In this document: one piece after another, positions 1 through 64,000 of the stretch | Position numbering within the stretch: the stretch's first letter is position 1 | Layout of the letters: every line of letters begins with the position of its first letter | Source of the DNA: Phyllobates terribilis | Lineage: Eukaryota | Direction of reading: 5' to 3' | DNA: 64,000 bases | NCBI RefSeq assembly: GCF_046119375.1 | Contig: NW_027362761.1 | Location: 1,035,028,001 to 1,035,092,000 of the forward strand | Position numbers and translations under genes: made by a program | Notes under the pieces: model-generated | The model's input: only the letters and a program-made list of their open reading frames with translations | What the model was told of the DNA's origin: nothing | Databases searched by the model: none

Positions 1-270
1 ACTAATTGAAGTCGATGCGTTAGCTGCCATCCATCCAACAACGGCTTCAATTTGGTCCTCCCGCAGCAGTGGGGTACGTCTAGCTCCTACAAAGCTGCGC
101 ATAAAGGACTGTTCCCTGGTAAAACTGGGGGATGCTGAGTCACTGGTGTCCGCAGCAGGCACAGAATCCCCACGTCCTCTCCCTGCAGGCACAGAATCCT
201 CACGTCCTCTCCCTGCAGAAACTCCACGCCCACGACCACGACCACATGCCTTACTCCCTGCCTTCTTCAT
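1..270 (-). CDS. N-terminus of a probable hAT transposase (partial, continues beyond the window)
   Basis: ATG at 270 and 90 open codons, MKKAGSKACGRGRGRG...EQSFMRSFVGARRTPLLREDQIEAVVGWMAANASTSIS. The basic G/R-rich start resembles the 49076 transposase. No catalytic motifs are in view. Confidence 0.5.
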   Translation of the reverse strand, partial: MKKAGSKACGRGRGRGVSAGRGREDSVPAGRGRGDSVPAADTSDSASPSFTREQSFMRSFVGARRTPLLREDQIEAVVGWMAANASTSIS

Positions 271-1538
271 CTTGGTAGACTGATAAAGATAGGCAGAAAA
301 GTACTAAGGGCTTAGTGTGCTTATTCCTGAACAGCTGCTAACAGGTATAAGAAACACTAATTTTATAAAGTGTGGACTAGACTTTAATATGAGCTAATGT
401 GGCCTACACAACTGTAAAGTGGAGTGTTTTGTGAACTTTATTTAGGTTTTTTTTGTCACAAAAAGACACTGGATGTGCCCAAAGATGTAACACCGATAGT
501 ATCACAAACTTTTTGTAGCTATTACAATGCAGGAAGGTAACCTACAATGCAATAGATGAGGCTACAAAAAATAGGCTAATACTAATCTGGCTGGGGCTGC
601 AGGGCACAATGCTGCAGAAAGGCTCCTCTATCTACTCCTATATAGTGTGTTTGGAACCAATGTAGCTGAATACGGATGGAACCACCACACTAATAGGAGA
701 AATCAGGAAAAATGATCAATTAGCAAAAAAGGACAATGTATGAGGCAGTGACGCACGCTGAGCGCACTACAACCAGACGTGGCTGAAGCACACACTACAG
801 CGTGAGCTGCACTCACACACAGAGACCTTGCAGACAGGCGTGAACAGTGCAGATGCAGAGCACTGTGCACTAGCGCTGCAAGACAAAAAAAAATTCTCTA
901 TCTACTCCTATATAGTGTGTTTGGAACCAATTTAGCTGAAAACGGATGAAACCACCACACTAATAGGAGAAATCAGGAAAAATTATCAATTAGCAAAAAA
1001 GGACAGTGTATGAGGCTGTGACGCACGCTGAGCGCACTACAACCAGACTTGGCTGAAGCACACACTACAGCGTGAGCTGCATTCACACACAGAGACCTTG
1101 CAGACAGCGGTGAACAGCACAGGGAACTGTGCACTAGCGCTGCAAGGCATAGCGATTTATAAAGTAGCTTGGGTAAAGCAGAATAGAGCAAATAGGTAGC
1201 TAAAACTGTCCCTCAGAACAACAGCGTCCTATCCCTAACTGAATTCACAGCAGAGTGAGCTCAAAATGGCGGCGGCGGCTTTTATAGTGCATCATGACAT
1301 CATTTCAGCAGCCAATCACAGCCATGCCATTAGTTAACATGCCTACATGCCTAACAGGATGTGCCCACACTTCTTAGGATCCTCATTGGCTGAATAAAAT
1401 GAAACTGGCTCATTGCATTATGGGAACTTCTGATTCCGGTATACGATATTCTAAAAGTATCGGAATTAAGTATCGGAATTCCGATACCGCGAATATCGGC
1501 CGATACCCGATATTTCAGTATCGGAATGCTCAACACTA
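1..1538 (-). mobile_element. 5' end of a hAT-type DNA transposon running off the left window edge
   Basis: Ends in GCTCAACACTA (1528-1538), the same terminus as the hAT at 62352. Subterminal TATCGG/CCGATA motif array at about 1435-1525; about 270-bp direct repeat pair (626 and 896); open frame on the - strand from 270 to the edge. Confidence 0.65.
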
Positions 1539-1689
1539 CTCATAATTCTGCACAATTCCACCTTCTTTAGAGGTGAAAGTGGGCCCCCTTACCTCCTGGG
1601 CCCCTGTGCGGTTGCACAGGTTGCACCCATGATATGTCCGCCCCTGATCCTTGTCTTCATCTTATAATAATTGCTCCATCCTTGCCTCT

Positions 1690-3420
1690 ATCTTATAGTA
1701 ATGTCCCTGTCCGGGTCCCATCTTATAGTAATGTCCCCATCCAGGTCCCATCTTATAGTAATGTCCCCATCTTATAGTAATGTCTCCATCCTTGTCTCCA
1801 TCTTAGAGTAATGTCCTCATCCTGGTCCCCTTCTTACAGTAATATCCCCATAATGATCCCCATCTTATAGTAATGCCCCCATCCTTGCCCGTTTCTTACA
1901 GTAATGTCTCCACCCTGATCCCAATCTTATACTAATGTCCCCATACTGGTCTCCATCTTATAGTAATGTCAACATCCTGATCCCCATCTTATAGTAATGT
2001 CTCCATCCTTGTCCCCATCTTATAGTAATGTCTCAATCCTTCTCTCCATCTTATAGTAATGTCCCCATTCTGGTCCCCTTCTTACAGTAATGTCCCCATC
2101 CTGATCCCCATCTTATAGTAATGGCCACATCCTTGTCCCGATCTCATAGCAATGTCACCATCCTGCTCCCATATTATAGTATTGTCCCCATCTTAGTCCC
2201 ATCTTATAGTAATGTCCCCATACTGGTCCCATCTAATAGTAATGCCCCCATCCTTGTCCCCATCTTATAGCCATGTCACCATCTTGGTCCCATCTTATAG
2301 TAATGTCCCCATCCTGGTCCCATCTTATAGTAATGCCCCCATCATGGTCCCATCTTATAGTAATGTCCCCATCCTGGTCCCATCTTATAGTAATGTCATT
2401 ATTCTGGTCCCATCTTATAGTAATGTCTCCATTCTTGTCTCCATGTTATAGTAATGTTCCCATCCTGGTCCCCTTCTTACAGTAATGCCCCCATCCTTGT
2501 CCCCATCTTATAGTAATGTTCCCATCTTATAGTAATGCCCCCATCCTTGTCCCCATCTTATAGCAATGTCACCATCCTGGTCCCATCTTAAAGTAATGTC
2601 CCCATCCTGGTCCCATCTTGTAGTAATGCCCCCATCCTGGTCCCATCTTATACTAATGTCATTATCCTGGTCCCATCTCATAGTAATGTCTCCATTCTTG
2701 TCTCCATGTTATAGTAATGCCCACACCCTGGTCCCCTTCCTACAGTATTGTCCCCATCCTGATCCCCATGTTACAGTAATGTCCCCATCCTTGTCCCCAT
2801 CTTATAGCAATGTCTCCATCCTTGTCTCCATCTTATAGTAATGTCCCCATCCTGGTCCCCTTTTTACAGTAATGTCCCCATCCTTTTCCCCATCTTATAA
2901 TAATATACCCATTCTGGCCCCATCTTATAGTAATGTCCCCATCCTTGTCCCCATCTTATAGTAATGTCCCCATCCTTGTCCCCATCTTATAGTAATGCCC
3001 CCATCCTTGTACCCATTTTATAGTAATGTCCCCATCCTGGTCTCTATCTTATAGTAATTTCCACATCCTTATCCCATCTTATAGTAATGTCCACATCCTT
3101 GTCCCATCTTATAGTGATGTCCCAATCCTGGTTCTATCTTAAAGTAATGTCCCCATTCTGGTCTCATCTTATAGTAATGTCCCTATCCTGGTCCTATCTT
3201 AAAGTAATGTCCCCATCCTGGTCTCTATCTTATAGTAATTTCCACATCCTTATCCCATCTTATAGTAATGTCCACATCCTTGTCCCATCTTATAGTGATG
3301 TCCCAATCCTGGTTCTATCTTAAAGTAATGTCCCCATCCTGGTCCCATCTTATAGTAATGTCCCCATCCTGGTCCCATCTTATAGTAATGTCCCCATCCT
3401 GGCCCCATCTTGTAACAATG
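1690..3420. repeat. Minisatellite, 30/31-bp unit CCCATCTTATAGTAATGTCCCCATCCTGGT, about 55 copies
   Basis: Direct periodicity; explains the ORFs at 2212-3453. Confidence 0.95.
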
Positions 3421-5030
3421 ATCCCCATTCTGCTGCTCTTTTCATACACATAAAAAAATTCATCTCGCCTGACCTCGCTCCTTCGGAAAACAGCGTCCTA
3501 TTCCTCCTCTATAGTCGGGGCGCTTAGTAATGACATCATGTGCAGCCGTGCCGCAACGTTGACATCAGCTGCTGGCCTCTTATTGGCCGGTGGCTGTTAT
3601 AGATATTGTGGTGCAGAGAGCCGGTCTCTGGGCACCAATACAGTTCAAATTAATGTGTGGCCGAGAACGCACATTCAGTTGACAACAAGCACTGACGTCG
3701 GCGGGCCCCTGACTAACTGGGTGCAATTGTCTCAGGGGCCCAATAATAGATAATAATGGTGGGATAGAAGCTTATTCTTTCCTCCATATAAAACATGATG
3801 AGTCCCCAGATATGTAGTCATTGTATCTGCAGAGAGAGGAGCAGATGTCACAGACAATGGCGGCCTCCATTACGACCTTTCTCATCTCAGAATTTTCCTT
3901 TTTGTTTCCTTTCTTCTTTATAGGCTGAAAAAAGATCTCAATATGGAGATTTGGCTTTTATTAAAGAACTGGCCGAAAAAGTCCTGTGTGTACTGGAATG
4001 TCCGGCCTGCTCATCGGAACGCCCGGTAAGGAGCCATCATCTTCTCTATCACACGTCCTTGCTTTTTGATCTTCTCCAGATCACCGGTCAGATCTCAGAA
4101 GATCTGGTTTAGTCCTTCCTAATTTAAGGATTTGGTGATTTAGAGGAAGGTTCCACATATTAATTACATATATTATATCAATCAGGAAACACCAGAAGGC
4201 GACACCAAAGATGAGCAAAGTCTAATCCCGGAAATCCGTGATCCTAATATGAATCAGCTGGAGCTGAACAGCGATCTGATTACAGGTGAGCGATCACCCG
4301 ACCTTCTACAAGGAATATCCAGATTTGACAGAGGACGGGGGATAATGTTAGATTTACTCTCTACCCTGTGTAATGGGAACCTGTCAGCACACGCCACATA
4401 GAGAAGTGGTGGTAATCCAATGTGTCAGTCAGGAGACATGTAACATAGAAGTCATATACAAATTAGGATGGAAGTGCACTGGGGCGTGGAAGAAGAAATC
4501 CAAGGGCAGTGACATGCTCCCAGTGCACTTCCAGGCTAATTTGCATATGGCTGCTATGCTTCAGCTCTCTTCCCATCAATCGCATGTGCAGAAAGGGTGG
4601 GGGGTTCCTCATTCATGTGGTGATTGGGGTCCTCCATCATTTACATTACATTCATCTATGGATGCGCCGTACTTTCCCATATTAGAATCCCCATATAACG
4701 AGTATTAATCCCATTCACAGATGTCTTGTCATTTCTCTGTTATATTGCTGTATTATCTAGGTAGGATTAATATAGTTTATTACATTATATTTCTTTATCG
4801 TTTTATCACTATTTTAGAAACAGCTGAGTTGTCGGATCCTGACAGTGTGATCTGTGAGATCCCAGAGATCCAAGAATCAGCTGAAGTAAGTATCATAGAG
4901 GGAGATGTCTGTGTATCACCGGATCATGGGGTGTGAATGACCCGTCCAGTATTATCCCCATATAACCCCGGGACGTCTCTATTCTAAAAGGAGATGACAC
5001 AATTGCGTTACATAATAGCATTTATATTAT

Positions 5031-5420
5031 AGGGAACCTGTCACCAGGTTTTTGCTACTCATCCGAGAGCAGCATTATGTAGGGGCAGAGACCCTGATTC
5101 CAGTGATGTATCAATAACCTTACTACGGGCAGCAGTTGTGATACAATCCCTGTTTTCTCAGCTGCAGATCTGACAGTGCTTTGAGTGCTGAGCCCTGTAT
5201 GACCCCGCCCACAATAGTGATTGGAAGATTTCTGTGTCTTACCACACCCACACAAGTGATTGGCAGATTTCTTTATATAACCCGGTCCACACACGTGATT
5301 GGCAGCTTTCTGTGTACACTGTGCATAGGCAGAAGTCTGCTAATCAGTGGTGGTGGCGAGGTTACACAGAACAATAGGATTACATGATGTGAGACAGATA
5401 GTCCTCTAGTGACAATCTCC
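5031..5420. mobile_element. T2/Kolobok-type MITE remnant; second copy at about 28661-28965
   Basis: Begins AGGGAACCTGTCACCAGG. The duplicated copy begins TTAAAGGGAATCTGGCAAC. No clear right end. Confidence 0.45.
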
Positions 5421-6159
5421 TGCTGATAAAACACTGATTTTATTGAAGAAACCACAAGCTGCCATTGTTCTCAAGATGGCGCATGATTTGTGCAGTTACA
5501 ATTCGTGCATCTGTAAATGCAGGTTTACTCCTTCCTGATTTATGTATTTGGTGATTTAGTGACATCTTTCACATATTAATTACATATATTATATCCATCA
5601 GGAAACAGCAGAAGGCGACACCAAAGATGAACAAAATCTAATCCCGGAAATCCCTGACCCTTATATGAGTCAGCCGGAGCTGAACAGCTATCTGATTACT
5701 GGTGAGCGATCACCCGACATTCTACAAGGAATATCCAGATATTTCCAGACACATTAGACTTCTCACATTTCCAGCCCTGTCCCATCTATTCCCAACCTGC
5801 ACAAACTCCTCATCCTGCTGATACCTCAACACTGAGCCTCTGCTGCCGTATGTGTCCCTATTACTGCAGCTGCTGTGAGGTACAATAACAGGGATCCTGT
5901 TACTGCCCCACATAGTAATGCCACCACTGTGACTCTTACAAAGTAAAATGCCCCCTTTGTTCCGTCTAGATAGTAAAATTGCCCCCTAGAAATTATCATT
6001 GCTCTGTGCAAGTGTCCTAGAAAAGTTTCCACATTTTGCCCCTAGGAAGTGATAAAGTCCCCATAGGGACCTTTGACGGTCACAATACTCTGAGTGCCCC
6101 TATAATAATAATGCTCAATTGCCCATTTAACATTTAATAATGTCCCCTGAGTCACCCCA

Positions 6160-7248
6160 CTACAGCTCCTTTATACACAGTATGATGGACCCATAGCTCC
6201 CCTATACACAGTATAATGCCCCCACAGCTCCACTATATACAGTATGATGGGCCCACAGTTCCCCTATATACAGCATGATGGGCCCACAGCTCTCCTATAC
6301 ACAGTATAATGCCCCCACAGCTCCCCTATATACAGTATGATGGGCTCACAGCGGCACTTTACACAGTATGATGAATACACAGCTCCCCTATACACAGTAT
6401 GATGAGCACACAGCTCCCCTATACACAGTATGATGGGCCAACAGCTACCCTATACACAGTATAATTGGCCCACAGCTCCCCTTTACACAGTATGATGGGC
6501 CGACAGCTCCACTATACACAGTATGATGGACCCACAGCTCCCCCATATATAGTATGATGGGCCCACAGCTCCCCTATACACAGTATGATGAGCACACAGC
6601 TACCCTATACACAGTATGATGGGCCAACAGCTACCCTATACACAGCTACCCTATAGTATAATTGGCCCACAGCTACCCTATACACAGTATGATGGACCCA
6701 CAGCTCCACCATATATAGTATGATGGGCCCACAGCCCCCCCATATACTGTATGATGGGCCCACAGCTCCCCCATATACAGTATGGTGGGCCCACAGCTAC
6801 CCTATACACAGTATGAAGGGCACACAGCTCCCCTATACACAGTATGATGGGCCGACAGCTACCCTATACACAGTATAATGGGCCCACAGCTACCCTATAC
6901 ACAGTATGAAGGACCCACAGCTCCCCCATATATAGTATGATGGGCCCACAGATCCTCTATACACAGTATGATGGGCCCACAGCGCCACTATACAGCGTAT
7001 GATGGACCCACAGCTCCCCCATATATAGTATGATGGGCACACAGCTCCCCTATACACAGTATAGTGAGCCCACAGCTCCCCTATACACAGTATGATGGGC
7101 ACACAGCTCCCCTATACACAGTATGATGAGCACACAGCTCCCCTATACACAGTATAGTGAGCCCACAGCTCCCCTATACACAGTATAGTGAGCCCATAGC
7201 TCCCCTATACACAGTATAGTGAGCCCACAGCTCCCGTATACATAGTAT
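6160..7248. repeat. Minisatellite, 31-bp unit CCCACAGCTCCCCTATACACAGTATGATGGG; target of the Gypsy insertion
   Basis: Direct periodicity; a unit remnant GTATGATG resumes at 28228. Confidence 0.95.
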
Positions 7249-8192
7249 TGAGTCGGACTACAGGGGAGGGGTACTCGGATACCGGGATGGATGGGTTACT
7301 TTTGTGGGGATCACGGTTGGTCGGTTCCCGGTTCCGTGCCCTGGACCGTCAGTAAAGGGATGGGGGTGAGGATGATGGGAGTATTGTGTCCTGACGCCTC
7401 CTGTGGTAACTGGTAAAATCGGTTACCAGCGCTGTGTATGGTTGCTGAGGTTATCGGCATACGGCTTGTACGAACGCTATAGGCAGTAATGTCAAAGTAG
7501 GCACACACACACATTAAGTCTTTGTTTCAGTACCTTTCTTTTACTGATGTCCGGTAACAGGTACAGTTCAGGAGGGTAACCAGGTTTTCGGTGCAGGTAG
7601 AGATATTCACCCTGGAGATTTGTGAGGCCTCCTCTCACAATGTGTGCGTTGTTTGGGATCAGTCCTGCCTTAAGCTGAACCTGCCACCTTTTACTTTCTT
7701 TGGGGTCCTTCTCCACAACTGACAATGAGGACCTTTCCTTGGGGCTACCAATTCTCTTTCTGGGCCCCTGGTCCTATACTTGGTCAAGTTTGGCAACTCT
7801 TTCCCCTTCTTCTTCAGGGGGAGTAGATCCTCCTGATCTGTCCGGGTTTTCTATGCTATTCCTGAATTAATAGCAATCTCGGTCTCCGGTGCCCAGATGA
7901 GCTAAAGGGATAATAGTTTTATCTCTTTCTTTCTCCCTCTAGCCTCCGTCCCTCTCTCTAGGGCGCTTCACAACACAGACCTGTTTCCTAGTTCAGGGCT
8001 TCACTGGTCCTCGGCCAACAGCTCTCTGTCTCTCTCCTCCTTCACCCGTCTCTAGACTAACTGCCACTTTGCTGTCTCCCTGGAAACTGACTCCTCCCCT
8101 CAGACCTGGGGTGGAAGGTGTTGTGTGTGCCCAAGTGTACATCTCTCCCTGCACCTATGGATCCTGTGGTAATCCCCCGCAGGGGTGCCACA
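7249..8192 (-). repeat. Gypsy-1 3' LTR
   Basis: Direct repeat of 27284-28227 with at least 12 substitutions (hand count, about 1.3%); adjacent PPT at 8193-8207. Confidence 0.97.
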
Positions 8193-9058
8193 TTCCCCCC
8201 TAGTTAATTTCAGTCCTCCGGGACTGAAAGATTTTTTTTGTTAACAAAGATAACATAACATTAACATTTATATTTGTAATTTGAACAGAGTCTCAAAAAT
8301 AAAATTTACAAAGACCATGGATAATGGGAAAGATGGATAACCAGTCCATACAACGCTAGTCAATCTTCTGCAGGCTGTTAAAGGGAAAGTCTTTTTGCCA
8401 CCACCAGTCCTGTGGCTTCGGTCCATTTTTAAACAATTTTCAAAAAGTTTCAGACGTCCAAACAGGTAAAGTCTCTTTAGGCTTAATGATTCAAATAGAC
8501 TTAATAATTCACAATACACAACAAAACATTTACTATGTGCCTCGGCGCAAGGGTCCTAGGTACTGCAGGGGCCTCTCCCGGTCATAAGCACTGTAGGCCC
8601 TTTGGCCCTCAGGGTCACCTATTGGCCAAGATTTTGCTCTCCCTAGACAGCTTCTTACGCCAACTCTACTCACCCCTTTTTTTTTTATGTTGTGTACCCG
8701 GTGTAACCTGTTTTGGTCTACTCGTCACCCTTCTATATACTGACTTTAACTACATATTTACATTTTTGAACCTATTTACATTTCCCTTTTGTTATGGTTT
8801 ACTCCCTGTATCTGAGTGGTGGGTGTCTAAAATTAATACGTGATGACCTCCGTAAAACTGGTATCCCACTGGTGCGTAAGCCTGGTGTGGAGCGAACACT
8901 ACTTACTGACTCATGTGTTGGTCTACGTAGCACAGGTATGCCGGAGTGTCTTCCCACTCCCCTAGTGAGAATGGCAGGTACTCCGATTGCAGGATTCCCT
9001 GGCTCGGCTACAGCGGGTGGTTCTTCTTCTCTTGATCCTTCTACTGGTTGTGGGAATG

Positions 9059-10970
9059 TCAACAAGGGAAGATTGTCTTAATTGTCCTTGGCGTCTCTTC
9101 TTCTGGTATGGGACAAGGGATATATTCTTTTTGTTGTAAGGGTTGAGGACACTTCTTTAAGTGGTCTCGGGACACTGTTGCTGTTGTTTTTCCGTTATCC
9201 TTGCTGATTAGACAGGTTTTCTGGTTGTCAAAATTGGATGGTAATACAGTGTATGGTTCTTCTTCCCATTGATTATCTAGCTTATGAAGTCTCTTTTTCC
9301 TTTTCAAAACCAATTCTCCGGGGGTTAACGGGATTCCTTGTGCATTTTTATTGAAATTGGTTTCTTGTCTTTCTCTGGATTTTGCTAGACTTTTTTCAAC
9401 ACACTCCTGTATTTTCTTGTATTGCTCTGTTCTTCTAGTATCCCAATCTGTACTTGAGGAGTCTTCCTCAGGAACTACAATGCCCATTTCAAAGTCCACT
9501 GGCAATTTTCCTGGTCTCACTCTCATTAAGTATGCCGGGGTACAATTAGTTGAGCTTACTGGGATGTTGTTATAGATGTCAATCAGATCTGGTAATTTCT
9601 CTGGCCATCTGTTTCTGTCTTCCAAGGGCAGAGTCTTCAGCAATTCTATTACCACGTGATTCATTTTTTCGTACATTCCGTTAGTTTGGGGATGGTAAGG
9701 CGTGGTACGAATTTTCTTGCATCCATACAAGCTACAGAACTCTTGAAATATTTCCACTTCAAAGGCAGGATCCTGATCTGTCAATACTTGTTCTGGATAT
9801 CCATGTGGCCTGCAGAAATAAGCTTGAAAGGCTCTTGCTGCTGTCTGAGCTGTCAAGTCCTTCACAGGAGCTACCACTAGGAATCTGGAATAGTGGTCCA
9901 CCATGGTAAGAGCATAAGTATAGCCTGATCTACTGGGTGTGAGTTTGACATGATCCAAGGCTACTAGTTCCAAGGGCTGTTTGGTCATGATAGGCTGGAG
10001 TGGTGCTTTCAGGTTGTTACGATCTCCTCTTCTTAATGAGCATGGGCCACAATTTTTACACCATTTTTCTATGGAAGACCTCATGCCAATCCAATAAAAC
10101 CTCTCATGTAACAGTATTTCCAGTTTTCTCCATCCAAAGTGTCCTGCTCCATTATGGTACGCTTCCAATACCATTTGGACGTCTCTCTTTGGAACCACAA
10201 CTTGCCATACCATTTCATGTGTCCTTGGATTGATATACCGTCTGCACAATTGGTTTTTATAGATAAATAACCTGCTTCTTTCTTTCCACAGGTATTGGGC
10301 CTCTGGGGGAGCATTCTTCTCAATTTTGGAATCCGGTTGGGTTACCAGCCTCTTCACTAGGCTCACTGCCGGATCGCTGTCTTGGGTTTCTTTCCATCCA
10401 TAATGAGGCAGCGGGTTTAGTGCAACATCCTGACGGTTCTGGTAGATATGGGTTTCTGTCATTTTCCATTTTCTACTTTTATGGAAAGCTGGAAGTTCTA
10501 TTTCCTCCAAGTCATCTGTTTCTTCTTCAAGCCCTTGCAAATGTACTTGAAGGTTTCTGGAGAGGGCATCAGCATTTTCATTTCCACGGCCTGTTCGGTA
10601 CTTGATAGTAAAGTCGTAGTTCGATAGCCGGGCCATCCAGCGCTGCTCCAATGCACCAAGCTTTGCAGTATCCAAGTGTGTTAGCGGATTATTGTCCGTA
10701 AAGATGGTAAATTTTGAAGCTGCTAAGTAATGCTTGAACCTCTCCGTGACTGCCCACACCAAGGCCAGGAACTCCAACTTAAAGGAACTGTAATTTTCCG
10801 GGTTCCTCTCAGTAGGTCGAAGTCTTCTACTGGCATAGGCAATTACTCTTTCCTTGCCTTCTTGTATTTGGGACAGTACTGCTCCCAGGCCTACATTACT
10901 TGCATCTGTGTAGAGGACAAATGGTAGGTTATAATCTGGGTACGCCAAGATTTCCTCACCGGTCAGGGCC
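9059..10970 (-). pseudogene. pol: Gypsy-1 pol, 3' part (RNase H and integrase)
   Basis: LYTDASNVGLGAVL, ELVALDH, VDHYSRF, HPQTNG and the HHCC zinc finger. Joins 24004-25032 in frame once the Maverick and one TSD copy are removed. Confidence 0.95.
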
Positions 10971-11554
10971 AGTAGTGTAGCAGCCCTATCTTTCGTCAAA
11001 CTCAATTTGACAGGTGCCACGCCCCCTATCAAAGTGTATCAAAGTGTGTAGCCACACCCCTCCTCCCCCTCCCCTATCAGTACGTGTGTTGTATCTTATC
11101 ATTTTATATGAATTTTATATGAGTTTGATGATGGTATCTGATTATTTACTCTTATTTGATAGTGTATGAGTTTATATGAATTTTATTGTTCCAGCAGATC
11201 TGTGTTTATATGAATTATATGGGCAAGTTACAACTACCCCCAAGTATATAAAGTGTGTGTTTTATACGGATGTAAAAAGCAAAGACACAGTAAAAGTATT
11301 AAACGATTTTATTGTTTTAAAAAATAAATACATCTCAAAGACATTTCAATAATATAAAAATCCTTACAGAATATTATAAAAAGTATCACAAGTACAATTA
11401 ATATACAGCATTACAATTCTTACAAAATAATATAAAAAGTGTTACATTCACATGTACCAAAATGCATGTAATAATAATAATATACATCATTACATTTCTT
11501 GCAGATTAATATAGAGCGTTACAATTCAGTCAGATCATTTATCCAATACATCAC

Positions 11555-12325
11555 TTACATCGTGAGCCACATGGATTGTAGTAATGGTAGAGACCTTTTT
11601 TTAGGCAGCAAAGTTCCTTGTGTGATACCTAATGATGGAGAGTGTAAAGATTGAATAGCGCGGGTCGGTGTGGATAGCGTCCGGGGTGTAGATACATCGA
11701 TACCTTCACTGATGGAAATTTTTAATCCATCTAAAAGCTGTCTAGTAGCGGGATTGGCCACAACTGTAGATGGAATATTTAGCTCTGCCATTGCCTGCAT
11801 AAATGAATCCCAACCCCGAGGCAGATTCCTGCTGGTCAGGGCATGGCTCTGTGTTGTACTACGTACCAAATCCAGCAAGTTAGATCCTGGTATTACAGTT
11901 CCTTTGAAAATAAATTCGCTTTTATCATTCCAGGATGTAACATTTTTATTCTGCAGCAGCCTGTTTAGTAAAAATTCAGCATTCTTTTTATATCGTTGGT
12001 TTACATGGCTTACAATTTCAGTGACCTCTTGATTTTAATCAGGGCCTGAATTTGGCAATTGCTGCTGATCAGATTCAGGAGTGCTAACGAGATTTAAAGT
12101 TGTTACTTCTTTTGAACTGTGCCTCGCATGTACCAAGTATCGTTGTAGCACGGAACTATACATTTTAATTTTCACATCATCGGGTATGTCACGACGTTGT
12201 AAAACTGCGCTAATTTCATCATCAAGACGACGAATAACACTCTCACGTATGTTATCTGTATTAGGGGGTCTTAGTTTGACTAGATCCTGTTTGGGAACTA
12301 GATACATTTTCTCTGTGTGCTCCAT
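11555..12325 (-). pseudogene. Maverick conserved accessory ORF (256 codons) with one in-frame TAA, left arm
   Basis: The ORFs 12035-12325 and 11555-11878 are one frame across the TAA at 12035-12037 (SGPD*NQEVTEIV...GSNLLDLVR). Confidence 0.75.
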
Positions 12326-12735
12326 TATTTGCCTGTGAGCAGACTTGTTATTATCGGTATTGCAAATCCGAAAAGAGGACCTATAAACCCGCCGGTCTGC
12401 TTTAGTAGGCGCTTCTTTTTCTTTATGGGCTGCGATCTATCACTCAGGGTTCTTATAGCTTTACGCCACTTCTTTAATATGTTTTTTTGTCGCTCTTTCA
12501 GGGGTATTCGGCCTTTTAAAATGTTTAAAGCAATTTCACCTATGGCTGTAATTAAATCTCTGCTTGCATTGTGCAAAATAGATTTTCTGACAGCGGGTGT
12601 TGCCTTCACCAGTGTTTTTAAGAGAGCCCAGTTACGACGGAGTCTCTCAGACATCTTTACAACACTATGGCCGCAGTGTAGAATGCCTGATTCCATGTAA
12701 AATTCACTTTTTAGAACTATTTTTCTTCTGCACAT
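12325..12735 (-). CDS. Small basic Maverick protein with a C-terminal GG-FIGPL amphipathic tail (adenovirus pX/pVI-like), left arm
   Basis: K/R-rich body ending KQTGGFIGPLFGFAIPIITSLLTGK; conserved slot after the ATPase. Confidence 0.7.
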   Translation of the reverse strand: MCRRKIVLKSEFYMESGILHCGHSVVKMSERLRRNWALLKTLVKATPAVRKSILHNASRDLITAIGEIALNILKGRIPLKERQKNILKKWRKAIRTLSDRSQPIKKKKRLLKQTGGFIGPLFGFAIPIITSLLTGK

Positions 12736-13378
12736 AGACAGCGGGCAATGCTGGTGGAAACATCCCCGTCCTTAAGCGCAGATCCTCAGGGGTATTAGCT
12801 CTCAAGTCTAACAGCAAATACCCATAAGGTTCCCTCGTTGCATCCTCAAAAGCTTCCAAGAAAAAACGTGTTTTTCCGGGGTACATCTGACGGGCTAGAG
12901 TTAAAATTTGTAATTTATCTCGTGGATTTTTAAAAAGCACCATGTACTTTGTGTTTAAAGTTATTGTGCGGCTTTTCTTACCCTGACAAAATATGTTTTG
13001 TACCAGGTAGAAAATGCTGAGATTTCTGTGGTGAACATACTTGGTAAATGCTTTTTCTATCTCGCAGTTATCGCTAGCACTCTCCATGAGATCATCAACA
13101 ATAGCCAAATTTACCTTGTCAGGCGGGAATAAACCATCATCTACGAATGTATGCGGCAGACCCTCCACAAATCTGATGTGGGGAAAAGAGAGAGAGATTT
13201 CATCATATAGTTTTTGCCAGCATGAATAAAACCAAACAATATTATTGTGTTTGTGAGAAAAATGAGTTTCAATATTATGTAACAGCTGTTTTACAAAATA
13301 GCTCTTTCCGGAATTAGACGGGCCGGCTAGAATGCAGGAGAATGGGTGTTGTAGCCGCGGCTCCATCACAATACTCAA
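12704..13378 (-). CDS. FtsK/A32-like packaging ATPase, left arm
   Basis: Walker A GPSNSGKS, Walker B AIVDDLM, HHRN motif. Confidence 0.92.
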   Translation of the reverse strand: MSIVMEPRLQHPFSCILAGPSNSGKSYFVKQLLHNIETHFSHKHNNIVWFYSCWQKLYDEISLSFPHIRFVEGLPHTFVDDGLFPPDKVNLAIVDDLMESASDNCEIEKAFTKYVHHRNLSIFYLVQNIFCQGKKSRTITLNTKYMVLFKNPRDKLQILTLARQMYPGKTRFFLEAFEDATREPYGYLLLDLRANTPEDLRLRTGMFPPALPAVYVQKKNSSKK

Positions 13379-16300
13379 CTAATAGCCAAATGGCAGGGTG
13401 GTGAAGTCGTCTAATAGGCGCCGCTTTGTGTAAACGCACTTTTGTGTTTTGCGCAGCGGTCTTGTTTCAACGTCCCAGTACTTTTTATTCCTCACAATGC
13501 CCGGCTGTTCTACGACAATTCGCTTCTGTGTTTCTGTGTCAGAATTACGTGGGTAGTCCAGAACTAAATCTTTCAGACTGCTAAAATTAATAGATTGAGT
13601 GTTACCGACATTTAGTGTTATATCCTTAACTTTTAAGACAGTTTTACCAGTGTTGAGTTTGTATCCGTAAGTTTTGGGCCCCGCAGAAACAAAGTCTGTG
13701 ATGTGAGTGTCATCGGGTATCTCACTGGTCAGTTCACCCAGGTAATCGCCTAAAGTCGGCTGCCACTCACCTTCCCTCTGCACAAAAATAACCGAATCTG
13801 TGTCGTGATAAAGGCACCTCTCCTGCAACCGGTCCAGCAGAGAATAGAGCTCTAGCCGGGCATACGCGGTTGTAAAACACGCTATAAAAATGTTGTGTTT
13901 TTGTTGACCGTGTGGTGTCCTTTTGCATATTTCCAGTTAATGGTTGCAGTTTCATCATCAATGAAATGTAACATTGAAATGTCATAGTAAGGTAGAAACA
14001 CATGCTGAAAAAGCTCATCGGGGTTGCTAACAATGCTGGTACATGGTAAATTAGATCTCTGTGCAAACTTTCCCCATAAAGAATTTAAGAAAAGTTTGGA
14101 GATCTGTCTCTTTGCAGGATTCACGCCTATATTTTCAGGCCGTAATTGTACACCTTCTTTTTCAAGAAAGGAGTCAATGTACTGTTTTTTCTTGACATCA
14201 TCACTGCACCAGCTGGGATAACCCGAAGCCTCTTGCTTATCCCGAAGATGTAATTTAATGTAGGGGGCAAACAGATCATCAGTGCTGTTAGGAAAATGAC
14301 ATATTTCGTAGATGTGTGCGATCCTATACCCTTTTTCTATGGCCAGCTCAAGCTCTATAGTGCACCATGTACCTGTCAGGGAACGCTCTTCATCACTATG
14401 TGCACAAACATCCGTTTGTGAATTTACAGCGCATGTGTAGCAAAGGGGGAACATTAACTTTTTGTTGAGTTTTACAGGGAGAACTGGAAAGAATAAATCT
14501 CTTGGAGGGTAGACCTTGACTTTAGCAATGCCAAAGTATTTTTTAATGAAACCAAAATCATCATAGATGATATCTGGGTGGCCTACAGGGTATGTTTTAG
14601 TTTTGTTTACAAAGGGATAAAGACTGCTGAAATCATAGTAATGTAATGTCTCTCCATCTCTCAGGCTGTGATAGAGTTTAATGGCGTTAGTTCGGCTGCC
14701 ATAAAGAGCATCGCGTGGGTCTAAAGGTGTTGGGAATTCCATTTGGAGAAGAAATGTTTGAAGGTTAGAATCTTTTTCAACCATTTCACTCCAGTCGTGC
14801 TCCCACATCACTCTTACGCTGTATCCGCAGCACTGCAAGTAACGCTTTTTAGCTAAAAAGGCGTAATATAACTGGCCATAAGATGTATTTGTGACCTTAT
14901 TTGTGTCATTTTCATTGTAACATACAGGACAGCCATGATAAAAACAACCCTGAAATTCAAATGCTACATGCTGTTTGTTAACATAGGCGTAACCATCTAA
15001 AAAATATCTCCCGACTTGTTTTTCGCCGCCCCTCAAAGCATGCTGAATGGTAATGTTCTCTGTATGTGCTACATACATGAGCCACTGTATAGCGGGTGAC
15101 GAGTAGCGCTTTTTTGTCTTGTGATAATTATCACCGGGTAAAATGGCGATGGTGTTTTTTGGTAGAAATTTAAATCTGTACATTGCCATACATACAGAGG
15201 CCAGGGTGATGAGTTGAAAAGGATCAACACATCGGGACACTACAATTTTTTTCTTTTGCAGCTTACAGTATGTTTTAACATTTTTTCTCGTCATTTCCAT
15301 AATACGCTCTCTGTAAAGTTCACACGAGCGTCTCAAAATCTCAACATCTTGCTGACAATAAGATTTTAGCTCAGCCTTAAAGTCAAAAGTTGAATCAGTC
15401 TGGCTGTCATACCACTCCATGAACTCGCCTTTCTCACTAGCTGACATGTACTCCACACCATAATATTCTACAGCAGGTAGTGGCCCAACATAGTTTTGAT
15501 TTTCTTCGGTGTTAAAAAAGTGTGGGAAGTGACCCTTTGAGCCTGAGAAGCCCATGGCTTGTGGTAGTTTACTAAGCTTCATGGGTATGAAATTTAGCGA
15601 GTCTATGAACCTCATTTCCAAATCAGGCAGCGTCACACACAAGAGACGACCACCTTGAGTTATCAGCTGCACTTTTAGTTTTTCAAAAATCAGCTCCTTA
15701 ACAATAAAGTAAGCGTCGTATCGGCCGGCGTTGTGGGCTATAAACGTATAGTGTGAAAATTTACCGCTGGCAAAGAACTGAACAAAGTCATGAGTGCAAG
15801 TTTTACCTTCAAATTCCCAGGAAAGGTTACCACACAGCGTTGTAGCATAAATGTAATTCGGGATGTGCGTGCCTGTCTCCTGCATGCATTCAAAGTCGTA
15901 AAAGATATAGAGATCTGACTCTTCCTTTGGTACATACCGCCGCATGTAACAAAGATGGTCATCGAATTTATTTAGATGAATGTGACAAACAGTGCAGCGC
16001 AGACCATTACATTTATGTTCAGTCTCACTATTTCGGGCTACAAAACGGTGACATTCATCACAGAATGTTTTAAGCCTACAGAATGTTGATTTTTCTGCGG
16101 CAAATTGTTTGTGATAATCTAAGCACTCGCTCGAGCGACAATACACCCGACAGGTAGGACATCGGGGTTGTTGCGCGCCAGTGCTTTCCACACAACTCTC
16201 TCTTTGACAAGCTCTACAAAAATACTGGCAAGAATGGTTGTACTTGTGATGAAACACCGAATTGCAGCGCTCACAAAAGTGAAACTCACCGATAAAACCC

Positions 16301-17386
16301 TTCATATTTTTGATACCATAGTAGTGTGCATCATGATGCAATAAGAAAATGGTTTTACCGCTAGCTGTGTTGGTTGTTTCAAAGTAACGCCAATCACCCT
16401 GACTGTAGTACAGCACTTTAATGTTGACGTCCAGATGTTTCTCAAAAGCTGCAATATCGCTGAAGCTTACTAGTTGGCTATCAGGTATGCACAAGTCTGT
16501 GTGTAGGCTGTTAGCGCGGCTCAGTAAAACTGCATCACCAACATCGGTGTCTGCCAACAAGGCACACACACTAGCAGCGAAACACAGATTTGTGCTGTAA
16601 TTGTTAAAGTCGTACAGCCACTGTCTCTTTTGTTTGATGATTTGACTGCTCGTTATAGATTTAAGTCGTCTTTTACACCGCCTCGCCTGTTTTTAATGAT
16701 TGTAACGACTAATTTCAGGGAATTGGCTGCTAAACATTCAGCATTACTTTGCAGTGTGCGAGCAACAGCGTTTAAAATGATTCCGAACTAAAATCCTCCC
16801 GACTTTGTTTGGCAGCAAAAATGGGATCTAAGGTGTCACCCCCTTCGAGTCTTAACTGTACAAAATCACCAGGATCGATGTCTTGGATGATTCTGTCCAG
16901 TAATGACTGGACGGCGGCATGCACAGCATTCATGGCATCTACAAATGAATGTATTCGGTCTAAATTTTCAAATCTGAAATGATCAGTATACATGTGCGCA
17001 TTGAAATTGCGGAGATGTCTTTCATGGTGGTGAAAATGCTGTAAAAATACTGAATGATCTGTCCCCGCTACATAATCACCACCACCAATACCTGCAGCAA
17101 CATCATCAGCAACATAATCCTCTACATTTTCAGCATGGGGTTCATTGGGAGAGTTGTTTTGTGAATTTTGAAACACGCTGGTGGTAACATTTGCCGGGGC
17201 ATCTTGACTGTGAAAATGTTGATGGGCTTGTTGTATCAGCAACTGAGGCTCCTGATTAGTTGTTGTGACACGAGAGGCCTCTCGTCGCCTTCTAGCCGCT
17301 AGTGACCGCTTAGCGCTCACCAATAGTTTTAGAGCTCGTTTTATGACTCTGGCTCTGTTATACAGATGTATTGGGGTTTTAGCCAT
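13379..17386 (-). pseudogene. polB: Protein-primed family B DNA polymerase, left arm; full N-terminus but three 1-bp deletions
   Basis: Inverse copy of 17473-21333. One-base-shorter homopolymer runs at about 16775, 16672 and 13893 split it into the three listed ORFs. Confidence 0.93.
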
Positions 17387-17472
17387 TTTCTGCAGTCCAC
17401 AACCAATCTGTCTCAGTCACAAGTTATTTGAATCTACAGATGTTGATGCTGTATCTGTATACAAGCGTCTGA

Positions 17473-20400
17473 ATGTGTGCAGCTCATCAATATTTGCACA
17501 GTCAAGATGCCCCGGCAAATGTTACCACCAGCGTGTTTCAAAATTCACAAAACAACTCTCCCAATGAACCCCATGCTGAAAATGTAGAGGATTATGTTGC
17601 TGATGATGTTGCTGCAGTTATTGGTGGTGGTGATTATGTAGCGGGGACAGATCATTCAGTATTTTTACAGCATTTTCACCACCATGAAAGACATCTCCGC
17701 AATTTCAATGCGCACATGTATACTGATCATTTCAGATTTGAAAATTTAGACCGAATACATTCATTTGTAGATGCCATGAATGCTGTGCATGCCGCCGTCC
17801 AGTCATTACTGGACAGAATCATCCAAGACATCGATCCTGGTGATTTTGTACAGTTAAGACTCGAAGGGGGTGACACCTTAGATCCCATTTTTGCTGCCAA
17901 ACAAAGTCGGGAGGATTTTAGTTCGGAATCATTTTTAAACGCTGTTGCTCGCACACTGCAAAGTAATGCTGAATGTTTAGCAGCCAATTCCCTGAAATTA
18001 GTTGTTACAATCATTAAAAACAGGCGAGGCGGTGTAAAAAGACGACTTAAATCTATAACGAGCAGTCAAATCATCAAACAAAAGAGACAGTGGCTGTACG
18101 ACTTTAACAATTACAGCACAAATCTGTGTTTCGCTGCTAGTGTGTGTGCCTTGTTGGCAGACACCGATGTTGGTGATGCAGTTTTACTGAGCTGCGCTAA
18201 CAGCCTACACACAGACTTGTGCATACCTGATAGCCAACTAGTAAGCCTCAGCGATATTGCAGCTTTTGAGAAACATCTGGACGTCAACATTAAAGTGCTG
18301 TACTACAGTCAGGGTGATTGGTGTTACTTTGAAACAACCAACACAGCTAGCGGTAAAACCATTTTCTTATTGCATCATGATGACCACTACTATGGTATCA
18401 AAAATATGAAGGGTTTTATCGGTGAGTTTCACTTTTGTGAGCGCTGCAATTCGGTGTTTCATCACAAGTACAACCATTCTTGCCAGTATTTTTGTAGAGC
18501 TTGTCAAAGAGAGAGTTGTGTGGAAAGCACTGGCGCGCAACAACCCCGATGTCCTACCTGTCGGGTGTATTGTCGCTCGAGCGAGTGCTTAGATTATCAC
18601 AAACAATTTGCCGCAGAAAAATCAACATTCTGTAGGCTTAAAACATTCTGTGATGAATGTCACCGTTTTGTAGCCCGAAATAGTGAGACTGAACATAAAT
18701 GTAATGGTCTGCGCTGCACTGTTTGTCACATTCATCTAAATAAATTCGATGACCATCTTTGTTACATGCGGCGGTATGTACCAAAGGAAAAGTCAGATCT
18801 CTATATCTTTTACGACTTTGAATGCATGCAGGAGACAGGCACGCACATCCCGAATTACATTTATGCTACAACGCTGTGTGGTAACCTTTCCTGGGAATTT
18901 GAAGGTAAAACTTGCACTCATGACTTTGTTCAGTTCTTTGCCAGCGGTAAATTTTCACACTATACGTTTATAGCCCACAACGCCGGCCGATACGACGCTT
19001 ACTTTATTGTTAAGGAGCTGATTTTTGAAAAACTAAAAGTGCAGCTGATAACTCAAGGTGGTCGTCTCTTGTGTGTGACGCTGCCTGATTTGGAAATGAG
19101 GTTCATAGACTCGCTAAATTTCATACCCATGAAGCTTAGTAAACTACCACAAGCCATGGGCTTCTCAGGCTCAAAGGGTCACTTCCCACACTTTTTTAAC
19201 ACCGAAGAAAATCAAAACTATGTTGGGCCACTACCTGCTGTAGAATATTATGGTGTGGAGTACATGTCAGCTAGTGAGAAAGGCGAGTTCATGGAGTGGT
19301 ATGACAGCCAGACAGATTCAACTTTTGACTTTAAGGCTGAGCTAAAATCTTATTGTCAGCAAGATGTTGAGATTTTGAGACGCTCGTGTGAACTTTACAG
19401 AGAGCGTATTATGGAAATGACGAGAAAAAATGTTAAAACATACTGTAAGCTGCAAAAGAAAAAAACTGTAGTATCCCGATGTGTTGATCCTTTTCAACTC
19501 ATCACCCTGGCCTCTGTATGTATGGCAATGTACAGATTTAAATTTCTACCAAAAAACACCATCGCCATTTTACCCGGTGATAATTATCACAAGACAAAAA
19601 AGCGCTACTCGTCACCCGCTATACAGTGGCTCATGTATGTAGCACATACAGAGAACATTACCATTCAGCATGCTTTGAGGGGCGGCGAAAAACAAGTCGG
19701 GAGATATTTTTTAGATGGTTACGCCTATGTTAACAAACAGCATGTAGCATTTGAATTTCAGGGTTGTTTTTATCATGGCTGTCCTGTATGTTACAATGAA
19801 AATGACACAAATAAGGTCACAAATACATCTTATGGCCAGTTATATTACGCCTTTTTAGCTAAAAAGCGTTACTTGCAGTGCTGCGGATACAGCGTAAGAG
19901 TGATGTGGGAGCACGACTGGAGTGAAATGGTTGAAAAAGATTCTAACCTTCAAACATTTCTTCTCCAAATGGAATTCCCAACACCTTTAGACCCACGCGA
20001 TGCTCTTTATGGCAGCCGAACTAACGCCATTAAACTCTATCACAGCCTGAGAGATGGGGAGACATTACATTACTATGATTTCAGCAGTCTTTATCCCTTT
20101 GTAAACAAAACTAAAACATACCCTGTAGGCCACCCAGATATCATCTATGATGATTTTGGTTTCATTAAAAAATACTTTGGCATTGCTAAAGTCAAGGTCT
20201 ACCCTCCAAGAGATTTATTCTTTCCAGTTCTCCCTGTAAAACTCAACAAAAAGTTAATGTTCCCCCTTTGCTACACATGCGCTGTAAATTCACAAACGGA
20301 TGTTTGTGCACATAGTGATGAAGAGCGTTCCCTGACAGGTACATGGTGCACTATAGAGCTTGAGCTGGCCATAGAAAAAGGGTATAGGATCGCACACATC

Positions 20401-21333
20401 TACGAAATATGGCATTTTCCTAACAGCACTGATGATCTGTTTGCCCCCTACATTAAATTACATCTTCGGGATAAGCAAGAGGCTTCGGGTTATCCCAGCT
20501 GGTGCAGTGATGATGTCAAGAAAAAACAGTACATTGACTCCTTTCTTGAAAAAGAAGGTGTACAATTACGGCCTGAAAATATAGGCGTGAATCCTGCAAA
20601 GAGACAGATCTCCAAACTTTTCTTAAATTCTTTATGGGGAAAGTTTGCACAGAGATCTAATTTACCATGTACCAGCATTGTTAGCAACCCCGATGAGCTT
20701 TTTCAGCATGTGTTTCTACCTTACTATGACATTTCAATGTTACATTTCATTGATGATGAAACTGCAACCATTAACTGGAAATATGCAAAAGGACACCACA
20801 CGGTCAACAAAAACACAAACATTTTTATAGCGTGTTTTACAACCGCGTATGCCCGGCTAGAGCTCTATTCTCTGCTGGACCAGTTGCAGGAGAGGTGCCT
20901 TTATCACGACACAGATTCGGTTATTTTTGTGCAGAGGGAAGGTGAGTGGCAGCCGACTTTAGGCGATTACCTGGGTGAACTGACCAGTGAGATACCCGAT
21001 GACACTCACATCACAGAGTTTGTTTCTGCGGGGCCCAAAACTTACGGATACAAACTCAACACTGGTAAAACTGTCTTAAAAGTTAAGGGTATAACACTAA
21101 ATGTCGGTAACACTCAATCTATTAATTTTAGCAGTCTGAAAGATTTAGTTCTGGACTACCCACGTAATTCTGACACGGAAACACAGAAGCGAATTGTCGT
21201 AGAACAGCCAGGCATTGTGAGAAATAAAAAGTACTGGGAGGTTGAAACAAGACCACTGCGCAAAACACAAAAGTGCGTTTACACAAAGCGGCGCCTATTA
21301 GACGACTTCACCACCCTGCCATTTGGCTATTAG
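17473..21333 (+). CDS. polB: Protein-primed family B DNA polymerase, right arm; open frame lacking the native first 53 codons
   Basis: Exo motifs FYDFE, HNAGRYD and YCQQD; polymerase motifs YDFSSLYP, KLFLNSLWGKF and YHDTDS. Confidence 0.93.
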   Translation: MCAAHQYLHSQDAPANVTTSVFQNSQNNSPNEPHAENVEDYVADDVAAVIGGGDYVAGTDHSVFLQHFHHHERHLRNFNAHMYTDHFRFENLDRIHSFVDAMNAVHAAVQSLLDRIIQDIDPGDFVQLRLEGGDTLDPIFAAKQSREDFSSESFLNAVARTLQSNAECLAANSLKLVVTIIKNRRGGVKRRLKSITSSQIIKQKRQWLYDFNNYSTNLCFAASVCALLADTDVGDAVLLSCANSLHTDLCIPDSQLVSLSDIAAFEKHLDVNIKVLYYSQGDWCYFETTNTASGKTIFLLHHDDHYYGIKNMKGFIGEFHFCERCNSVFHHKYNHSCQYFCRACQRESCVESTGAQQPRCPTCRVYCRSSECLDYHKQFAAEKSTFCRLKTFCDECHRFVARNSETEHKCNGLRCTVCHIHLNKFDDHLCYMRRYVPKEKSDLYIFYDFECMQETGTHIPNYIYATTLCGNLSWEFEGKTCTHDFVQFFASGKFSHYTFIAHNAGRYDAYFIVKELIFEKLKVQLITQGGRLLCVTLPDLEMRFIDSLNFIPMKLSKLPQAMGFSGSKGHFPHFFNTEENQNYVGPLPAVEYYGVEYMSASEKGEFMEWYDSQTDSTFDFKAELKSYCQQDVEILRRSCELYRERIMEMTRKNVKTYCKLQKKKTVVSRCVDPFQLITLASVCMAMYRFKFLPKNTIAILPGDNYHKTKKRYSSPAIQWLMYVAHTENITIQHALRGGEKQVGRYFLDGYAYVNKQHVAFEFQGCFYHGCPVCYNENDTNKVTNTSYGQLYYAFLAKKRYLQCCGYSVRVMWEHDWSEMVEKDSNLQTFLLQMEFPTPLDPRDALYGSRTNAIKLYHSLRDGETLHYYDFSSLYPFVNKTKTYPVGHPDIIYDDFGFIKKYFGIAKVKVYPPRDLFFPVLPVKLNKKLMFPLCYTCAVNSQTDVCAHSDEERSLTGTWCTIELELAIEKGYRIAHIYEIWHFPNSTDDLFAPYIKLHLRDKQEASGYPSWCSDDVKKKQYIDSFLEKEGVQLRPENIGVNPAKRQISKLFLNSLWGKFAQRSNLPCTSIVSNPDELFQHVFLPYYDISMLHFIDDETATINWKYAKGHHTVNKNTNIFIACFTTAYARLELYSLLDQLQERCLYHDTDSVIFVQREGEWQPTLGDYLGELTSEIPDDTHITEFVSAGPKTYGYKLNTGKTVLKVKGITLNVGNTQSINFSSLKDLVLDYPRNSDTETQKRIVVEQPGIVRNKKYWEVETRPLRKTQKCVYTKRRLLDDFTTLPFGY

Positions 21334-22008
21334 TTGAGTATTGTGATGGAGCCGCGGCTACAACACCCATTCTCCTGCATTCTAGCCGGCCCGTCTAATT
21401 CCGGAAAGAGCTATTTTGTAAAACAGCTGTTACATAATATTGAAACTCATTTTTCTCACAAACACAATAATATTGCTTGGTTTTATTCATGCTGGCAAAA
21501 ACTATATGATGAAATCTCTCTCTCTTTTCCCCACATCAGATTTGTGGAGGGTCTGCCGCATACATTCGTAGATGATGGTTTATTCCCGCCTGACAAGGTA
21601 AATTTGACTATTGTTGATGATCTCATGGAGAGTGCTAGCGATAACTGCGAGATAGAAAAAGCATTTACCAAGTATGTTCACCACAGAAATCTCAGCATTT
21701 TCTACCTGGTACAAAACATATTTTGTCAGGGTAAGAAAAGCTGCACAATAACTTTAAACACAAAGTACATGGTGCTTTTTAAAAATCCACGAGATAAATT
21801 ACAAATTTTAACTCTAGCCCGCCAGATGTACCCCGGAAAAACACGTTTTTTCTTGGAAGCTTTTGAGGATGCAACGAGGGAACCTTATGGGTATTTGCTG
21901 TTAGACTTGAGAGCTAATACCCCTGAGGATCTGCGCTTAAGGACGGGGATGTTTCCACCAGCATTGCCCGCTGTCTATGTGCAGAAGAAAAATAGTTCTA
22001 AAAAGTGA
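21334..22008 (+). CDS. FtsK/A32-like packaging ATPase, right arm
   Basis: GPSNSGKS, TIVDDLM, HHRN. Confidence 0.92.
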   Translation: MSIVMEPRLQHPFSCILAGPSNSGKSYFVKQLLHNIETHFSHKHNNIAWFYSCWQKLYDEISLSFPHIRFVEGLPHTFVDDGLFPPDKVNLTIVDDLMESASDNCEIEKAFTKYVHHRNLSIFYLVQNIFCQGKKSCTITLNTKYMVLFKNPRDKLQILTLARQMYPGKTRFFLEAFEDATREPYGYLLLDLRANTPEDLRLRTGMFPPALPAVYVQKKNSSKK

Positions 22009-22387
22009 ATTTTACATGGAATCAGGCATTCTACACTGCGGCCATAGTGTTGTAAAGATGTCTGAGAGACTCCGTCGTAACTGGGCTCTCTTAAAAACAC
22101 TGGTGAAGGCAACACCCGCTGTCAGAAAATCTATTTTGCACAATGCAAGCAGAGATTTAATTACAGCCATAGGTGAAATTGCTTTAAACATTTTAAAAGG
22201 CCGAATACCCCTGAAAGAGCGACAAAAAAACATATTAAAGAAGTGGCGTAAAGCTATAAGAACCCTGAGTGATAGATCGCAGCCCATAAAGAAAAAGAAG
22301 CGCCTACTAAAGCAGACCGGCGGGTTTATAGGTCCTCTTTTAGGATTTGCAATACCGATAATAACAAGTCTGCTCACAGGCAAATAA
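21977..22387 (+). CDS. Small basic pX/pVI-like Maverick protein, right arm
   Basis: Inverse copy of 12325-12735, ending KQTGGFIGPLLGFAIPIITSLLTGK. Confidence 0.7.
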   Translation: MCRRKIVLKSEFYMESGILHCGHSVVKMSERLRRNWALLKTLVKATPAVRKSILHNASRDLITAIGEIALNILKGRIPLKERQKNILKKWRKAIRTLSDRSQPIKKKKRLLKQTGGFIGPLLGFAIPIITSLLTGK

Positions 22388-23157
22388 TGGAGCACACAGA
22401 GAAAATGTATCTAGTTCCCAAACAGGATCTAGTCAAACTAAGACCCCCTAATACAGATAACATACGTGAGAGTGTTATTCGTCGTCTTGATGATGAAATT
22501 AGCGCAGTTTTACAACGTTGTGACATACCCGATGATGTGAAAATTAAAATGTATAGTTCCGTGCTACAACGATACTTGGTACATGCGAGGCACAGTTCAA
22601 AAGAAGTAACAACTTTAAATCTCGTTAGCACTCCTGAATCTGATCAGCAGCAATTGCCAAATTCAGGCCCTGATTAAAATCAAGAGGTCACTGAAATTGT
22701 AAGCCATGTAAACCAACGATATAAAAAGAATGCTGAATTTTTACTAAACAGGCTGCTGCAGAATAAAAATGTTACATCCTGGAATGATAAAAGCGAATTT
22801 ATTTTCAAAGGAACTGTAATACCAGGATCTAACTTGCTGGATTTGGTACGTAGTACAACACAGAGCCATGCCCTGACCAGCAGGAATCTGCCTCGGGGTT
22901 GGGATTCATTTATGCAGGCAATGGCAGAGCTAAATATTCCATCTACAGTTGTGGCCAATCCCGCTACTAGACAGCTTTTAGATGGATTAAAAATTTCCAT
23001 CAGTGAAGGTAGCGATGTATCTACACCCCGGACGCTATCCACACCGACCCGCGCTATTCAATCTTTACACTCTCCATCATTAGGTATCACACAAGGAACT
23101 TTGCTGCCTAAAAAAAGGTCTCTACCATTACTACAATCCATGTGGCTCACGATGTAA
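22387..23157 (+). pseudogene. Maverick conserved accessory ORF (256 codons) with one in-frame TAA, right arm
   Basis: TAA at 22675-22677; the frame continues open to 23157. Confidence 0.75.
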
Positions 23158-24013
23158 GTGATGTATTGGATAAATGATCTGACTGAATTGTAACGCTCTA
23201 TATTAATCTGCAAGAAATGTAATGATGTATATTATTATTATTACATGCATTTTGGTACATGTGAATGTAACACTTTTTATATTATTTTGTAAGAATTGTA
23301 ATGCTGTATATTAATTGTACTTGTGATACTTTTTATAATATTCTGTAAGGATTTTTATATTATTGAAATGTCTTTGAGATGTACGGTATTTATTTTTTAA
23401 AACAATAAAATCGTTTAATACTTTTACTGTGTCTTTGCTTTTTACATCCGTATAAAACACACACTTTATATACTTGGGGGTAGTTGTAACTTGGCCATAT
23501 AGATAATATGCCCAAGCAATAAGATGCACACTATCAAATAAACAGTATGGGGGTATAAAACTCATATAAAATGATAATTGTAACTTGGCCATATACATAA
23601 TATGCCCAAGCAAATTATAAAACTCATATAAAATGATAATTGTAACTTGCCCAGTATTTATCTTTAAAAAAATAAAATCTTTTAATACTTTTACTGTGTC
23701 TTTGCTTTTTACATCCGTATAAAACACACACTTTATATACTTGGGGGTAGTTGTAACTTGCCCATATAATTCATATAAACACAGATCTGCTGGAACAATA
23801 AAATTCATATAAACTCATACACTATCAAATAAGAGTAAATAATTAGATACCATCATCAAACTCATATAAAATTCATATAAAATGATAAGATACAACACAC
23901 GAACTGATAGGGGAGGGGGAGGAGGGGTGTGGCTACACACTTTGATACACTTTGATAGGGGGCGTGGCACCTGTCAAATTGAGTTTGACGAAAGATAGGG
24001 CTGCTACACTACT

Positions 24014-26129
24014 AGGGCCTGTTTCATTTGTTGGAAGGAGTCTTCTTGTTTCTTTCCCCATTCCAACGGCGGCTCTGAAGACCTTCTCTTCTTAGCTTGG
24101 CCTACCAGAAGATCTTGTAGGGGCGCTGCCATCTTCGTGTAGCCCTTAATAAATCTTCTGTAATACCCAACCAAACCTAAGAACTGACGTATCTCTCTGA
24201 CGGTGGCCGGCCTTTGCCAGTCCTGGATCGCTGTCACTTTTTCCGGATCTGGTGTTACGCCATCCGCACTGATCACATGCCCTAGGTATTGGACTTTTGG
24301 CTTCAGCAGGTAACATTTAGATGGTTTGAGTTTCATTCCATACTTTGTTAGAGCTGTAAATAGCTCCACCAGGTGTTCCAGATGTTCTTCATACGTTTTG
24401 GAATACACTATGACGTCATCCAGGTATAAAAGTACCGTCTCAAAATTCCGGTGTCCCAGGCAGCACTCCATGAGTCTCTGAAACGTCCCCGGTGCATTGC
24501 ATAATCCAAATGGCATGCTATTGAATTCGCATAGGCCCACTGGTGTTGTGAATGCTGTTTTCTCCCTGTCTTCTTCTGCAACGGAGACCTGCCAATACCC
24601 ACTAGTGAGATCTAATGTGGAGAAATACTTAGCAGTCTTTAATGCAGCAAGAGTCTCCTCTATCCGGGGTAACGGGTAAGCATCTTTGTGAGTGATCTTA
24701 TTTACCTCCCTGTAATCCACACACATCCTCATAGTGCCATCTTTTTTTCTGACTAAGACTAAGGGGGCCGCCCAGGGACTACAGCTATCTCTTATAACCC
24801 CGGCCTCCTTCATGTCCTGCAGCATCTCTTTAGCACGCTGGTAGTGGTTTGGTGGGATGGGTCTATGTCTCACTTTAATCGGGGGATGATCTCCTGTGGG
24901 TATGTGATGGCGTACCCCTTTTATCCTCCCAAAATCTAATGGATGCTTACTGAATACTTGGCTAAACTCTTGTACTACCCGGTAAACTCCTTGCTTCTGG
25001 TGGTCGGGAGTGGCATCAGTCCCTATGTGCAACTGCTGACACCACTCCTCCAGCTGTCCCTTGGGGTTGTTGTCCTCCGCCTGACTTGAGGCAAGGGCTC
25101 TAGTGTCTGTATGTTATTATTACTGACAGTGTACAGCTTTGCTACAGTAACATACCGGGGTAGTTTCACTTCTTCCTCACCACAATTCAACACACGAATT
25201 GGTACTCTTCCCCTGCCTACATCCACCACCCCTCTAGCTGTCAGCAGTGTAGGTCTATGCTCTGAATATACCGGTTCTACAATTGCCTGGTATTCCTTTC
25301 TTCTGATACCCATAGCTGCTCGACACCATATCATCATTACACTGTTTGGTGGTAATACAATGGGAAACGGGTCTGTTACCCGCGCACTGCCAATCTCCCC
25401 CCCAGACAGATTTACCTGTTGCTTGTGAATTAAGGCACGGATTTCTCTTTGAAGGACTCTCCTCCGCCCAATGCCAGCAGTCTCTGTAATCTGTTGGAGT
25501 AAAAACATCACTTCTTCAAGGCAGTTTTCAATCACATTAGTACCAAGCACCATGTAAGGATATTTGTTATTGGGGTCATCTTCTACCACACATAACCCTT
25601 GGCCTCTCAACTCCACCCTCCCCAGCTTTATTGTCACTTCTCTAAACCCCACCTGATTCAGTGGTTGACCATTAGCTGCTAAAATGACAAGACTAGAGTC
25701 TGGGGGGCTAAGATCAGCATCAGACCAAAATTGCTTGTAAAGGATATGTGGGATGGTGGTGACTTGTGACCCAGTGTCCAATAGGGCCGATGTGGGGATT
25801 CCTTCTAGCGTAATGTTGAGGTACGGGCGGCCTCCCACATACCGACTACGCCAGTCATATGGGCCCTGCCATTTTATTCCTGGGGGTTGGCCCTGGGACC
25901 CAGGAATCTCGGGTTTAAATGACATCTTCTTGCAAAGTGGCCCGGTTTGTTGCAACGAAGGCAAACGGGTTGTCCTGAAAAATCTGTGTGGTCGGTGGCT
26001 CTGCGTCGGAATGGTGCGTTGGTCCCCTGAACGGGCGACTTGTTGATCTCCTCCACGGGCGACATGGCTCTGCGTCGGAATGGTGCGTTGGTCCACTGAA
26101 CGGGCGACATGAGCTTTCTCCTCATCCAC
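24014..26129 (-). pseudogene. pol: Gypsy-1 pro-pol, 5' part (protease and RT)
   Basis: ALLDTGSQ protease motif; YPLPRI, LDLTSGYWQ and LYLDDV RT motifs; frameshift near 25085. Confidence 0.95.
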
Positions 26130-27013
26130 GGAACATCCTCAGGGGATTCAGCTAACTAGATTTTGCTTGGTGGTTGTGCCTCCGGTCTGGCTTGCAAGAG
26201 TTTTAGCACGTAGTCCATGTTTTTGGTTAGTTGTAACACTTGATTACGTAAGTCATCAGCAGATTCGGGTACGACAGCTTGTCCTACCGCTTTTACAGAG
26301 TCTTTAGGGGTAGGCTCTAAGTTTATGTGAGAGGTATTAACCTGCCAGGATGGGATTGCAGGTTTTGCAGGTAATGGGTCTCGTAGTACAGTTATAGCAC
26401 GGTCCTTTAAGGTATTAAAATCCACATCTGGATGATCTAGGACCCACATGTGCACCTGCTGACTGTGAAAGTCTGATCTCAACCCATTCATAAACTGTTC
26501 TGCAAGCAATTTATCTTCGTCTTGCACACTTGCTGGATCTACCTGTTTTATGGACCGGAGTGCCGCTTGTAAACGTAGGGCAAAGTCTCTGATGGTATCT
26601 TGCGGTCTCTGCTTGCATTGGTAGAATAGCATCCTTAGTTCAGACTGTGTGCGTTTTTCAAAAGCAGCTTTGAGCACATTTTCTATAGAGTCTCCATCAG
26701 CATCACTCCAAGTCTCAGCTTCTAGCTCCGCTGCACCTATTAATTGTCCCTGCACAACGGAGGCTCGCTGCTTTCCTGTCATTGCATACATGTCCAGCAC
26801 CGCACACATTTTACATTTGAAAGCTGCTAAGGTACCGGGTTTACCTTCATACGTCGGTAACCACTTGGCTCCCAGTACATACGGCAGGGCAATTGGCATT
26901 ATCGGGGCCATCGCTTCAGATGCTGCGGCTCCTTCACCAGCTGAGGAACCGGCTGCTGCTGCGTCTTGGGCATCCCCACCCTCAAGGTCTCGGACATCAT
27001 CTGTTTCACTCAT
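25874..27013 (-). pseudogene. gag: Gypsy-1 gag with one in-frame TAG
   Basis: The two listed ORFs are in frame across the TAG at 26156-26158; zinc knuckle CLRCNKPGHFARRC. Confidence 0.9.
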
Positions 27014-27262
27014 GACGGTGCCCCCCTAGTTAACCGTTGCCAGCCGCTACGATCAACTCCTTCAGTAACCGGTGACTCTAAAAAAAAAAAAAATGGCGGG
27101 GCTATCCTCGCGCTCCTTTAGCCGCGCCCCTGCGACTCTCTTCGCTCTGTGACGCAGTTTAATTTCTCTATCGCGCAGTAATGACGGCCTTTTTTTTACA
27201 GTACAAAAACATTCAATAAAGTCCAATTTAAGCACACAGTACCCGGTTCTATCGGGCCCGGG

Positions 27263-27280
27263 ATCCTGTTCGTGACGCCA
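27263..27280 (-). promoter_or_regulatory. Primer-binding site TGGCGTCACGAACAGGAT, probably tRNA-Ser(CGA)
   Basis: Lies 3 nt inside the 5' LTR boundary. The + strand ATCCTGTTCGTGACGCCA matches my recollection of a vertebrate tRNA-Ser(CGA) 3' end. Confidence 0.75.
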
Positions 27281-27283
27281 AAC

Positions 27284-28227
27284 TGAGTCGGACTACAGGG
27301 GAGGGGTACTCGGATACCGGGATGGATGGGTTACTTCTGTGGGGATCACGGTTGGTCGGTTCCCGGTTCCGTGCCCTGGACCGTCAGTAAAGGGATGGGG
27401 GTGAGGATGATGGGAGTATTGTGTCCTGACGCCTCCTGTGGTAACTGGTAAAATCGGTTACCAGCGCTGTGTATGGTTGCTGAGGTGATCGGCATATGGC
27501 TTGTACGAACGCTATAGGCAGTAATGTCAAAGCAGGCACACACACACATTAAGTCTTTGTTTCAGTACCTTTCTTTTACTGATGTCCGGTAACAGGTACA
27601 GTTCAGGAGGGTAACCAGGTTTTTGGTGCAGGTAGAGATATTCACCCTGGAGATTTGTGAGGCCTCCTCTCACAATATGTGCGTTGTTTGGGATCAGTCC
27701 TGCCTTAAGCTGAACCTGCCACCTTTTACTTTCTTTGGGGTCCTTTTCCACAACTGACAATGAGGACCTTTCCTTGGGGCTACCAATTCTCTTTCTGGGC
27801 CCCTGGTCCTATACTTGGTCAAGTTTGGCAACTCTTTCCCCTTCTTCTTCAGGGGGGGTAGATCCTCCTGATCTGTCCGGGTTTTCTATGCTATTCCTGA
27901 ATTAATAGCAATCTCGGTCTCTGGTGTCCGGATGAGCTAAAGGGATAATAGTTTTATCTCTTTCTTTCTCCTTCTAGCCTCCGTCCCTCTCTCTAGGGCG
28001 CTTCACAACACAGACCTGTTTCCTAGTTCAGGGCTTCACTGGTCCTCGGCCAACAGCTCTCTGTCTCTCTCCTCCTTCACCCGTCTCTAGACTAACTGCC
28101 ACTTTGCTGTCTCCCTGGAAACTGACTCCTCCCCTCAGACCTGGGGTGGAAGGTGTTGTGTGTGCCCAAGTGTACATCTCTCCCTGCACCTATGGATCCT
28201 GTGGTAATCCCCCGCAGGGGTGCCACA
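27284..28227 (-). repeat. Gypsy-1 5' LTR
   Basis: TG...CA, 944 bp, direct repeat of 7249-8192. Confidence 0.97.
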
Positions 28228-29496
28228 GTATGATGTATGATGCTCTAGGTAGGCGACTGCACCCCCTACCGGTAGCGACGCTACTGATGTCTAAGGATGC
28301 ACCGTACACTCCCATATTAGAATCCCCATATAACAAGTGTTAATCTCTTTTACAGACGTCTTGTCATTTCTCTGTTATATTGCTGTATTATCTATGTAGG
28401 ACTAATATCCTCTAATACAGTTTATTTCTTCATCATTTTTTCACTATTTTAGAAACAGCTGAGTTGGCGGATCCTGACAGTGTGATCTGTGACATCCCAG
28501 AGATCCAAGAATCTGCTGATGTAAGTATTATACATCTCGTATGTGAATCAACGGATCATGGTGTGTGAATGACCCATCCAGTATTATCCCCCATATAACC
28601 AGTTGACATCTCTATTCTAAGAGTAGATGACACCATTGCGTTAGATTTAGCATTTATATTAAAGGGAATCTGGCAACAGGTTTTTGCTACTCATGTGAGA
28701 GCAGCATGTTGTAGGAGCAGGGAACCTGATTCCAACGATATATCCAATACCTTACTGAGTGCAGCAGTTGTGATACAATCACTACTTTTTCTGCGGCACA
28801 TCTGGCAGAGCTCTAAGTGCTGAGCCCTGTATAACCCCACCCACACCAGTGATTGGCAGCTTCTTGTGTGCACTGTGCATAGGCAGAAAGCTGCTAATCA
28901 ATGGTGGGGTTACATTGAGCAATAGAACTACATGGCACGAGACAGACAGTCCTCTAGTGATATTCTCCAGCTTGTATCGTCCCTACATCGGATCAGTGCA
29001 CATTAGTTGGGACATAATATAGGGGGAGAAGTTTCTGTATCTGGAGATTTTTTCCTGCATATTATGTATCTTAATATCATTTCTTCTTCTTTTCTAGAAC
29101 TTGATCAAATCATTGGTCCCGGCAGGAGAGCCGCACATGAGCGACTATGAGACATCTAAACTCATCAGCAGTGGAAATTTTGGGTGAGATTTCTGTTGTA
29201 TCATCCACATTTCTCAGGGTTCCCTATGACAATGCTTCAGCCTCTGTGCTCGGACATTCAGTGTTATCATAGTGACATGATGAGTCCACACCATTGTCCA
29301 CATGTAATGGTCACTATTCAGCTCAGTTATATACAGTTGAGCAATTATGTCTTGCGGTGTGGAGGGAGCATAATAAACTTCTTAAGGTCACTGGACGACT
29401 TTCAATTTAGACCAATTTTTATTTAGACTGAATTGTATCTACTGGTGAAATATAGTGAATCTGTCCGGGATGAATATCGGTAGATTCTCTTATCTG

Positions 29497-31870
29497 TAAT
29501 GTGACCTAGGTGAGGGCAGACGTGGCATTGTGCAGACCTCCCATAGGTGATAATGTGACCTTGGTAAGGGCAGACGTGGCATTGTGCAGACCTCCCATAG
29601 GCGATAATGTGACCTTGGTGAGGGCAGACGTGGCATTGTGCAGACCTCCCATAGGCGATAATGTGACCTAGGTGAGGGCAGACGTGGGATTGTGCAGACT
29701 TCCCATAGGTGATGTGACCTGCAGGAGGGCAGACGTGGCATTGTGCAGACTTCTCATAGGTGATAATGTGACCTTGGTGAGGGCAGACGTGGCATTGTGC
29801 AGACCTCCCATAGGTGATAATGTGACCTTGGTGAGGGCAGACATGGCATTGTGCAGACCTCCCATAGGCGATAATGTGACCTAGGTGAGGGCAGACGTGG
29901 CATTGTGCAGACTTCCCATAGGTGATAATGTGACCTTGGTGAGGGCAGACGTGGCATTGTGCAGACCTCCCATAGGCGATAATGTGACCTTGGTGAGGGC
30001 AGACGTGGCATTGTGCAGACCTCCCATAGGCGATAATGTGACCTGCGGGAGGGCAGACGTGGCATTGTGCAGACTTCCCATAGGTGATAATGTGACCTTG
30101 GTGAGGGCAGACGTGGCATTGTGCAGACCTCCCATAGGTGATAATGTGACCTTGGTGAGGGCAGACGTGGCATTGTGCAGACCTCCCATAGGCGATAATG
30201 TGACCTTGGTGAGGGCAGACGTGGCATTGTGCAGACCTCCCATAGGCGATAATGTGACCTAGGTGAGGGCAGACGTGGCATTGTGCAGACTTCCCATAGG
30301 TGATGTGACCTGCGGGAGGGCAGACATGGCATTGTGCAGACCTCCCATAGGCGATAATGTGACCTAGGTGAGGGCAGACGTGGCATTGTGCAGACTTCCC
30401 ATAGGTGATAATGTGACCTTGGTGAGGGCAGACGTGGCATTGTGCAGACCTCCCATAGGCGATAATGTGACCTTGGTGAGGGCAGACGTGGCATTGTGCA
30501 GACCTCCCATAGGCGATAATGTGACCTGCGGGAGGGCAGACGTGGCATTGTGCAGACTTCCCATAGGTGATAATGTGACCTTGGTGAGGGCAGACGTGGC
30601 ATTGTGCAGACCTCCCATAGGTGATAATGTGACCTTGGTGAGGGCAGACGTGGCATTGTGCAGACCTCCCATAGGCGATAATGTGACCTGGGTTCTGGGT
30701 GAGGGCAGACGTGGCATTGTGCAGACCTCCCATAGGTGATAATGTGACCTTGGTGAGGGCAGACGTGGCATTGTGCAGACCTCCCATAGGTGATAATGTG
30801 ACCTGGGGGAGGGCAGACATGGCATTGTGCAGACCTTCCAAAGGTGATAATGTGACCTGGGTGAGGGCAGACGTGGCATTGTGAAGACTTCCCATAGGTG
30901 ATAATGTGACCTGGGTGAGGGCAGACATGGCATTGTGCAGACCTCCCATAGGTGATAATGTGACCTGGGGGAGGGCAGACGTGGCATTGTGCAGACCTTC
31001 CAAAGGTGATAATGTGACCTTGGTGAGGGCAGATGTGGCATTGTGCAGACCTTCCATAGGTGATAATGTGACCTAGGTGAGGGCAGACGTGGCATTGTGC
31101 AGACCTCCCATAGGTGATAATGTGACCTGGGTGAGGGCAGACGTGGCATTGTGCAGACCTCCCATAGCTGATAATGTGACATAGGTGAGGGCAGACGTGG
31201 CATTGTGCAGACCTCCCATAGGTGATAATGTGACCTAGGTGAGGGCAGACGTGGCATTGTGCAGACCTCCTATATGTAATAATGTGACCTTGGTGAGGGC
31301 AGACGTGGCATTGTGCAGACTTCTCATAGGTGATAATGTGACCTGGGTGAGGGCAGACGTGGCATTGTGCAGACCTCCCATAGCTGATAATGTGACCTAG
31401 GTGAGGGCAGACGTGGCATTGTGCAGACTTCCCATAGGTGATAATGTGACCTGGGTGAGGGCAGATGTGGCATTGTGCAAACCTTCCAAAGGTGATAATG
31501 TGAACTGGGTGAGGGCAGACGTGGCATTGTGCAGACTTCCCATAGGTGATAATGTGACCTGGGTGAGGGCAGACGTGGCATTGTGCAGACCTTCCAAAGG
31601 TGATAATGTGAACTGGGTGAGGGCAGACGTGGCATTGTGCAGACCTCCCATAGGTGTTAATGTGACCTGAGTGAGGGCAGACATGGCATTGTGCAGACCT
31701 CCCATAGGTGATAATGTGACCTGGGTGAGGGCAGACGTGGCATTGTGCAGACCTCTCATAGGTGACAATGTGACCTGGGTGAGGGCAGACGTGGCACTGT
31801 GCAGACCTCCCATAGGCGATAATGTGACCTGGCTAAAGACAGACGTGGCATTGTGCACACCTCCCATAGG
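29497..31870. repeat. Intronic minisatellite, 54-bp unit GTGACCTTGGTGAGGGCAGACGTGGCATTGTGCAGACCTCCCATAGGYGATAAT, about 44 copies, some 51-bp variants
   Basis: Direct periodicity; explains all ORFs at 29423-32036. Confidence 0.96.
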
Positions 31871-33857
31871 TGATCTATGTAGTGATATTTCATCTATTTC
31901 TAGATGTGGATTTCTAGTGATGGTCGGACTTCTAGTATTAAACATTAGTACAGAAGATCATATAATGACTTCTATAAAGGGACTGTTAATAATGATTTCT
32001 TATAGATTCTTCTTCTCTCCAGGGCCGTCTACTTAGTGCACCATAAAGACTCACAACAGATCTTTGCCATGAAGAAAATGGCCAAGCGTAACCTGGAATA
32101 TCCAGCAGGAGTGGAAGCGGCCTTTCTGGAGAGGGACATCCTGACATTTGCTGATAATCCCTTTGCTCCTTCCCTACGAGATCTCACCTGTGTGTGGTCA
32201 TGGAGTATGTAGGAAGTAGGACACGTACATTGTATTATATTCAGCCCATGTCTGCTGACATCTTATCATCACTCATATCATTAGGATTGTCCCCGTGTAG
32301 ACGAGATGTGACATCACTTTATGTTATTAGTTACATGGAGGACATTTCACCATGACTTCAGACTAATATTATGTGCACTATGCATTATATGTTTCTATAC
32401 TCTCTCTTGCCTCAATGTCTCTTCTCACTTCTCATTATACATCGTGGTGATCTGCTGTAAAAACCCCTCACCTCTTACATTTCCTTTCTTCTATAGGTGG
32501 AGACTGTGGGACCCTCCTAAGCACCAGGGGTCCGCTACCTGTCCCCTTGGCCCGCTTGTACTTTGCAGAAGCGGTTGTTGCTGTAGAATAGCTACGGTGT
32601 GGTGCACAGAGACCTGAAGCCGGATAAGTAAGTGCCCCCGTAGTATAATAAAGAGGTAAAGTTATCATCTATTATCACATAGATCCTGTTTACAACTGCT
32701 GGACACATAAAAGTCACTGATTTTAGAGTTTCAAAACTTGGTCTCATGATACCAAAAACCAACGTCCACAAGGAATTAGCGGTGGACATCTGCAAAGAGT
32801 TCCTGGACAGCGAGGTCAGCATCACTTACAGGAACCTAGCTTGTTCTTTACAAATCTCATTACACTATTGTCTCTACTGTACATTCTTCATTTCTAGAGA
32901 ACTTTTCCACTGATATTTTGTCTTTTGTCACTGTGTTTTTATGGTGAGAACGAACACTTCACAATAATCGTTTTATCGATTCTCATCTTGATCTTCTATT
33001 GGTTTTCAGGTCTGGGACACACCATATTACATCGCCCCAGAGGTCTTCCTGAAAGAAGGCTACGGAAGACCTGTTGACTGGTGGTCAATGGGGATCATCC
33101 TGCACGAATTCCTTGTGGGATCTGTACCATTTGATGAGAATACACTAACTGAGCTTTATAAAACTGGCCAAATTGGTAAGTAGAATAATCCAATCATTGC
33201 TTTCACTGACTACATTGGTTTAGTTATTTTCCTTTGCTTTATCTTAAAGTTCAATGCAGACTTTTTATTTTCTGTAATTTTCTAAATAACAGGAGACATA
33301 ATTTGGGATTGGGATCATGCTCCTCCCCCTGATGCTCAGGACCTCATCAATGAGCTGCTCAGAAGAAATCCTGCGCACAGACTTGATACAGGTAATATAT
33401 ATATATATATAATATTTATTTTTACACATATCACTCATGTCCATAAGGATCAGCACTTCTCTGTCTGCTTGCCTATTTGTAGTTCTCCATACTATGACTT
33501 TCAGTTTATTTCCTTCATGTCTACTTGCTTATGTCATTAGTTTAGATTAAGATAAACTGTTCAGATATGGAGCCGTCTCTAACAATGTCCGAATCACTTC
33601 TGTTTTTCTTTTTCCAGGAGGAGCATCTGAGATCAAGGGCCATCTGTTCCTGAGTGACTTAGATTTTGACAACTTCTAAGTCAGAAGCCGGAGTATGTTC
33701 CTCAGCTTGTGTCAGATGAGGACACCATCTTATTTATCAGTAAGTAGAAGGAGACGTCATCTAGACTAAGCGGCTGTTTGTCTCATCTTCCATAAAATGT
33801 GACAATTGGTTCCCATTAATATTAGTGATTAATGGAGACTGTGTTATACTGACAAAC

Positions 33858-33890
<33 letters not shown>

Positions 33891-35958
33891 CGTCATTACC
33901 TATGTCTTGTAGATCACTCTGATATAAACAAACATCTGGTCTCAGAGGATGAGGAGGACACAAGTGAGGACAATGAGAGCCTTGACTTACAAAATTTTAT
34001 ATCATCTTCTGACAGGCTTTCTAAAGGAAGTATGTGATCAAAAAATTCAGAATATGTAAAAAAAAAAGATCTCTAAAAGTAAAAAAATTATTTTATATCT
34101 TATTTTTGCTTGTATTTAGCTCTATACCACCGCTATCAGGACAATGAATGATGAGGACCCCAAGTCCTCTCCCGAGTGTACCCAATCATCCAGCACAAAC
34201 ATCTCAGAAATGTGAGTAGACTATGGAGTCATTACTGGAAGCTCCAGGCTGATATATTTGCACAACACCAAATATAGGACATAAATACGATAATATCAAA
34301 TGCAGCATGCACCGCCCCATGATTAGTGGTCATTGTACTTTTGGCTTCAGAAATCGCTGGTGATAACAGTCCATAATTGCAGCCATCATGCATTTTTACT
34401 GCTGCTCACACTGTAGGAGAGATGTAGTTTTGAATGCCAGCCATTCTTGGTAGTTGTTTTCTGCTCTGATCCACAGAAGATAGTTTTGAGCAGGAGACAT
34501 TCCCCACTATGACAGTCAAATGTCCTATTAGTCTTTATAGTCGGTGTTCTTCTACTGAGACAATCCCTTATATACTGCGTTTACTGTGATTTACCTATTT
34601 TCTTCTTCCAAACAGGCAGAAAGAATCTTTCCGTCAATCTGACAGAGAAGACACTATAATCAGCTTGCCATCCTCGTCCCCATTGTCAGGTATGTACATG
34701 TGTACAGCACCAAGAATGGAAATGTTGACATCAAGACTCAAATATTTCCACATGGTTTTTCTGTTTGATGGATCCCAATGATATTGCCCATGAGCCCATA
34801 TTGTATTTCAGTTTCCTTACATTTTGTACAGTTTTTTCATGGATTCTGTGTTGGAGCATCCAGTAACCTACGTCATCATAATGAGACATCGTCTCCCATA
34901 GTAGTATATCGCTCATTAGGGATGCACCATATGGTGACACATAGGGCATTCACTGCTCCATATTAGTGATACATCTAATGCCCCTCAGATGAGGTCTTGT
35001 GTGGTATATAGGACTTATTCTGCCCTATTATGATGTAATACCAGATTACCAGGACATAGGGGACAGGACTAGAACAATTCTATTATGTACAGGAAACATA
35101 CAAAGCAGATGCCATAAGAATATGTTGTTAATGAGGTTTTTTTTAACTTTCTAAGCAGAATTTCCAGCTGAGGAGGAAAGAAAATCTGTAACAAATCTGA
35201 GTATAGAACAACAAAAAACAGAAAATGGAGAAAGGGGGAAAAAGAAACGAGGTGTGAGAATCAGCTCCATATTGTGTAATGTCAGTGAGAATAATTAATG
35301 TGGAGCAGATGTTATCTGTCAGTGATGGATTGTCACATGTATGATGGCTGACAATGATCCCTGACCTCTGTATGAATGATTCCTCTGCCATCCGGCCACA
35401 GTGACCGCACAGTAGTATCATGTAATATGGAGTCCCATCACTTACATTATATTTATTTCTCTTCTCTTAGGTTCCATCTTCCACCGGATCTTATCATCCT
35501 GCCGGCGTGGATTATCCAGGGCAGCTCGCGTATTTGCGTGTTGTCACTGTTGCCCTAAAACCATCTAAAAGACAGGAAACCTGAAGTCCAGCAGATCCAC
35601 CATCGCTGCTGGACCTGTATATAAGGACCTTCACCAGTTACCTGAGGCCTTCTGACTGTTACATCTCTACCCGGACATGTATCACCTCTGTCACCAGGCT
35701 CCGTGGTATTCATACTGCTTGCCTGTCTGGGCTTTTACTGATCACCCGGTATCTGACCCCAGCTGTCCTCCTGACTATGATTTCGCCTATTGATTCTGTT
35801 CCTGGTTTTCTCCCTCCCTTATCCTCCTATCCTATTATCAATAAAAAAAATTAAAAGTAATTTACTGAGATTTTTTTGCATTCATCAAACTTTACTCTAC
35901 ATTTTAATTGCTAAAAATAACGTATTATCACTCCTGTGTTAAACCACATTTATGCCAA

Positions 35959-36952
35959 TGTGTCACCCTGGCCTGGATGCCACAAAATGTAATAAAGCTG
36001 TGTCTGAGAGCAAGGGGGAGGTTCTCTAGTCAGGGGAACATTAGCATGCAATGCCTCCTGTCTCAGGCCAGTAGGGGGAGCTGGCTGCCCCTATAAAAGC
36101 TGGTACTGGGGGCAGGGTTAGGGAGAACTGGATGGCCTGTCTCAGCACTGAGACGTGTCCCAGAGCAGAGCAGGGACAGAAAGTTGTATTGCACCTAGGA
36201 GGAAGTGTCTTGGCAGATAAAGGACTTAATTTACCAGACTTTGGTGTCTGAGGCTGGGAGGATTCCACATCCTACAGCAGATAACCAGTCCACAGGGGAC
36301 TGTATATTCCTTGGCCTAAGAAGCCTGGAGGCTCTGCCACAACAGAAGGGACCAGCACAGCCGTACCAGGCTGTGAGCAGAAAGGAACCCAAGTTGCAGA
36401 CCATACATGCGAGAATACACGGAGAGCTCGGAAACGTGGGCTGTTACCCTATAAGGAGGAGGTAGCCAGAAGGAGCGCAGAAAGCACGGTAGGCCTACAC
36501 CCTCACCCTGACCAGGGCCAATTTCCCCGTTGCTCTGAGACATCCAGGTGCCCTCCTAGCCGGGACTGTTTGTGGGTCAATTTACCTGTTCTAGTAAAGA
36601 CCCTGGACTGCAACCTGTTGTCTGTGTGCTCCTTGCTCCTCCAGCACTATCAGCACTGGGACTCTCACTACCATCACTCCCACCATCCACTACACTGCAC
36701 TGGGGCTGCACTCTTCCCGTGGGGAGTCACACCATCCCAGCTGCATACATCATCCGCCCCAGCGGTCTGCCTTGCAGCGGCGGTTCATAATGACCGCAAA
36801 TCCATGGGTTGCGTAGTCGGACATAATCATCAGCGCATAATGGACTACCACTGGCCTGACCACCCTGAGCCACGGAACCGGGTTGCCACTACTACTCCCA
36901 TCGTTCCCCTATTGCCCGGATCCGAGTGCCCCACGGCCCAGGGGGCGAGTCA
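35959..36952 (+). mobile_element. Solo LTR related to the Gypsy-3 LTR, opposite orientation
   Basis: TG...CA ends that are reverse complements of the 37838-38857 ends; flanks CCAA and CCTA (one mismatch). Confidence 0.7.
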
Positions 36953-37039
36953 CCTATATGTACAGTATATACATATGTACAGAATATATACTTTCGATAC
37001 TACAAAAGCTATTGCTGTTGCTCTGATTCATTTTTTGTC

Positions 37040-37400
37040 TTGAACTCACTACTAACTGTTCTTCTCCTCATTAAATGCATTTCTCATTATCCTGAATGCA
37101 GCAGCCAAGCTAATATTTCTGTCCAGCAGCTCCACTGACACCTCCACCCTGTTCCAGGCATTGCACTCACCCACAAAGCTCTACACAGTGCTGCACTGTC
37201 CTACATCTCCTCCCACATCTCGATCTACTGCCATATCTACACTCCAATGAGCTAAGACTAACATCTTCTACAATCAGGACCTCCCATTCCCAAGTCCCAG
37301 ACTTTTTTTTAGTGCTGGACCAGCTCTCTGGAGTGCACTACTCCAGACAATCAGGTTCCCACTGTCTACAGTTTTAAGTGTGTAGTAAAAATAAATAAGT
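37040..37400 (+). mobile_element. Degraded L2/CR1-type LINE 3' remnant
   Basis: CCTGAATGCAGCAGCCAAGCT...GCATTGCACT resembles L2 3' ORF2 sequence; recognised by eye only. Confidence 0.4.
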
Positions 37401-37837
37401 TTTATCTGGAATACCACGTCACCTCTATAAAGTTTTTTCCATGACTTAGTAGCACTTAATATCTTTACATATACAGATACTGGCTGGTAAGCAGTCCATA
37501 CCGCCTTACATGTGTAGTGCGGCGCGAGGCGGTATCAGTGGTTGAGGCACTCGTCTTTTCCTGTTACGCCCCGGCACGCTACATGAACGAGTGGGTCCTG
37601 GTTGGGTGTTGGTGCTGTGAGGGCATTGCGCTCGTGCAGACCGCCTGTGGCCGATAGTGTTAGCCGGCCAGGACCATAGGCTTCAGTGTTCAATAAAGAA
37701 GACTTCAATTCTAAAACACAGTCTTTCCTGAACGGTAACTTGGTAAGGGTTATGCACAAGGAGTAGTGGGTACAAAGTCTTATGAATGTTTCTTTCACAG
37801 TGCAAAGCATTTTCACACATGTACTGTGGTATCCTTC

Positions 37838-40747
37838 CGACTCGCCCCCTGGGCTGTGGGGTACCCGGAACCAGACTTCAGTGCAATGTTGGGGGTAGTA
37901 GTGGCAACCCGATCCCGTGGCTCAGGGTGGTCAGACCAAATGCTGTGGCAGTCTATTTGTAGGGTTTTGAATGTCCGACTACGCCACCCGTGGATTGCGG
38001 TCAGGGATGACCGCCGCTGCAAGGCAGACTGCTGAGGCTGATGTTGGTATGCAGCACAGGGATAGGATAACTCCCCACAGGAAGAGTGTAGCCTCAGGGC
38101 AGTGTAATAGGATGCTGGGGGTGATGGTGCAGGCCGCAATAATAAGGGTTCAGAGTCTGCTTCAAACAGTCCATAGTAGTTACTATTGTAGTTAGTACTA
38201 ATGACCAAACAGGAGTACAAGGTAGGAATGGGCCTTGGGGTCTGAGAGCATTCGGGCGAGCCCCACTGGTCAGGGTGAGTGGGTAGGCCTACCGTTCTCT
38301 CTCTGCCCTTGCTGACTATCCCCCTTTTCGTGGTGTGATAGCCCCGTCCCTGAGCTGGCCATGTACTACGCCTGTATGGCTTGCGACTCGGGCCTTAGGA
38401 ACCTGTTGCTTCTCCGTGCTGTACTGGTCCCTCTGTGTGGCGGAGCCTCCAGGCTTCTCAGGCCAAGGGACCTGAAATCCCTCGCGGGTTGGTTATCTTC
38501 TGCCGGGCTTGCAACCCTGACAGCCTCGGACCCCAGTGTCCGGTTGTGTAGTTCTATCTCAGCCAGGACCGGCTCTCGTCGCCTCTGTCCCTGGCTTGCT
38601 GTTCCTCCTCTGCCTCCCGGACTCCTCAGCTGCTGCTGACCTGTCCCTTTCCTCTGGGAACCCTTCTGGATGCTTCAGAAGTGGGTCCTGGTCTCTCTAA
38701 CCCTGTCCTCAGTTCCAGATTTTATAGGGGCAGCCTGCTCCCCCTACTGGCCTGGGACAAGAGGTGCTGCATGCTAATGGTCCCTGACCAGGGAACCTCC
38801 CTTCTGCTCTCAGACACAGCCTATGATATTTGTGGCATCCAGGCCTGTGGTGACACATTCTCTCCTAGTAAATTTTAGTACTCCGGGACTAAACAAGAAA
38901 CACAAATACAGGGTATAAATGCATGACCATAAACACAACAGGGAAGGAAATAACAAACAACACCACATATTGAGTTCTTTCGGTCACAGTGTGGTCTGTG
39001 ACCGGGTGTCCATATCACCAACAAAAGAAGAGGGTCGCAGTATGATCCGTGACCGGGTATCCATTTCACCAACACAACGGGAGCCTTAACCAGGTGGGGG
39101 TCTGTCCTTGCCCCAAGTCCTTGACAGTCTTTATTTACTCCTTTGGTTAGGCTCCGAACATATTTACAAGGAAGTCCCGGTTACTCAAAGTCCATAACCT
39201 ATTAGTCCATATATCTACAAAACTGGAGAAACATTATTAGTAACCAGGGTACAAACATAACACATTAAATAGATACATTATACATTTAGATCTTCCAGCG
39301 AGCTGGTATTTGACCCCTAGTGCTCCGGGTTGACCTCCGTAACCCACTGTCTGGTGGTGGTCTAACCTGGCTTTCCCCACTAGTATTTAGGGTATTGCTA
39401 CTAGCTGGGTTTACAGGCAGGGCAGGCAGCTGTCTGCGGGTTCTTTGGCTTACTGCAGGCATGGCAGGCTCACTGTCAGCAGAGGGTTGACTCTCCTGGG
39501 CTGCTGGCAAGGGTTCTTCTGCCTCTGGGGCTGCTTGCTCTTCTTGTTCTTCCTGCTCTCCTGTAGGCTCTTGCTGGGTAGGGAGAAGGAAGTGTAGGAC
39601 GGGTACCACTATGGCATCATTTATCCGAGTCCAGGTCCGGGGGAACTCTCCGAGAACTGTGCTGATCATTTCTTCCTTGTCCTCTGCGGGTTCAAGGTCA
39701 TCTTGATCTTCACTTGGACTCTGTAGTTGCTCGGGGCACCATTTTAGGTGGTCTCTGGAGAAGGTGCTAGTGGTTTCTCCTCCATCCTTGGTAATCACAC
39801 ATACCTTCGGGTTGTTGTGGTCGGACTGCAGTACTGTGTACGGGTCTCTCTCCCACTGGTCGTCCAGCTTGTGAAGCCTTCTCTTCCGCTTCAGGACCTG
39901 CTCACCAGGTTCCAGGGGACCAGCAGGGGCGTGTTGGTTGAAGAGCCTCTCTTGCTTTCCTCTCGCTTGAGCCAGGCTCCTCTCCACACTCTCCTGTACC
40001 TTCTTGCATTGTAGCCGCCGTTACGTATCCCAGTCAGCGTCTGGGGAGGTGTCCTCAGGTGTCAGGACTCCCATCTCCAGGTCTATAGGCAGCTTACCTG
40101 GTCTTGCTCGCATCAGGTAAGCCGGGGTGCAATTTGTAGCATTCACCGGGATATGGTTGTACAAGTCAATCAGGTCTGGCAGCTTCTCCGGCCAGAGGCT
40201 GCGTTCTTCCAGGGGCAACATCTTGAGGAGATCAATGATAATATTGTTCATTTTCTCACACAGCCCGTTGGTTTGCGGGTGGTACGGCGTTGTCCGAATC
40301 TTCCTACAGCCGTAGAGGTTGCAGAACTCCTGGAAGACTTCCGCCTCAAACGCTGGACCTTGATCTGTCAAGACCTGTTCCGGATACCCGTGTGGACGGC
40401 AGAAGTGTTGCTGGAAGGCTCTGGCTGCTGTTTGGGCTGTCAGGTCTTTAACAGGAACCACCACCAGGAATCGGGAGTAATGGTCCACAATCGTGAGGGC
40501 ATAGACGTAGCCGGACCGGCTTGGAGCCAACTTCACATGGTCCAGAGCTACTAGCTCAAGAGGCTGCCTGGTGACGATGGGCCTCAAGGGTGTCTTCTGG
40601 CTGGTACGGTCCTTCCTTCTGAGGTGGCATGGGCCGCAGTCCCTGCTCCACTTTTCTATGGCCCCTCTCATACCGATCCAGTAGAACCGATCTCTCAGTA
40701 GGAACTCCAGTTTCTTCCACCCGAAGTGTCCCGCTCTGTCATGGTAG
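37838..40747 (-). mobile_element. Gypsy-3: 3' LTR (37838-38857), PPT and integrase, cut at 40748 by the chromovirus
   Basis: Integrase ORFs 40021-40671 and 39286-39987 are in frame across a TAA; clearly homologous to the Gypsy-1 integrase (PLELVALDHVKL); PPT at about 38858-38872. Confidence 0.88.
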
Positions 40748-41182
40748 TGTTATGATCTGCTACAAGCACTAAGGAAAGAAAGGAGATCTGTCCCTACAAT
40801 AGAACTAAGCTAGATCCCTACGATGTAACGGGGAACCTGATCCTGCGATCAGACCCGCTAAAGTCCTCGGCTAGTCTGTACGAAGACCTATAAATGCAAG
40901 GGAGGTATCCCTACAAGAACTAGGGACTGAGATAAAGTTGGACACCTCCTAGCAGAAATTGTAGCAGTAAAAGACAAACACACAACATAGAACATAAAGG
41001 TCCGAAGACCTAGCTAAACGGACTGAGAAAGGTAACTAAGCACCAGGCTAGCTTAAGAGTAGAAATTACAATGAAGTCCAGCAAGGCCAGGAGGGCAGAG
41101 CAGGATTAAATAGGCAAAAAAGGTCATGTGACCAGCAAGATAGAAAAAACCTAACAGGAGAGTTCTAACAGTACCCCCACTT

Positions 41183-44026
41183 CTATGAGGATCCTCCGGA
41201 TCCCCTAGGCCCAGGCTTTTCAGGAAACCTCTTGTGAAATGCTCTGACAAGTCTGGAAACAGAAACATCATCCGCCCTCACCCATGAGTTATCCTCGGGT
41301 CCGAAACCCTTCCAAGCGACGAGATACTGCAAACTCCCTCTATACCGTCTAGAATTTAGGATGCGGGAAATTTCGTATTCCCCGTCCTCCACCACCGGAG
41401 GAACAGTGGCAGAGGCGTCTCCATCCGACACATAAGCTCTTTTCAACAGAGAAGCATGAAACACCGGATTAATCTTCCAGGAGGTAGGAACCTCCAACCT
41501 AACAGCAGATTGGTTAACTACCTGAAGCACCTTAAAGGGCCCTACAAACTTGGGACCCAATTTTTTAGAAGGAATCCTCAACCGCAGATTCTTAGAGGAC
41601 AACCAAACCATGTCACCAATAGCAAACAAAACCTCTTGCTGTTTCCTATCAAAGTACCTCTTAGATTTTTTGCTAGCCTCCTGAAGATTACCACGCACAT
41701 CCGTCCAAACTCTCTCCAAATCACCGGAAAAACTCTCCTGCTCAGGCACAGCCGATACCAATTTGGAGAATGACCCAAAAGACGGATGTCTCCCAGAACA
41801 ACAAAAAAAAGGCGAACAACCAGCAGAAGAGGATGTATGGTTGTTAAGAGCAAACTCAGCAAGTGGCAGAAACTCAGACCACCCCTCCTGATGGTCTGCA
41901 CCAAAACAACGCAAGAACTGCTCAACATCCTGATTCTTCCTTTCTGTCTGGCCATTAGACTCAGGATGATATCCGGATGAAAACGACAAATGAACTCCCA
42001 ACCTGTCACAAAAAGCACGCCAAAACAGAGCCACGAACTGAGGTCCCCTATCCGAAACAATGTCAGTAGCAACGCCATGTAGTCTGACAATTTCCTTGAC
42101 AAAGGCCTTAGCGAGTGTCTTAGCGCAGGGCAGTTTGATGAAAGGAACCAAGTGACACATCTTGCTAAAACGGTCCACGACCACCCAGATGACTGTGAAA
42201 CCCTCAGAGGGGGGGAAGGTCAGTAATAAAGTCCATAGCCAGATGTGTCCAAGGTGCACTAGGAACCTCCAGAGGGCAAAGCAACCCCGCTGCAGGAGTA
42301 TGTGAAGACTTAGATCTAGCACACACCGTACATTGACGCACCCACTTAATGACTTCCTTCTGCCATCCAGGCCACCAAAAACTGCGACCCACAAGTCTCT
42401 TGGTCTCAGAAATTCCTGGATGACCTGCCAACCGAGACTCATGACACTCAAACAAATCTCTCCTAAAGGTCCTAGGCACAAACAACCTCCCATGGGGAGT
42501 GTTAGATGGGGCATTCTCCTGTGCTTTAAGAATCTCATCTTCCAAAACGGAGTCCAATGCAGCAATCACAACGCCTTCTTGTAAAATGCTCCCCTCCTCC
42601 TCAGCACCGACCATGGGAGAAAAGCTGCGAGACAAAGCATCAGCTTTAACATTCTTGGTACCCGGGATGTAAGTAACGGAAAAATTAAACCGCGAGAAAA
42701 AAAGTGCCCACCTAGCCTGACGGGCATTCAAGCGCTTGGCAGCATCAAGATAGATCAGATTTTTATGATCAGTGAAAACCTGAATGGGAAATTCAGCACC
42801 TTCCAAGAGATGACGCCAGTGTTCAAATGCGAGTTTAATAGCCAGCAATTCCCGATTACCAATATCGTAATTAAGTTCAGTCTCAGAAAATTTTTTTGAA
42901 AAAAAAGCACAGGGATGTACTCCATCCTTGTTTTTCTGAGACAACACCGCACCGACCCCCACCGAAGAAGCATCAACCTCAACTAAAAACGGCTTAGTCA
43001 CATCAGGCTGCATAAGTATGGGAGCAGAGGTGAACCTCTCCTTTAGAAACACAAAAGCTTCAATGGCCTCAGAAGTCCACTGAACCGCATTAGCACCTTT
43101 CCTGGTGAGATCGGTCAGTGGTTTGACAATAATAGAAAAATTTTTAATGAATTTTCTGTAATAATTGGCGAAACCCAAAAACCTCTGTATCGATTTCAAA
43201 CCAATAGGCCTAGGCCATTCCTGCACAGCTTGAACTTTAACCGGGTCCATCTCAAAGCCCTCACTCGAGATAATGTAGCCCAAAAAACTAATTCTCTGTA
43301 CAGCGAACTCACATTTCTCCAGCTTAGCAAAAAGCGAATTGTCAATTAATAACTGTAATACCTCACGTACGCTCCGCCAATGAGACTCCAGATCCGGTGA
43401 ATAAATCAAAATGTCATCCAAATACACAACCACATTTTTGCCGATCTAAGGTCTAAGGATGTCATTAATAAGATTCTGAAAAAATGCTGGAGCATTGGTA
43501 AGACCAAAAGGCATAACCAGATTCTCAAAATGACCCACAGGAGTGTTAAAAGCAGTCTTCCATTCATCACCCTCCTTCATGCGCAACAAATTGTATGCCC
43601 CCCGGAGATCAATTTTAGAGAACCACTTGGCCCCCACTAACTGGTTAAACAAATCAGGAATCAATGGCAGTGGGTAAGGATTGCGTACAGTAATTTTATT
43701 AATCTCACGAAAATCCAGACAAGGACGTAAACCGCAAAAAAAAATCCAACAGCCACAGGAGACTTGGAAGGCCTAATGTGACCGGCGGCCAAGCTTGTCT
43801 GTATGTATTCCTCCAAAGCCTTTCTCTCAGGAATAGTAAGATTAAATAAACGACTTTTAGGAAGAGTCGCTCCAGGGACAAATTCAATGGTACAATCATA
43901 GTCTCTATGGGGAGGCAAAATTTGTGACATCTCCTCAGAAAAAAACTCGACAAAAATCCTGAATAGGTACAGGTAATTCCCCTTTTTCCACCGCAGCAAT
44001 ACGTCCGTAACAACACTTGTCATAAC
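41183..44026 (-). pseudogene. pol: Chromovirus pol (RT, RNase H, integrase, chromodomain), frameshifted
   Basis: [37 protein letters not shown] and the chromodomain YEISRIL...YLVAWKGFGPEDNSW. Confidence 0.93.
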
Positions 44027-44943
44027 TAGAGATGAGCGTTGTTCTACTCGAACTGTTCGCCAATCTCAAATTCGAGCTGTTTTGGGCGGTGTTCGAGCCA
44101 TTCGGCGAACACGAACGATTTGAGAAAAATTCGGCTGTTCGAGGTTATGTTCGATAACTGTTCGTGCACCAAAATCATAACTGGATTTTTTCTCAGTAAT
44201 GATGAAAATTAATGTTAATACGCAGTTTGAGTGTACAGCGAGGTGGGGGGAGGGGCAGGGGATGGATCTCTGCAGGAATAATGAAGATCTCCATTTTTTT
44301 TTCTCTTTCCCGCATTTGCAGTGGGGAGGTGCAGTCTGTCAGCCTATCAGCAGCGCACACACGGAGCGAACTGCTGTTTTTCACACAAGCAAGGGCATGT
44401 GTCATTGGCAGTGTATGTCACATGTCCTTGCCCTATAAGACCAAGCCATTTTCCCCGTCGCCACCATTTTCTCACTGCTGCAGCTGCGTGTTAGACGGCA
44501 CCGCTGTTGCTGTGTGCGCTATACCTTGTTAATTTCAAGCCAATTTTCGCACAAATCTACAGATAGCTTGGGAGTAGGGAATAGTTGTGATTGCAGTCCT
44601 TTTAAGGACTAGGTTACAGCATTTCCTACGACTTTTATCAGGCAGGTCTGTGCTCTTAAATAGATAGATTGTGGGAGTAAAGACTAATTGTAATTGCAGT
44701 CCTTTTCAGGACTAGGTTACATCAGTTCCTATCAGTTTTTGCCAGGCAGGTCTGTGCCAGTGCTGTGCAAGTTTTTTTCACAGCATTTGGCTGAATCTAG
44801 CAAAGCTAATCCTTTTTGGCCTATTGCAGAGTGTGTTAGTTAGTGGAGTAGCCTATCTGTGTTGCAAGATATACCACCTGTGTATAGAATACCAATTTTT
44901 TTACTGCACCTAGTGAAGTAAAATCTTTTGGGCATAGCATCAC

Positions 44944-47900
44944 TCTATTAGTCCATCTATACTGACCTCCATCAGGTTGCAAATTGAATATAATTTTTTT
45001 CTGCATCTAGCTCTGAAAAAATATTTGGCCTTCTAGCAGTGTGTGGGACTTGTTCTATTAGTCCATCTATACTGACCTCCATCAGGTTGCAAACTGAATA
45101 TAATTTTTTTCTGCATCTAGCTCTGAAAAAATATTTGGCCTTCTAGCAGTGTGTGGGACTTTCTCTATTAGTCCATCTATACTGACCTCCATCAGGTTGC
45201 AAATTAAAAATAATTTTTATCTGCATCTAGATCTGAAAAAATATTTGGCCTTCTAGCAGTGTGTGGGACTTTCTCTATTAGTCCATCTATACTGACCTCC
45301 ATCAGGTTGCAAATTAAAAATAATTTTTATCTGCATCTACCTCTGAAAAAATATTTGGGCTTCTAGCTGTGTGTGGGACTTGTTCTATTAGTCCATCTAT
45401 ACTGACCTCCATCAGGTTGCAAACTGAATATAATTTTTTTCTGCATCTAGCTCTGAAAAAATATTTGGCCTTCTAGCAGTGTGTGGGACTTTCTCTATTA
45501 GTCCATCTATACTGACCTCCATCAGGTTGCAAACTGAATATATTTTTTTTCTGCATCTACCTCTGAAAAAATATTGGGCTTCTAGCTGTGTGTGGGACTT
45601 GTTCTATTAATCCATCTATACAGACCTCCATCAGGTTGCAAACTGAATATATTTTTTTTCTGCATCTACCTCTGAAAAAATATTGGGCTTCTAGCTGTGT
45701 GTGGGACTTGTTCTATTAATCCATCTATACAGACCTCCATCAGGTTGCAAACTGAATATATTTTTTTTCTGCATCTACCTCTGAAAAAATATTGGGCTTC
45801 TAGCTGTGTGTGGGACTTGTTCTATTAATCCATCTATACAGACCTCCATCAGGTTGCAAACTGAATATAATTTTTTTCTGCATCTAGCTCTGAAAAAATA
45901 GTTGGCCTTCTAGCAGTGTGTGGGACTTTCTCTATTAGTCCATCTATACTGACCTCCATCAGGTTGCAAATTAAAAATAATTTTTATCTGCATCTAGCTC
46001 TGAAAAAATATTTGGCCTTCTAGCAGTGTGTGGGACTTTCTCTATTAGTCCATCTATACTGACCTCCATCAGGTTGCAAATTAAAAATAATTTTTATCTG
46101 CATCTACCTCTGAAAAAATATTTGGGCTTCTAGCTGTGTGTGGGACTTGTTCTATTAGTCCATCTATACTGACCTCCATCAGGTTGCAAACTGAATATAA
46201 TTTTTTTCTGCATCTAGCTCTGAAAAAATATTTGGCCTTCTAGCAGTGTGTGGGACTTTCTCTATTAGTCCATCTATACTGACCTCCATCGGGTTGCAAA
46301 TTAAAAATAATTTTTATCTGCATCTAGATCTGAAAAAATATTTGGCCTTCTAGCAGTGTGTGGGACTTTCTCTATTAGTCCATCTATACTGACCTCCATC
46401 AGGTTGCAAATTAAAAATAATTTTTATCTGCATCTACCTCTGAAAAAATATTTGGGCTTCTAGCTGTGTGTGGGACTTGTTCTATTAGTCCATCTATACT
46501 GACCTCCATCAGGTTGCAAACTGAATATAATTTTTTTCTGCATCTAGCTCTGAAAAAATATTTGGCCTTCTAGCAGTGTGTGGGACTTTCTCTATTAGTC
46601 CATCTATACTGACCTCCATCAGGTTGCAAACTGAATATATTTTTTTTCTGCATCTACCTCTGAAAAAATATTGGGCTTCTAGCTGTGTGTGGGACTTGTT
46701 CTATTAATCCATCTATACAGACCTCCATCAGGTTGCAAACTGAATATATTTTTTTTCTGCATCTACCTCTGAAAAAATATTGGGCTTCTAGCTGTGTGTG
46801 GGACTTGTTCTATTAATCCATCTATACAGACCTCCATCAGGTTGCAAACTGAATATATTTTTTTTCTGCATCTACCTCTGAAAAAATATTGGGCTTCTAG
46901 CTGTGTGTGGGACTTGTTCTATTAATCCATCTATACAGACCTCCATCAGGTTGCAAACTGAATATATTTTTTTTCTGCATCTACCTCTGAAAAAATATTG
47001 GGCTTCTAGCTGTGTGTGGGACTTGTTCTATTAATCCATCTATACAGACCTCCATCAGGTTGCAAACTGAATATAATTTTTTTCTGCATCTAGCTCTGAA
47101 AAAATAGTTGGCCTTCTAGCAGTGTGTGGGACTTTCTCTATGAGTCCATCTATACTGACCTCCATCAGGTTGCAAATTAAAAATAATTTTTATCTGCATC
47201 TAGCTCTGAAAAAATATTTGGCCTTCTAGCAGTGTGTGGGACTTTCTCTATTAGTCCATCTATACTGACCTCCATCAGGTTGCAAATTAAAAATAATTTT
47301 TATCTGCATCTACCTCTGAAAAAATATTTGGGCTTCTAGCTGTGTGTGGGACTTGTTCTATTAGTCCATCTATACTGACCTCCATCAGGTTGCAAACTGA
47401 ATATAATTTTTTTCTGCATCTAGCTCTGAAAAAATATTTGGCCTTCTAGTAGTGTGTGGGACTTTCTCTATTAGTCCATCTATACTGACCTCCATCAGGT
47501 TGCAAATTAAAAATAATTTTTATCTGCATCTAGATCTGAAAAAATATTTGGCCTTCTAGCAGTGTGTGGGACTTTCTCTATTAGTCCATCTATACTGACC
47601 TCCATCAGGTTGCAAACTGAATATAATTTTTTTCTGCATCTACCTCTGAAAAAATATTGGGCTTCTAGCTGTGTGTGGGACTTGTTCTATTAATCCATCT
47701 ATACAGATCTCCATCAGGTTGCAAACTGAATATATTTTTTTTCTGCATCTACCTCTGAAAAAATATTGGGCTTCTAGCTGTGTGTGGGACTTGTTCTATT
47801 AATCCATCTATACAGACCTCCATCAGGTTGCAAACTGAATATATATTTTTTCTGCATCTACCTCTGAAAAAATATTGGGCTTCTAGCTGTGTGTGGGACT

Positions 47901-48960
47901 TGTTCTATTAATCCATCTATACAGACCTCCATCAGGTTGCAAACTGAATATAATTTTTTTCTGCATCTAGCTCTGAAAAAATAGTTGGCCTTCTAGCAGT
48001 GTGTGGGACTTTCTCTATTAGTCCATCTATACTGACCTCCATCAGGTTGCAAATTAAAAATAATTTTTATCTGCATCTACCTCTGAAAAAATATTTGGGC
48101 TTCTAGCTGTGTGTGGGACTTGTTCTATTAGTCCATCTATACTGACCTCCATCAGGTTGCAAACTGAATATAATTTTTTTCTGCATCTAGCTCTGAAAAA
48201 ATATTTGTCCTTCTAGTAGTGTGTGGGACTTTCTCTATTAGTTCATCTATACTGACCTCCATCAGGTTGCAAATTAAAAATAATTTTTATCTCCATCTAG
48301 CTCTGAAAAAATATTTGGCCTTCTAGCAGTGTGTGGGACTTTCTCTATTAGTCCATCTATACTGACCTCCATCAGGTTGCAAATTAAAAATATTTTTTTT
48401 TCTGCATCTACCTCTGAAAAATATTGGGCTTCTAGCTGTGTGTGGGACTTGTTCTATTAATCCATCTATACAGACCTCCATCAGGTTGCAAACTGAATAT
48501 AATTTTTTTCTGCATCTACCTCTGAAAAAATATTTGGGCTTCTAGCTGTGTATGGGACTTGTTCTATTAGTCCATCTATACTGACCTCCATCAGGTTGCA
48601 AACTGAATATAATTTTTTTCTGCATCTAGCTCTGAAAAAATATTTGGCCTTCTAGCAGTGTGTGGGACTTGTTCTATTAGTCCACCTATACTGACCTCCA
48701 TCAGGTTGCAAATTCAAAATAATTTTTTGTCTGCATCTAGCTCTGAAAAAATATTTGGCCTTCTAGCAGTGTGTGGGACTTTCTCTATTAGTCCATCTAT
48801 ACTGACCTCCATCAGGTTGCAAACTGAATATATTTTTTTTCTGCATCTACCTCTGAAAAAATATTTGGGCTTCTAGCTGTGTGTGGGACTTGTTCTATTA
48901 GTCCATCTATACTGACCTCCATCAGGTTGCAAATCGAATATAATTTTTTTCTCCATCTAA
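44944..48960. repeat. 110-bp tandem array, about 36 copies, inside the hAT 5' region
   Basis: TCTATTAGTCCATCTATACTGACC recurs at 44944, 45054, 45164 and onward; diverged copies at about 57800-58060. Confidence 0.96.
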
Positions 48961-51900
48961 CCCAGCCAATAGTTTTGGCCTAATACCACAGTTTGGCCAC
49001 TCAGCTCTGCTCGGTTCCCATCCATTGTTTTTTTGTGCAAACAACTCAAGAGTTGTGAATTAGTTAACCACCAAAATGAGTGGAAAAAGACCTGCTGCTG
49101 GTGGAAAGGGGAATAGGCGTGTTGGGAAGGGGAAAAAAGGTTGTGTCCGTGGGGTAGGTGTTAAAGCAACAGTAACATCTGCAGAAGAAAGACCATCTTC
49201 CAGCCAAACTAAAATGTCTACTTCTTTTAGCGGACAATGTGATAAGATCCCTTTCTTACGGCCACGGCAATCGCTACAAATTCCAGATGAGGCACAAAAA
49301 CAGCAGGTGCTTCAACGGATATCAAGTGCTCCTTTAAGTGGGCTCTCCTCCACATCAACTTCAACATCACAAATACTCCAGTCCTCAAAGGTGTCACCCC
49401 AATCGCACTTGCTTCCTCACAGCTCCCAAATCTCCAGCTGCCCGTCTGAGTATGAGGTAGAACAGATGGTTGAGTCTGCAGAGCTGTTTACTCATACTAT
49501 AGCCTGGGAATCAGAGGTCGACTCCAGCGCTTCTGTGAATCCAGACGAGGAAATGATCTGCACTGATGCCCAGAATCTTTATGAGTCGGATCCAGGACCA
49601 GACGCAGAAGGTTCTGACCATAATGTAGACCCTCATTCCCAAACTGTAACTCCTGTTGGTGGAGACAATGAGGAAGACGATGATGAGACTCAAATACCTG
49701 ATTGGAGTGACAACTTTAGTTTTTTGTCAGGGCAGGAAGAGGTTGGCTCTGAGGACGACGGGTGTGATAATGCACAGGGTGATGATGATGAGGTTGGAGA
49801 TCCCACTTACTGTCAACCCACAGTCAGCCAAGAGATGAGGTCAGCAGAGGAGGTGGAGGAAGATGCTAGTGACGTCGAGGTCAGGTTGCGCCTTCCTGGA
49901 CAGAGACGTAGTACTGGAAGCACGTCAACAACTGCATCCTCAAACACAACTCTGCCTCTCACCACAAGTCGTGGTGGCTCTTCAGGTCGCATGGGTGCTA
50001 AACCTTGCACAGCCTGGGCATTTTTTCAGATAGATAAAGATGACCCAACTCGTGTTATCTGTAACATTTGTCAGCAAAAGCTAAGTAGAGGCCAAAAAAT
50101 ACATAGTTTGAGTACTTCATGCATGAACCGGCACATGGACATGAAGCATAAGTTGCAGTGGGAAGCTCAGTGTGCTACAATGCGGCCTAGCCGGCCGGGC
50201 CAACCACCGTCTGCCATATCTTGTGCATCCGCGGCCTCTTCATCCTCTGGGACTGGGGGGACAGCAGTCACACCTGTTTTGGGGCGCAGACCTGCCACCT
50301 CTTTACCCGCAACAGCCAGCGTGATTGGCAGGTCATCATTTTCTTTGGAGGTGGTAACACCAGCTGGTGTTGAGAGCTGTCCGACATCGATAGCACCACC
50401 TTTGGATCAAGGCAACCTAACATGTCCGCCTGCATCTTCCTCACAGACCGGCAGTTTGCCGGGGACACCCTTATCAACCCCGTCTAAGCACAATAGCCAG
50501 CCCTCGGTCCCTCAGATGTGGACAAGTAAAAGACCATTTCCTCCTAGCCATGAGAAAGCTAAGAGGTTGAATTTCACCATCTGCAAGCTCTTGGCTACAG
50601 AAATGCTGCCTTTCCGCCTGGTGGACACAGAGGATTTTCGAGACCTTATGTCCGTCGCAGTGCCCCAGTACCAGATGCCCAGTCGGCACTACTTCTCAAA
50701 GAAAGGTGTGCCTGCGCTCCACCAGCATGTCGCACACAACATCACCACTTCTTTGAGAAACTCTGTGTGTGACAGGGTGCATTTCACCACAGACACTTGG
50801 ACGAGTAGGCATGGACAGGGGCGTTACATGTCGCTGACTGGGCACTGGGTAACTATGGTGACAGCAGGACAAGGGGCTGCTGTCCAAGTCTTGCCGTCCC
50901 CACGAGTTGTGCGTCAATCCTCTTTATGTCAAAGTTCCTCCACTGCTTCTGCCTCCTCAACCTCCTCTCGGTCTTCCACCTGCACCCAAAGCCTGTCTGG
51001 TCATGCCACAAGCTTTCTAACTGCGCAGAAGGGATCCTGCACACCTCCTTACTATGCTGGCAGTAGGGCTCAACGTCATCAGGCGGTTTTTACTTTGAAA
51101 TGTCTGGGAAATGTGAGTCACACAGCTGAGGAGTTGTGGTCAGCTCTGGAGAACCAATTTCATGAATGGTTGTCTCCCCTGGACCTGAAACCAGGGAAGG
51201 CCGTGTGCGACAATGCTGCAAACCTGGGTGCGGCCCTTCGCCGGGGCAATGTCACACACGTGCCTTGTATGGCTCACGTGTTGAACCTGGTTGTCCAGCA
51301 ATTTTTAGCCCACTATCCCAGACTAGATGGCCTTCTGCAGAGGGCACGGTCGCTGTGTGCTCACTTCCGCCGTTCGCATCCCGCAGCTCAGCGACTTACA
51401 TCTCTACAGAAGTCGTTGGGCCTGCCACTTCACCGGCTAAAATGCGATGTGCCTACCCGGTGGAATTCAACTCTGCACATGTTGCAGCGACTGTGGCAGC
51501 ACCGACAAGCCCTGGTGCAATACGTTCTGACGTATAGCCTGGGCCAACGAGATCCAGAGGTGGGGCAAATCACGCTGGAGGAGTGGTCTCAGATCAGGGA
51601 CCTATGCACCCTTCTGCACAGTTTTGAAATGGCGACGAAGATGTTTAGTGCTGACGATGCCATTATCAGCATGACTATTCCGGTGATTTACATGCTGGAG
51701 CACATGTTAAACAGAATTCGGAGTCAGGTGGTGGCACAAGAGGAGGTGGAGGAAGTAGAGGAGGAGGAGTTGTATGCGGAAGGGCTAACATCTGCAAGGT
51801 CCAGACGGTCGGCAGCACCAAGGCGGCAGGCATGTGAGGGTGGGGGAGATGGTTTTACCAGGGCGCATGGTAGCAGCCAAACTAGTGAGGAAGGTGCAGG

Positions 51901-52270
51901 AGCCCAGGAAGAAGTGGAGGACGAACTGATGGAAGACTCATCAGATGAGGGAGACCTTGATCACATTTCTGTTGTGCAAGGTTGCGGGGAGAGGACAGAG
52001 GAAGGAAGCATGATTGTTACCTCGCCACCAACACAACAGGGACTTGGTGCTCCTGGATAGTGTTGAGCCACCCCCGTAGTGTTCGGGTTCGGTTCGGTTC
52101 GTCAAACACCGGGATGTTCGAGGAACTGTTCGTCGAACTGTTCGTCGAACACCTTAGAACACCGTCGAACACCGTTAAAACCAATGGCAGGCAAACAAAA
52201 ACACATAGGAACACATAGAAAACACCTTCAAAGGTGTCCAAAAGCTGACAAACTGCTCAGAAGACGCTTT

Positions 52271-53640
52271 CTTTAAAAAAGCCGGCCGGCAATTCAGCAG
52301 CGGCATACACCGGTACCCGACAATTTAGACATGAAGGAATAGAGCATCACACATAGATTAGATAGATAGAAACATGTCAGTCACACATATAAGAAGCACA
52401 GTGACAGTGTTGCTTACTGTACTTGTCATTTAGTGTAAAGGATTTATTAAAAAATATAATAGTGTTTTCGTGCACCGTCTCTTTAAAAAAGCCGGCCGGC
52501 AATTCAGCAGCGGTACCCGACAATTTATAACAGACAGAATAGAGCTTCACACATAGATTAGATAGATAGAAACATGTCAGTCACATATATATGAAGTACT
52601 GTGACAGTGTTGCTTACTGTACTTGTCATTTACTGCAAAGGATTTATTAAAAAAAATAATAGTGTTTTCATGCACCGTCTCTTTAAAAAAGCCGGCTGGC
52701 AATTCAGCATCTGTACCCGACAATTTAGAATAGAAGGGATAGAGAATCACACATAGATTAGATAGATAGAAACATGTCAGCCACATATATACGAAGTACA
52801 GTGACAGTGTTGCTTACTGTACTTGTCATTTAGTGTAAAGGATTTATTAAAAAATATAATAGTGTTTTCGTGCACCGTCTCTTTAAAAAAGCCGGCCGGC
52901 AATTCAGCAGCGGTACCCGACAATTTATAACAGACAGAATAGAGCTTCACACATAGATTAGATAGATAGAAACATGTCTGTCACATATATATGAAGTACT
53001 GTGACAGTGTTGCTTACTGTACTTGTCATTTACAGCAAAGGATTTATTAAAAAAAATAATAGTGTTTTCATGCACCGTCTCTTTAAAAAAGCCGGCTGGC
53101 AATTCAGCATCTGTACCCGACAATTTAGAATAGAAGGAATAGAGAATCACACATAGATTAGATAGATAGAAACATGTCAGCCACATATATACGAAGTACA
53201 GTGACAGTGTTGCTTACTATACTTGTCATTTAGTGTAAAGGATTTATTAAAAAATATAATAGTGTTTTCGTGCACCGTCTCTTTAAAAAAGCCGGCCGGC
53301 AATTCAGCAGCGGTACCCGACAATTTATAACAGACAGAATAGAGCTTCACACATAGATTAGATAGATAGAAACATGTCAGTCACATATATATGAAGTACT
53401 GTGACAGTGTTGCTTACTGTACTTGTCATTTACAGCAAAGGATTTATTAAAAAAAATAATAGTGTTTTCATGCACCGTCTCTTTAAAAAAGCCGGCCGGC
53501 AATTCAGCATCTGTACCCGACAATTTATAACAGACAGAATAGAGCTTCACACATAGATTAGATAGATAGAAACATGTCAGTCACATATATAATAAGTACA
53601 GTGACAGTGTTGGTTACTGTACTTGTCATTTAGTATTAAA
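52271..53640. repeat. 200-bp tandem array, about 7 units alternating as 400-bp dimers, left arm of the fold-back
   Basis: CTTTAAAAAAGCCGG at 52271, 52481, 52681, 52881, 53081, 53281 and 53481. Confidence 0.93.
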
Positions 53641-54514
53641 ATAAAGGATTTATTATTAAAAAAAATTGGCGTGGGGTTCCCCGTAATTTTAGTCTCTAGC
53701 GGAGGTTAAGCAGACAGCTGGGGCAGATGTTTGAAGCCTGGGAAGGGGGTAATACCCACGGAGCTTCCCAGGCTACTAATATCAGCCCCCAGCTGAATAC
53801 CTAGCCTTTACTAGCTATTAAAATGGAGGACCCCCCCCAAAAAAATGACGTGGGGTCCCCCCTAATTTAATAGCTAGCAAAGGCTAGGCAGACAGCTGGG
53901 GGCTGATATTAATAGCCCAGGAAGGGAGCCATGAATATTGGCCCCTCCCAGGCTAGAAACACCAGCCGTCAGTCGCCCCAGAAATGGCGCATCCATAGGA
54001 TGCGCCAATTCTGGCACTTAGCCTCGCTCTTCCACGCTGCCCTGGTGCGGTGGCAGGGGGTAATAGGGTTGGGGTTGATGTCAGCTTATAATGCCAGCTG
54101 ACATCAAGCCCAGGTTAGTAATGGAGAGGCGTCTATAAGACACCCCCATTACTAACCCCATAGTCAAAGTTAAAAAAAAAACACAAACACCCAGAATAAA
54201 GTCCTTTAATTGAAATAAAGACACAATTCTTTATTGTTCTAAATTAAACCATACTTACCATCACGCCCATTCCAGCTGAAGCCAACGATCTCCTGCAATA
54301 AAAGAAAAATAATAAAGCAACCTCATCCTTACCTTTCCATGGTTCCCAGGACAGCTTCAGCTCTGCTACATCGAGATGACAGGCTGGACCGCAGCAGAAC
54401 GCTGCCATCCAGCCTGTCATCCCGCAGACACTGTGAAGCGCAGGCATGCTTGCGCTCCTCAGTGTCTGGCTGTGACGGCATCCAGATGAGCCGAGGTCAT
54501 GTCCAATGAACTCG

Positions 54515-54928
54515 GCTCACCTCATGCACGTCACTGACAGCGTGGGAGAATTCTCACGCTGTAGCGCTGAGTGCAGGAGAATTTTCCCACGCTGTCAGTG
54601 ACGTGCATGAGGTGAGCTCATTCTTGTCCAATGATCTCAGCTCACCTCATGCACGTCACTGACAGCGTGGGAAAATTCTCCTGCACTCAGCGCTACAGCG
54701 TGAGAATTCTCCCACGCTGTCAGTGACGTGCATGAGGTGAGCTCATTCATGTCCAATGAACTCAGCTGACCTCATGCACGTCACTGACAGCGTGGGAGAA
54801 TTCTCACGCTGAAGTGCTGAGTGCAGGAGAATTCTCCCACGCTGTCAGTGACGTGCATGAGGTGAGCTGAGATCATTGGACAAGAATGAGCTCACCTCAT
54901 GCACGTCACTGACGTGCATGAGGTGCGC
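54515..54928. repeat. Four hairpin cassettes at 125-bp period, with loops and linkers in both orientations
   Basis: Units start at 54515, 54640, 54765 and 54890; 41-bp stems and 21-nt loops; unit 4 is collapsed. Confidence 0.9.
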
Positions 54929-55789
54929 CGAGTTCATTGGACATGAACTCGTCACAGCCAGACACTGCAGAGCGCAAGCATGCCTGCGCTTCTCAGTGTC
55001 TGCGGGATGACAGGCTGGATGGCAGCGTTCTGCTGCGGTCCAGCCTGTTATCTCGATGTAGCAGAGCTGAAGCTGTCGTGGGAACCATGGAAAGGTAAGG
55101 ATGAGGTTGCTTTATTATTTTTCTTTTATTGCAGGAGATCGTTGGCTTCAGCTGGAATGGGCGTGACGGTAAGTATGGTTTAATTTAGAACAATAAAGGA
55201 ATGTGTCTTTATTTCAATTAAAGGACTTTATTCTGGGTGTTTGTGTTTTCTTTTAACTTTGACTATGGGGTTAGTAATGGGGGTGTCTTATAGACGCCTC
55301 TCCATTACTAACCTGGGCTTGATGTCAGCTGGCATTATAAGCTGACATCAACCCCAACCCTATTACCCCCTGCCACCGCACCAGGGCAGCGTGGAAGAGC
55401 GAGGCTAAGTGCCAGAATTGGCGCATCCTATGGATGCGCCATTTCTGGGGCGGCTGACGGCTGGTGTTTCTAGCCTGGGAGGGGGCCAATATTCATGGCT
55501 CCCTTCCTGGGCTATTAATATCAGCCCCCAGCTGTCTGCCTAGCCTTTGCTAGCTATTAAATTAGGGGGGACCCCACGTCATTTTTTTGGGGGGGGGTCC
55601 TCCATTTTAATAGCTAGTAAAGGCTAGGTATTCAGCTGGGGGCTGATATTAGTAGCCTGGGAAGCTCCGTGGGTATTACCCCCTTCCCAGGCTTCAAACA
55701 TCTGCCCCAGGCGTCTGCTTAACCTCCGCTAGAGACTAAAATTACGGGGAACCCCACGCCAATTTTTTTTAATAATAAATCCTTTATTT

Positions 55790-56745
55790 TAATACTAAAT
55801 GACAAGTACAGTAACCAACACTGTCACTGTACTTATTATATATGTGACTGACATGTTTCTATCTATCTAATCTATGTGTGAAGCTCTATTCTGTCTGTTA
55901 TAAATTGTCGGGTACAGATGCTGAATTGCCGGCCGGCTTTTTTAAAGAGACGTTGCATGAAAACACTAATATTTTTTTTAATAAATCCTTTGCAGTAAAT
56001 GACAAGTACAGTAAGCAACACTGTCACAGTACTTAATATATATGTGACAGACATGTTTCTATCTACCTAATCTATGTGTGATTCTCTATTCTTTCTGTTA
56101 TAAATTGTCGGGTACCGATGCTGAATTGCCGGCCGGCTTTTTTAAAGAGACGGTGCATGAAAACACTATTATTTTTTTTAATAAATCCTTTGCAGTAAAT
56201 GACAAGTACAGTAAGCAACACTGTCACAGTACTTCATATATATGTGACTGACATGTTTCTATCTATCTAATCTATGTGTGAAGCTCTATTCTGTCTGTTA
56301 TAAATTGTCGGGTACCGCTGCTGAATTGCCGGCCGGCTTTTTTAAAGAGACGGTGCACGAAAACACTATTATATTTTTTAATAAATCCTTTACACTAAAT
56401 GACAAGTACAGTAAGCAACACTGTCACTGTACTTCGTATATATGTGGCTGACATGTTTCTATCTATCTAATCTATGTGTGATTCTCAATTCCTTCTATTC
56501 TAAATTGTCGGGTACAGATGCTGAATTGCCAGCCGGCTTTTTTAAAGAGACGGTGCATGAAAACACTATTATTTTTTTTGATAAATCCTTTACACTAAAT
56601 GACAAGTACAGTAAGCAACACTGTCACTGTGCTTCTTATATGTGTGACTGACATGTTTCTATCTATCTAATCTATGTGTGAAGCTCTATTCTTTCTGTTC
56701 TAAATTGTCGGGTACCGGTGTATGCCGCTGATGAAGTGCCGGCTT
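55790..56745. repeat. 200-bp tandem array, about 5 units, inverted, right arm of the fold-back
   Basis: TTTAAAGAGA at 55941, 56141, 56341 and 56541. Confidence 0.93.
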
Positions 56746-58199
56746 TTCATGTTTCACTGTGAGCACTGTTCCCATCGATTTGGGCAATCACTGTAATGCC
56801 ACAACCACCATGGCTGTGGCATTACAGTGAGTGGCAGACAATCCCTGCATGATTGGTGCTCTAAATAGCGCCAGAAATGCAGGACACGCTTTTGGTGCAC
56901 GAACAGTTATCGAACATAACCTCGAACAGCCGAATTTTTTGCAAATCATTCGGGTTCGTCGAACAACTCGAACACCACCCAAAACAGCTCGAATTTGAGA
57001 TTGGCGAACAGTTCTAGTCGAACACCGCTCATCTCTACTCCTGGATGCGCAACACACATGAGTGCCTTCTTGCTGCACTACCTGCAACATGACCCTCGAA
57101 TTGGGAGAATTAGAAATAATCCTGACTACTGGGTTGCCACACTGTTAGATCCCCGGTACAAAAGTAAATTTGCCGAAATTATTCCTGCCATAGAAAGGGA
57201 TGCACGCATGCAGGAGTATCAGCAGAGACTGTTGCAGAATCTTACATGTGCTTTTCCACAAAACACCAGTGGTGCACGTAGTGAATCTCACAGTTCCAAC
57301 TTGCCAACCGTGGGACCGTCAAGTGTTCAGCACTCAAACCGTAACAGAACCACAGTATCTGTTGGTAACATCAATTTTGCGGAATCATTTCACCACTTTT
57401 TTAGCCCATCCTTTGCAAGGCCACAGGAGACAAGAAGTCTGACACATAGTCAACGCCTAGAGACGATGGTACAGGAGTATCTCCAAGTAAACATTGAAGC
57501 CATGACTGTGTCACTGGACCCTTGCTCTTTTTGGGCTTCCAATCTGGATAAATGGCCGGAGCTAGCCACTTACGCCTTGGAGATCTTGTCATGCCCCGCA
57601 GCCAGCGTTCTGTCTGAACGTGTGTTCAGCGCTGCTGGTGGTGTGCTGACAGATAAGCGCATGCGGCTCTCCACTGATAATGTAGACAGACTTACGTTCA
57701 TAAAGATGAACAAATCATGAATCCGAAACGACTTTTCTACCCCTGTGTCATCCTGGGGAGAGTAAAAGCTTGATGATTGGTTAAAATCACCCTACCAACC
57801 GTTTTAAGCTTTCAAATTACTAATCATGTTTATCTGTATCTTGGCTGGAAAATAATTTGGGCTTTGTAGCAGTGTGCAGCACTGATTCTATTAGGCCATC
57901 TATAATAAGCTCCACCAGATTTAAAATTACTAATCATGTTTATCTGTATCTTGGCTGGAAAATAATTTGGGCTTTGTAGCAGTGTGCAGCACTGATCCTA
58001 TTAGGCCATCTATACTAAGCTCCACCAGATTTAAAATTAATATTAATTTTTAGCTGCATCTAGCCCGGAAAATAATTTTGGGGCTCCGAGATGCGCAAGA
58101 CACATAAGTGCCTTCTTGCTGCACTACCTGCAACATGACCCTCATATTGTCAGAATTCGAAGTAATCATGACTACTGGGTTGCCACACTCTTAGATCCC

Positions 58200-59574
58200 C
58201 CAAACTTTTCGATCAACCTTTTCATTTTAATAAAGACCAAAAAAATTGTCATTTTTGAAATTATAAGCATTAGCAGGTTATTAGAAACTGAAATCAAACA
58301 GTTTTCAACTCAAAACTTTATTCTAGGTGATGTTACATTTTCACATAGGACCCCTTGTTCGAAAGGAGCTTCTGAACTCTCTCGTCCATTGAATTTGTCA
58401 GGTTTTGGATGGTTTCTGCTTCAATTGTTTTGCATGAGGACAGAATACCCTCCCAGAGGTGTTGCTTAGATGTGAACTGCCTCCCGCCATCATAGACACT
58501 CCTTTTGATGATGCTCCAGAGGTTCTGAATGGGGTAGAGGTCAGGGGAGCATGGGGGTCACACCATAAGTTTGTCCCCTTTTATGCCCATATCAGCCAGA
58601 GATGCAGATGTTTTATGTGCAGCATGAGATGGTGCATTATCATGCAGAAAAATGATCTTGCTGTGAAATACACGGTTCTTCTTCTTGAACCATGGCAGGA
58701 AGTGCTGTTTGAGAAAATCCACATACATTATGGAGTTCATCTTTAGCGCCTTCAGGGATCCTAAAGGGGCCGACAATCTCTCTCCCCATGATTCCAGCCC
58801 AAAACATTACTCCACCTCCTCCTTGTTGGCGCTGTAGCCGTGTTTGCGTGGGGTGTCCATCAACCAGCCATCCTCCACTCCATCCATCTGGACCATCGAG
58901 CGCTGCACGGCACTCATCCGTGAACAAAACAGTTTTGAAATCAGTCTTCATGTAATGTTTAGCCCACTGGAGCCGTTTCTGCTTGTGTGAAGTGGATAGA
59001 GGAGGTCGACAGGATGGCGTATGCACAGTTGCAAACCTCTGAAGGACCCTGCATCTTGTTGTTCGGGGGACGTTGGAGGCACCAGCAGCTTCAAAAACTT
59101 GTCTGCTGCTATGACAAGGCTTTTTTGCCGCTGCTCTTTTAACCTGACGTAATTGCCTGTAGGAAAGAGTCCTCAATTTGCCCTTATCAGCACGCACACG
59201 TGTGTACTGTGAATCAGCTACATACTTCTTGATTGCCAAGACACTTCATCCTGATCATCGCACAATGTTGATTGTAGTCATGCCTTGACCTAAACACTCC
59301 ACAATTTGTTGCTTCTCAGCAGCCGACACATCTTTTTTCTTTCCCATTTTGGCAGAAAATGTAGGCTGCTTAATAATGTGAGACAGCCTTCTTAAGTAGT
59401 CTTGCCTTTCATTGGACACACCTGCCAAACTAATTAGCACAGGTGTCTGCAATTGCTTACAGTGATATAAAGAGCCCTGACACACATCACCATCAATGAG
59501 TTTAACTGACAAACAAACAAATTCTTCCCTTATCACTCCTAAACACTTTTTGCATAATAATTTGGAACACAGTG
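58200..59574 (-). mobile_element. Tc1/mariner element with a frameshifted transposase (58333-59347) and one TIR lost
   Basis: VLFTDE, GGGVMFWA and HDNAPSH motifs; terminus ...TTTGGAACACAGTG followed by TA at 59575. Confidence 0.88.
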
Positions 59575-59644
59575 TACATGTGCTTTTCCACAAAACACCA
59601 GTGGTTCACGTAGTGAATCTTACAGTTCTAACTTGCCAACCGTG

Positions 59645-61440
59645 GTCTGTATGGAGTTGTTCAATAAAGGGCCCAAAATTAAGATAACATAGATGGGAGA
59701 GGTCTCTATGAATAGGAATTCCTAAGTATTTGATACCCTGTGAGGGCCAGGCAAAGGGAAAGTTGGACTGGATGGAATCCTATATGGATTTGGGGAGGGA
59801 GACATCGAGGGCCTCAGACTTCGCTGCATTGATTTTAAAATTTGACCATGTAACAAAGTGATCTATTTCAGCCATAACAGCATGGATGGATATATGTGAT
59901 TGAGTGATATATACTAGGACATCATCAGCAAATAGAGAGCACTTGTACTCGGTGCCTCCCACCTCAATCCACCTAATATTGGGGTTATGGCGAATTGATG
60001 AGAGCAGGTGCTCCGTCACTAGGATGTATAAGAGAGGGGACAGAGGACATCCCTGCCTTGTCCCATTGGTGATTGTGAAAGGTGATGAAAATGTTCTGAT
60101 GCACCCCCTGGGCCTTGGGACACCCGGAGCCGGACCCTTTTTGGTGGATGCTGGTGGTTGTAGTCTTCGTGGCGGCGACCCGGTTCCGTGGCTCAGGGTG
60201 GTCAAACCAGTGGCGGAACTATTTATGTGGTTTTGATGTTTAAATGTCCGACTACGCCACCCGTGGATTGCGGTCAGAGTGAACCGCCACTGCAGGGCAG
60301 ACCGCTGAGGCTGGTGTTGTGGGTGCAGCAGAGCGTAGCATAACTCCCCACGGGAGGAATATAGCCTCAGGGCAGTGTATGCGGAGGATGGGGGTGATGG
60401 TGCAGGGCAGCAGCAGTAACGACACGGAGTCAGTGATGCAGTCCAGGGCCTTTACTCACAGTTCTTATTATCCAGACCACGTCTGCAGGTAACGGCTGCC
60501 CACGTCGTACTGTGCTCACCAGGTGAGGGGCTCAGACAACTCCCAGATAACTTTGGAGCGCTTCACAGGACCCCCTTTGTGTGTCCTTTGTCTGGCCTTT
60601 CTTACCAACCCTTCTGTCCGGCTGCCTCGGGCCTCCTCTTGGTAAACTTGGCGCCAGTTTCCCTGACCCTATGTGGTGCCTTCCTAGCGGGTGTAGCGAG
60701 GGGCTGCGCCACATAAAATGTCACAGCCTCCGGTTTCTAGCTGAGGGTCGTTTCCTGCCTCCACTAGTTTCGGGGACCGGTCTCCCCCTTTGGCCTGACC
60801 CCTCCACGCAGGTGGATTCGGGCGTGCGGTGGCGACTCGCCCGTCCGCACCCCTGGGATCCCTTCATTCCTCGTTCCTGGAGCCTTCTCCGCTCCTCTTC
60901 CTTCCTTCTCCCTCTTCCAGGCCTGGGCCTCTGTTACTAGGCCCGCCTCCGGAGCAGAGCTCATGCAGAGCCCCTGCTCCCTGCCACTTCTGCTCAGACT
61001 TCTCTGCACTGAACTAAGATGGTGCCCACCTTTTATACTCCCTTCTCAATGCACCCAGGAACTGCTTCCTCCCTGCTCCTGCACTACAGGGTTCCCCTTC
61101 CTCAGTGTTCCCTCCCCCCACTCCAGCCAGGGACAGGGACTGTCGTGCCCATCTCAGAGGCATATTGGTCGCCCTGCCCCACGGCAATGTGGTGTAATGC
61201 ATGCAGGTGTCGGGTCCTGATCCACACTCCATCCTTACCTGAGAGTGAGATATCACACCTCTGGGTGAGGTGCAATACCTCTGTAGCAACCGAGCCCTCA
61301 GGGTGCTACAGTTCCATTTATCTTCAGCCTAGGTGACGTATTGTGATACAGGGCCGTGATTTTGGCTATAAAAGGGTCCCCTAGACCCCTACCCCAAGCT
61401 TTTTAAGAGAATCATATATGGCGTGCCAGGAGACTCTATG
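59645..61440 (-). mobile_element. L1-type LINE reverse-transcriptase fragment, split by a solo LTR
   Basis: GTRQGCPLSP and LFADD; KINGT|FSSPF is continuous across the LTR insertion. Confidence 0.8.
60097..61310 (-). mobile_element. Solo LTR, 1214 bp, related to the Gypsy-3 LTR
   Basis: TG...CA ends, TSD GTTC (60093-60096 and 61311-61314), shared block TCCGACTACGCCACCCGTGGATTGCGGTCAG. Confidence 0.85.
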
Positions 61441-61574
61441 GAATGCTTTCTCAGCATCCAACAAGAGTATCTAATTACAAATTTTTAACTGCATCTAGCC
61501 CAGGAAATACTTTGTGCCTAGTAGCAGTGTCTGCTAGTCAGCGGATTATCCCGGCTGTTAAGCAAGCTACACCA

Positions 61575-61850
61575 CCTGTAGTTTGGACACTTAATTTTTT
61601 GAAAGGAAATGCTTCGGGACCACGGGATACTCAGTGAAGAGCATCAGGAGGCACCCCAAGGCATAGGGGCTGGGACTGGCAGTAGGATGCCTTGCGGTGG
61701 ACAGCCGAGCTCGATCCTTATAAAAGCTTTTTAACTGCAGCAGCTTTAGTGGACGCTACTGGAGCTGGAATTACGCGGCTGCTGGCATGAGACTTGCCCT
61801 CCAATAGATCCTTGTAAATGGATTTAAAGTGTATTCATTCAAATTAGAGA
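61575..61850 (-). pseudogene. Degenerate 18S rRNA fragment
   Basis: TTACGCGGCTGCTGGCA (about 61771-61787) is the reverse complement of the conserved GTGCCAGCAGCCGCGGTAA loop with one base deleted. Flanking AGCTTTTTAACTGCAGCA and GACTTGCCCTCCAAT are also 18S-like. Many substitutions. Confidence 0.85.
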
Positions 61851-62352
61851 GACAATTTAAATTAAAAAGCTTAGAGCTGCCTCCACCACAGGGGGGCTCG
61901 CTCGACCCACCAGCGGACAGGCACCAGTATTGGGAGAGGGGGGCTGGCTGTCAGGGTTCAGCGCGGCTCTGGCACAAACCCGGCGACACGGAGGTGGCAC
62001 GGGCAGGAGCGGACTGAACGTGTCGGCTTCTCACTTTTTGGATTTTAGAAGGGCATGACATGCCTATATTTGTGTCTCCCCCTCCTTTTACTCCTCCACC
62101 TCTTTTCTTTTCGCATGACTATATGTACTTGTCACTTTTCCATGTGTTAGTTGTGTCTTCTGAGCAGTTTGTCAGCTTTTGGACACCTTTGAAGGTGTTT
62201 TCTATGTGTTTCTATGTGTTTTTGTTTGCCTGCCATTGGTTTAAACGGTGTTCGAAGGTGTTTGACGAACAGTTCGACGAACAGTTCGGCGAACACAGGG
62301 GTGTTTGACGAACCGAACCGAACTCGAACACTACGGGGGTGGCTCAACACTA

Positions 62353-63568
62353 GTCATAACACTTAGGGCTCCAGGACTTAATTTCATTGGTAGACCAATC
62401 CAGTACAGGATTGTGCAATTTTAACAAGGGTAACCCCAAAACTACTGGAGAAGGCAAATTATTTAATACTACCAAATCCAAATTTTCTTGGTGAATACCA
62501 TTAATAGTGAGGGGAAATTCACAGACCTTGTGAGTAACACTCTTCAAGGGGGAGCCATCGACAGAAACCACAGCAATAGGGGATGACAAAGGTTTGGTTT
62601 TTAATTTAAGTTTTTCCAAGAATCCCCCATCAATCACATTCAGAGTAGAACCACAATGCACAAATACCCGAAATTCAATTAATTCTTCCTGAGCAGCAGT
62701 AGTAGCAGAAAGAAATACCCCCTTAGTATTTAAACAGGCTATACAGGCGTAACTGACCTTTATTTTTTTCTTTGTTCATACGAAGCACACAGTCCTTAAT
62801 AAAATGGTCAGATTTCCCGCAATAAAAGCACAAACCTTCAGAAGACCTGCGGTCTTTTTCCTGAGAGCGGGGTGCCATCGCCCCAATCTCCATCGGCTCT
62901 CCAATGTCAGTACAGACCCTCTCAAGACTCGGAGCTGACATGGCAGAGGATTTACTCTCATTAACCCTTGCACGCAGTCTCCTGTCCACCCGTATAGCTA
63001 ATTGCATTGCCTCCTGCAAGTTTCCAGGTGTGGGATAAGCAATCAGCAAATCCTTAACCCTTTCACCTAGCCCCGCAAGAAACAAACTTTTCAAAGCTGA
63101 ATCGTTCCACCCCACCTGGGCAGACCACCGACGGAAGTGAGAACAATATTTTTCCACATTACCTGATCCCTGCCTCAAACGTCTCAATTCAGTCTCAGCT
63201 GATGAGACACGATCAGGATCATCATACAACAAACCCAAAGCAGAAAAAAAACTATCCACTGATCTAAAGCATGGATCAGTACGTTGGAGAGAAAAGGCCC
63301 ATCCCTGAGGTTCTTTGCGCAAAAGTGACATTATGAACCCTATGCGCTGTGATTCATCACCAGAGGATCTGGGTCTCAAACGAAAATACAACAAACAAGC
63401 ATTTTTAAAGGAAAAAAATTCTTGTTGATCATCAAAAAATAAATCAGGCAAACGTACCTTTGGCTCCACAAAATGTGCTCTAGAACAGCTACTCACGTGT
63501 TGTTGGAGCTCGGCCACCTCCAGAGAGAGTCCCTGCAGGCGTTGAGCCAAATCCTGAACCGACATCAT
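62353..63568 (-). pseudogene. gag: Chromovirus gag (62723-63568) and protease (62353-62661)
   Basis: Zinc knuckle CFYCGKSDHFIKDC; protease-like VLGLPLL and a decayed active-site motif. Confidence 0.88.
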
Positions 63569-63606
63569 GATGGAAACTGGAGGTCTTTCCTTAGAGATAT
63601 TTTTGG

Positions 63607-63617
63607 GCTGGACTTAC
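63607..63617 (-). promoter_or_regulatory. Non-tRNA primer-binding site (self-priming type)
   Basis: GTAAGTCCAGC follows the LTR with no TGG; 9 nt are complementary to LTR 63944-63952, which lies 30 nt downstream of TATTTAA. Confidence 0.65.
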
Positions 63618-64000
63618 TGTTATGATCTGCTACAAGCACTAAGGAAAGAAAGGAGATCTGTCCCTACAATAGAACTAAGCTAGATCCCTACGATGTAACG
63701 GGGAACCTGATCCTGCGATCAGACCCGCTAAAGTCCTCGGCTAGTCTGTACGAAGACCTATAGATGCAAGGGAGGGATCCCTACAAGAACTAGGGACTGG
63801 GATAAAGTTGGACACCTCCTAGCAGAAATTGTATCAGTAAAAGACAAACACACAACATAGAACATAAAGGTCCGAAGACCTAGCTAAACTGACTGAGAAA
63901 GGTAACTAAGCACCAGGCTAGCTTAAGAGTAGAAATTACAATGAAGTCCAGCAAGGCCAGGAGGGCGGAGCTGGATTAAATAGGCAAAAAACATCATGTG

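What the first reader, a model, noticed from the sequence alone, without database searches (positions are those of the whole stretch)
10971..24013. Giant palindromic Maverick: a snap-back, helper-dependent defective genome integrated in the germline
Seen: a 13-kb element with canonical AGTAGT ends and a 6-bp TSD, whose two 6.3-6.5-kb arms are inverted copies of terminus, accessory ORF, pX-like gene, ATPase and polB. No integrase, protease, or major/minor capsid ORF is present. Established: autonomous Mavericks carry those genes and replicate by protein-primed strand displacement; copy-back genomes are known in viruses. Inference: the integrase/capsid half was replaced by a copy of the replication half. 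This gives two functional origins and near unit length, so the element behaves like a defective-interfering or satellite Maverick integrated by a helper's integrase. I am not aware of this architecture being described, but cannot search.
Basis: partly seen in the sequence, partly recalled or inferred. Interest (0 to 1): 0.92.

Follow-up and report, generated by a model that had tools for sequence, protein, structure and literature searches.

The report
Palindromic, gene-poor Maverick in a frog genome
A 13-kb virus-like Maverick element in a poison-frog genome is built from two mirror-image copies of its replication half; a related mirror-image element sits at two other chromosomal sites in a close relative, so such defective copy-back genomes can spread.

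Summary
Window 10971-24013 is one insertion with (AGT)2/(ACT)2 ends and a perfect 6-bp duplication (AGGGCC). It splits the pol ORF of a Ty3/gypsy retrotransposon in phase. Two 6.3-6.5 kb arms are 99.5% identical inverted copies of the Maverick replication module (pPolB, FtsK-type ATPase, PM- and PZ-position ORFs, terminus), around a 252-nt centre. No integrase, protease or capsid gene is present.

The left arm plus centre is collinear with normal 14-15 kb Mavericks of related frogs, so only one junction is new.

Related loci add three points:
- In Phyllobates terribilis, whose polB fragments are 96-97% identical to the window's, an independently formed palindromic derivative sits at two unrelated loci. 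Both copies share the same junction but have different perfect duplications.
- In Anomaloglossus, a copy with no substitutions against a normal copy has one end replaced by a 2.8-kb inverted copy of the other end.
- A P. terribilis relative with the same termini carries the missing integrase, protease and capsid module, though it is itself defective.

Best reading (about 0.68): a strand-switch product of protein-primed replication, integrated by a helper's integrase. Repair after integration is not excluded for this locus. Interference with a helper is untested. I found no published description of this architecture.

The parts
10965..10970 (.). Left copy of the 6-bp target-site duplication (AGGGCC)
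   Evidence: Read directly; identical to 24014-24019.
10971..24013 (.). Whole palindromic Maverick derivative, 13,043 bp, with (AGT)2 and (ACT)2 ends
   Evidence: The end motif and TSD length match vertebrate Mavericks as described in PMC8097293.
10971..17228 (.). Left arm, 6,258 bp; collinear with the centre as in normal relatives
   Evidence: Window 11555-17421 aligns in one piece to L004 15838-9990.
10971..11554 (.). Left terminal non-coding region with subterminal repeats; presumed replication origin at the tip
   Evidence: homology to relatives' coding part starts at 11555. The first 30 nt are identical to the terminus of L008.
11555..12325 (-). PZ-position gene, left copy; broken by 1 in-frame stop that is shared with the right copy
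   Evidence: tblastn with the 255-aa ORF of L004: one HSP, 100% coverage, 75% identity, 1 stop in each arm. The name is by position, after PMC8097293.
12325..12735 (-). PM-position ORF, left copy (136 aa), unbroken
   Evidence: 94% identity to the L004 homologue; no Pfam family.
12704..13366 (-). FtsK/A32-type packaging ATPase, left copy, unbroken
   Evidence: The identical-length right copy gives Pox_A32 at E=1e-4 and a named adintovirus FtsK hit.
13379..17386 (-). Protein-primed DNA polymerase B, left copy. It has the native start codon, which lies in the centre, and is broken by 3 frameshifts.
   Evidence: tblastn with P0128: 100% query coverage, 3 frame changes, 0 stops. The N-terminus aligns with L001 and L004.
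17229..17480 (.). Unique 252-nt centre: the polB 5' end plus about 95 nt of upstream sequence, contiguous with the left arm. The single novel junction is at its right edge.
17481..24013 (.). Right arm, 6,533 bp; an inverted copy of the left arm with 267 extra nt in the subterminal region
17473..21333 (+). Protein-primed DNA polymerase B, right copy. The ORF is unbroken at 1,286 aa but lacks the native N-terminal ~5% and starts at a fortuitous ATG in the centre.
   Evidence: PF03175 E=9e-43; single tblastn HSP, 95% coverage, no stops.
21346..22008 (+). FtsK/A32-type packaging ATPase, right copy, unbroken
21977..22387 (+). PM-position ORF, right copy (136 aa), unbroken
22387..23157 (+). PZ-position gene, right copy; broken by 1 in-frame stop that is shared with the left copy
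23158..24013 (.). Right terminal non-coding region, with one extra copy of a subterminal repeat segment
   Evidence: (pairs I4, I5).
24014..24019 (.). Right copy of the target-site duplication (AGGGCC)
7249..28227 (-). Host of the insertion: a Ty3/gypsy LTR retrotransposon. LTRs at 7249-8192 and 27284-28227 are 98.7% identical with TG..CA ends and a 4-bp TSD (GTAT). Its pol is split by the Maverick between RT (24014-25032) and RNaseH-integrase (9059-10970).
   Evidence: The duplicated base next to the element sits at the same codon position in both pol pieces, so the ORF is in phase across the empty site.

Best explanation
This is a real, non-autonomous derivative of a dendrobatid-frog Maverick (adintovirus-like element). 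Module 2 (integrase, minor capsid, PW, major capsid, protease) has been replaced by an inverted copy of module 1 (pPolB, ATPase, PM, PZ) and its terminus.

The most likely origin is a strand switch during protein-primed, strand-displacement replication of an extrachromosomal genome. A strand started at the module-1 terminus was extended about 95 nt past the polB start. It then switched to its own (or the displaced) complementary strand about 250-270 nt back and was copied out to the same terminus. The next round of replication would make this a linear duplex with two identical, origin-bearing ends.

That genome had no integrase gene, so it would have been inserted by an integrase supplied in trans. 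The insertion went into the pol gene of a gypsy element and made the 6-bp duplication. Since then the two arms have decayed independently in the germline.

Shown here: the architecture, the single integration event, the single novel junction, the missing genes, and the fact that palindromic relatives occupy several loci. Inferred: the timing (before integration), the replicative mechanism, the helper, and passage through a capsid. Not addressed: any interference with the helper.
For: 1. One integration event. The 6-bp TSD is perfect, the ends are canonical, and the host pol ORF is in phase across the site.
2. One novel junction. The left arm plus centre aligns as one piece to normal elements L004 and L001 through the polB start. 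The three innermost mismatches fall in the last 20 nt of the arms, against 33 in 6,258 nt overall. This fits a switch at an imperfect inverted microhomology.
3. The arms were probably identical at formation. Over the 3.8 kb shared with L008, 9 differences are derived in each arm, and each arm is 63 mismatches from L008. Of the 33 arm differences, 22 are transitions and 11 lie at CpG sites. Arm divergence is 0.53% against 1.27% for the LTRs of the surrounding gypsy element, which agrees with the nesting order.
4. Palindromic genomes of this lineage do integrate. L009 and L011 in P. terribilis share an identical junction and are collinear over 9,768 bp at 99.73% identity through the centre. Their flanks are unrelated and their TSDs differ (GTTGGG and GCTATG). 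They derive from an L008-type parent and contain upstream sequence that the window element lacks, so they formed independently.
5. Arm replacement appears without elapsed time. L006 in Anomaloglossus has 0 substitutions over 11.3 kb against the normal copy L004. Its module-2 end is nevertheless replaced by a 2.83-kb inverted copy of the other end, with a perfect TSD of CCTATG.
6. Lengths stay near unit size. The window element is 13,043 bp, L009 12,991 bp and L006 about 14.1 kb, against 14.7-14.8 kb for normal copies.
7. Integrase is absent from the element and from the rest of the window, apart from gypsy integrases. L008 shares the terminal 30 nt and carries module 2.
Against: The window's own junction was seen at one locus only, because the source genome is not in any collection I could search. 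There was no exact protein on record, and the junction and terminus were absent from viral and metagenome contigs.

A repair route after integration gives the same end product. In that route a break is followed by fold-back priming about 250 nt away, copying out through the left TIR, and annealing to the resected right TIR.

The arm differences do not separate the two routes. The terminal 584 nt show no excess divergence (2 mismatches).

The length argument rests on three elements, and L011 is only 11.7 kb.

L007/L002, another arm-replaced locus, has arms 0.9% diverged and no verifiable TSD. Some such structures therefore arise by recombination between different copies.

The PZ-position gene already carried a stop before the duplication, so the parent may itself have been defective.
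Confidence: 0.68

Rival explanations
1. Rearrangement after integration. A normal, full-length Maverick inserted here. A later chromosomal break inside it was repaired by fold-back priming or template switching that copied the module-1 arm outward. The new strand was captured by annealing at the opposite TIR, which deleted module 2. No helper or extrachromosomal palindrome is needed.
For: The product would be indistinguishable at a single locus: TSD and termini kept, one novel junction with short imperfect homology. Junctions in related variants show 0-5 nt of microhomology or short filler, as in repair products. L007/L002 shows that some arm-replaced structures involve two diverged copies and lack a clean TSD.
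Against: This route needs kilobases of resection or a second break, plus capture exactly within the TIR. The same class of change recurs in this lineage. One case is a copy with zero substitutions against its normal sibling (L006). Another is a palindrome present at two loci with different TSDs (L009 and L011). That recurrence points to a process tied to the element's own replication and shows that palindromes are integration substrates.
Confidence: 0.22
2. Assembly artefact: a chimeric or palindromic long read, or a wrong path through the TIR repeat, created a false inverted duplication.
For: Palindromic chimeric reads are a known artefact of long-read libraries (general knowledge). One related locus (L002) abuts an N gap and looks like a partly mis-assembled duplicate of L007.
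Against: The arms differ by 33 substitutions and 5 indels, including 267 nt. They also differ in gene state: 3 frameshifts in one polB copy and none in the other. A read-through of one molecule would not produce this. The centre is an asymmetric 252-nt stretch of genuine parental sequence. Both flanks are the two in-phase halves of one gypsy pol with a perfect TSD. Comparable structures occur in two other independent assemblies.
Confidence: 0.03
3. Two separate Maverick insertions: a nested insertion, or neighbouring inverted copies later joined by recombination or deletion.
For: L007/L002 may be of this kind, with diverged arms and unmatched flanking hexamers.
Against: There are no internal termini or internal TSD at the centre. 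The outer TSD is perfect and the host ORF is in phase. Both arms are equally distant from L008 and share 54 differences against it over 3.8 kb, so they have a common immediate ancestor.
Confidence: 0.02

Closest known systems
Vertebrate Mavericks/Polintons (adintovirus-like elements) as catalogued by Barreat & Katzourakis 2021 (PMC8097293)
   Same: The ends are (AGT)2//(ACT)2 and the TSD is 6 bp. The pPolB-ATPase-PM-PZ module is in the same order. In this lineage the two modules point away from each other, as reported for the cane toad. Nucleotide identity is 83-85% to complete Anomaloglossus copies and 98% to L008.
   Different: Module 2 is absent and module 1 is present twice in inverted orientation. 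The TIR is effectively 6.3 kb, against the 46-1,447 bp reported for intact elements. That paper% of copies defective but does not mention palindromic or arm-replaced forms (the term 'palindrom' has 0 occurrences).
Copy-back / snap-back defective viral genomes (review PMC13506859)
   Same: One genome end is duplicated in inverted orientation. The structure is highly symmetric, with a single switch junction and loss of essential genes. The review defines the snap-back type as reverse-complementary copying across nearly the full length, which gives a palindrome.
   Different: Those genomes are mostly from negative-strand RNA viruses and are seen in infected cells or virus stocks. Here the genome is DNA, protein-primed, and preserved as a germline insertion. 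Interference is not shown.
Adenovirus defective genomes in incomplete particles, and variants carrying left-end sequence at both ends (Daniell 1976; Hammarskjold & Winberg 1980)
   Same: These are related protein-primed linear dsDNA replicons. Sub-genomic molecules are enriched for one end, and long inverted terminal duplications of that end arise during replication. That last point is from my memory of those papers. Their existence, and the left-end bias of incomplete particles, are confirmed only through PMC12090768.
   Different: Adenovirus does not integrate by an integrase, and its defective genomes are not known as heritable, TSD-flanked insertions. The two original papers are not held in the library, so the comparison is a lead and not a test.
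Long-TIR and arm-replaced siblings found here: L006 (Anomaloglossus) and L009/L011 (Phyllobates terribilis)
   Same: They belong to the same Maverick lineage, have the same termini and TSD length, and have one end replaced by an inverted copy of the other. L009 is within 52 bp of the window element's length.
   Different: The junctions differ and so does the gene content. L006 keeps most of module 2 and one full module 1. L009 and L011 lack the ATPase region and the polB 5' part, and carry expanded subterminal repeats.
Mu killer of maize (an inverted duplication of a partial MuDR transposon that silences MuDR through hairpin RNA)
   Same: It is a heritable inverted duplication of part of an autonomous element and could give long double-stranded RNA if transcribed (comparison from memory).
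   Different: There is no expression or small-RNA evidence here. Mu killer is not flanked by the element's own two termini and is not known to transpose.

Membership tests
Maverick / Polinton | [quoted passage not shown] | tested here: met
   PF03175 at E=9e-43; 81-88% identity to frog Maverick polB proteins and 96-97% to P. terribilis fragments.
Maverick / Polinton | Retrovirus-like (rve) integrase encoded by the element | tested here: not met
   No rve hit in any ORF of 10971-24013. tblastn with the integrases of L004 and L008 hits only gypsy integrases outside the element. The relatives L001, L004 and L008 do encode it, with a chromodomain. The window copy is therefore a non-autonomous descendant and not an autonomous member.
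Maverick / Polinton | Terminal inverted repeats with (AGT)2/(ACT)2 or (AG)3/(CT)3 ends and a 6-bp target-site duplication | tested here: met
   definition taken from PMC8097293.
Maverick / Polinton | [quoted passage not shown] | tested here: not met
   Only the ATPase is present, twice. There are no hits for the protease or the 392/435-, 143- and 252-aa module-2 proteins of relatives.
Copy-back / snap-back defective viral genome | Inverted duplication of one genome end including its origin, with a single switch junction and otherwise parental collinearity | tested here: met
Copy-back / snap-back defective viral genome | Generated during genome replication rather than by host repair of an integrated copy | tested here: inconclusive
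   Indirect support comes from recurrence in the lineage, from L006 having 0 substitutions against L004, and from L009 and L011 sitting at two loci. Nothing at the window locus itself separates the two routes.
Copy-back / snap-back defective viral genome | Propagated with the help of a complete genome (the same junction in independent copies) | tested here: inconclusive
   Met for the related palindrome L009/L011. It could not be tested for the window's junction, because the source genome is not searchable.
Defective interfering genome | Lowers the yield of the helper | not testable with these tools
   No sequence feature bears on this.
Foldback-type DNA transposons (FB, Galileo) | Long TIRs built of internal tandem repeats, mobilised by a cut-and-paste transposase | tested here: not met
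   The arms are unique coding sequence. TRF finds no tandem array within 10900-24100. The TSD and ends are those of Mavericks.

The most novel reading that the evidence does not exclude
Vertebrate Mavericks produce copy-back defective genomes during protein-primed replication. Under this reading, these genomes are packaged under a length constraint of about 13 kb, carried to the germline and integrated by a helper's integrase. Frog genomes would then hold a fossil record of defective viral genomes. This would be direct genomic evidence that these elements replicate extrachromosomally as viruses and complement each other in trans. A further, less likely layer is that the 6-kb inverted repeat, if transcribed, feeds hairpin-derived small RNAs that silence active Mavericks.
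Probability: 0.45. Interest if true: 0.82.

Novelty: new variant of a known kind. Interest (0 to 1): 0.7.

Why it matters
Mavericks are inferred to be viruses that replicate by protein priming, but neither their virions nor their replication has been observed. Copy-back genomes are a signature of replication errors of a free genome.

Three findings here point to extrachromosomal replication, supply of integrase in trans, and possibly a capsid-size limit:
- Such genomes are present as TSD-flanked germline insertions.
- One of them sits at two loci.
- Two independently formed ones differ in length by only 52 bp.

The work also has a practical consequence. Survey pipelines that require both integrase and polB within a window, or that expect sub-kilobase TIRs, will miss or misclassify these copies. 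Kilobase-scale perfect inverted repeats are also potential sources of double-stranded RNA and of chromosomal fragility.

Tried and rejected
1. Flip versus flop of the centre. The centres of L009 and L011 align only in opposite orientation. I rejected this as evidence, because the orientation in which a palindromic locus is returned is arbitrary and L009's arms carry no arm-specific markers.
2. Excess divergence in the natural-TIR part of the arms, which would have favoured formation after integration. BLAST suggested 5 mismatches in 361 nt. The global alignment gives 2 in 584 nt against 31 in 5,674 nt, so there is no signal.
3. L002 as a second palindrome. It abuts an N gap and shares its right flank with L007. 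I did not use it, and I did not fill or look up the N run.
4. L007 as clean support. Its arms differ by 24 mismatches in 2.6 kb and the flanking hexamers do not match. I set it aside as ambiguous.
5. Finding further copies of the window's own junction. There was no exact-protein record. The ATPase search gave nothing closer than 84% identity. The junction and terminus are absent from metagenome and viral contigs.
6. Tandem-repeat description of the 267-nt extra segment. TRF reports nothing; the repeat finder shows one extra copy of a 124-nt segment.
7. The original adenovirus papers (Daniell 1976; Daniell & Mullenbach 1978) are not held. That comparison rests on memory and on a reference list.
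8. The sub-threshold MHC_II_alpha hit of the 165-aa ORF in the right subterminal repeats is taken as chance.

Slip to report: while reasoning over the ORF table, I went through the coordinates of the ORF fragments of the broken left-arm polB. Those coordinates implicitly mark where the breaks are. No break places are given in my notes, script outputs or this report.

Full report
OBSERVATION

The inverted-repeat scan tiles the whole interval with pairs that are 97-99% complementary. Taken together, the left arm is 10971-17228, the right arm is 17481-24013, and a unique 252-nt centre lies between them. A global alignment of the left arm against the reverse complement of the right arm gives 33 mismatches and five indel events of 1, 1, 1, 5 and 267 nt over 6,258 nt. 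BLAST gives 99.3% identity.

The element starts AGTAGT and ends ACTACT. The hexamer AGGGCC flanks it on both sides, at 10965-10970 and 24014-24019. The window contains no N.

The flanks are the two halves of one Ty3/gypsy pol gene on the minus strand:
- Protease and RT lie to the right (24014-26129).
- RNase H and integrase lie to the left (9059-10970).

This gypsy element has 944-bp LTRs at 7249-8192 and 27284-28227. They are 98.7% identical, have TG..CA ends, and are flanked by a 4-bp duplication. The duplicated base next to the Maverick sits at the same codon position in both pol pieces. The host ORF is therefore in phase across the empty site. I compared the two pieces apart and did not join them. 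Together these features describe one clean integrase-type insertion.

GENE CONTENT

Each arm carries the same genes, read outward from the centre:
- A protein-primed family-B polymerase (PF03175, E=9e-43).
- An A32/FtsK-like ATPase. The Pfam hit is weak, but the protein is 68% identical to one that a public source names FtsK of a box-turtle adintovirus.
- A 136-aa ORF and a roughly 255-aa gene with no Pfam family. Both are conserved at the same positions in relatives.

This is "module 1" (ppolb-atp-pm-pz) of vertebrate Mavericks as described by Barreat & Katzourakis (PMC8097293).

- Right-arm polB has no breaks, but it covers only 95% of the relative's protein and lacks the native N-terminus.
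- Left-arm polB has three frameshifts and full coverage, including the native start, which lies in the centre.
- The ATPase and the PM-position ORF are unbroken in both arms.
- The PZ-position gene has one in-frame stop in each arm. Because it is shared, it predates the duplication.

Proteins of module 2 from two relatives (protease, 392/435-aa, 143-aa and 252-aa proteins, integrase) find nothing in the element. The only hits in the window are distant matches of the integrase to gypsy integrases.

WHERE IT COMES FROM

The best polB matches are all from frogs. Fragments annotated in Phyllobates terribilis are 96-97% identical. The window therefore comes from that species or a very close dendrobatid.

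Normal relatives are 14-15 kb with TIRs of about 200-500 bp. They carry module 2 on one strand and module 1 on the other, diverging from the centre. The normal copies examined were:
- Anomaloglossus baeobatrachus: L001, L004, L005.
- Dendrobates tinctorius: L012, L013.

L008 of P. terribilis has the same terminal 30 nt as the window element and is 98% identical over the shared part. It carries protease, capsid-module ORFs and a chromodomain integrase. It is itself defective, because the integrase is split and the polB 5' part is deleted. It is the closest available picture of the missing half.

THE JUNCTION

Window 11555-17421 aligns as one piece to L004 15838-9990. This covers the left arm and most of the centre. 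The alignments with L001, L003 and L004 show that the centre holds the polB start and about 95 nt of upstream sequence.

Only one adjacency is new: the right edge of the centre, at 17480/17481. Three of the 33 arm mismatches fall in the innermost 20 nt, where about 0.1 would be expected. Two explanations fit. Either the switch used a pre-existing imperfect inverted homology, or synthesis just after the switch was inaccurate. The relatives are too diverged at that spot to decide between these.

AGE AND SYMMETRY

Over the 3.8 kb shared with L008, nine arm differences are derived in the left arm, nine in the right, and one is unresolved. Each arm is 63 mismatches from L008. Of all 33 arm differences, 22 are transitions and 11 lie at CpG sites.

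This is what independent germline decay of two initially identical arms should look like. It also shows that the arms share an immediate ancestor. Arm divergence (0.53%) is less than half the LTR divergence of the surrounding gypsy element (1.27%), which agrees with the nesting order. CpG observed/expected is 0.71 in the arms against 0.43 in the rest of the window.

RELATED REARRANGED COPIES

This is the evidence that bears most on the interpretation.

(a) P. terribilis, L009 and L011.
- L009 is 12,991 bp and L011 is 11,664 bp. They lie on different scaffolds, and both are palindromic Maverick derivatives.
- L009 has 6.07-kb arms at 99.95% identity around an 848-nt centre.
- The arm interior plus the centre is collinear with L008. 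The arms also lack the ATPase region and the polB 5' part.
- The two loci share an identical junction sequence. In the matching orientation they give a single 9,768-bp alignment through the centre at 99.73% identity.
- Their flanks are unrelated. Their perfect duplications differ: GTTGGG and GCTATG.
- A palindromic genome of this lineage was therefore integrated at least twice.
- It contains upstream sequence that the window element lacks, so the two palindromes formed independently.

(b) Anomaloglossus, L006.
- L006 has no substitutions over 11.3 kb against the normal copy L004.
- Its module-2 end is nevertheless replaced by a 2.83-kb inverted copy of the other end, with a perfect duplication of CCTATG.
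- A host-repair accident of exactly this class, in a copy too young to have gained a single substitution, is unlikely. An error of the element's own replication is the simpler reading.

(c) Anomaloglossus, L007/L002.
- This locus is also arm-replaced, but its arms differ by 24 mismatches in 2.6 kb and its flanking hexamers do not match.
- L002 abuts an N gap, which I left alone.
- I treat this locus as ambiguous. It shows that recombination between different copies also happens.

LENGTHS

| Copy | Length |
|---|---|
| Normal copies | 14.0-14.8 kb |
| Window palindrome | 13,043 bp |
| L009 | 12,991 bp |
| L006 | about 14.1 kb |
| L011 | 11,664 bp |

L009 reaches its length with much-expanded subterminal repeats in both arms. 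L011 has asymmetric arms, so it has probably lost subterminal repeats after insertion.

Two independently formed palindromes within 52 bp of each other hint at a size constraint such as capsid capacity. PMC8097293 reports about 10% size variation and draws the same inference for intact elements. With so few cases this is only suggestive.

MECHANISM

The best-supported reading is a copy-back, strand-switch product of protein-primed replication that was later integrated by an integrase supplied in trans. At formation it probably still had one full-length polB, two ATPase genes and two origin-bearing ends. It lacked integrase, protease and capsid genes. It would therefore have depended on a helper for integration and packaging, and not necessarily for DNA synthesis.

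Of these steps:
- The architecture, the single insertion event and the mobility of palindromic relatives are shown.
- The timing, the mechanism and the helper are inferred.
- Interference with a helper is untested.

The main rival is fold-back repair after integration, with capture at the opposite TIR. It yields the same product and cannot be excluded for this locus. I give it about 0.2.

Mis-assembly is very unlikely. The arms differ in sequence and in gene state. The centre is asymmetric parental sequence. Both flanks match one in-phase gypsy pol. Two other assemblies show comparable structures.

LITERATURE

Full-text searches for Maverick/Polinton together with palindromic, head-to-head, foldback, defective interfering, long TIRs, hairpin or non-autonomous returned no description of palindromic or arm-replaced Mavericks.

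PMC8097293 reports TIRs of 46-1,447 bp in intact vertebrate elements and% of copies defective. It does not mention such forms.

A review of defective viral genomes defines snap-back genomes in just this structural sense.

The closest analogue in a protein-primed DNA virus is adenovirus, with defective genomes carrying long inverted duplications of one end. I know this only from memory and from a reference list, because the papers are not held.

VERDICT

The element is a new structural variant of a known kind, and it now has sibling cases in two other frog genomes.

SLIP

While reasoning over the ORF table, I went through the fragment coordinates of the broken left-arm polB. These implicitly mark where the breaks are. 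Consensus lines printed by the alignment tool were not used.

Noticed in passing
window 7249-28227: A complete Ty3/gypsy LTR retrotransposon on the minus strand hosts the Maverick. Its 944-bp LTRs are 98.7% identical with TG..CA ends and a 4-bp duplication (GTAT). The integrases of the Maverick's relatives carry a chromodomain, which may bias insertion toward repeat-rich chromatin.
   Followed up: partly
L006 2463-16560 (Anomaloglossus baeobatrachus CM109169.1): A Maverick with 2.83-kb TIRs. Its protease/capsid end is replaced by an inverted copy of the ATPase-PM-PZ end. It has a perfect TSD and zero substitutions against the normal copy L004.
   Followed up: yes
L007 1811-18223 and L002 9128-17101 (Anomaloglossus): A complex variant: a 788-bp segment inverted in place, plus an inverted, 0.9%-diverged copy of the other end. 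The flanking hexamers do not match, within a TA microsatellite. L002 has the same right flank as L007 but abuts an N gap, so it is probably the same locus assembled twice.
   Followed up: partly
L009 2503-4830 and 13166-15493; window 23386-23776: The subterminal regions consist of repeat units whose number varies between copies and between arms: about 2.3 kb per arm in L009, 0.58 kb in the window's left arm, and 0.85 kb in its right arm. In L009 this expansion brings a gene-poor palindrome up to 12,991 bp, within 52 bp of the window element.
   Followed up: partly
L004/L005/L006/L007 (Anomaloglossus): Four or more loci encode the identical 1,338-aa polB and differ by 0-3 substitutions over 11-13 kb. 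This Maverick lineage has therefore been active very recently in Anomaloglossus baeobatrachus.
   Followed up: partly
window 29497-31874; 44944-48959; 52311-53634 and 55794-56717; 1763-3432; 6162-7248: Several satellite-like arrays: 54-bp x44 copies, 110-bp x37 copies, a 200-bp array present twice in inverted orientation, and two 31/62-bp arrays. One of the 31/62-bp arrays directly abuts the gypsy LTR.
   Followed up: no
window ~39743-41473: A second, diverged gypsy-like pol/integrase region, 68% nucleotide identity to the host gypsy. Also a 386-bp repeat shared between 40745-41130 and the window end 63615-64000, at 97% identity.
   Followed up: no
window 23311-23808 (-): A 165-aa ORF found only in the right arm's extra subterminal segment gives a sub-threshold MHC_II_alpha Pfam hit (22.9 bits against a cut-off of 23.0). 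It lies in AT-rich repeat sequence and is taken as chance.
   Followed up: no
L001 8363-9994; L004 8050-14255 gene models: Relatives carry an additional gene of about 385-430 aa, with no Pfam family, immediately upstream of polB. The window's centre keeps only its last ~95 nt.
   Followed up: no

Follow-up and report, generated by a model that had tools for sequence, protein, structure and literature searches.

Vertebrate Mavericks (Polintons) have 5'-(AGT)2//(ACT)2-3' ends, terminal inverted repeats and a 6-bp target duplication, encode a protein-primed B-family DNA polymerase (pPolB) together with an ATPase (Barreat and Katzourakis 2021, PMC8097293), and span 12.7-24.6 kb in the same account. 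Models of their extrachromosomal replication draw on gene content and on the motifs at the ends, with adenovirus and phi29 as the templates (PMC8097293), and the word stem 'palindrom' is absent from that paper. In phi29, which is likewise protein-primed, template switching by the polymerase gives rise to subgenomic molecules that come mainly from one genome end (Murthy et al. 1998, via PMC4974454). The snapback genomes of AAV are defective, self-complementary molecules in which one end of the virus is mirrored and a terminal repeat is found at both ends (PMC8235507). Further work on Polintons, in its accessible portions, deals with low-copy Polintons, non-autonomous elements or short terminal palindromes and not with whole-element palindromes (PMC3014272, PMC6431247, bioRxiv 10.64898/2026.07.28.741278). 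No report of whole-element palindromic Mavericks was found in the literature searched, the founding Polinton papers and Repbase lying outside its scope.

The window analysed here, a 64-kb stretch of DNA from Phyllobates terribilis, contains at 10971..24013 a palindromic Maverick derivative of 13,043 bp, which is a mirror image of the polymerase half of the element.

Structure of the element and its insertion site

The two arms of the palindrome (10971-17228 and 17481-24013) are about 99.3% complementary, and its termini read AGTAGT starting at 10971 and ACTACT finishing at 24013 (Table 1). Both ends run on into polymerase-side interior. One subterminal unit is present at the left end and two at the right, and such copy-number variation is also seen in other copies; the possibility that the short left end was the capsid-side end of the parent was rejected, as the sequence inward of this end is polymerase-side and the end itself has lost a subterminal unit. 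The polymerase module is present twice and the integrase/capsid module is absent, and the window element is not an intact (autonomous) Maverick.

The element is held by a Gypsy-type LTR retrotransposon, the LTRs of which (7249-8192 and 27284-28227) show 12 differences in 944 positions and which has its own 4-bp duplication, GTAT. The Gypsy pol gene is split by the Maverick and its frame resumes across both flanks. Since the Gypsy host is collinear, with the Maverick inside its pol gene, it is older than the palindrome. The chromosome is unrearranged at the insertion, the change being confined to the mobile element. Ends of a second palindrome at 52-57 kb in the window were not found by an automatic search.

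Table 1. Features of the palindromic Maverick and its surroundings (positions in the window)
Feature	Position	Strand	Remarks
Gypsy-type LTR retrotransposon	7249..28227	minus	holds the Maverick
Target-site duplication, left copy	10965..10970	+	AGGGCC, 6 bp
Left arm	10971..17228		AGTAGT terminus, polymerase-side terminal repeat, small ORFs, ATPase, polB
ATPase of left arm	12704-13366	minus	
polB of left arm	ATG 17386	minus	frameshifts near 13895, 16675 and 16778
Inverted repeat, landing half	17210..17228	+	within polB codons 53-59
Single-copy loop	17229..17480		252 nt; polB 5' end and upstream DNA, collinear with un-rearranged copies
Predicted open frame	17473..21333	+	1286 codons; accidental polB fusion
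Inverted repeat, priming half	17481..17499	+	collinear with parent to 17499; final CAC fully paired; switch point
Right arm (copied strand)	17500..24013		polB body, small ORFs, polymerase-side end, ACTACT terminus
ATPase of right arm	21346-22008		
Target-site duplication, right copy	24014..24019	+	AGGGCC, 6 bp

Three frameshifts disrupt the left-arm polB; in the right arm an open frame runs for 1286 codons (17473..21333, + strand) because an upstream ATG at 17473 happens to be in frame with polB across the junction, so that 9 codons of upstream DNA replace the first 59 polB codons. This frame matches PF03175 (E 9e-43). We regard it as a predicted ORF only, and the fusion as accidental.

The parent family

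By its ends, target duplication, polymerase and integrase, the parent classifies as a vertebrate Maverick. Terminal inverted repeats, (AGT)2//(ACT)2 ends and a 6-bp target duplication are found in the window and in sister copies. The un-rearranged copy C41 is 14.5 kb long including a 1-kb nested insertion, and its duplicate measures 13,548 bp; in C41 the polymerase module occupies one strand and, beyond the point that corresponds to the junction, integrase, capsid-like and protease-like genes occupy the other. The protein-primed B-family DNA polymerase was recognised through PF03175 (E 9e-43 in the window, 2e-29 in an un-rearranged copy) and the integrase of a sister copy through rve (E 3e-11) plus a chromodomain. 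The putative packaging ATPase (Pox_A32, E 1e-4) and the putative adenain-like protease (Peptidase_C5, E 6e-4) both fall just under the Pfam cut-off. A candidate capsid of 435 aa has no Pfam hit, and PF21738 (DJR-like) is present in 14-30% of the members of its nearest Atlas clusters (score 0.99).

The palindrome junction and the inverted repeat

A search of the frog's own genome with the palindrome centre as query returned 72 matches, and 27 places besides the window were examined, 24 of which reach the stretch upstream of polB. An earlier, sequence-only reading of this DNA had predicted that the parent would be collinear with the window upstream of polB, with GCTCATCAATATTTGCAC in place, before passing into the other gene module. 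This sequence was indeed present letter for letter in 8 of the 24 places and as a variant in 15, the remaining one being interrupted at 17471. All 23 uninterrupted places have one common, non-polB continuation after 17499, and the parent is thus collinear to that position and diverges from the window in 23 of the 24 informative places; a continuation into polB like that of the window was seen in none of the 24 places reaching the upstream stretch. Five of the 15 variants retain the TTTGCAC end and have an inner change, and the other 10, in older copies, have other end bases. In the sequencing runs X1, X2, X3, X5, X7 and X8, loose contig ends at 17495-17499 have the parental continuation, and the loose end lies at exactly 17499 in five of these six runs, X1 being the exception. 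The junction sequence has a single match in the assembly and is single-copy.

The junction sits precisely at the 3' end of an inverted repeat, 17210-17228 with 17481-17499, in which 16 of 19 positions are paired across a loop of 252 nt and which in three sister copies reaches no further at either edge. The sequence-only reading had proposed a weak inverted repeat of 15 bp that existed before the palindrome. The repeat is indeed carried by sister copies, with 16 of 19 positions paired, and its length is to be corrected to 19 bp. The three mismatches are all at the positions first given for them, which on the + strand are A/G (17213/17496), G/T (17218/17491) and G/T (17225/17484), so that two of the three are, as claimed, G-T wobbles. 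For the spacer, placed at 17228-17481, the counts of 53 polB codons to 17228 and 95 nt to 17481 hold, the unpaired loop itself being 17229-17480. A fold-back upstream of polB was correctly recognised; its distance of about 95 bp was not, the switch lying at 17497-17499, 113 nt from the ATG.

Within 7648 nt of an un-rearranged copy, the repeat is unique at 16 or more of 19 paired positions when loops of up to 1000 nt are allowed, and loops of up to 3000 nt add one more site at this level (two overlapping hits); no inverted repeat of the polymerase half with a short loop is stronger. A comparable repeat with a loop of up to 300 nt was obtained in one of 12 shuffles, and none of 160,837 random pairs of end and landing site reached 16/19. 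Judged by such counts, a repeat of this kind somewhere in the element is an occasional product of chance, but the landing of the junction on one is not. A conserved functional hairpin at the site was rejected, the 10 older copies differing at the 3' end of the upstream half; in view of these different bases, the repeat seems to have come about by chance in the young subfamily.

When 17200-17499 is folded with DNA parameters, the repeat is part of the minimum-energy structure; its pairs have probabilities of 0.6-0.97, the A/G mismatch excepted, and the energy of the repeat duplex is -13.7 kcal/mol on the + strand versus -9.8 on the minus strand. The minus strand also forms the repeat (pair probabilities 0.3-0.84), so the wobble asymmetry alone is weak evidence. 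At each of the three mismatches the product has kept the upstream base, and the switch comes after the last three paired bases, which together point to a + strand ending at 17497-17499 as the primer. Only a + strand ending at 17499 would be able to use the repeat, as the opposite reading would put the homology ahead of the primer. A + strand with its end at 17497-17499 begins at the polymerase-side terminus.

Common descent of the two arms

Outside the inner repeat the arms, which had rightly been described as nearly identical, differ at 28 of 5806 sites. At this rate three or more mismatches are expected in a given 19 nt with P about 1e-4, and the three inner mismatches are therefore not post-formation drift; they pre-date the palindrome. 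A comparison of the 28 arm differences with 19 other arms or copies showed 11 to be left-only, 13 right-only and 4 to occur elsewhere, so that drift after formation has been symmetric. At four sites (12037, 13248, 13361 and 14697), both arms have a common variant that is present in none of the 16-19 others covering them. The arms are mutually nearest, at a distance of 0.48%, the next nearest sequences lying at 0.68-0.81%. Four shared private variants in arms that are mutually nearest indicate that the arms derive from one molecule, and sequence comparison thus supports the view that both were copied from it, the window acting as a self-copy. Gene conversion after insertion could mimic the arm-shared variants. 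The four arm-shared changes are few against about 12 post-formation changes per arm, which places the formation of the palindrome at the time when it split from its relatives or shortly afterwards.

Palindromes across the genome

A census of the family with a 20-base terminal pattern (at most one mismatch, one terminal subfamily) gave 63 ends at 36 loci, all of which were read at least partly, the six single-ended loci over 10-20 kb from one end. Palindromes were found at 19 loci, in one of which a later deletion has removed most of an arm, and not at the other 17. When loci were grouped by shared flanks, there were 11 palindromic and 9 non-palindromic sites, so that 11 of 20 young insertion sites are palindromic. 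All palindromic young sites retain the polymerase side, and a 6-bp target duplication is present at 9 of the 11. Among the best 40 matches to the 3' end of polB, 30 form 15 close inverted pairs (copies of at least 97% identity), whereas none of the best 40 matches to the capsid gene is in an inverted pair. One palindrome was seen among 20 places that were mostly older copies. Selection for a second working polB was considered as a cause of the one-sided bias and rejected, the palindromes at C5 and C10:95.9 Mb and the expanded family described below being without the 5' half of polB.

These palindromes have seven different centres, one of which is C110, and the six others are target-duplicated. 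Junction homology was found at two of the six, namely the window, with its 16/19 repeat, and C9, where the centre shows a 7-bp microhomology with 2 nt inserted and the spacer measures about 180 nt. At C5, C10:95.9 Mb, C10:197 Mb and in the expanded family, junction identity as judged by eye is at most 2 bp and the spacers are 0.9-3.7 kb. Either repeat-guided fold-back would not be the general route, or the homology-poor centres would have been deleted later. Homology-free switching, the end-joining of broken molecules or a deletion that later removed a tighter centre may lie behind such centres.

An expanded palindromic derivative has an identical centre at 11 loci. It is present at four sites with different 6-bp duplications (GCTATG, GTTGGG, AAGAAC and GTCCCT), which lie on two chromosomes and on unplaced contigs, and at one further site without a duplication. 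The occurrence of one derivative at four sites with different duplications indicates that palindromes have themselves been mobilised. This derivative is without most of polB and without the ATPase, and would thus have moved in trans. Both arms of a given copy tend to carry common copy-specific variants, a pattern that either re-copying through a hairpin or conversion between the arms would be expected to produce.

A related Maverick family with another terminus includes a palindrome at C4:473.8 Mb (duplication CGGGGT), the centre of which has almost no spacer and a short duplication. An older inverted pair, 3.4% apart, is found at C5:559.8 Mb. The palindrome at C110 lacks a target duplication; on the left its arm is closest to the C62 copy, with the same satellite flank, on the right to another copy, and private sites shared by its arms number 1 in 4360. 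These comparisons suggest that C110 consists of two different copies that became fused, or else were joined in assembly, and a fusion would be a further way for palindromes to arise.

Origin of the palindrome

The most probable origin of the window palindrome, and one to which we give fairly good credence, is a snap-back Maverick genome that was born at the parental 16/19 repeat during protein-primed replication and was then integrated by a helper integrase. Synthesis primed by protein at the polymerase-side end would have stalled or broken near 17499, and the 3' end of the + strand, at 17497-17499, would have paired 252 nt back, with itself or with the displaced parental + strand, whose sequence is identical. 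Extension back to the polymerase-side terminus would give a hairpin both ends of which are origins, and another protein-primed round through this hairpin would yield a linear palindrome with two intact termini and with the three mismatches fixed unrepaired. This linear palindrome would finally have been integrated in trans by a helper integrase. The window copy would thus have formed off the chromosome, and its two termini carry the same genome end, as in a snap-back genome of a protein-primed replicon.

It had been suggested from the sequence that the nascent strand folded back and copied itself. The position of the junction on the repeat and the descent of the arms from one molecule bear this out, while the self-fold is only one of several equivalent routes: the product is identical whether the 3' end folded onto its own strand or switched to the displaced parental one, and a broken single strand may be a third source. 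Switching to the displaced strand would be favoured on physical grounds, as only about 20 nt of new strand need be unwound. Movement after formation is indicated for the expanded derivative, while the junction of the window palindrome is single-copy.

The strongest alternative, which we consider unlikely but worth weighing, is chromosomal repair. A full-length Maverick, already inserted, would have been broken just past 17499 and resected, its 3' end would have folded at the repeat, and copying of the left half by host polymerase would have been followed by rejoining at the terminal inverted repeat. Human inverted duplications show fold-back at short imperfect inverted repeats with a spacer of normal copy number (PMC3907307), and fold-back in yeast tolerates large loops and imperfect stems (PMC7467729). 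Repair would account equally well for the junction, for the variants common to both arms and for the fact that the target duplication is intact, and the single-copy state of the window junction is in keeping with it. However, once 6 kb had been synthesised, a second switch would have had to take place precisely at the terminal repeat, and the few arm-shared changes leave little chromosomal time before the event. It also leaves unexplained the clean target duplications at 9 of 11 palindromic sites, the presence of one palindrome at four different target sites, and the 15 inverted pairs among the best 40 polB-end matches as against none among the best 40 for the capsid gene. Chromosomal repair thus fits the single locus and not the family pattern.

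The joining of two different molecules, either replicating genomes or inserted copies, head to head at the 19-bp repeat, through annealing or recombination, with later conversion homogenising the arms, is a good deal less probable again. C110 offers an apparent example of a two-copy fusion, but the window arms are mutually nearest and share their four private variants, and neither the target duplication nor the frame of the Gypsy element is disrupted. If the two were sister molecules of one replication round, this explanation would come close to the snap-back origin preferred here.

Large palindromes are hard to assemble, and the junction appears in a listed contig of only one of the six runs; an assembly artefact from a fold-back long read is nevertheless scarcely credible, since 28 evenly split sites, three frameshifts and a 267-bp unit set the arms apart, both flanks have the target duplication and continue one Gypsy element, and an X1 contig (17466-17526; 61 nt, depth 8.5, no differences) spans the junction with 34 + 27 letters, the 27-letter side falling below the 31-letter rule and X1 being possibly the assembled sample. 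Among the pieces listed for X2, X3, X5, X7 and X8 there is no junction-crossing contig; as rare forms drop out of contigs and the listed pieces cover each run in part, this is a sign neither of absence nor of polymorphism.

A wider proposal, for and against which we see even chances, is that Mavericks routinely shed polymerase-side snap-back genomes that are replicated and integrated by helpers, rival normal young copies in number and represent the birth stage of gene-less palindromic satellites. If so, the scars would be a base-resolved fossil record of a replication cycle hitherto deduced from gene content, and the bias to one side would suggest that the polymerase-side end holds a dominant origin or packaging signal.

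Comparison with known systems

Palindromes whose two ends are identical and which have target duplications of their own are the expected residue of strand-displacement replication with template switching. Those found here are 97-99% identical to coding parents that lie in the genome with them, which allows base-level mapping of the junction, and in the case of the window the birth event has been mapped with the parent in the same genome. This offers a testable origin for palindromic Maverick satellites and shows the dynamics of defective genomes in a DNA virus-like element that integrates into the germline, and near-perfect palindromes of 10-13 kb are possible substrates for inversion. The chemistry of fold-back is already known from chromosomes and viruses, and the main interest lies in the pattern at the level of the family.

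Set beside the Mavericks described in PMC8097293, the parent has a length (13.5 kb) inside their range and agrees with them in gene order, its two modules pointing apart as in the cane toad elements. The window element differs from them in that the integrase/capsid/protease module is replaced by an inverted polymerase module. Chromosomal fold-back duplications likewise have a single-copy spacer and short or imperfect inverted homology at its edge; in contrast to the Maverick palindrome with its collinear flanks, however, they rearrange or truncate the chromosome (PMC3907307, PMC7467729).

The subgenomic molecules of phi29 are, like the window element, one-end products of a protein-primed strand-displacement replicon, whereas phi29 is a phage and is not integrated, as the window element is. 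Those of Murthy and colleagues are reportedly palindromic. The snapback genomes of AAV resemble the window element in their one mirrored end and in the terminal repeats on both sides. AAV, however, is a hairpin-primed single-stranded DNA virus with both 5' and 3' snapbacks, whereas only polymerase-side palindromes were found here, and Maverick palindromes differ from AAV snapbacks in being inherited as integrated copies with target duplications.

Origin and possible recombination of the expanded palindrome

Internally deleted, non-palindromic Mavericks were found at five places in the P. terribilis assembly, the one on C8 being known from search matches alone. A single deletion of the 5' half of polB, the protein-primed DNA polymerase gene, was common to several of these elements and to the expanded palindrome, the palindromic derivative whose centre is identical at 11 loci. 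As the expanded palindrome carries this deletion of the non-palindromic copies, its source, judged on sequence, is a Maverick lineage that was already defective.

Of the copies of the expanded palindrome, eight have one insertion site, GTCCCT, in common, a pattern as in segmental duplications. Among these eight the central spacer was seen in both orientations between identical flanks, and in two of them one flank sequence was present on both sides of the element, inverted. These spacer flips and inverted double flanks reflect either arm-to-arm recombination or assembly error.

Other palindromic and head-to-head Mavericks

The palindromic Maverick on C4 belongs to a second family, with terminus AGTAGTATAG and target duplication CGGGGT; its centre lies upstream of polB, with the spacer nearly absent and a 14-15-nt duplication. 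The C110 palindrome lacks a target duplication, and its two arms trace to two different copies, its left flank being the satellite that adjoins a truncated Maverick copy on C62. On C332, two old polB 5' regions (83-91% identity) are arranged head to head with about 8 kb between them, and are possibly a decayed palindrome with insertions.

Further features of the window

At the junction of the window's palindromic Maverick, an upstream ATG is in frame across the junction, giving a predicted polB frame without the basic N-terminal 59 residues; this is probably a coincidence. Between a BED-finger ORF and a hAT dimerisation ORF lies a second palindrome, which is nested, measures about 4.5 kb and contains units of 200 bp and 125 bp; an automatic search for its ends found none. 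The window also holds four tandem arrays and a second LTR retrotransposon, which bears a chromodomain and whose LTRs may be the 97% repeat pair.

Coordinates of the features described
Feature	Location	Remark
Tandem array	window 1600-3500	30-31 bp units
Tandem array	window 6070-7340	31 bp units
Predicted polB frame	window 17473-21333	
Tandem array	window 29400-31600	54 bp units
Second LTR retrotransposon and 97% repeat pair	window 40745-43250, 63615-64000	
Tandem array	window 44800-49100	109-110 bp units
BED-finger ORF	window 49076-52060	one side of second palindrome
Second palindrome	window 52270-56743	
hAT dimerisation ORF	window 57058-57720	other side of second palindrome
GTCCCT-site copies	C4:778.8 Mb, C4:779.3 Mb, C19 (five loci), C192:3.07 Mb	
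Internally deleted Mavericks	C3:690.58 Mb, C721, C29:7.28 Mb, C3:273.7 Mb, C8:204.1 Mb	
Second-family palindrome	C4:473812974-473844660	
C110 palindrome	C110:3553203-3565539	
Truncated Maverick	C62:5724325	
Head-to-head polB pair	C332:424-443 kb
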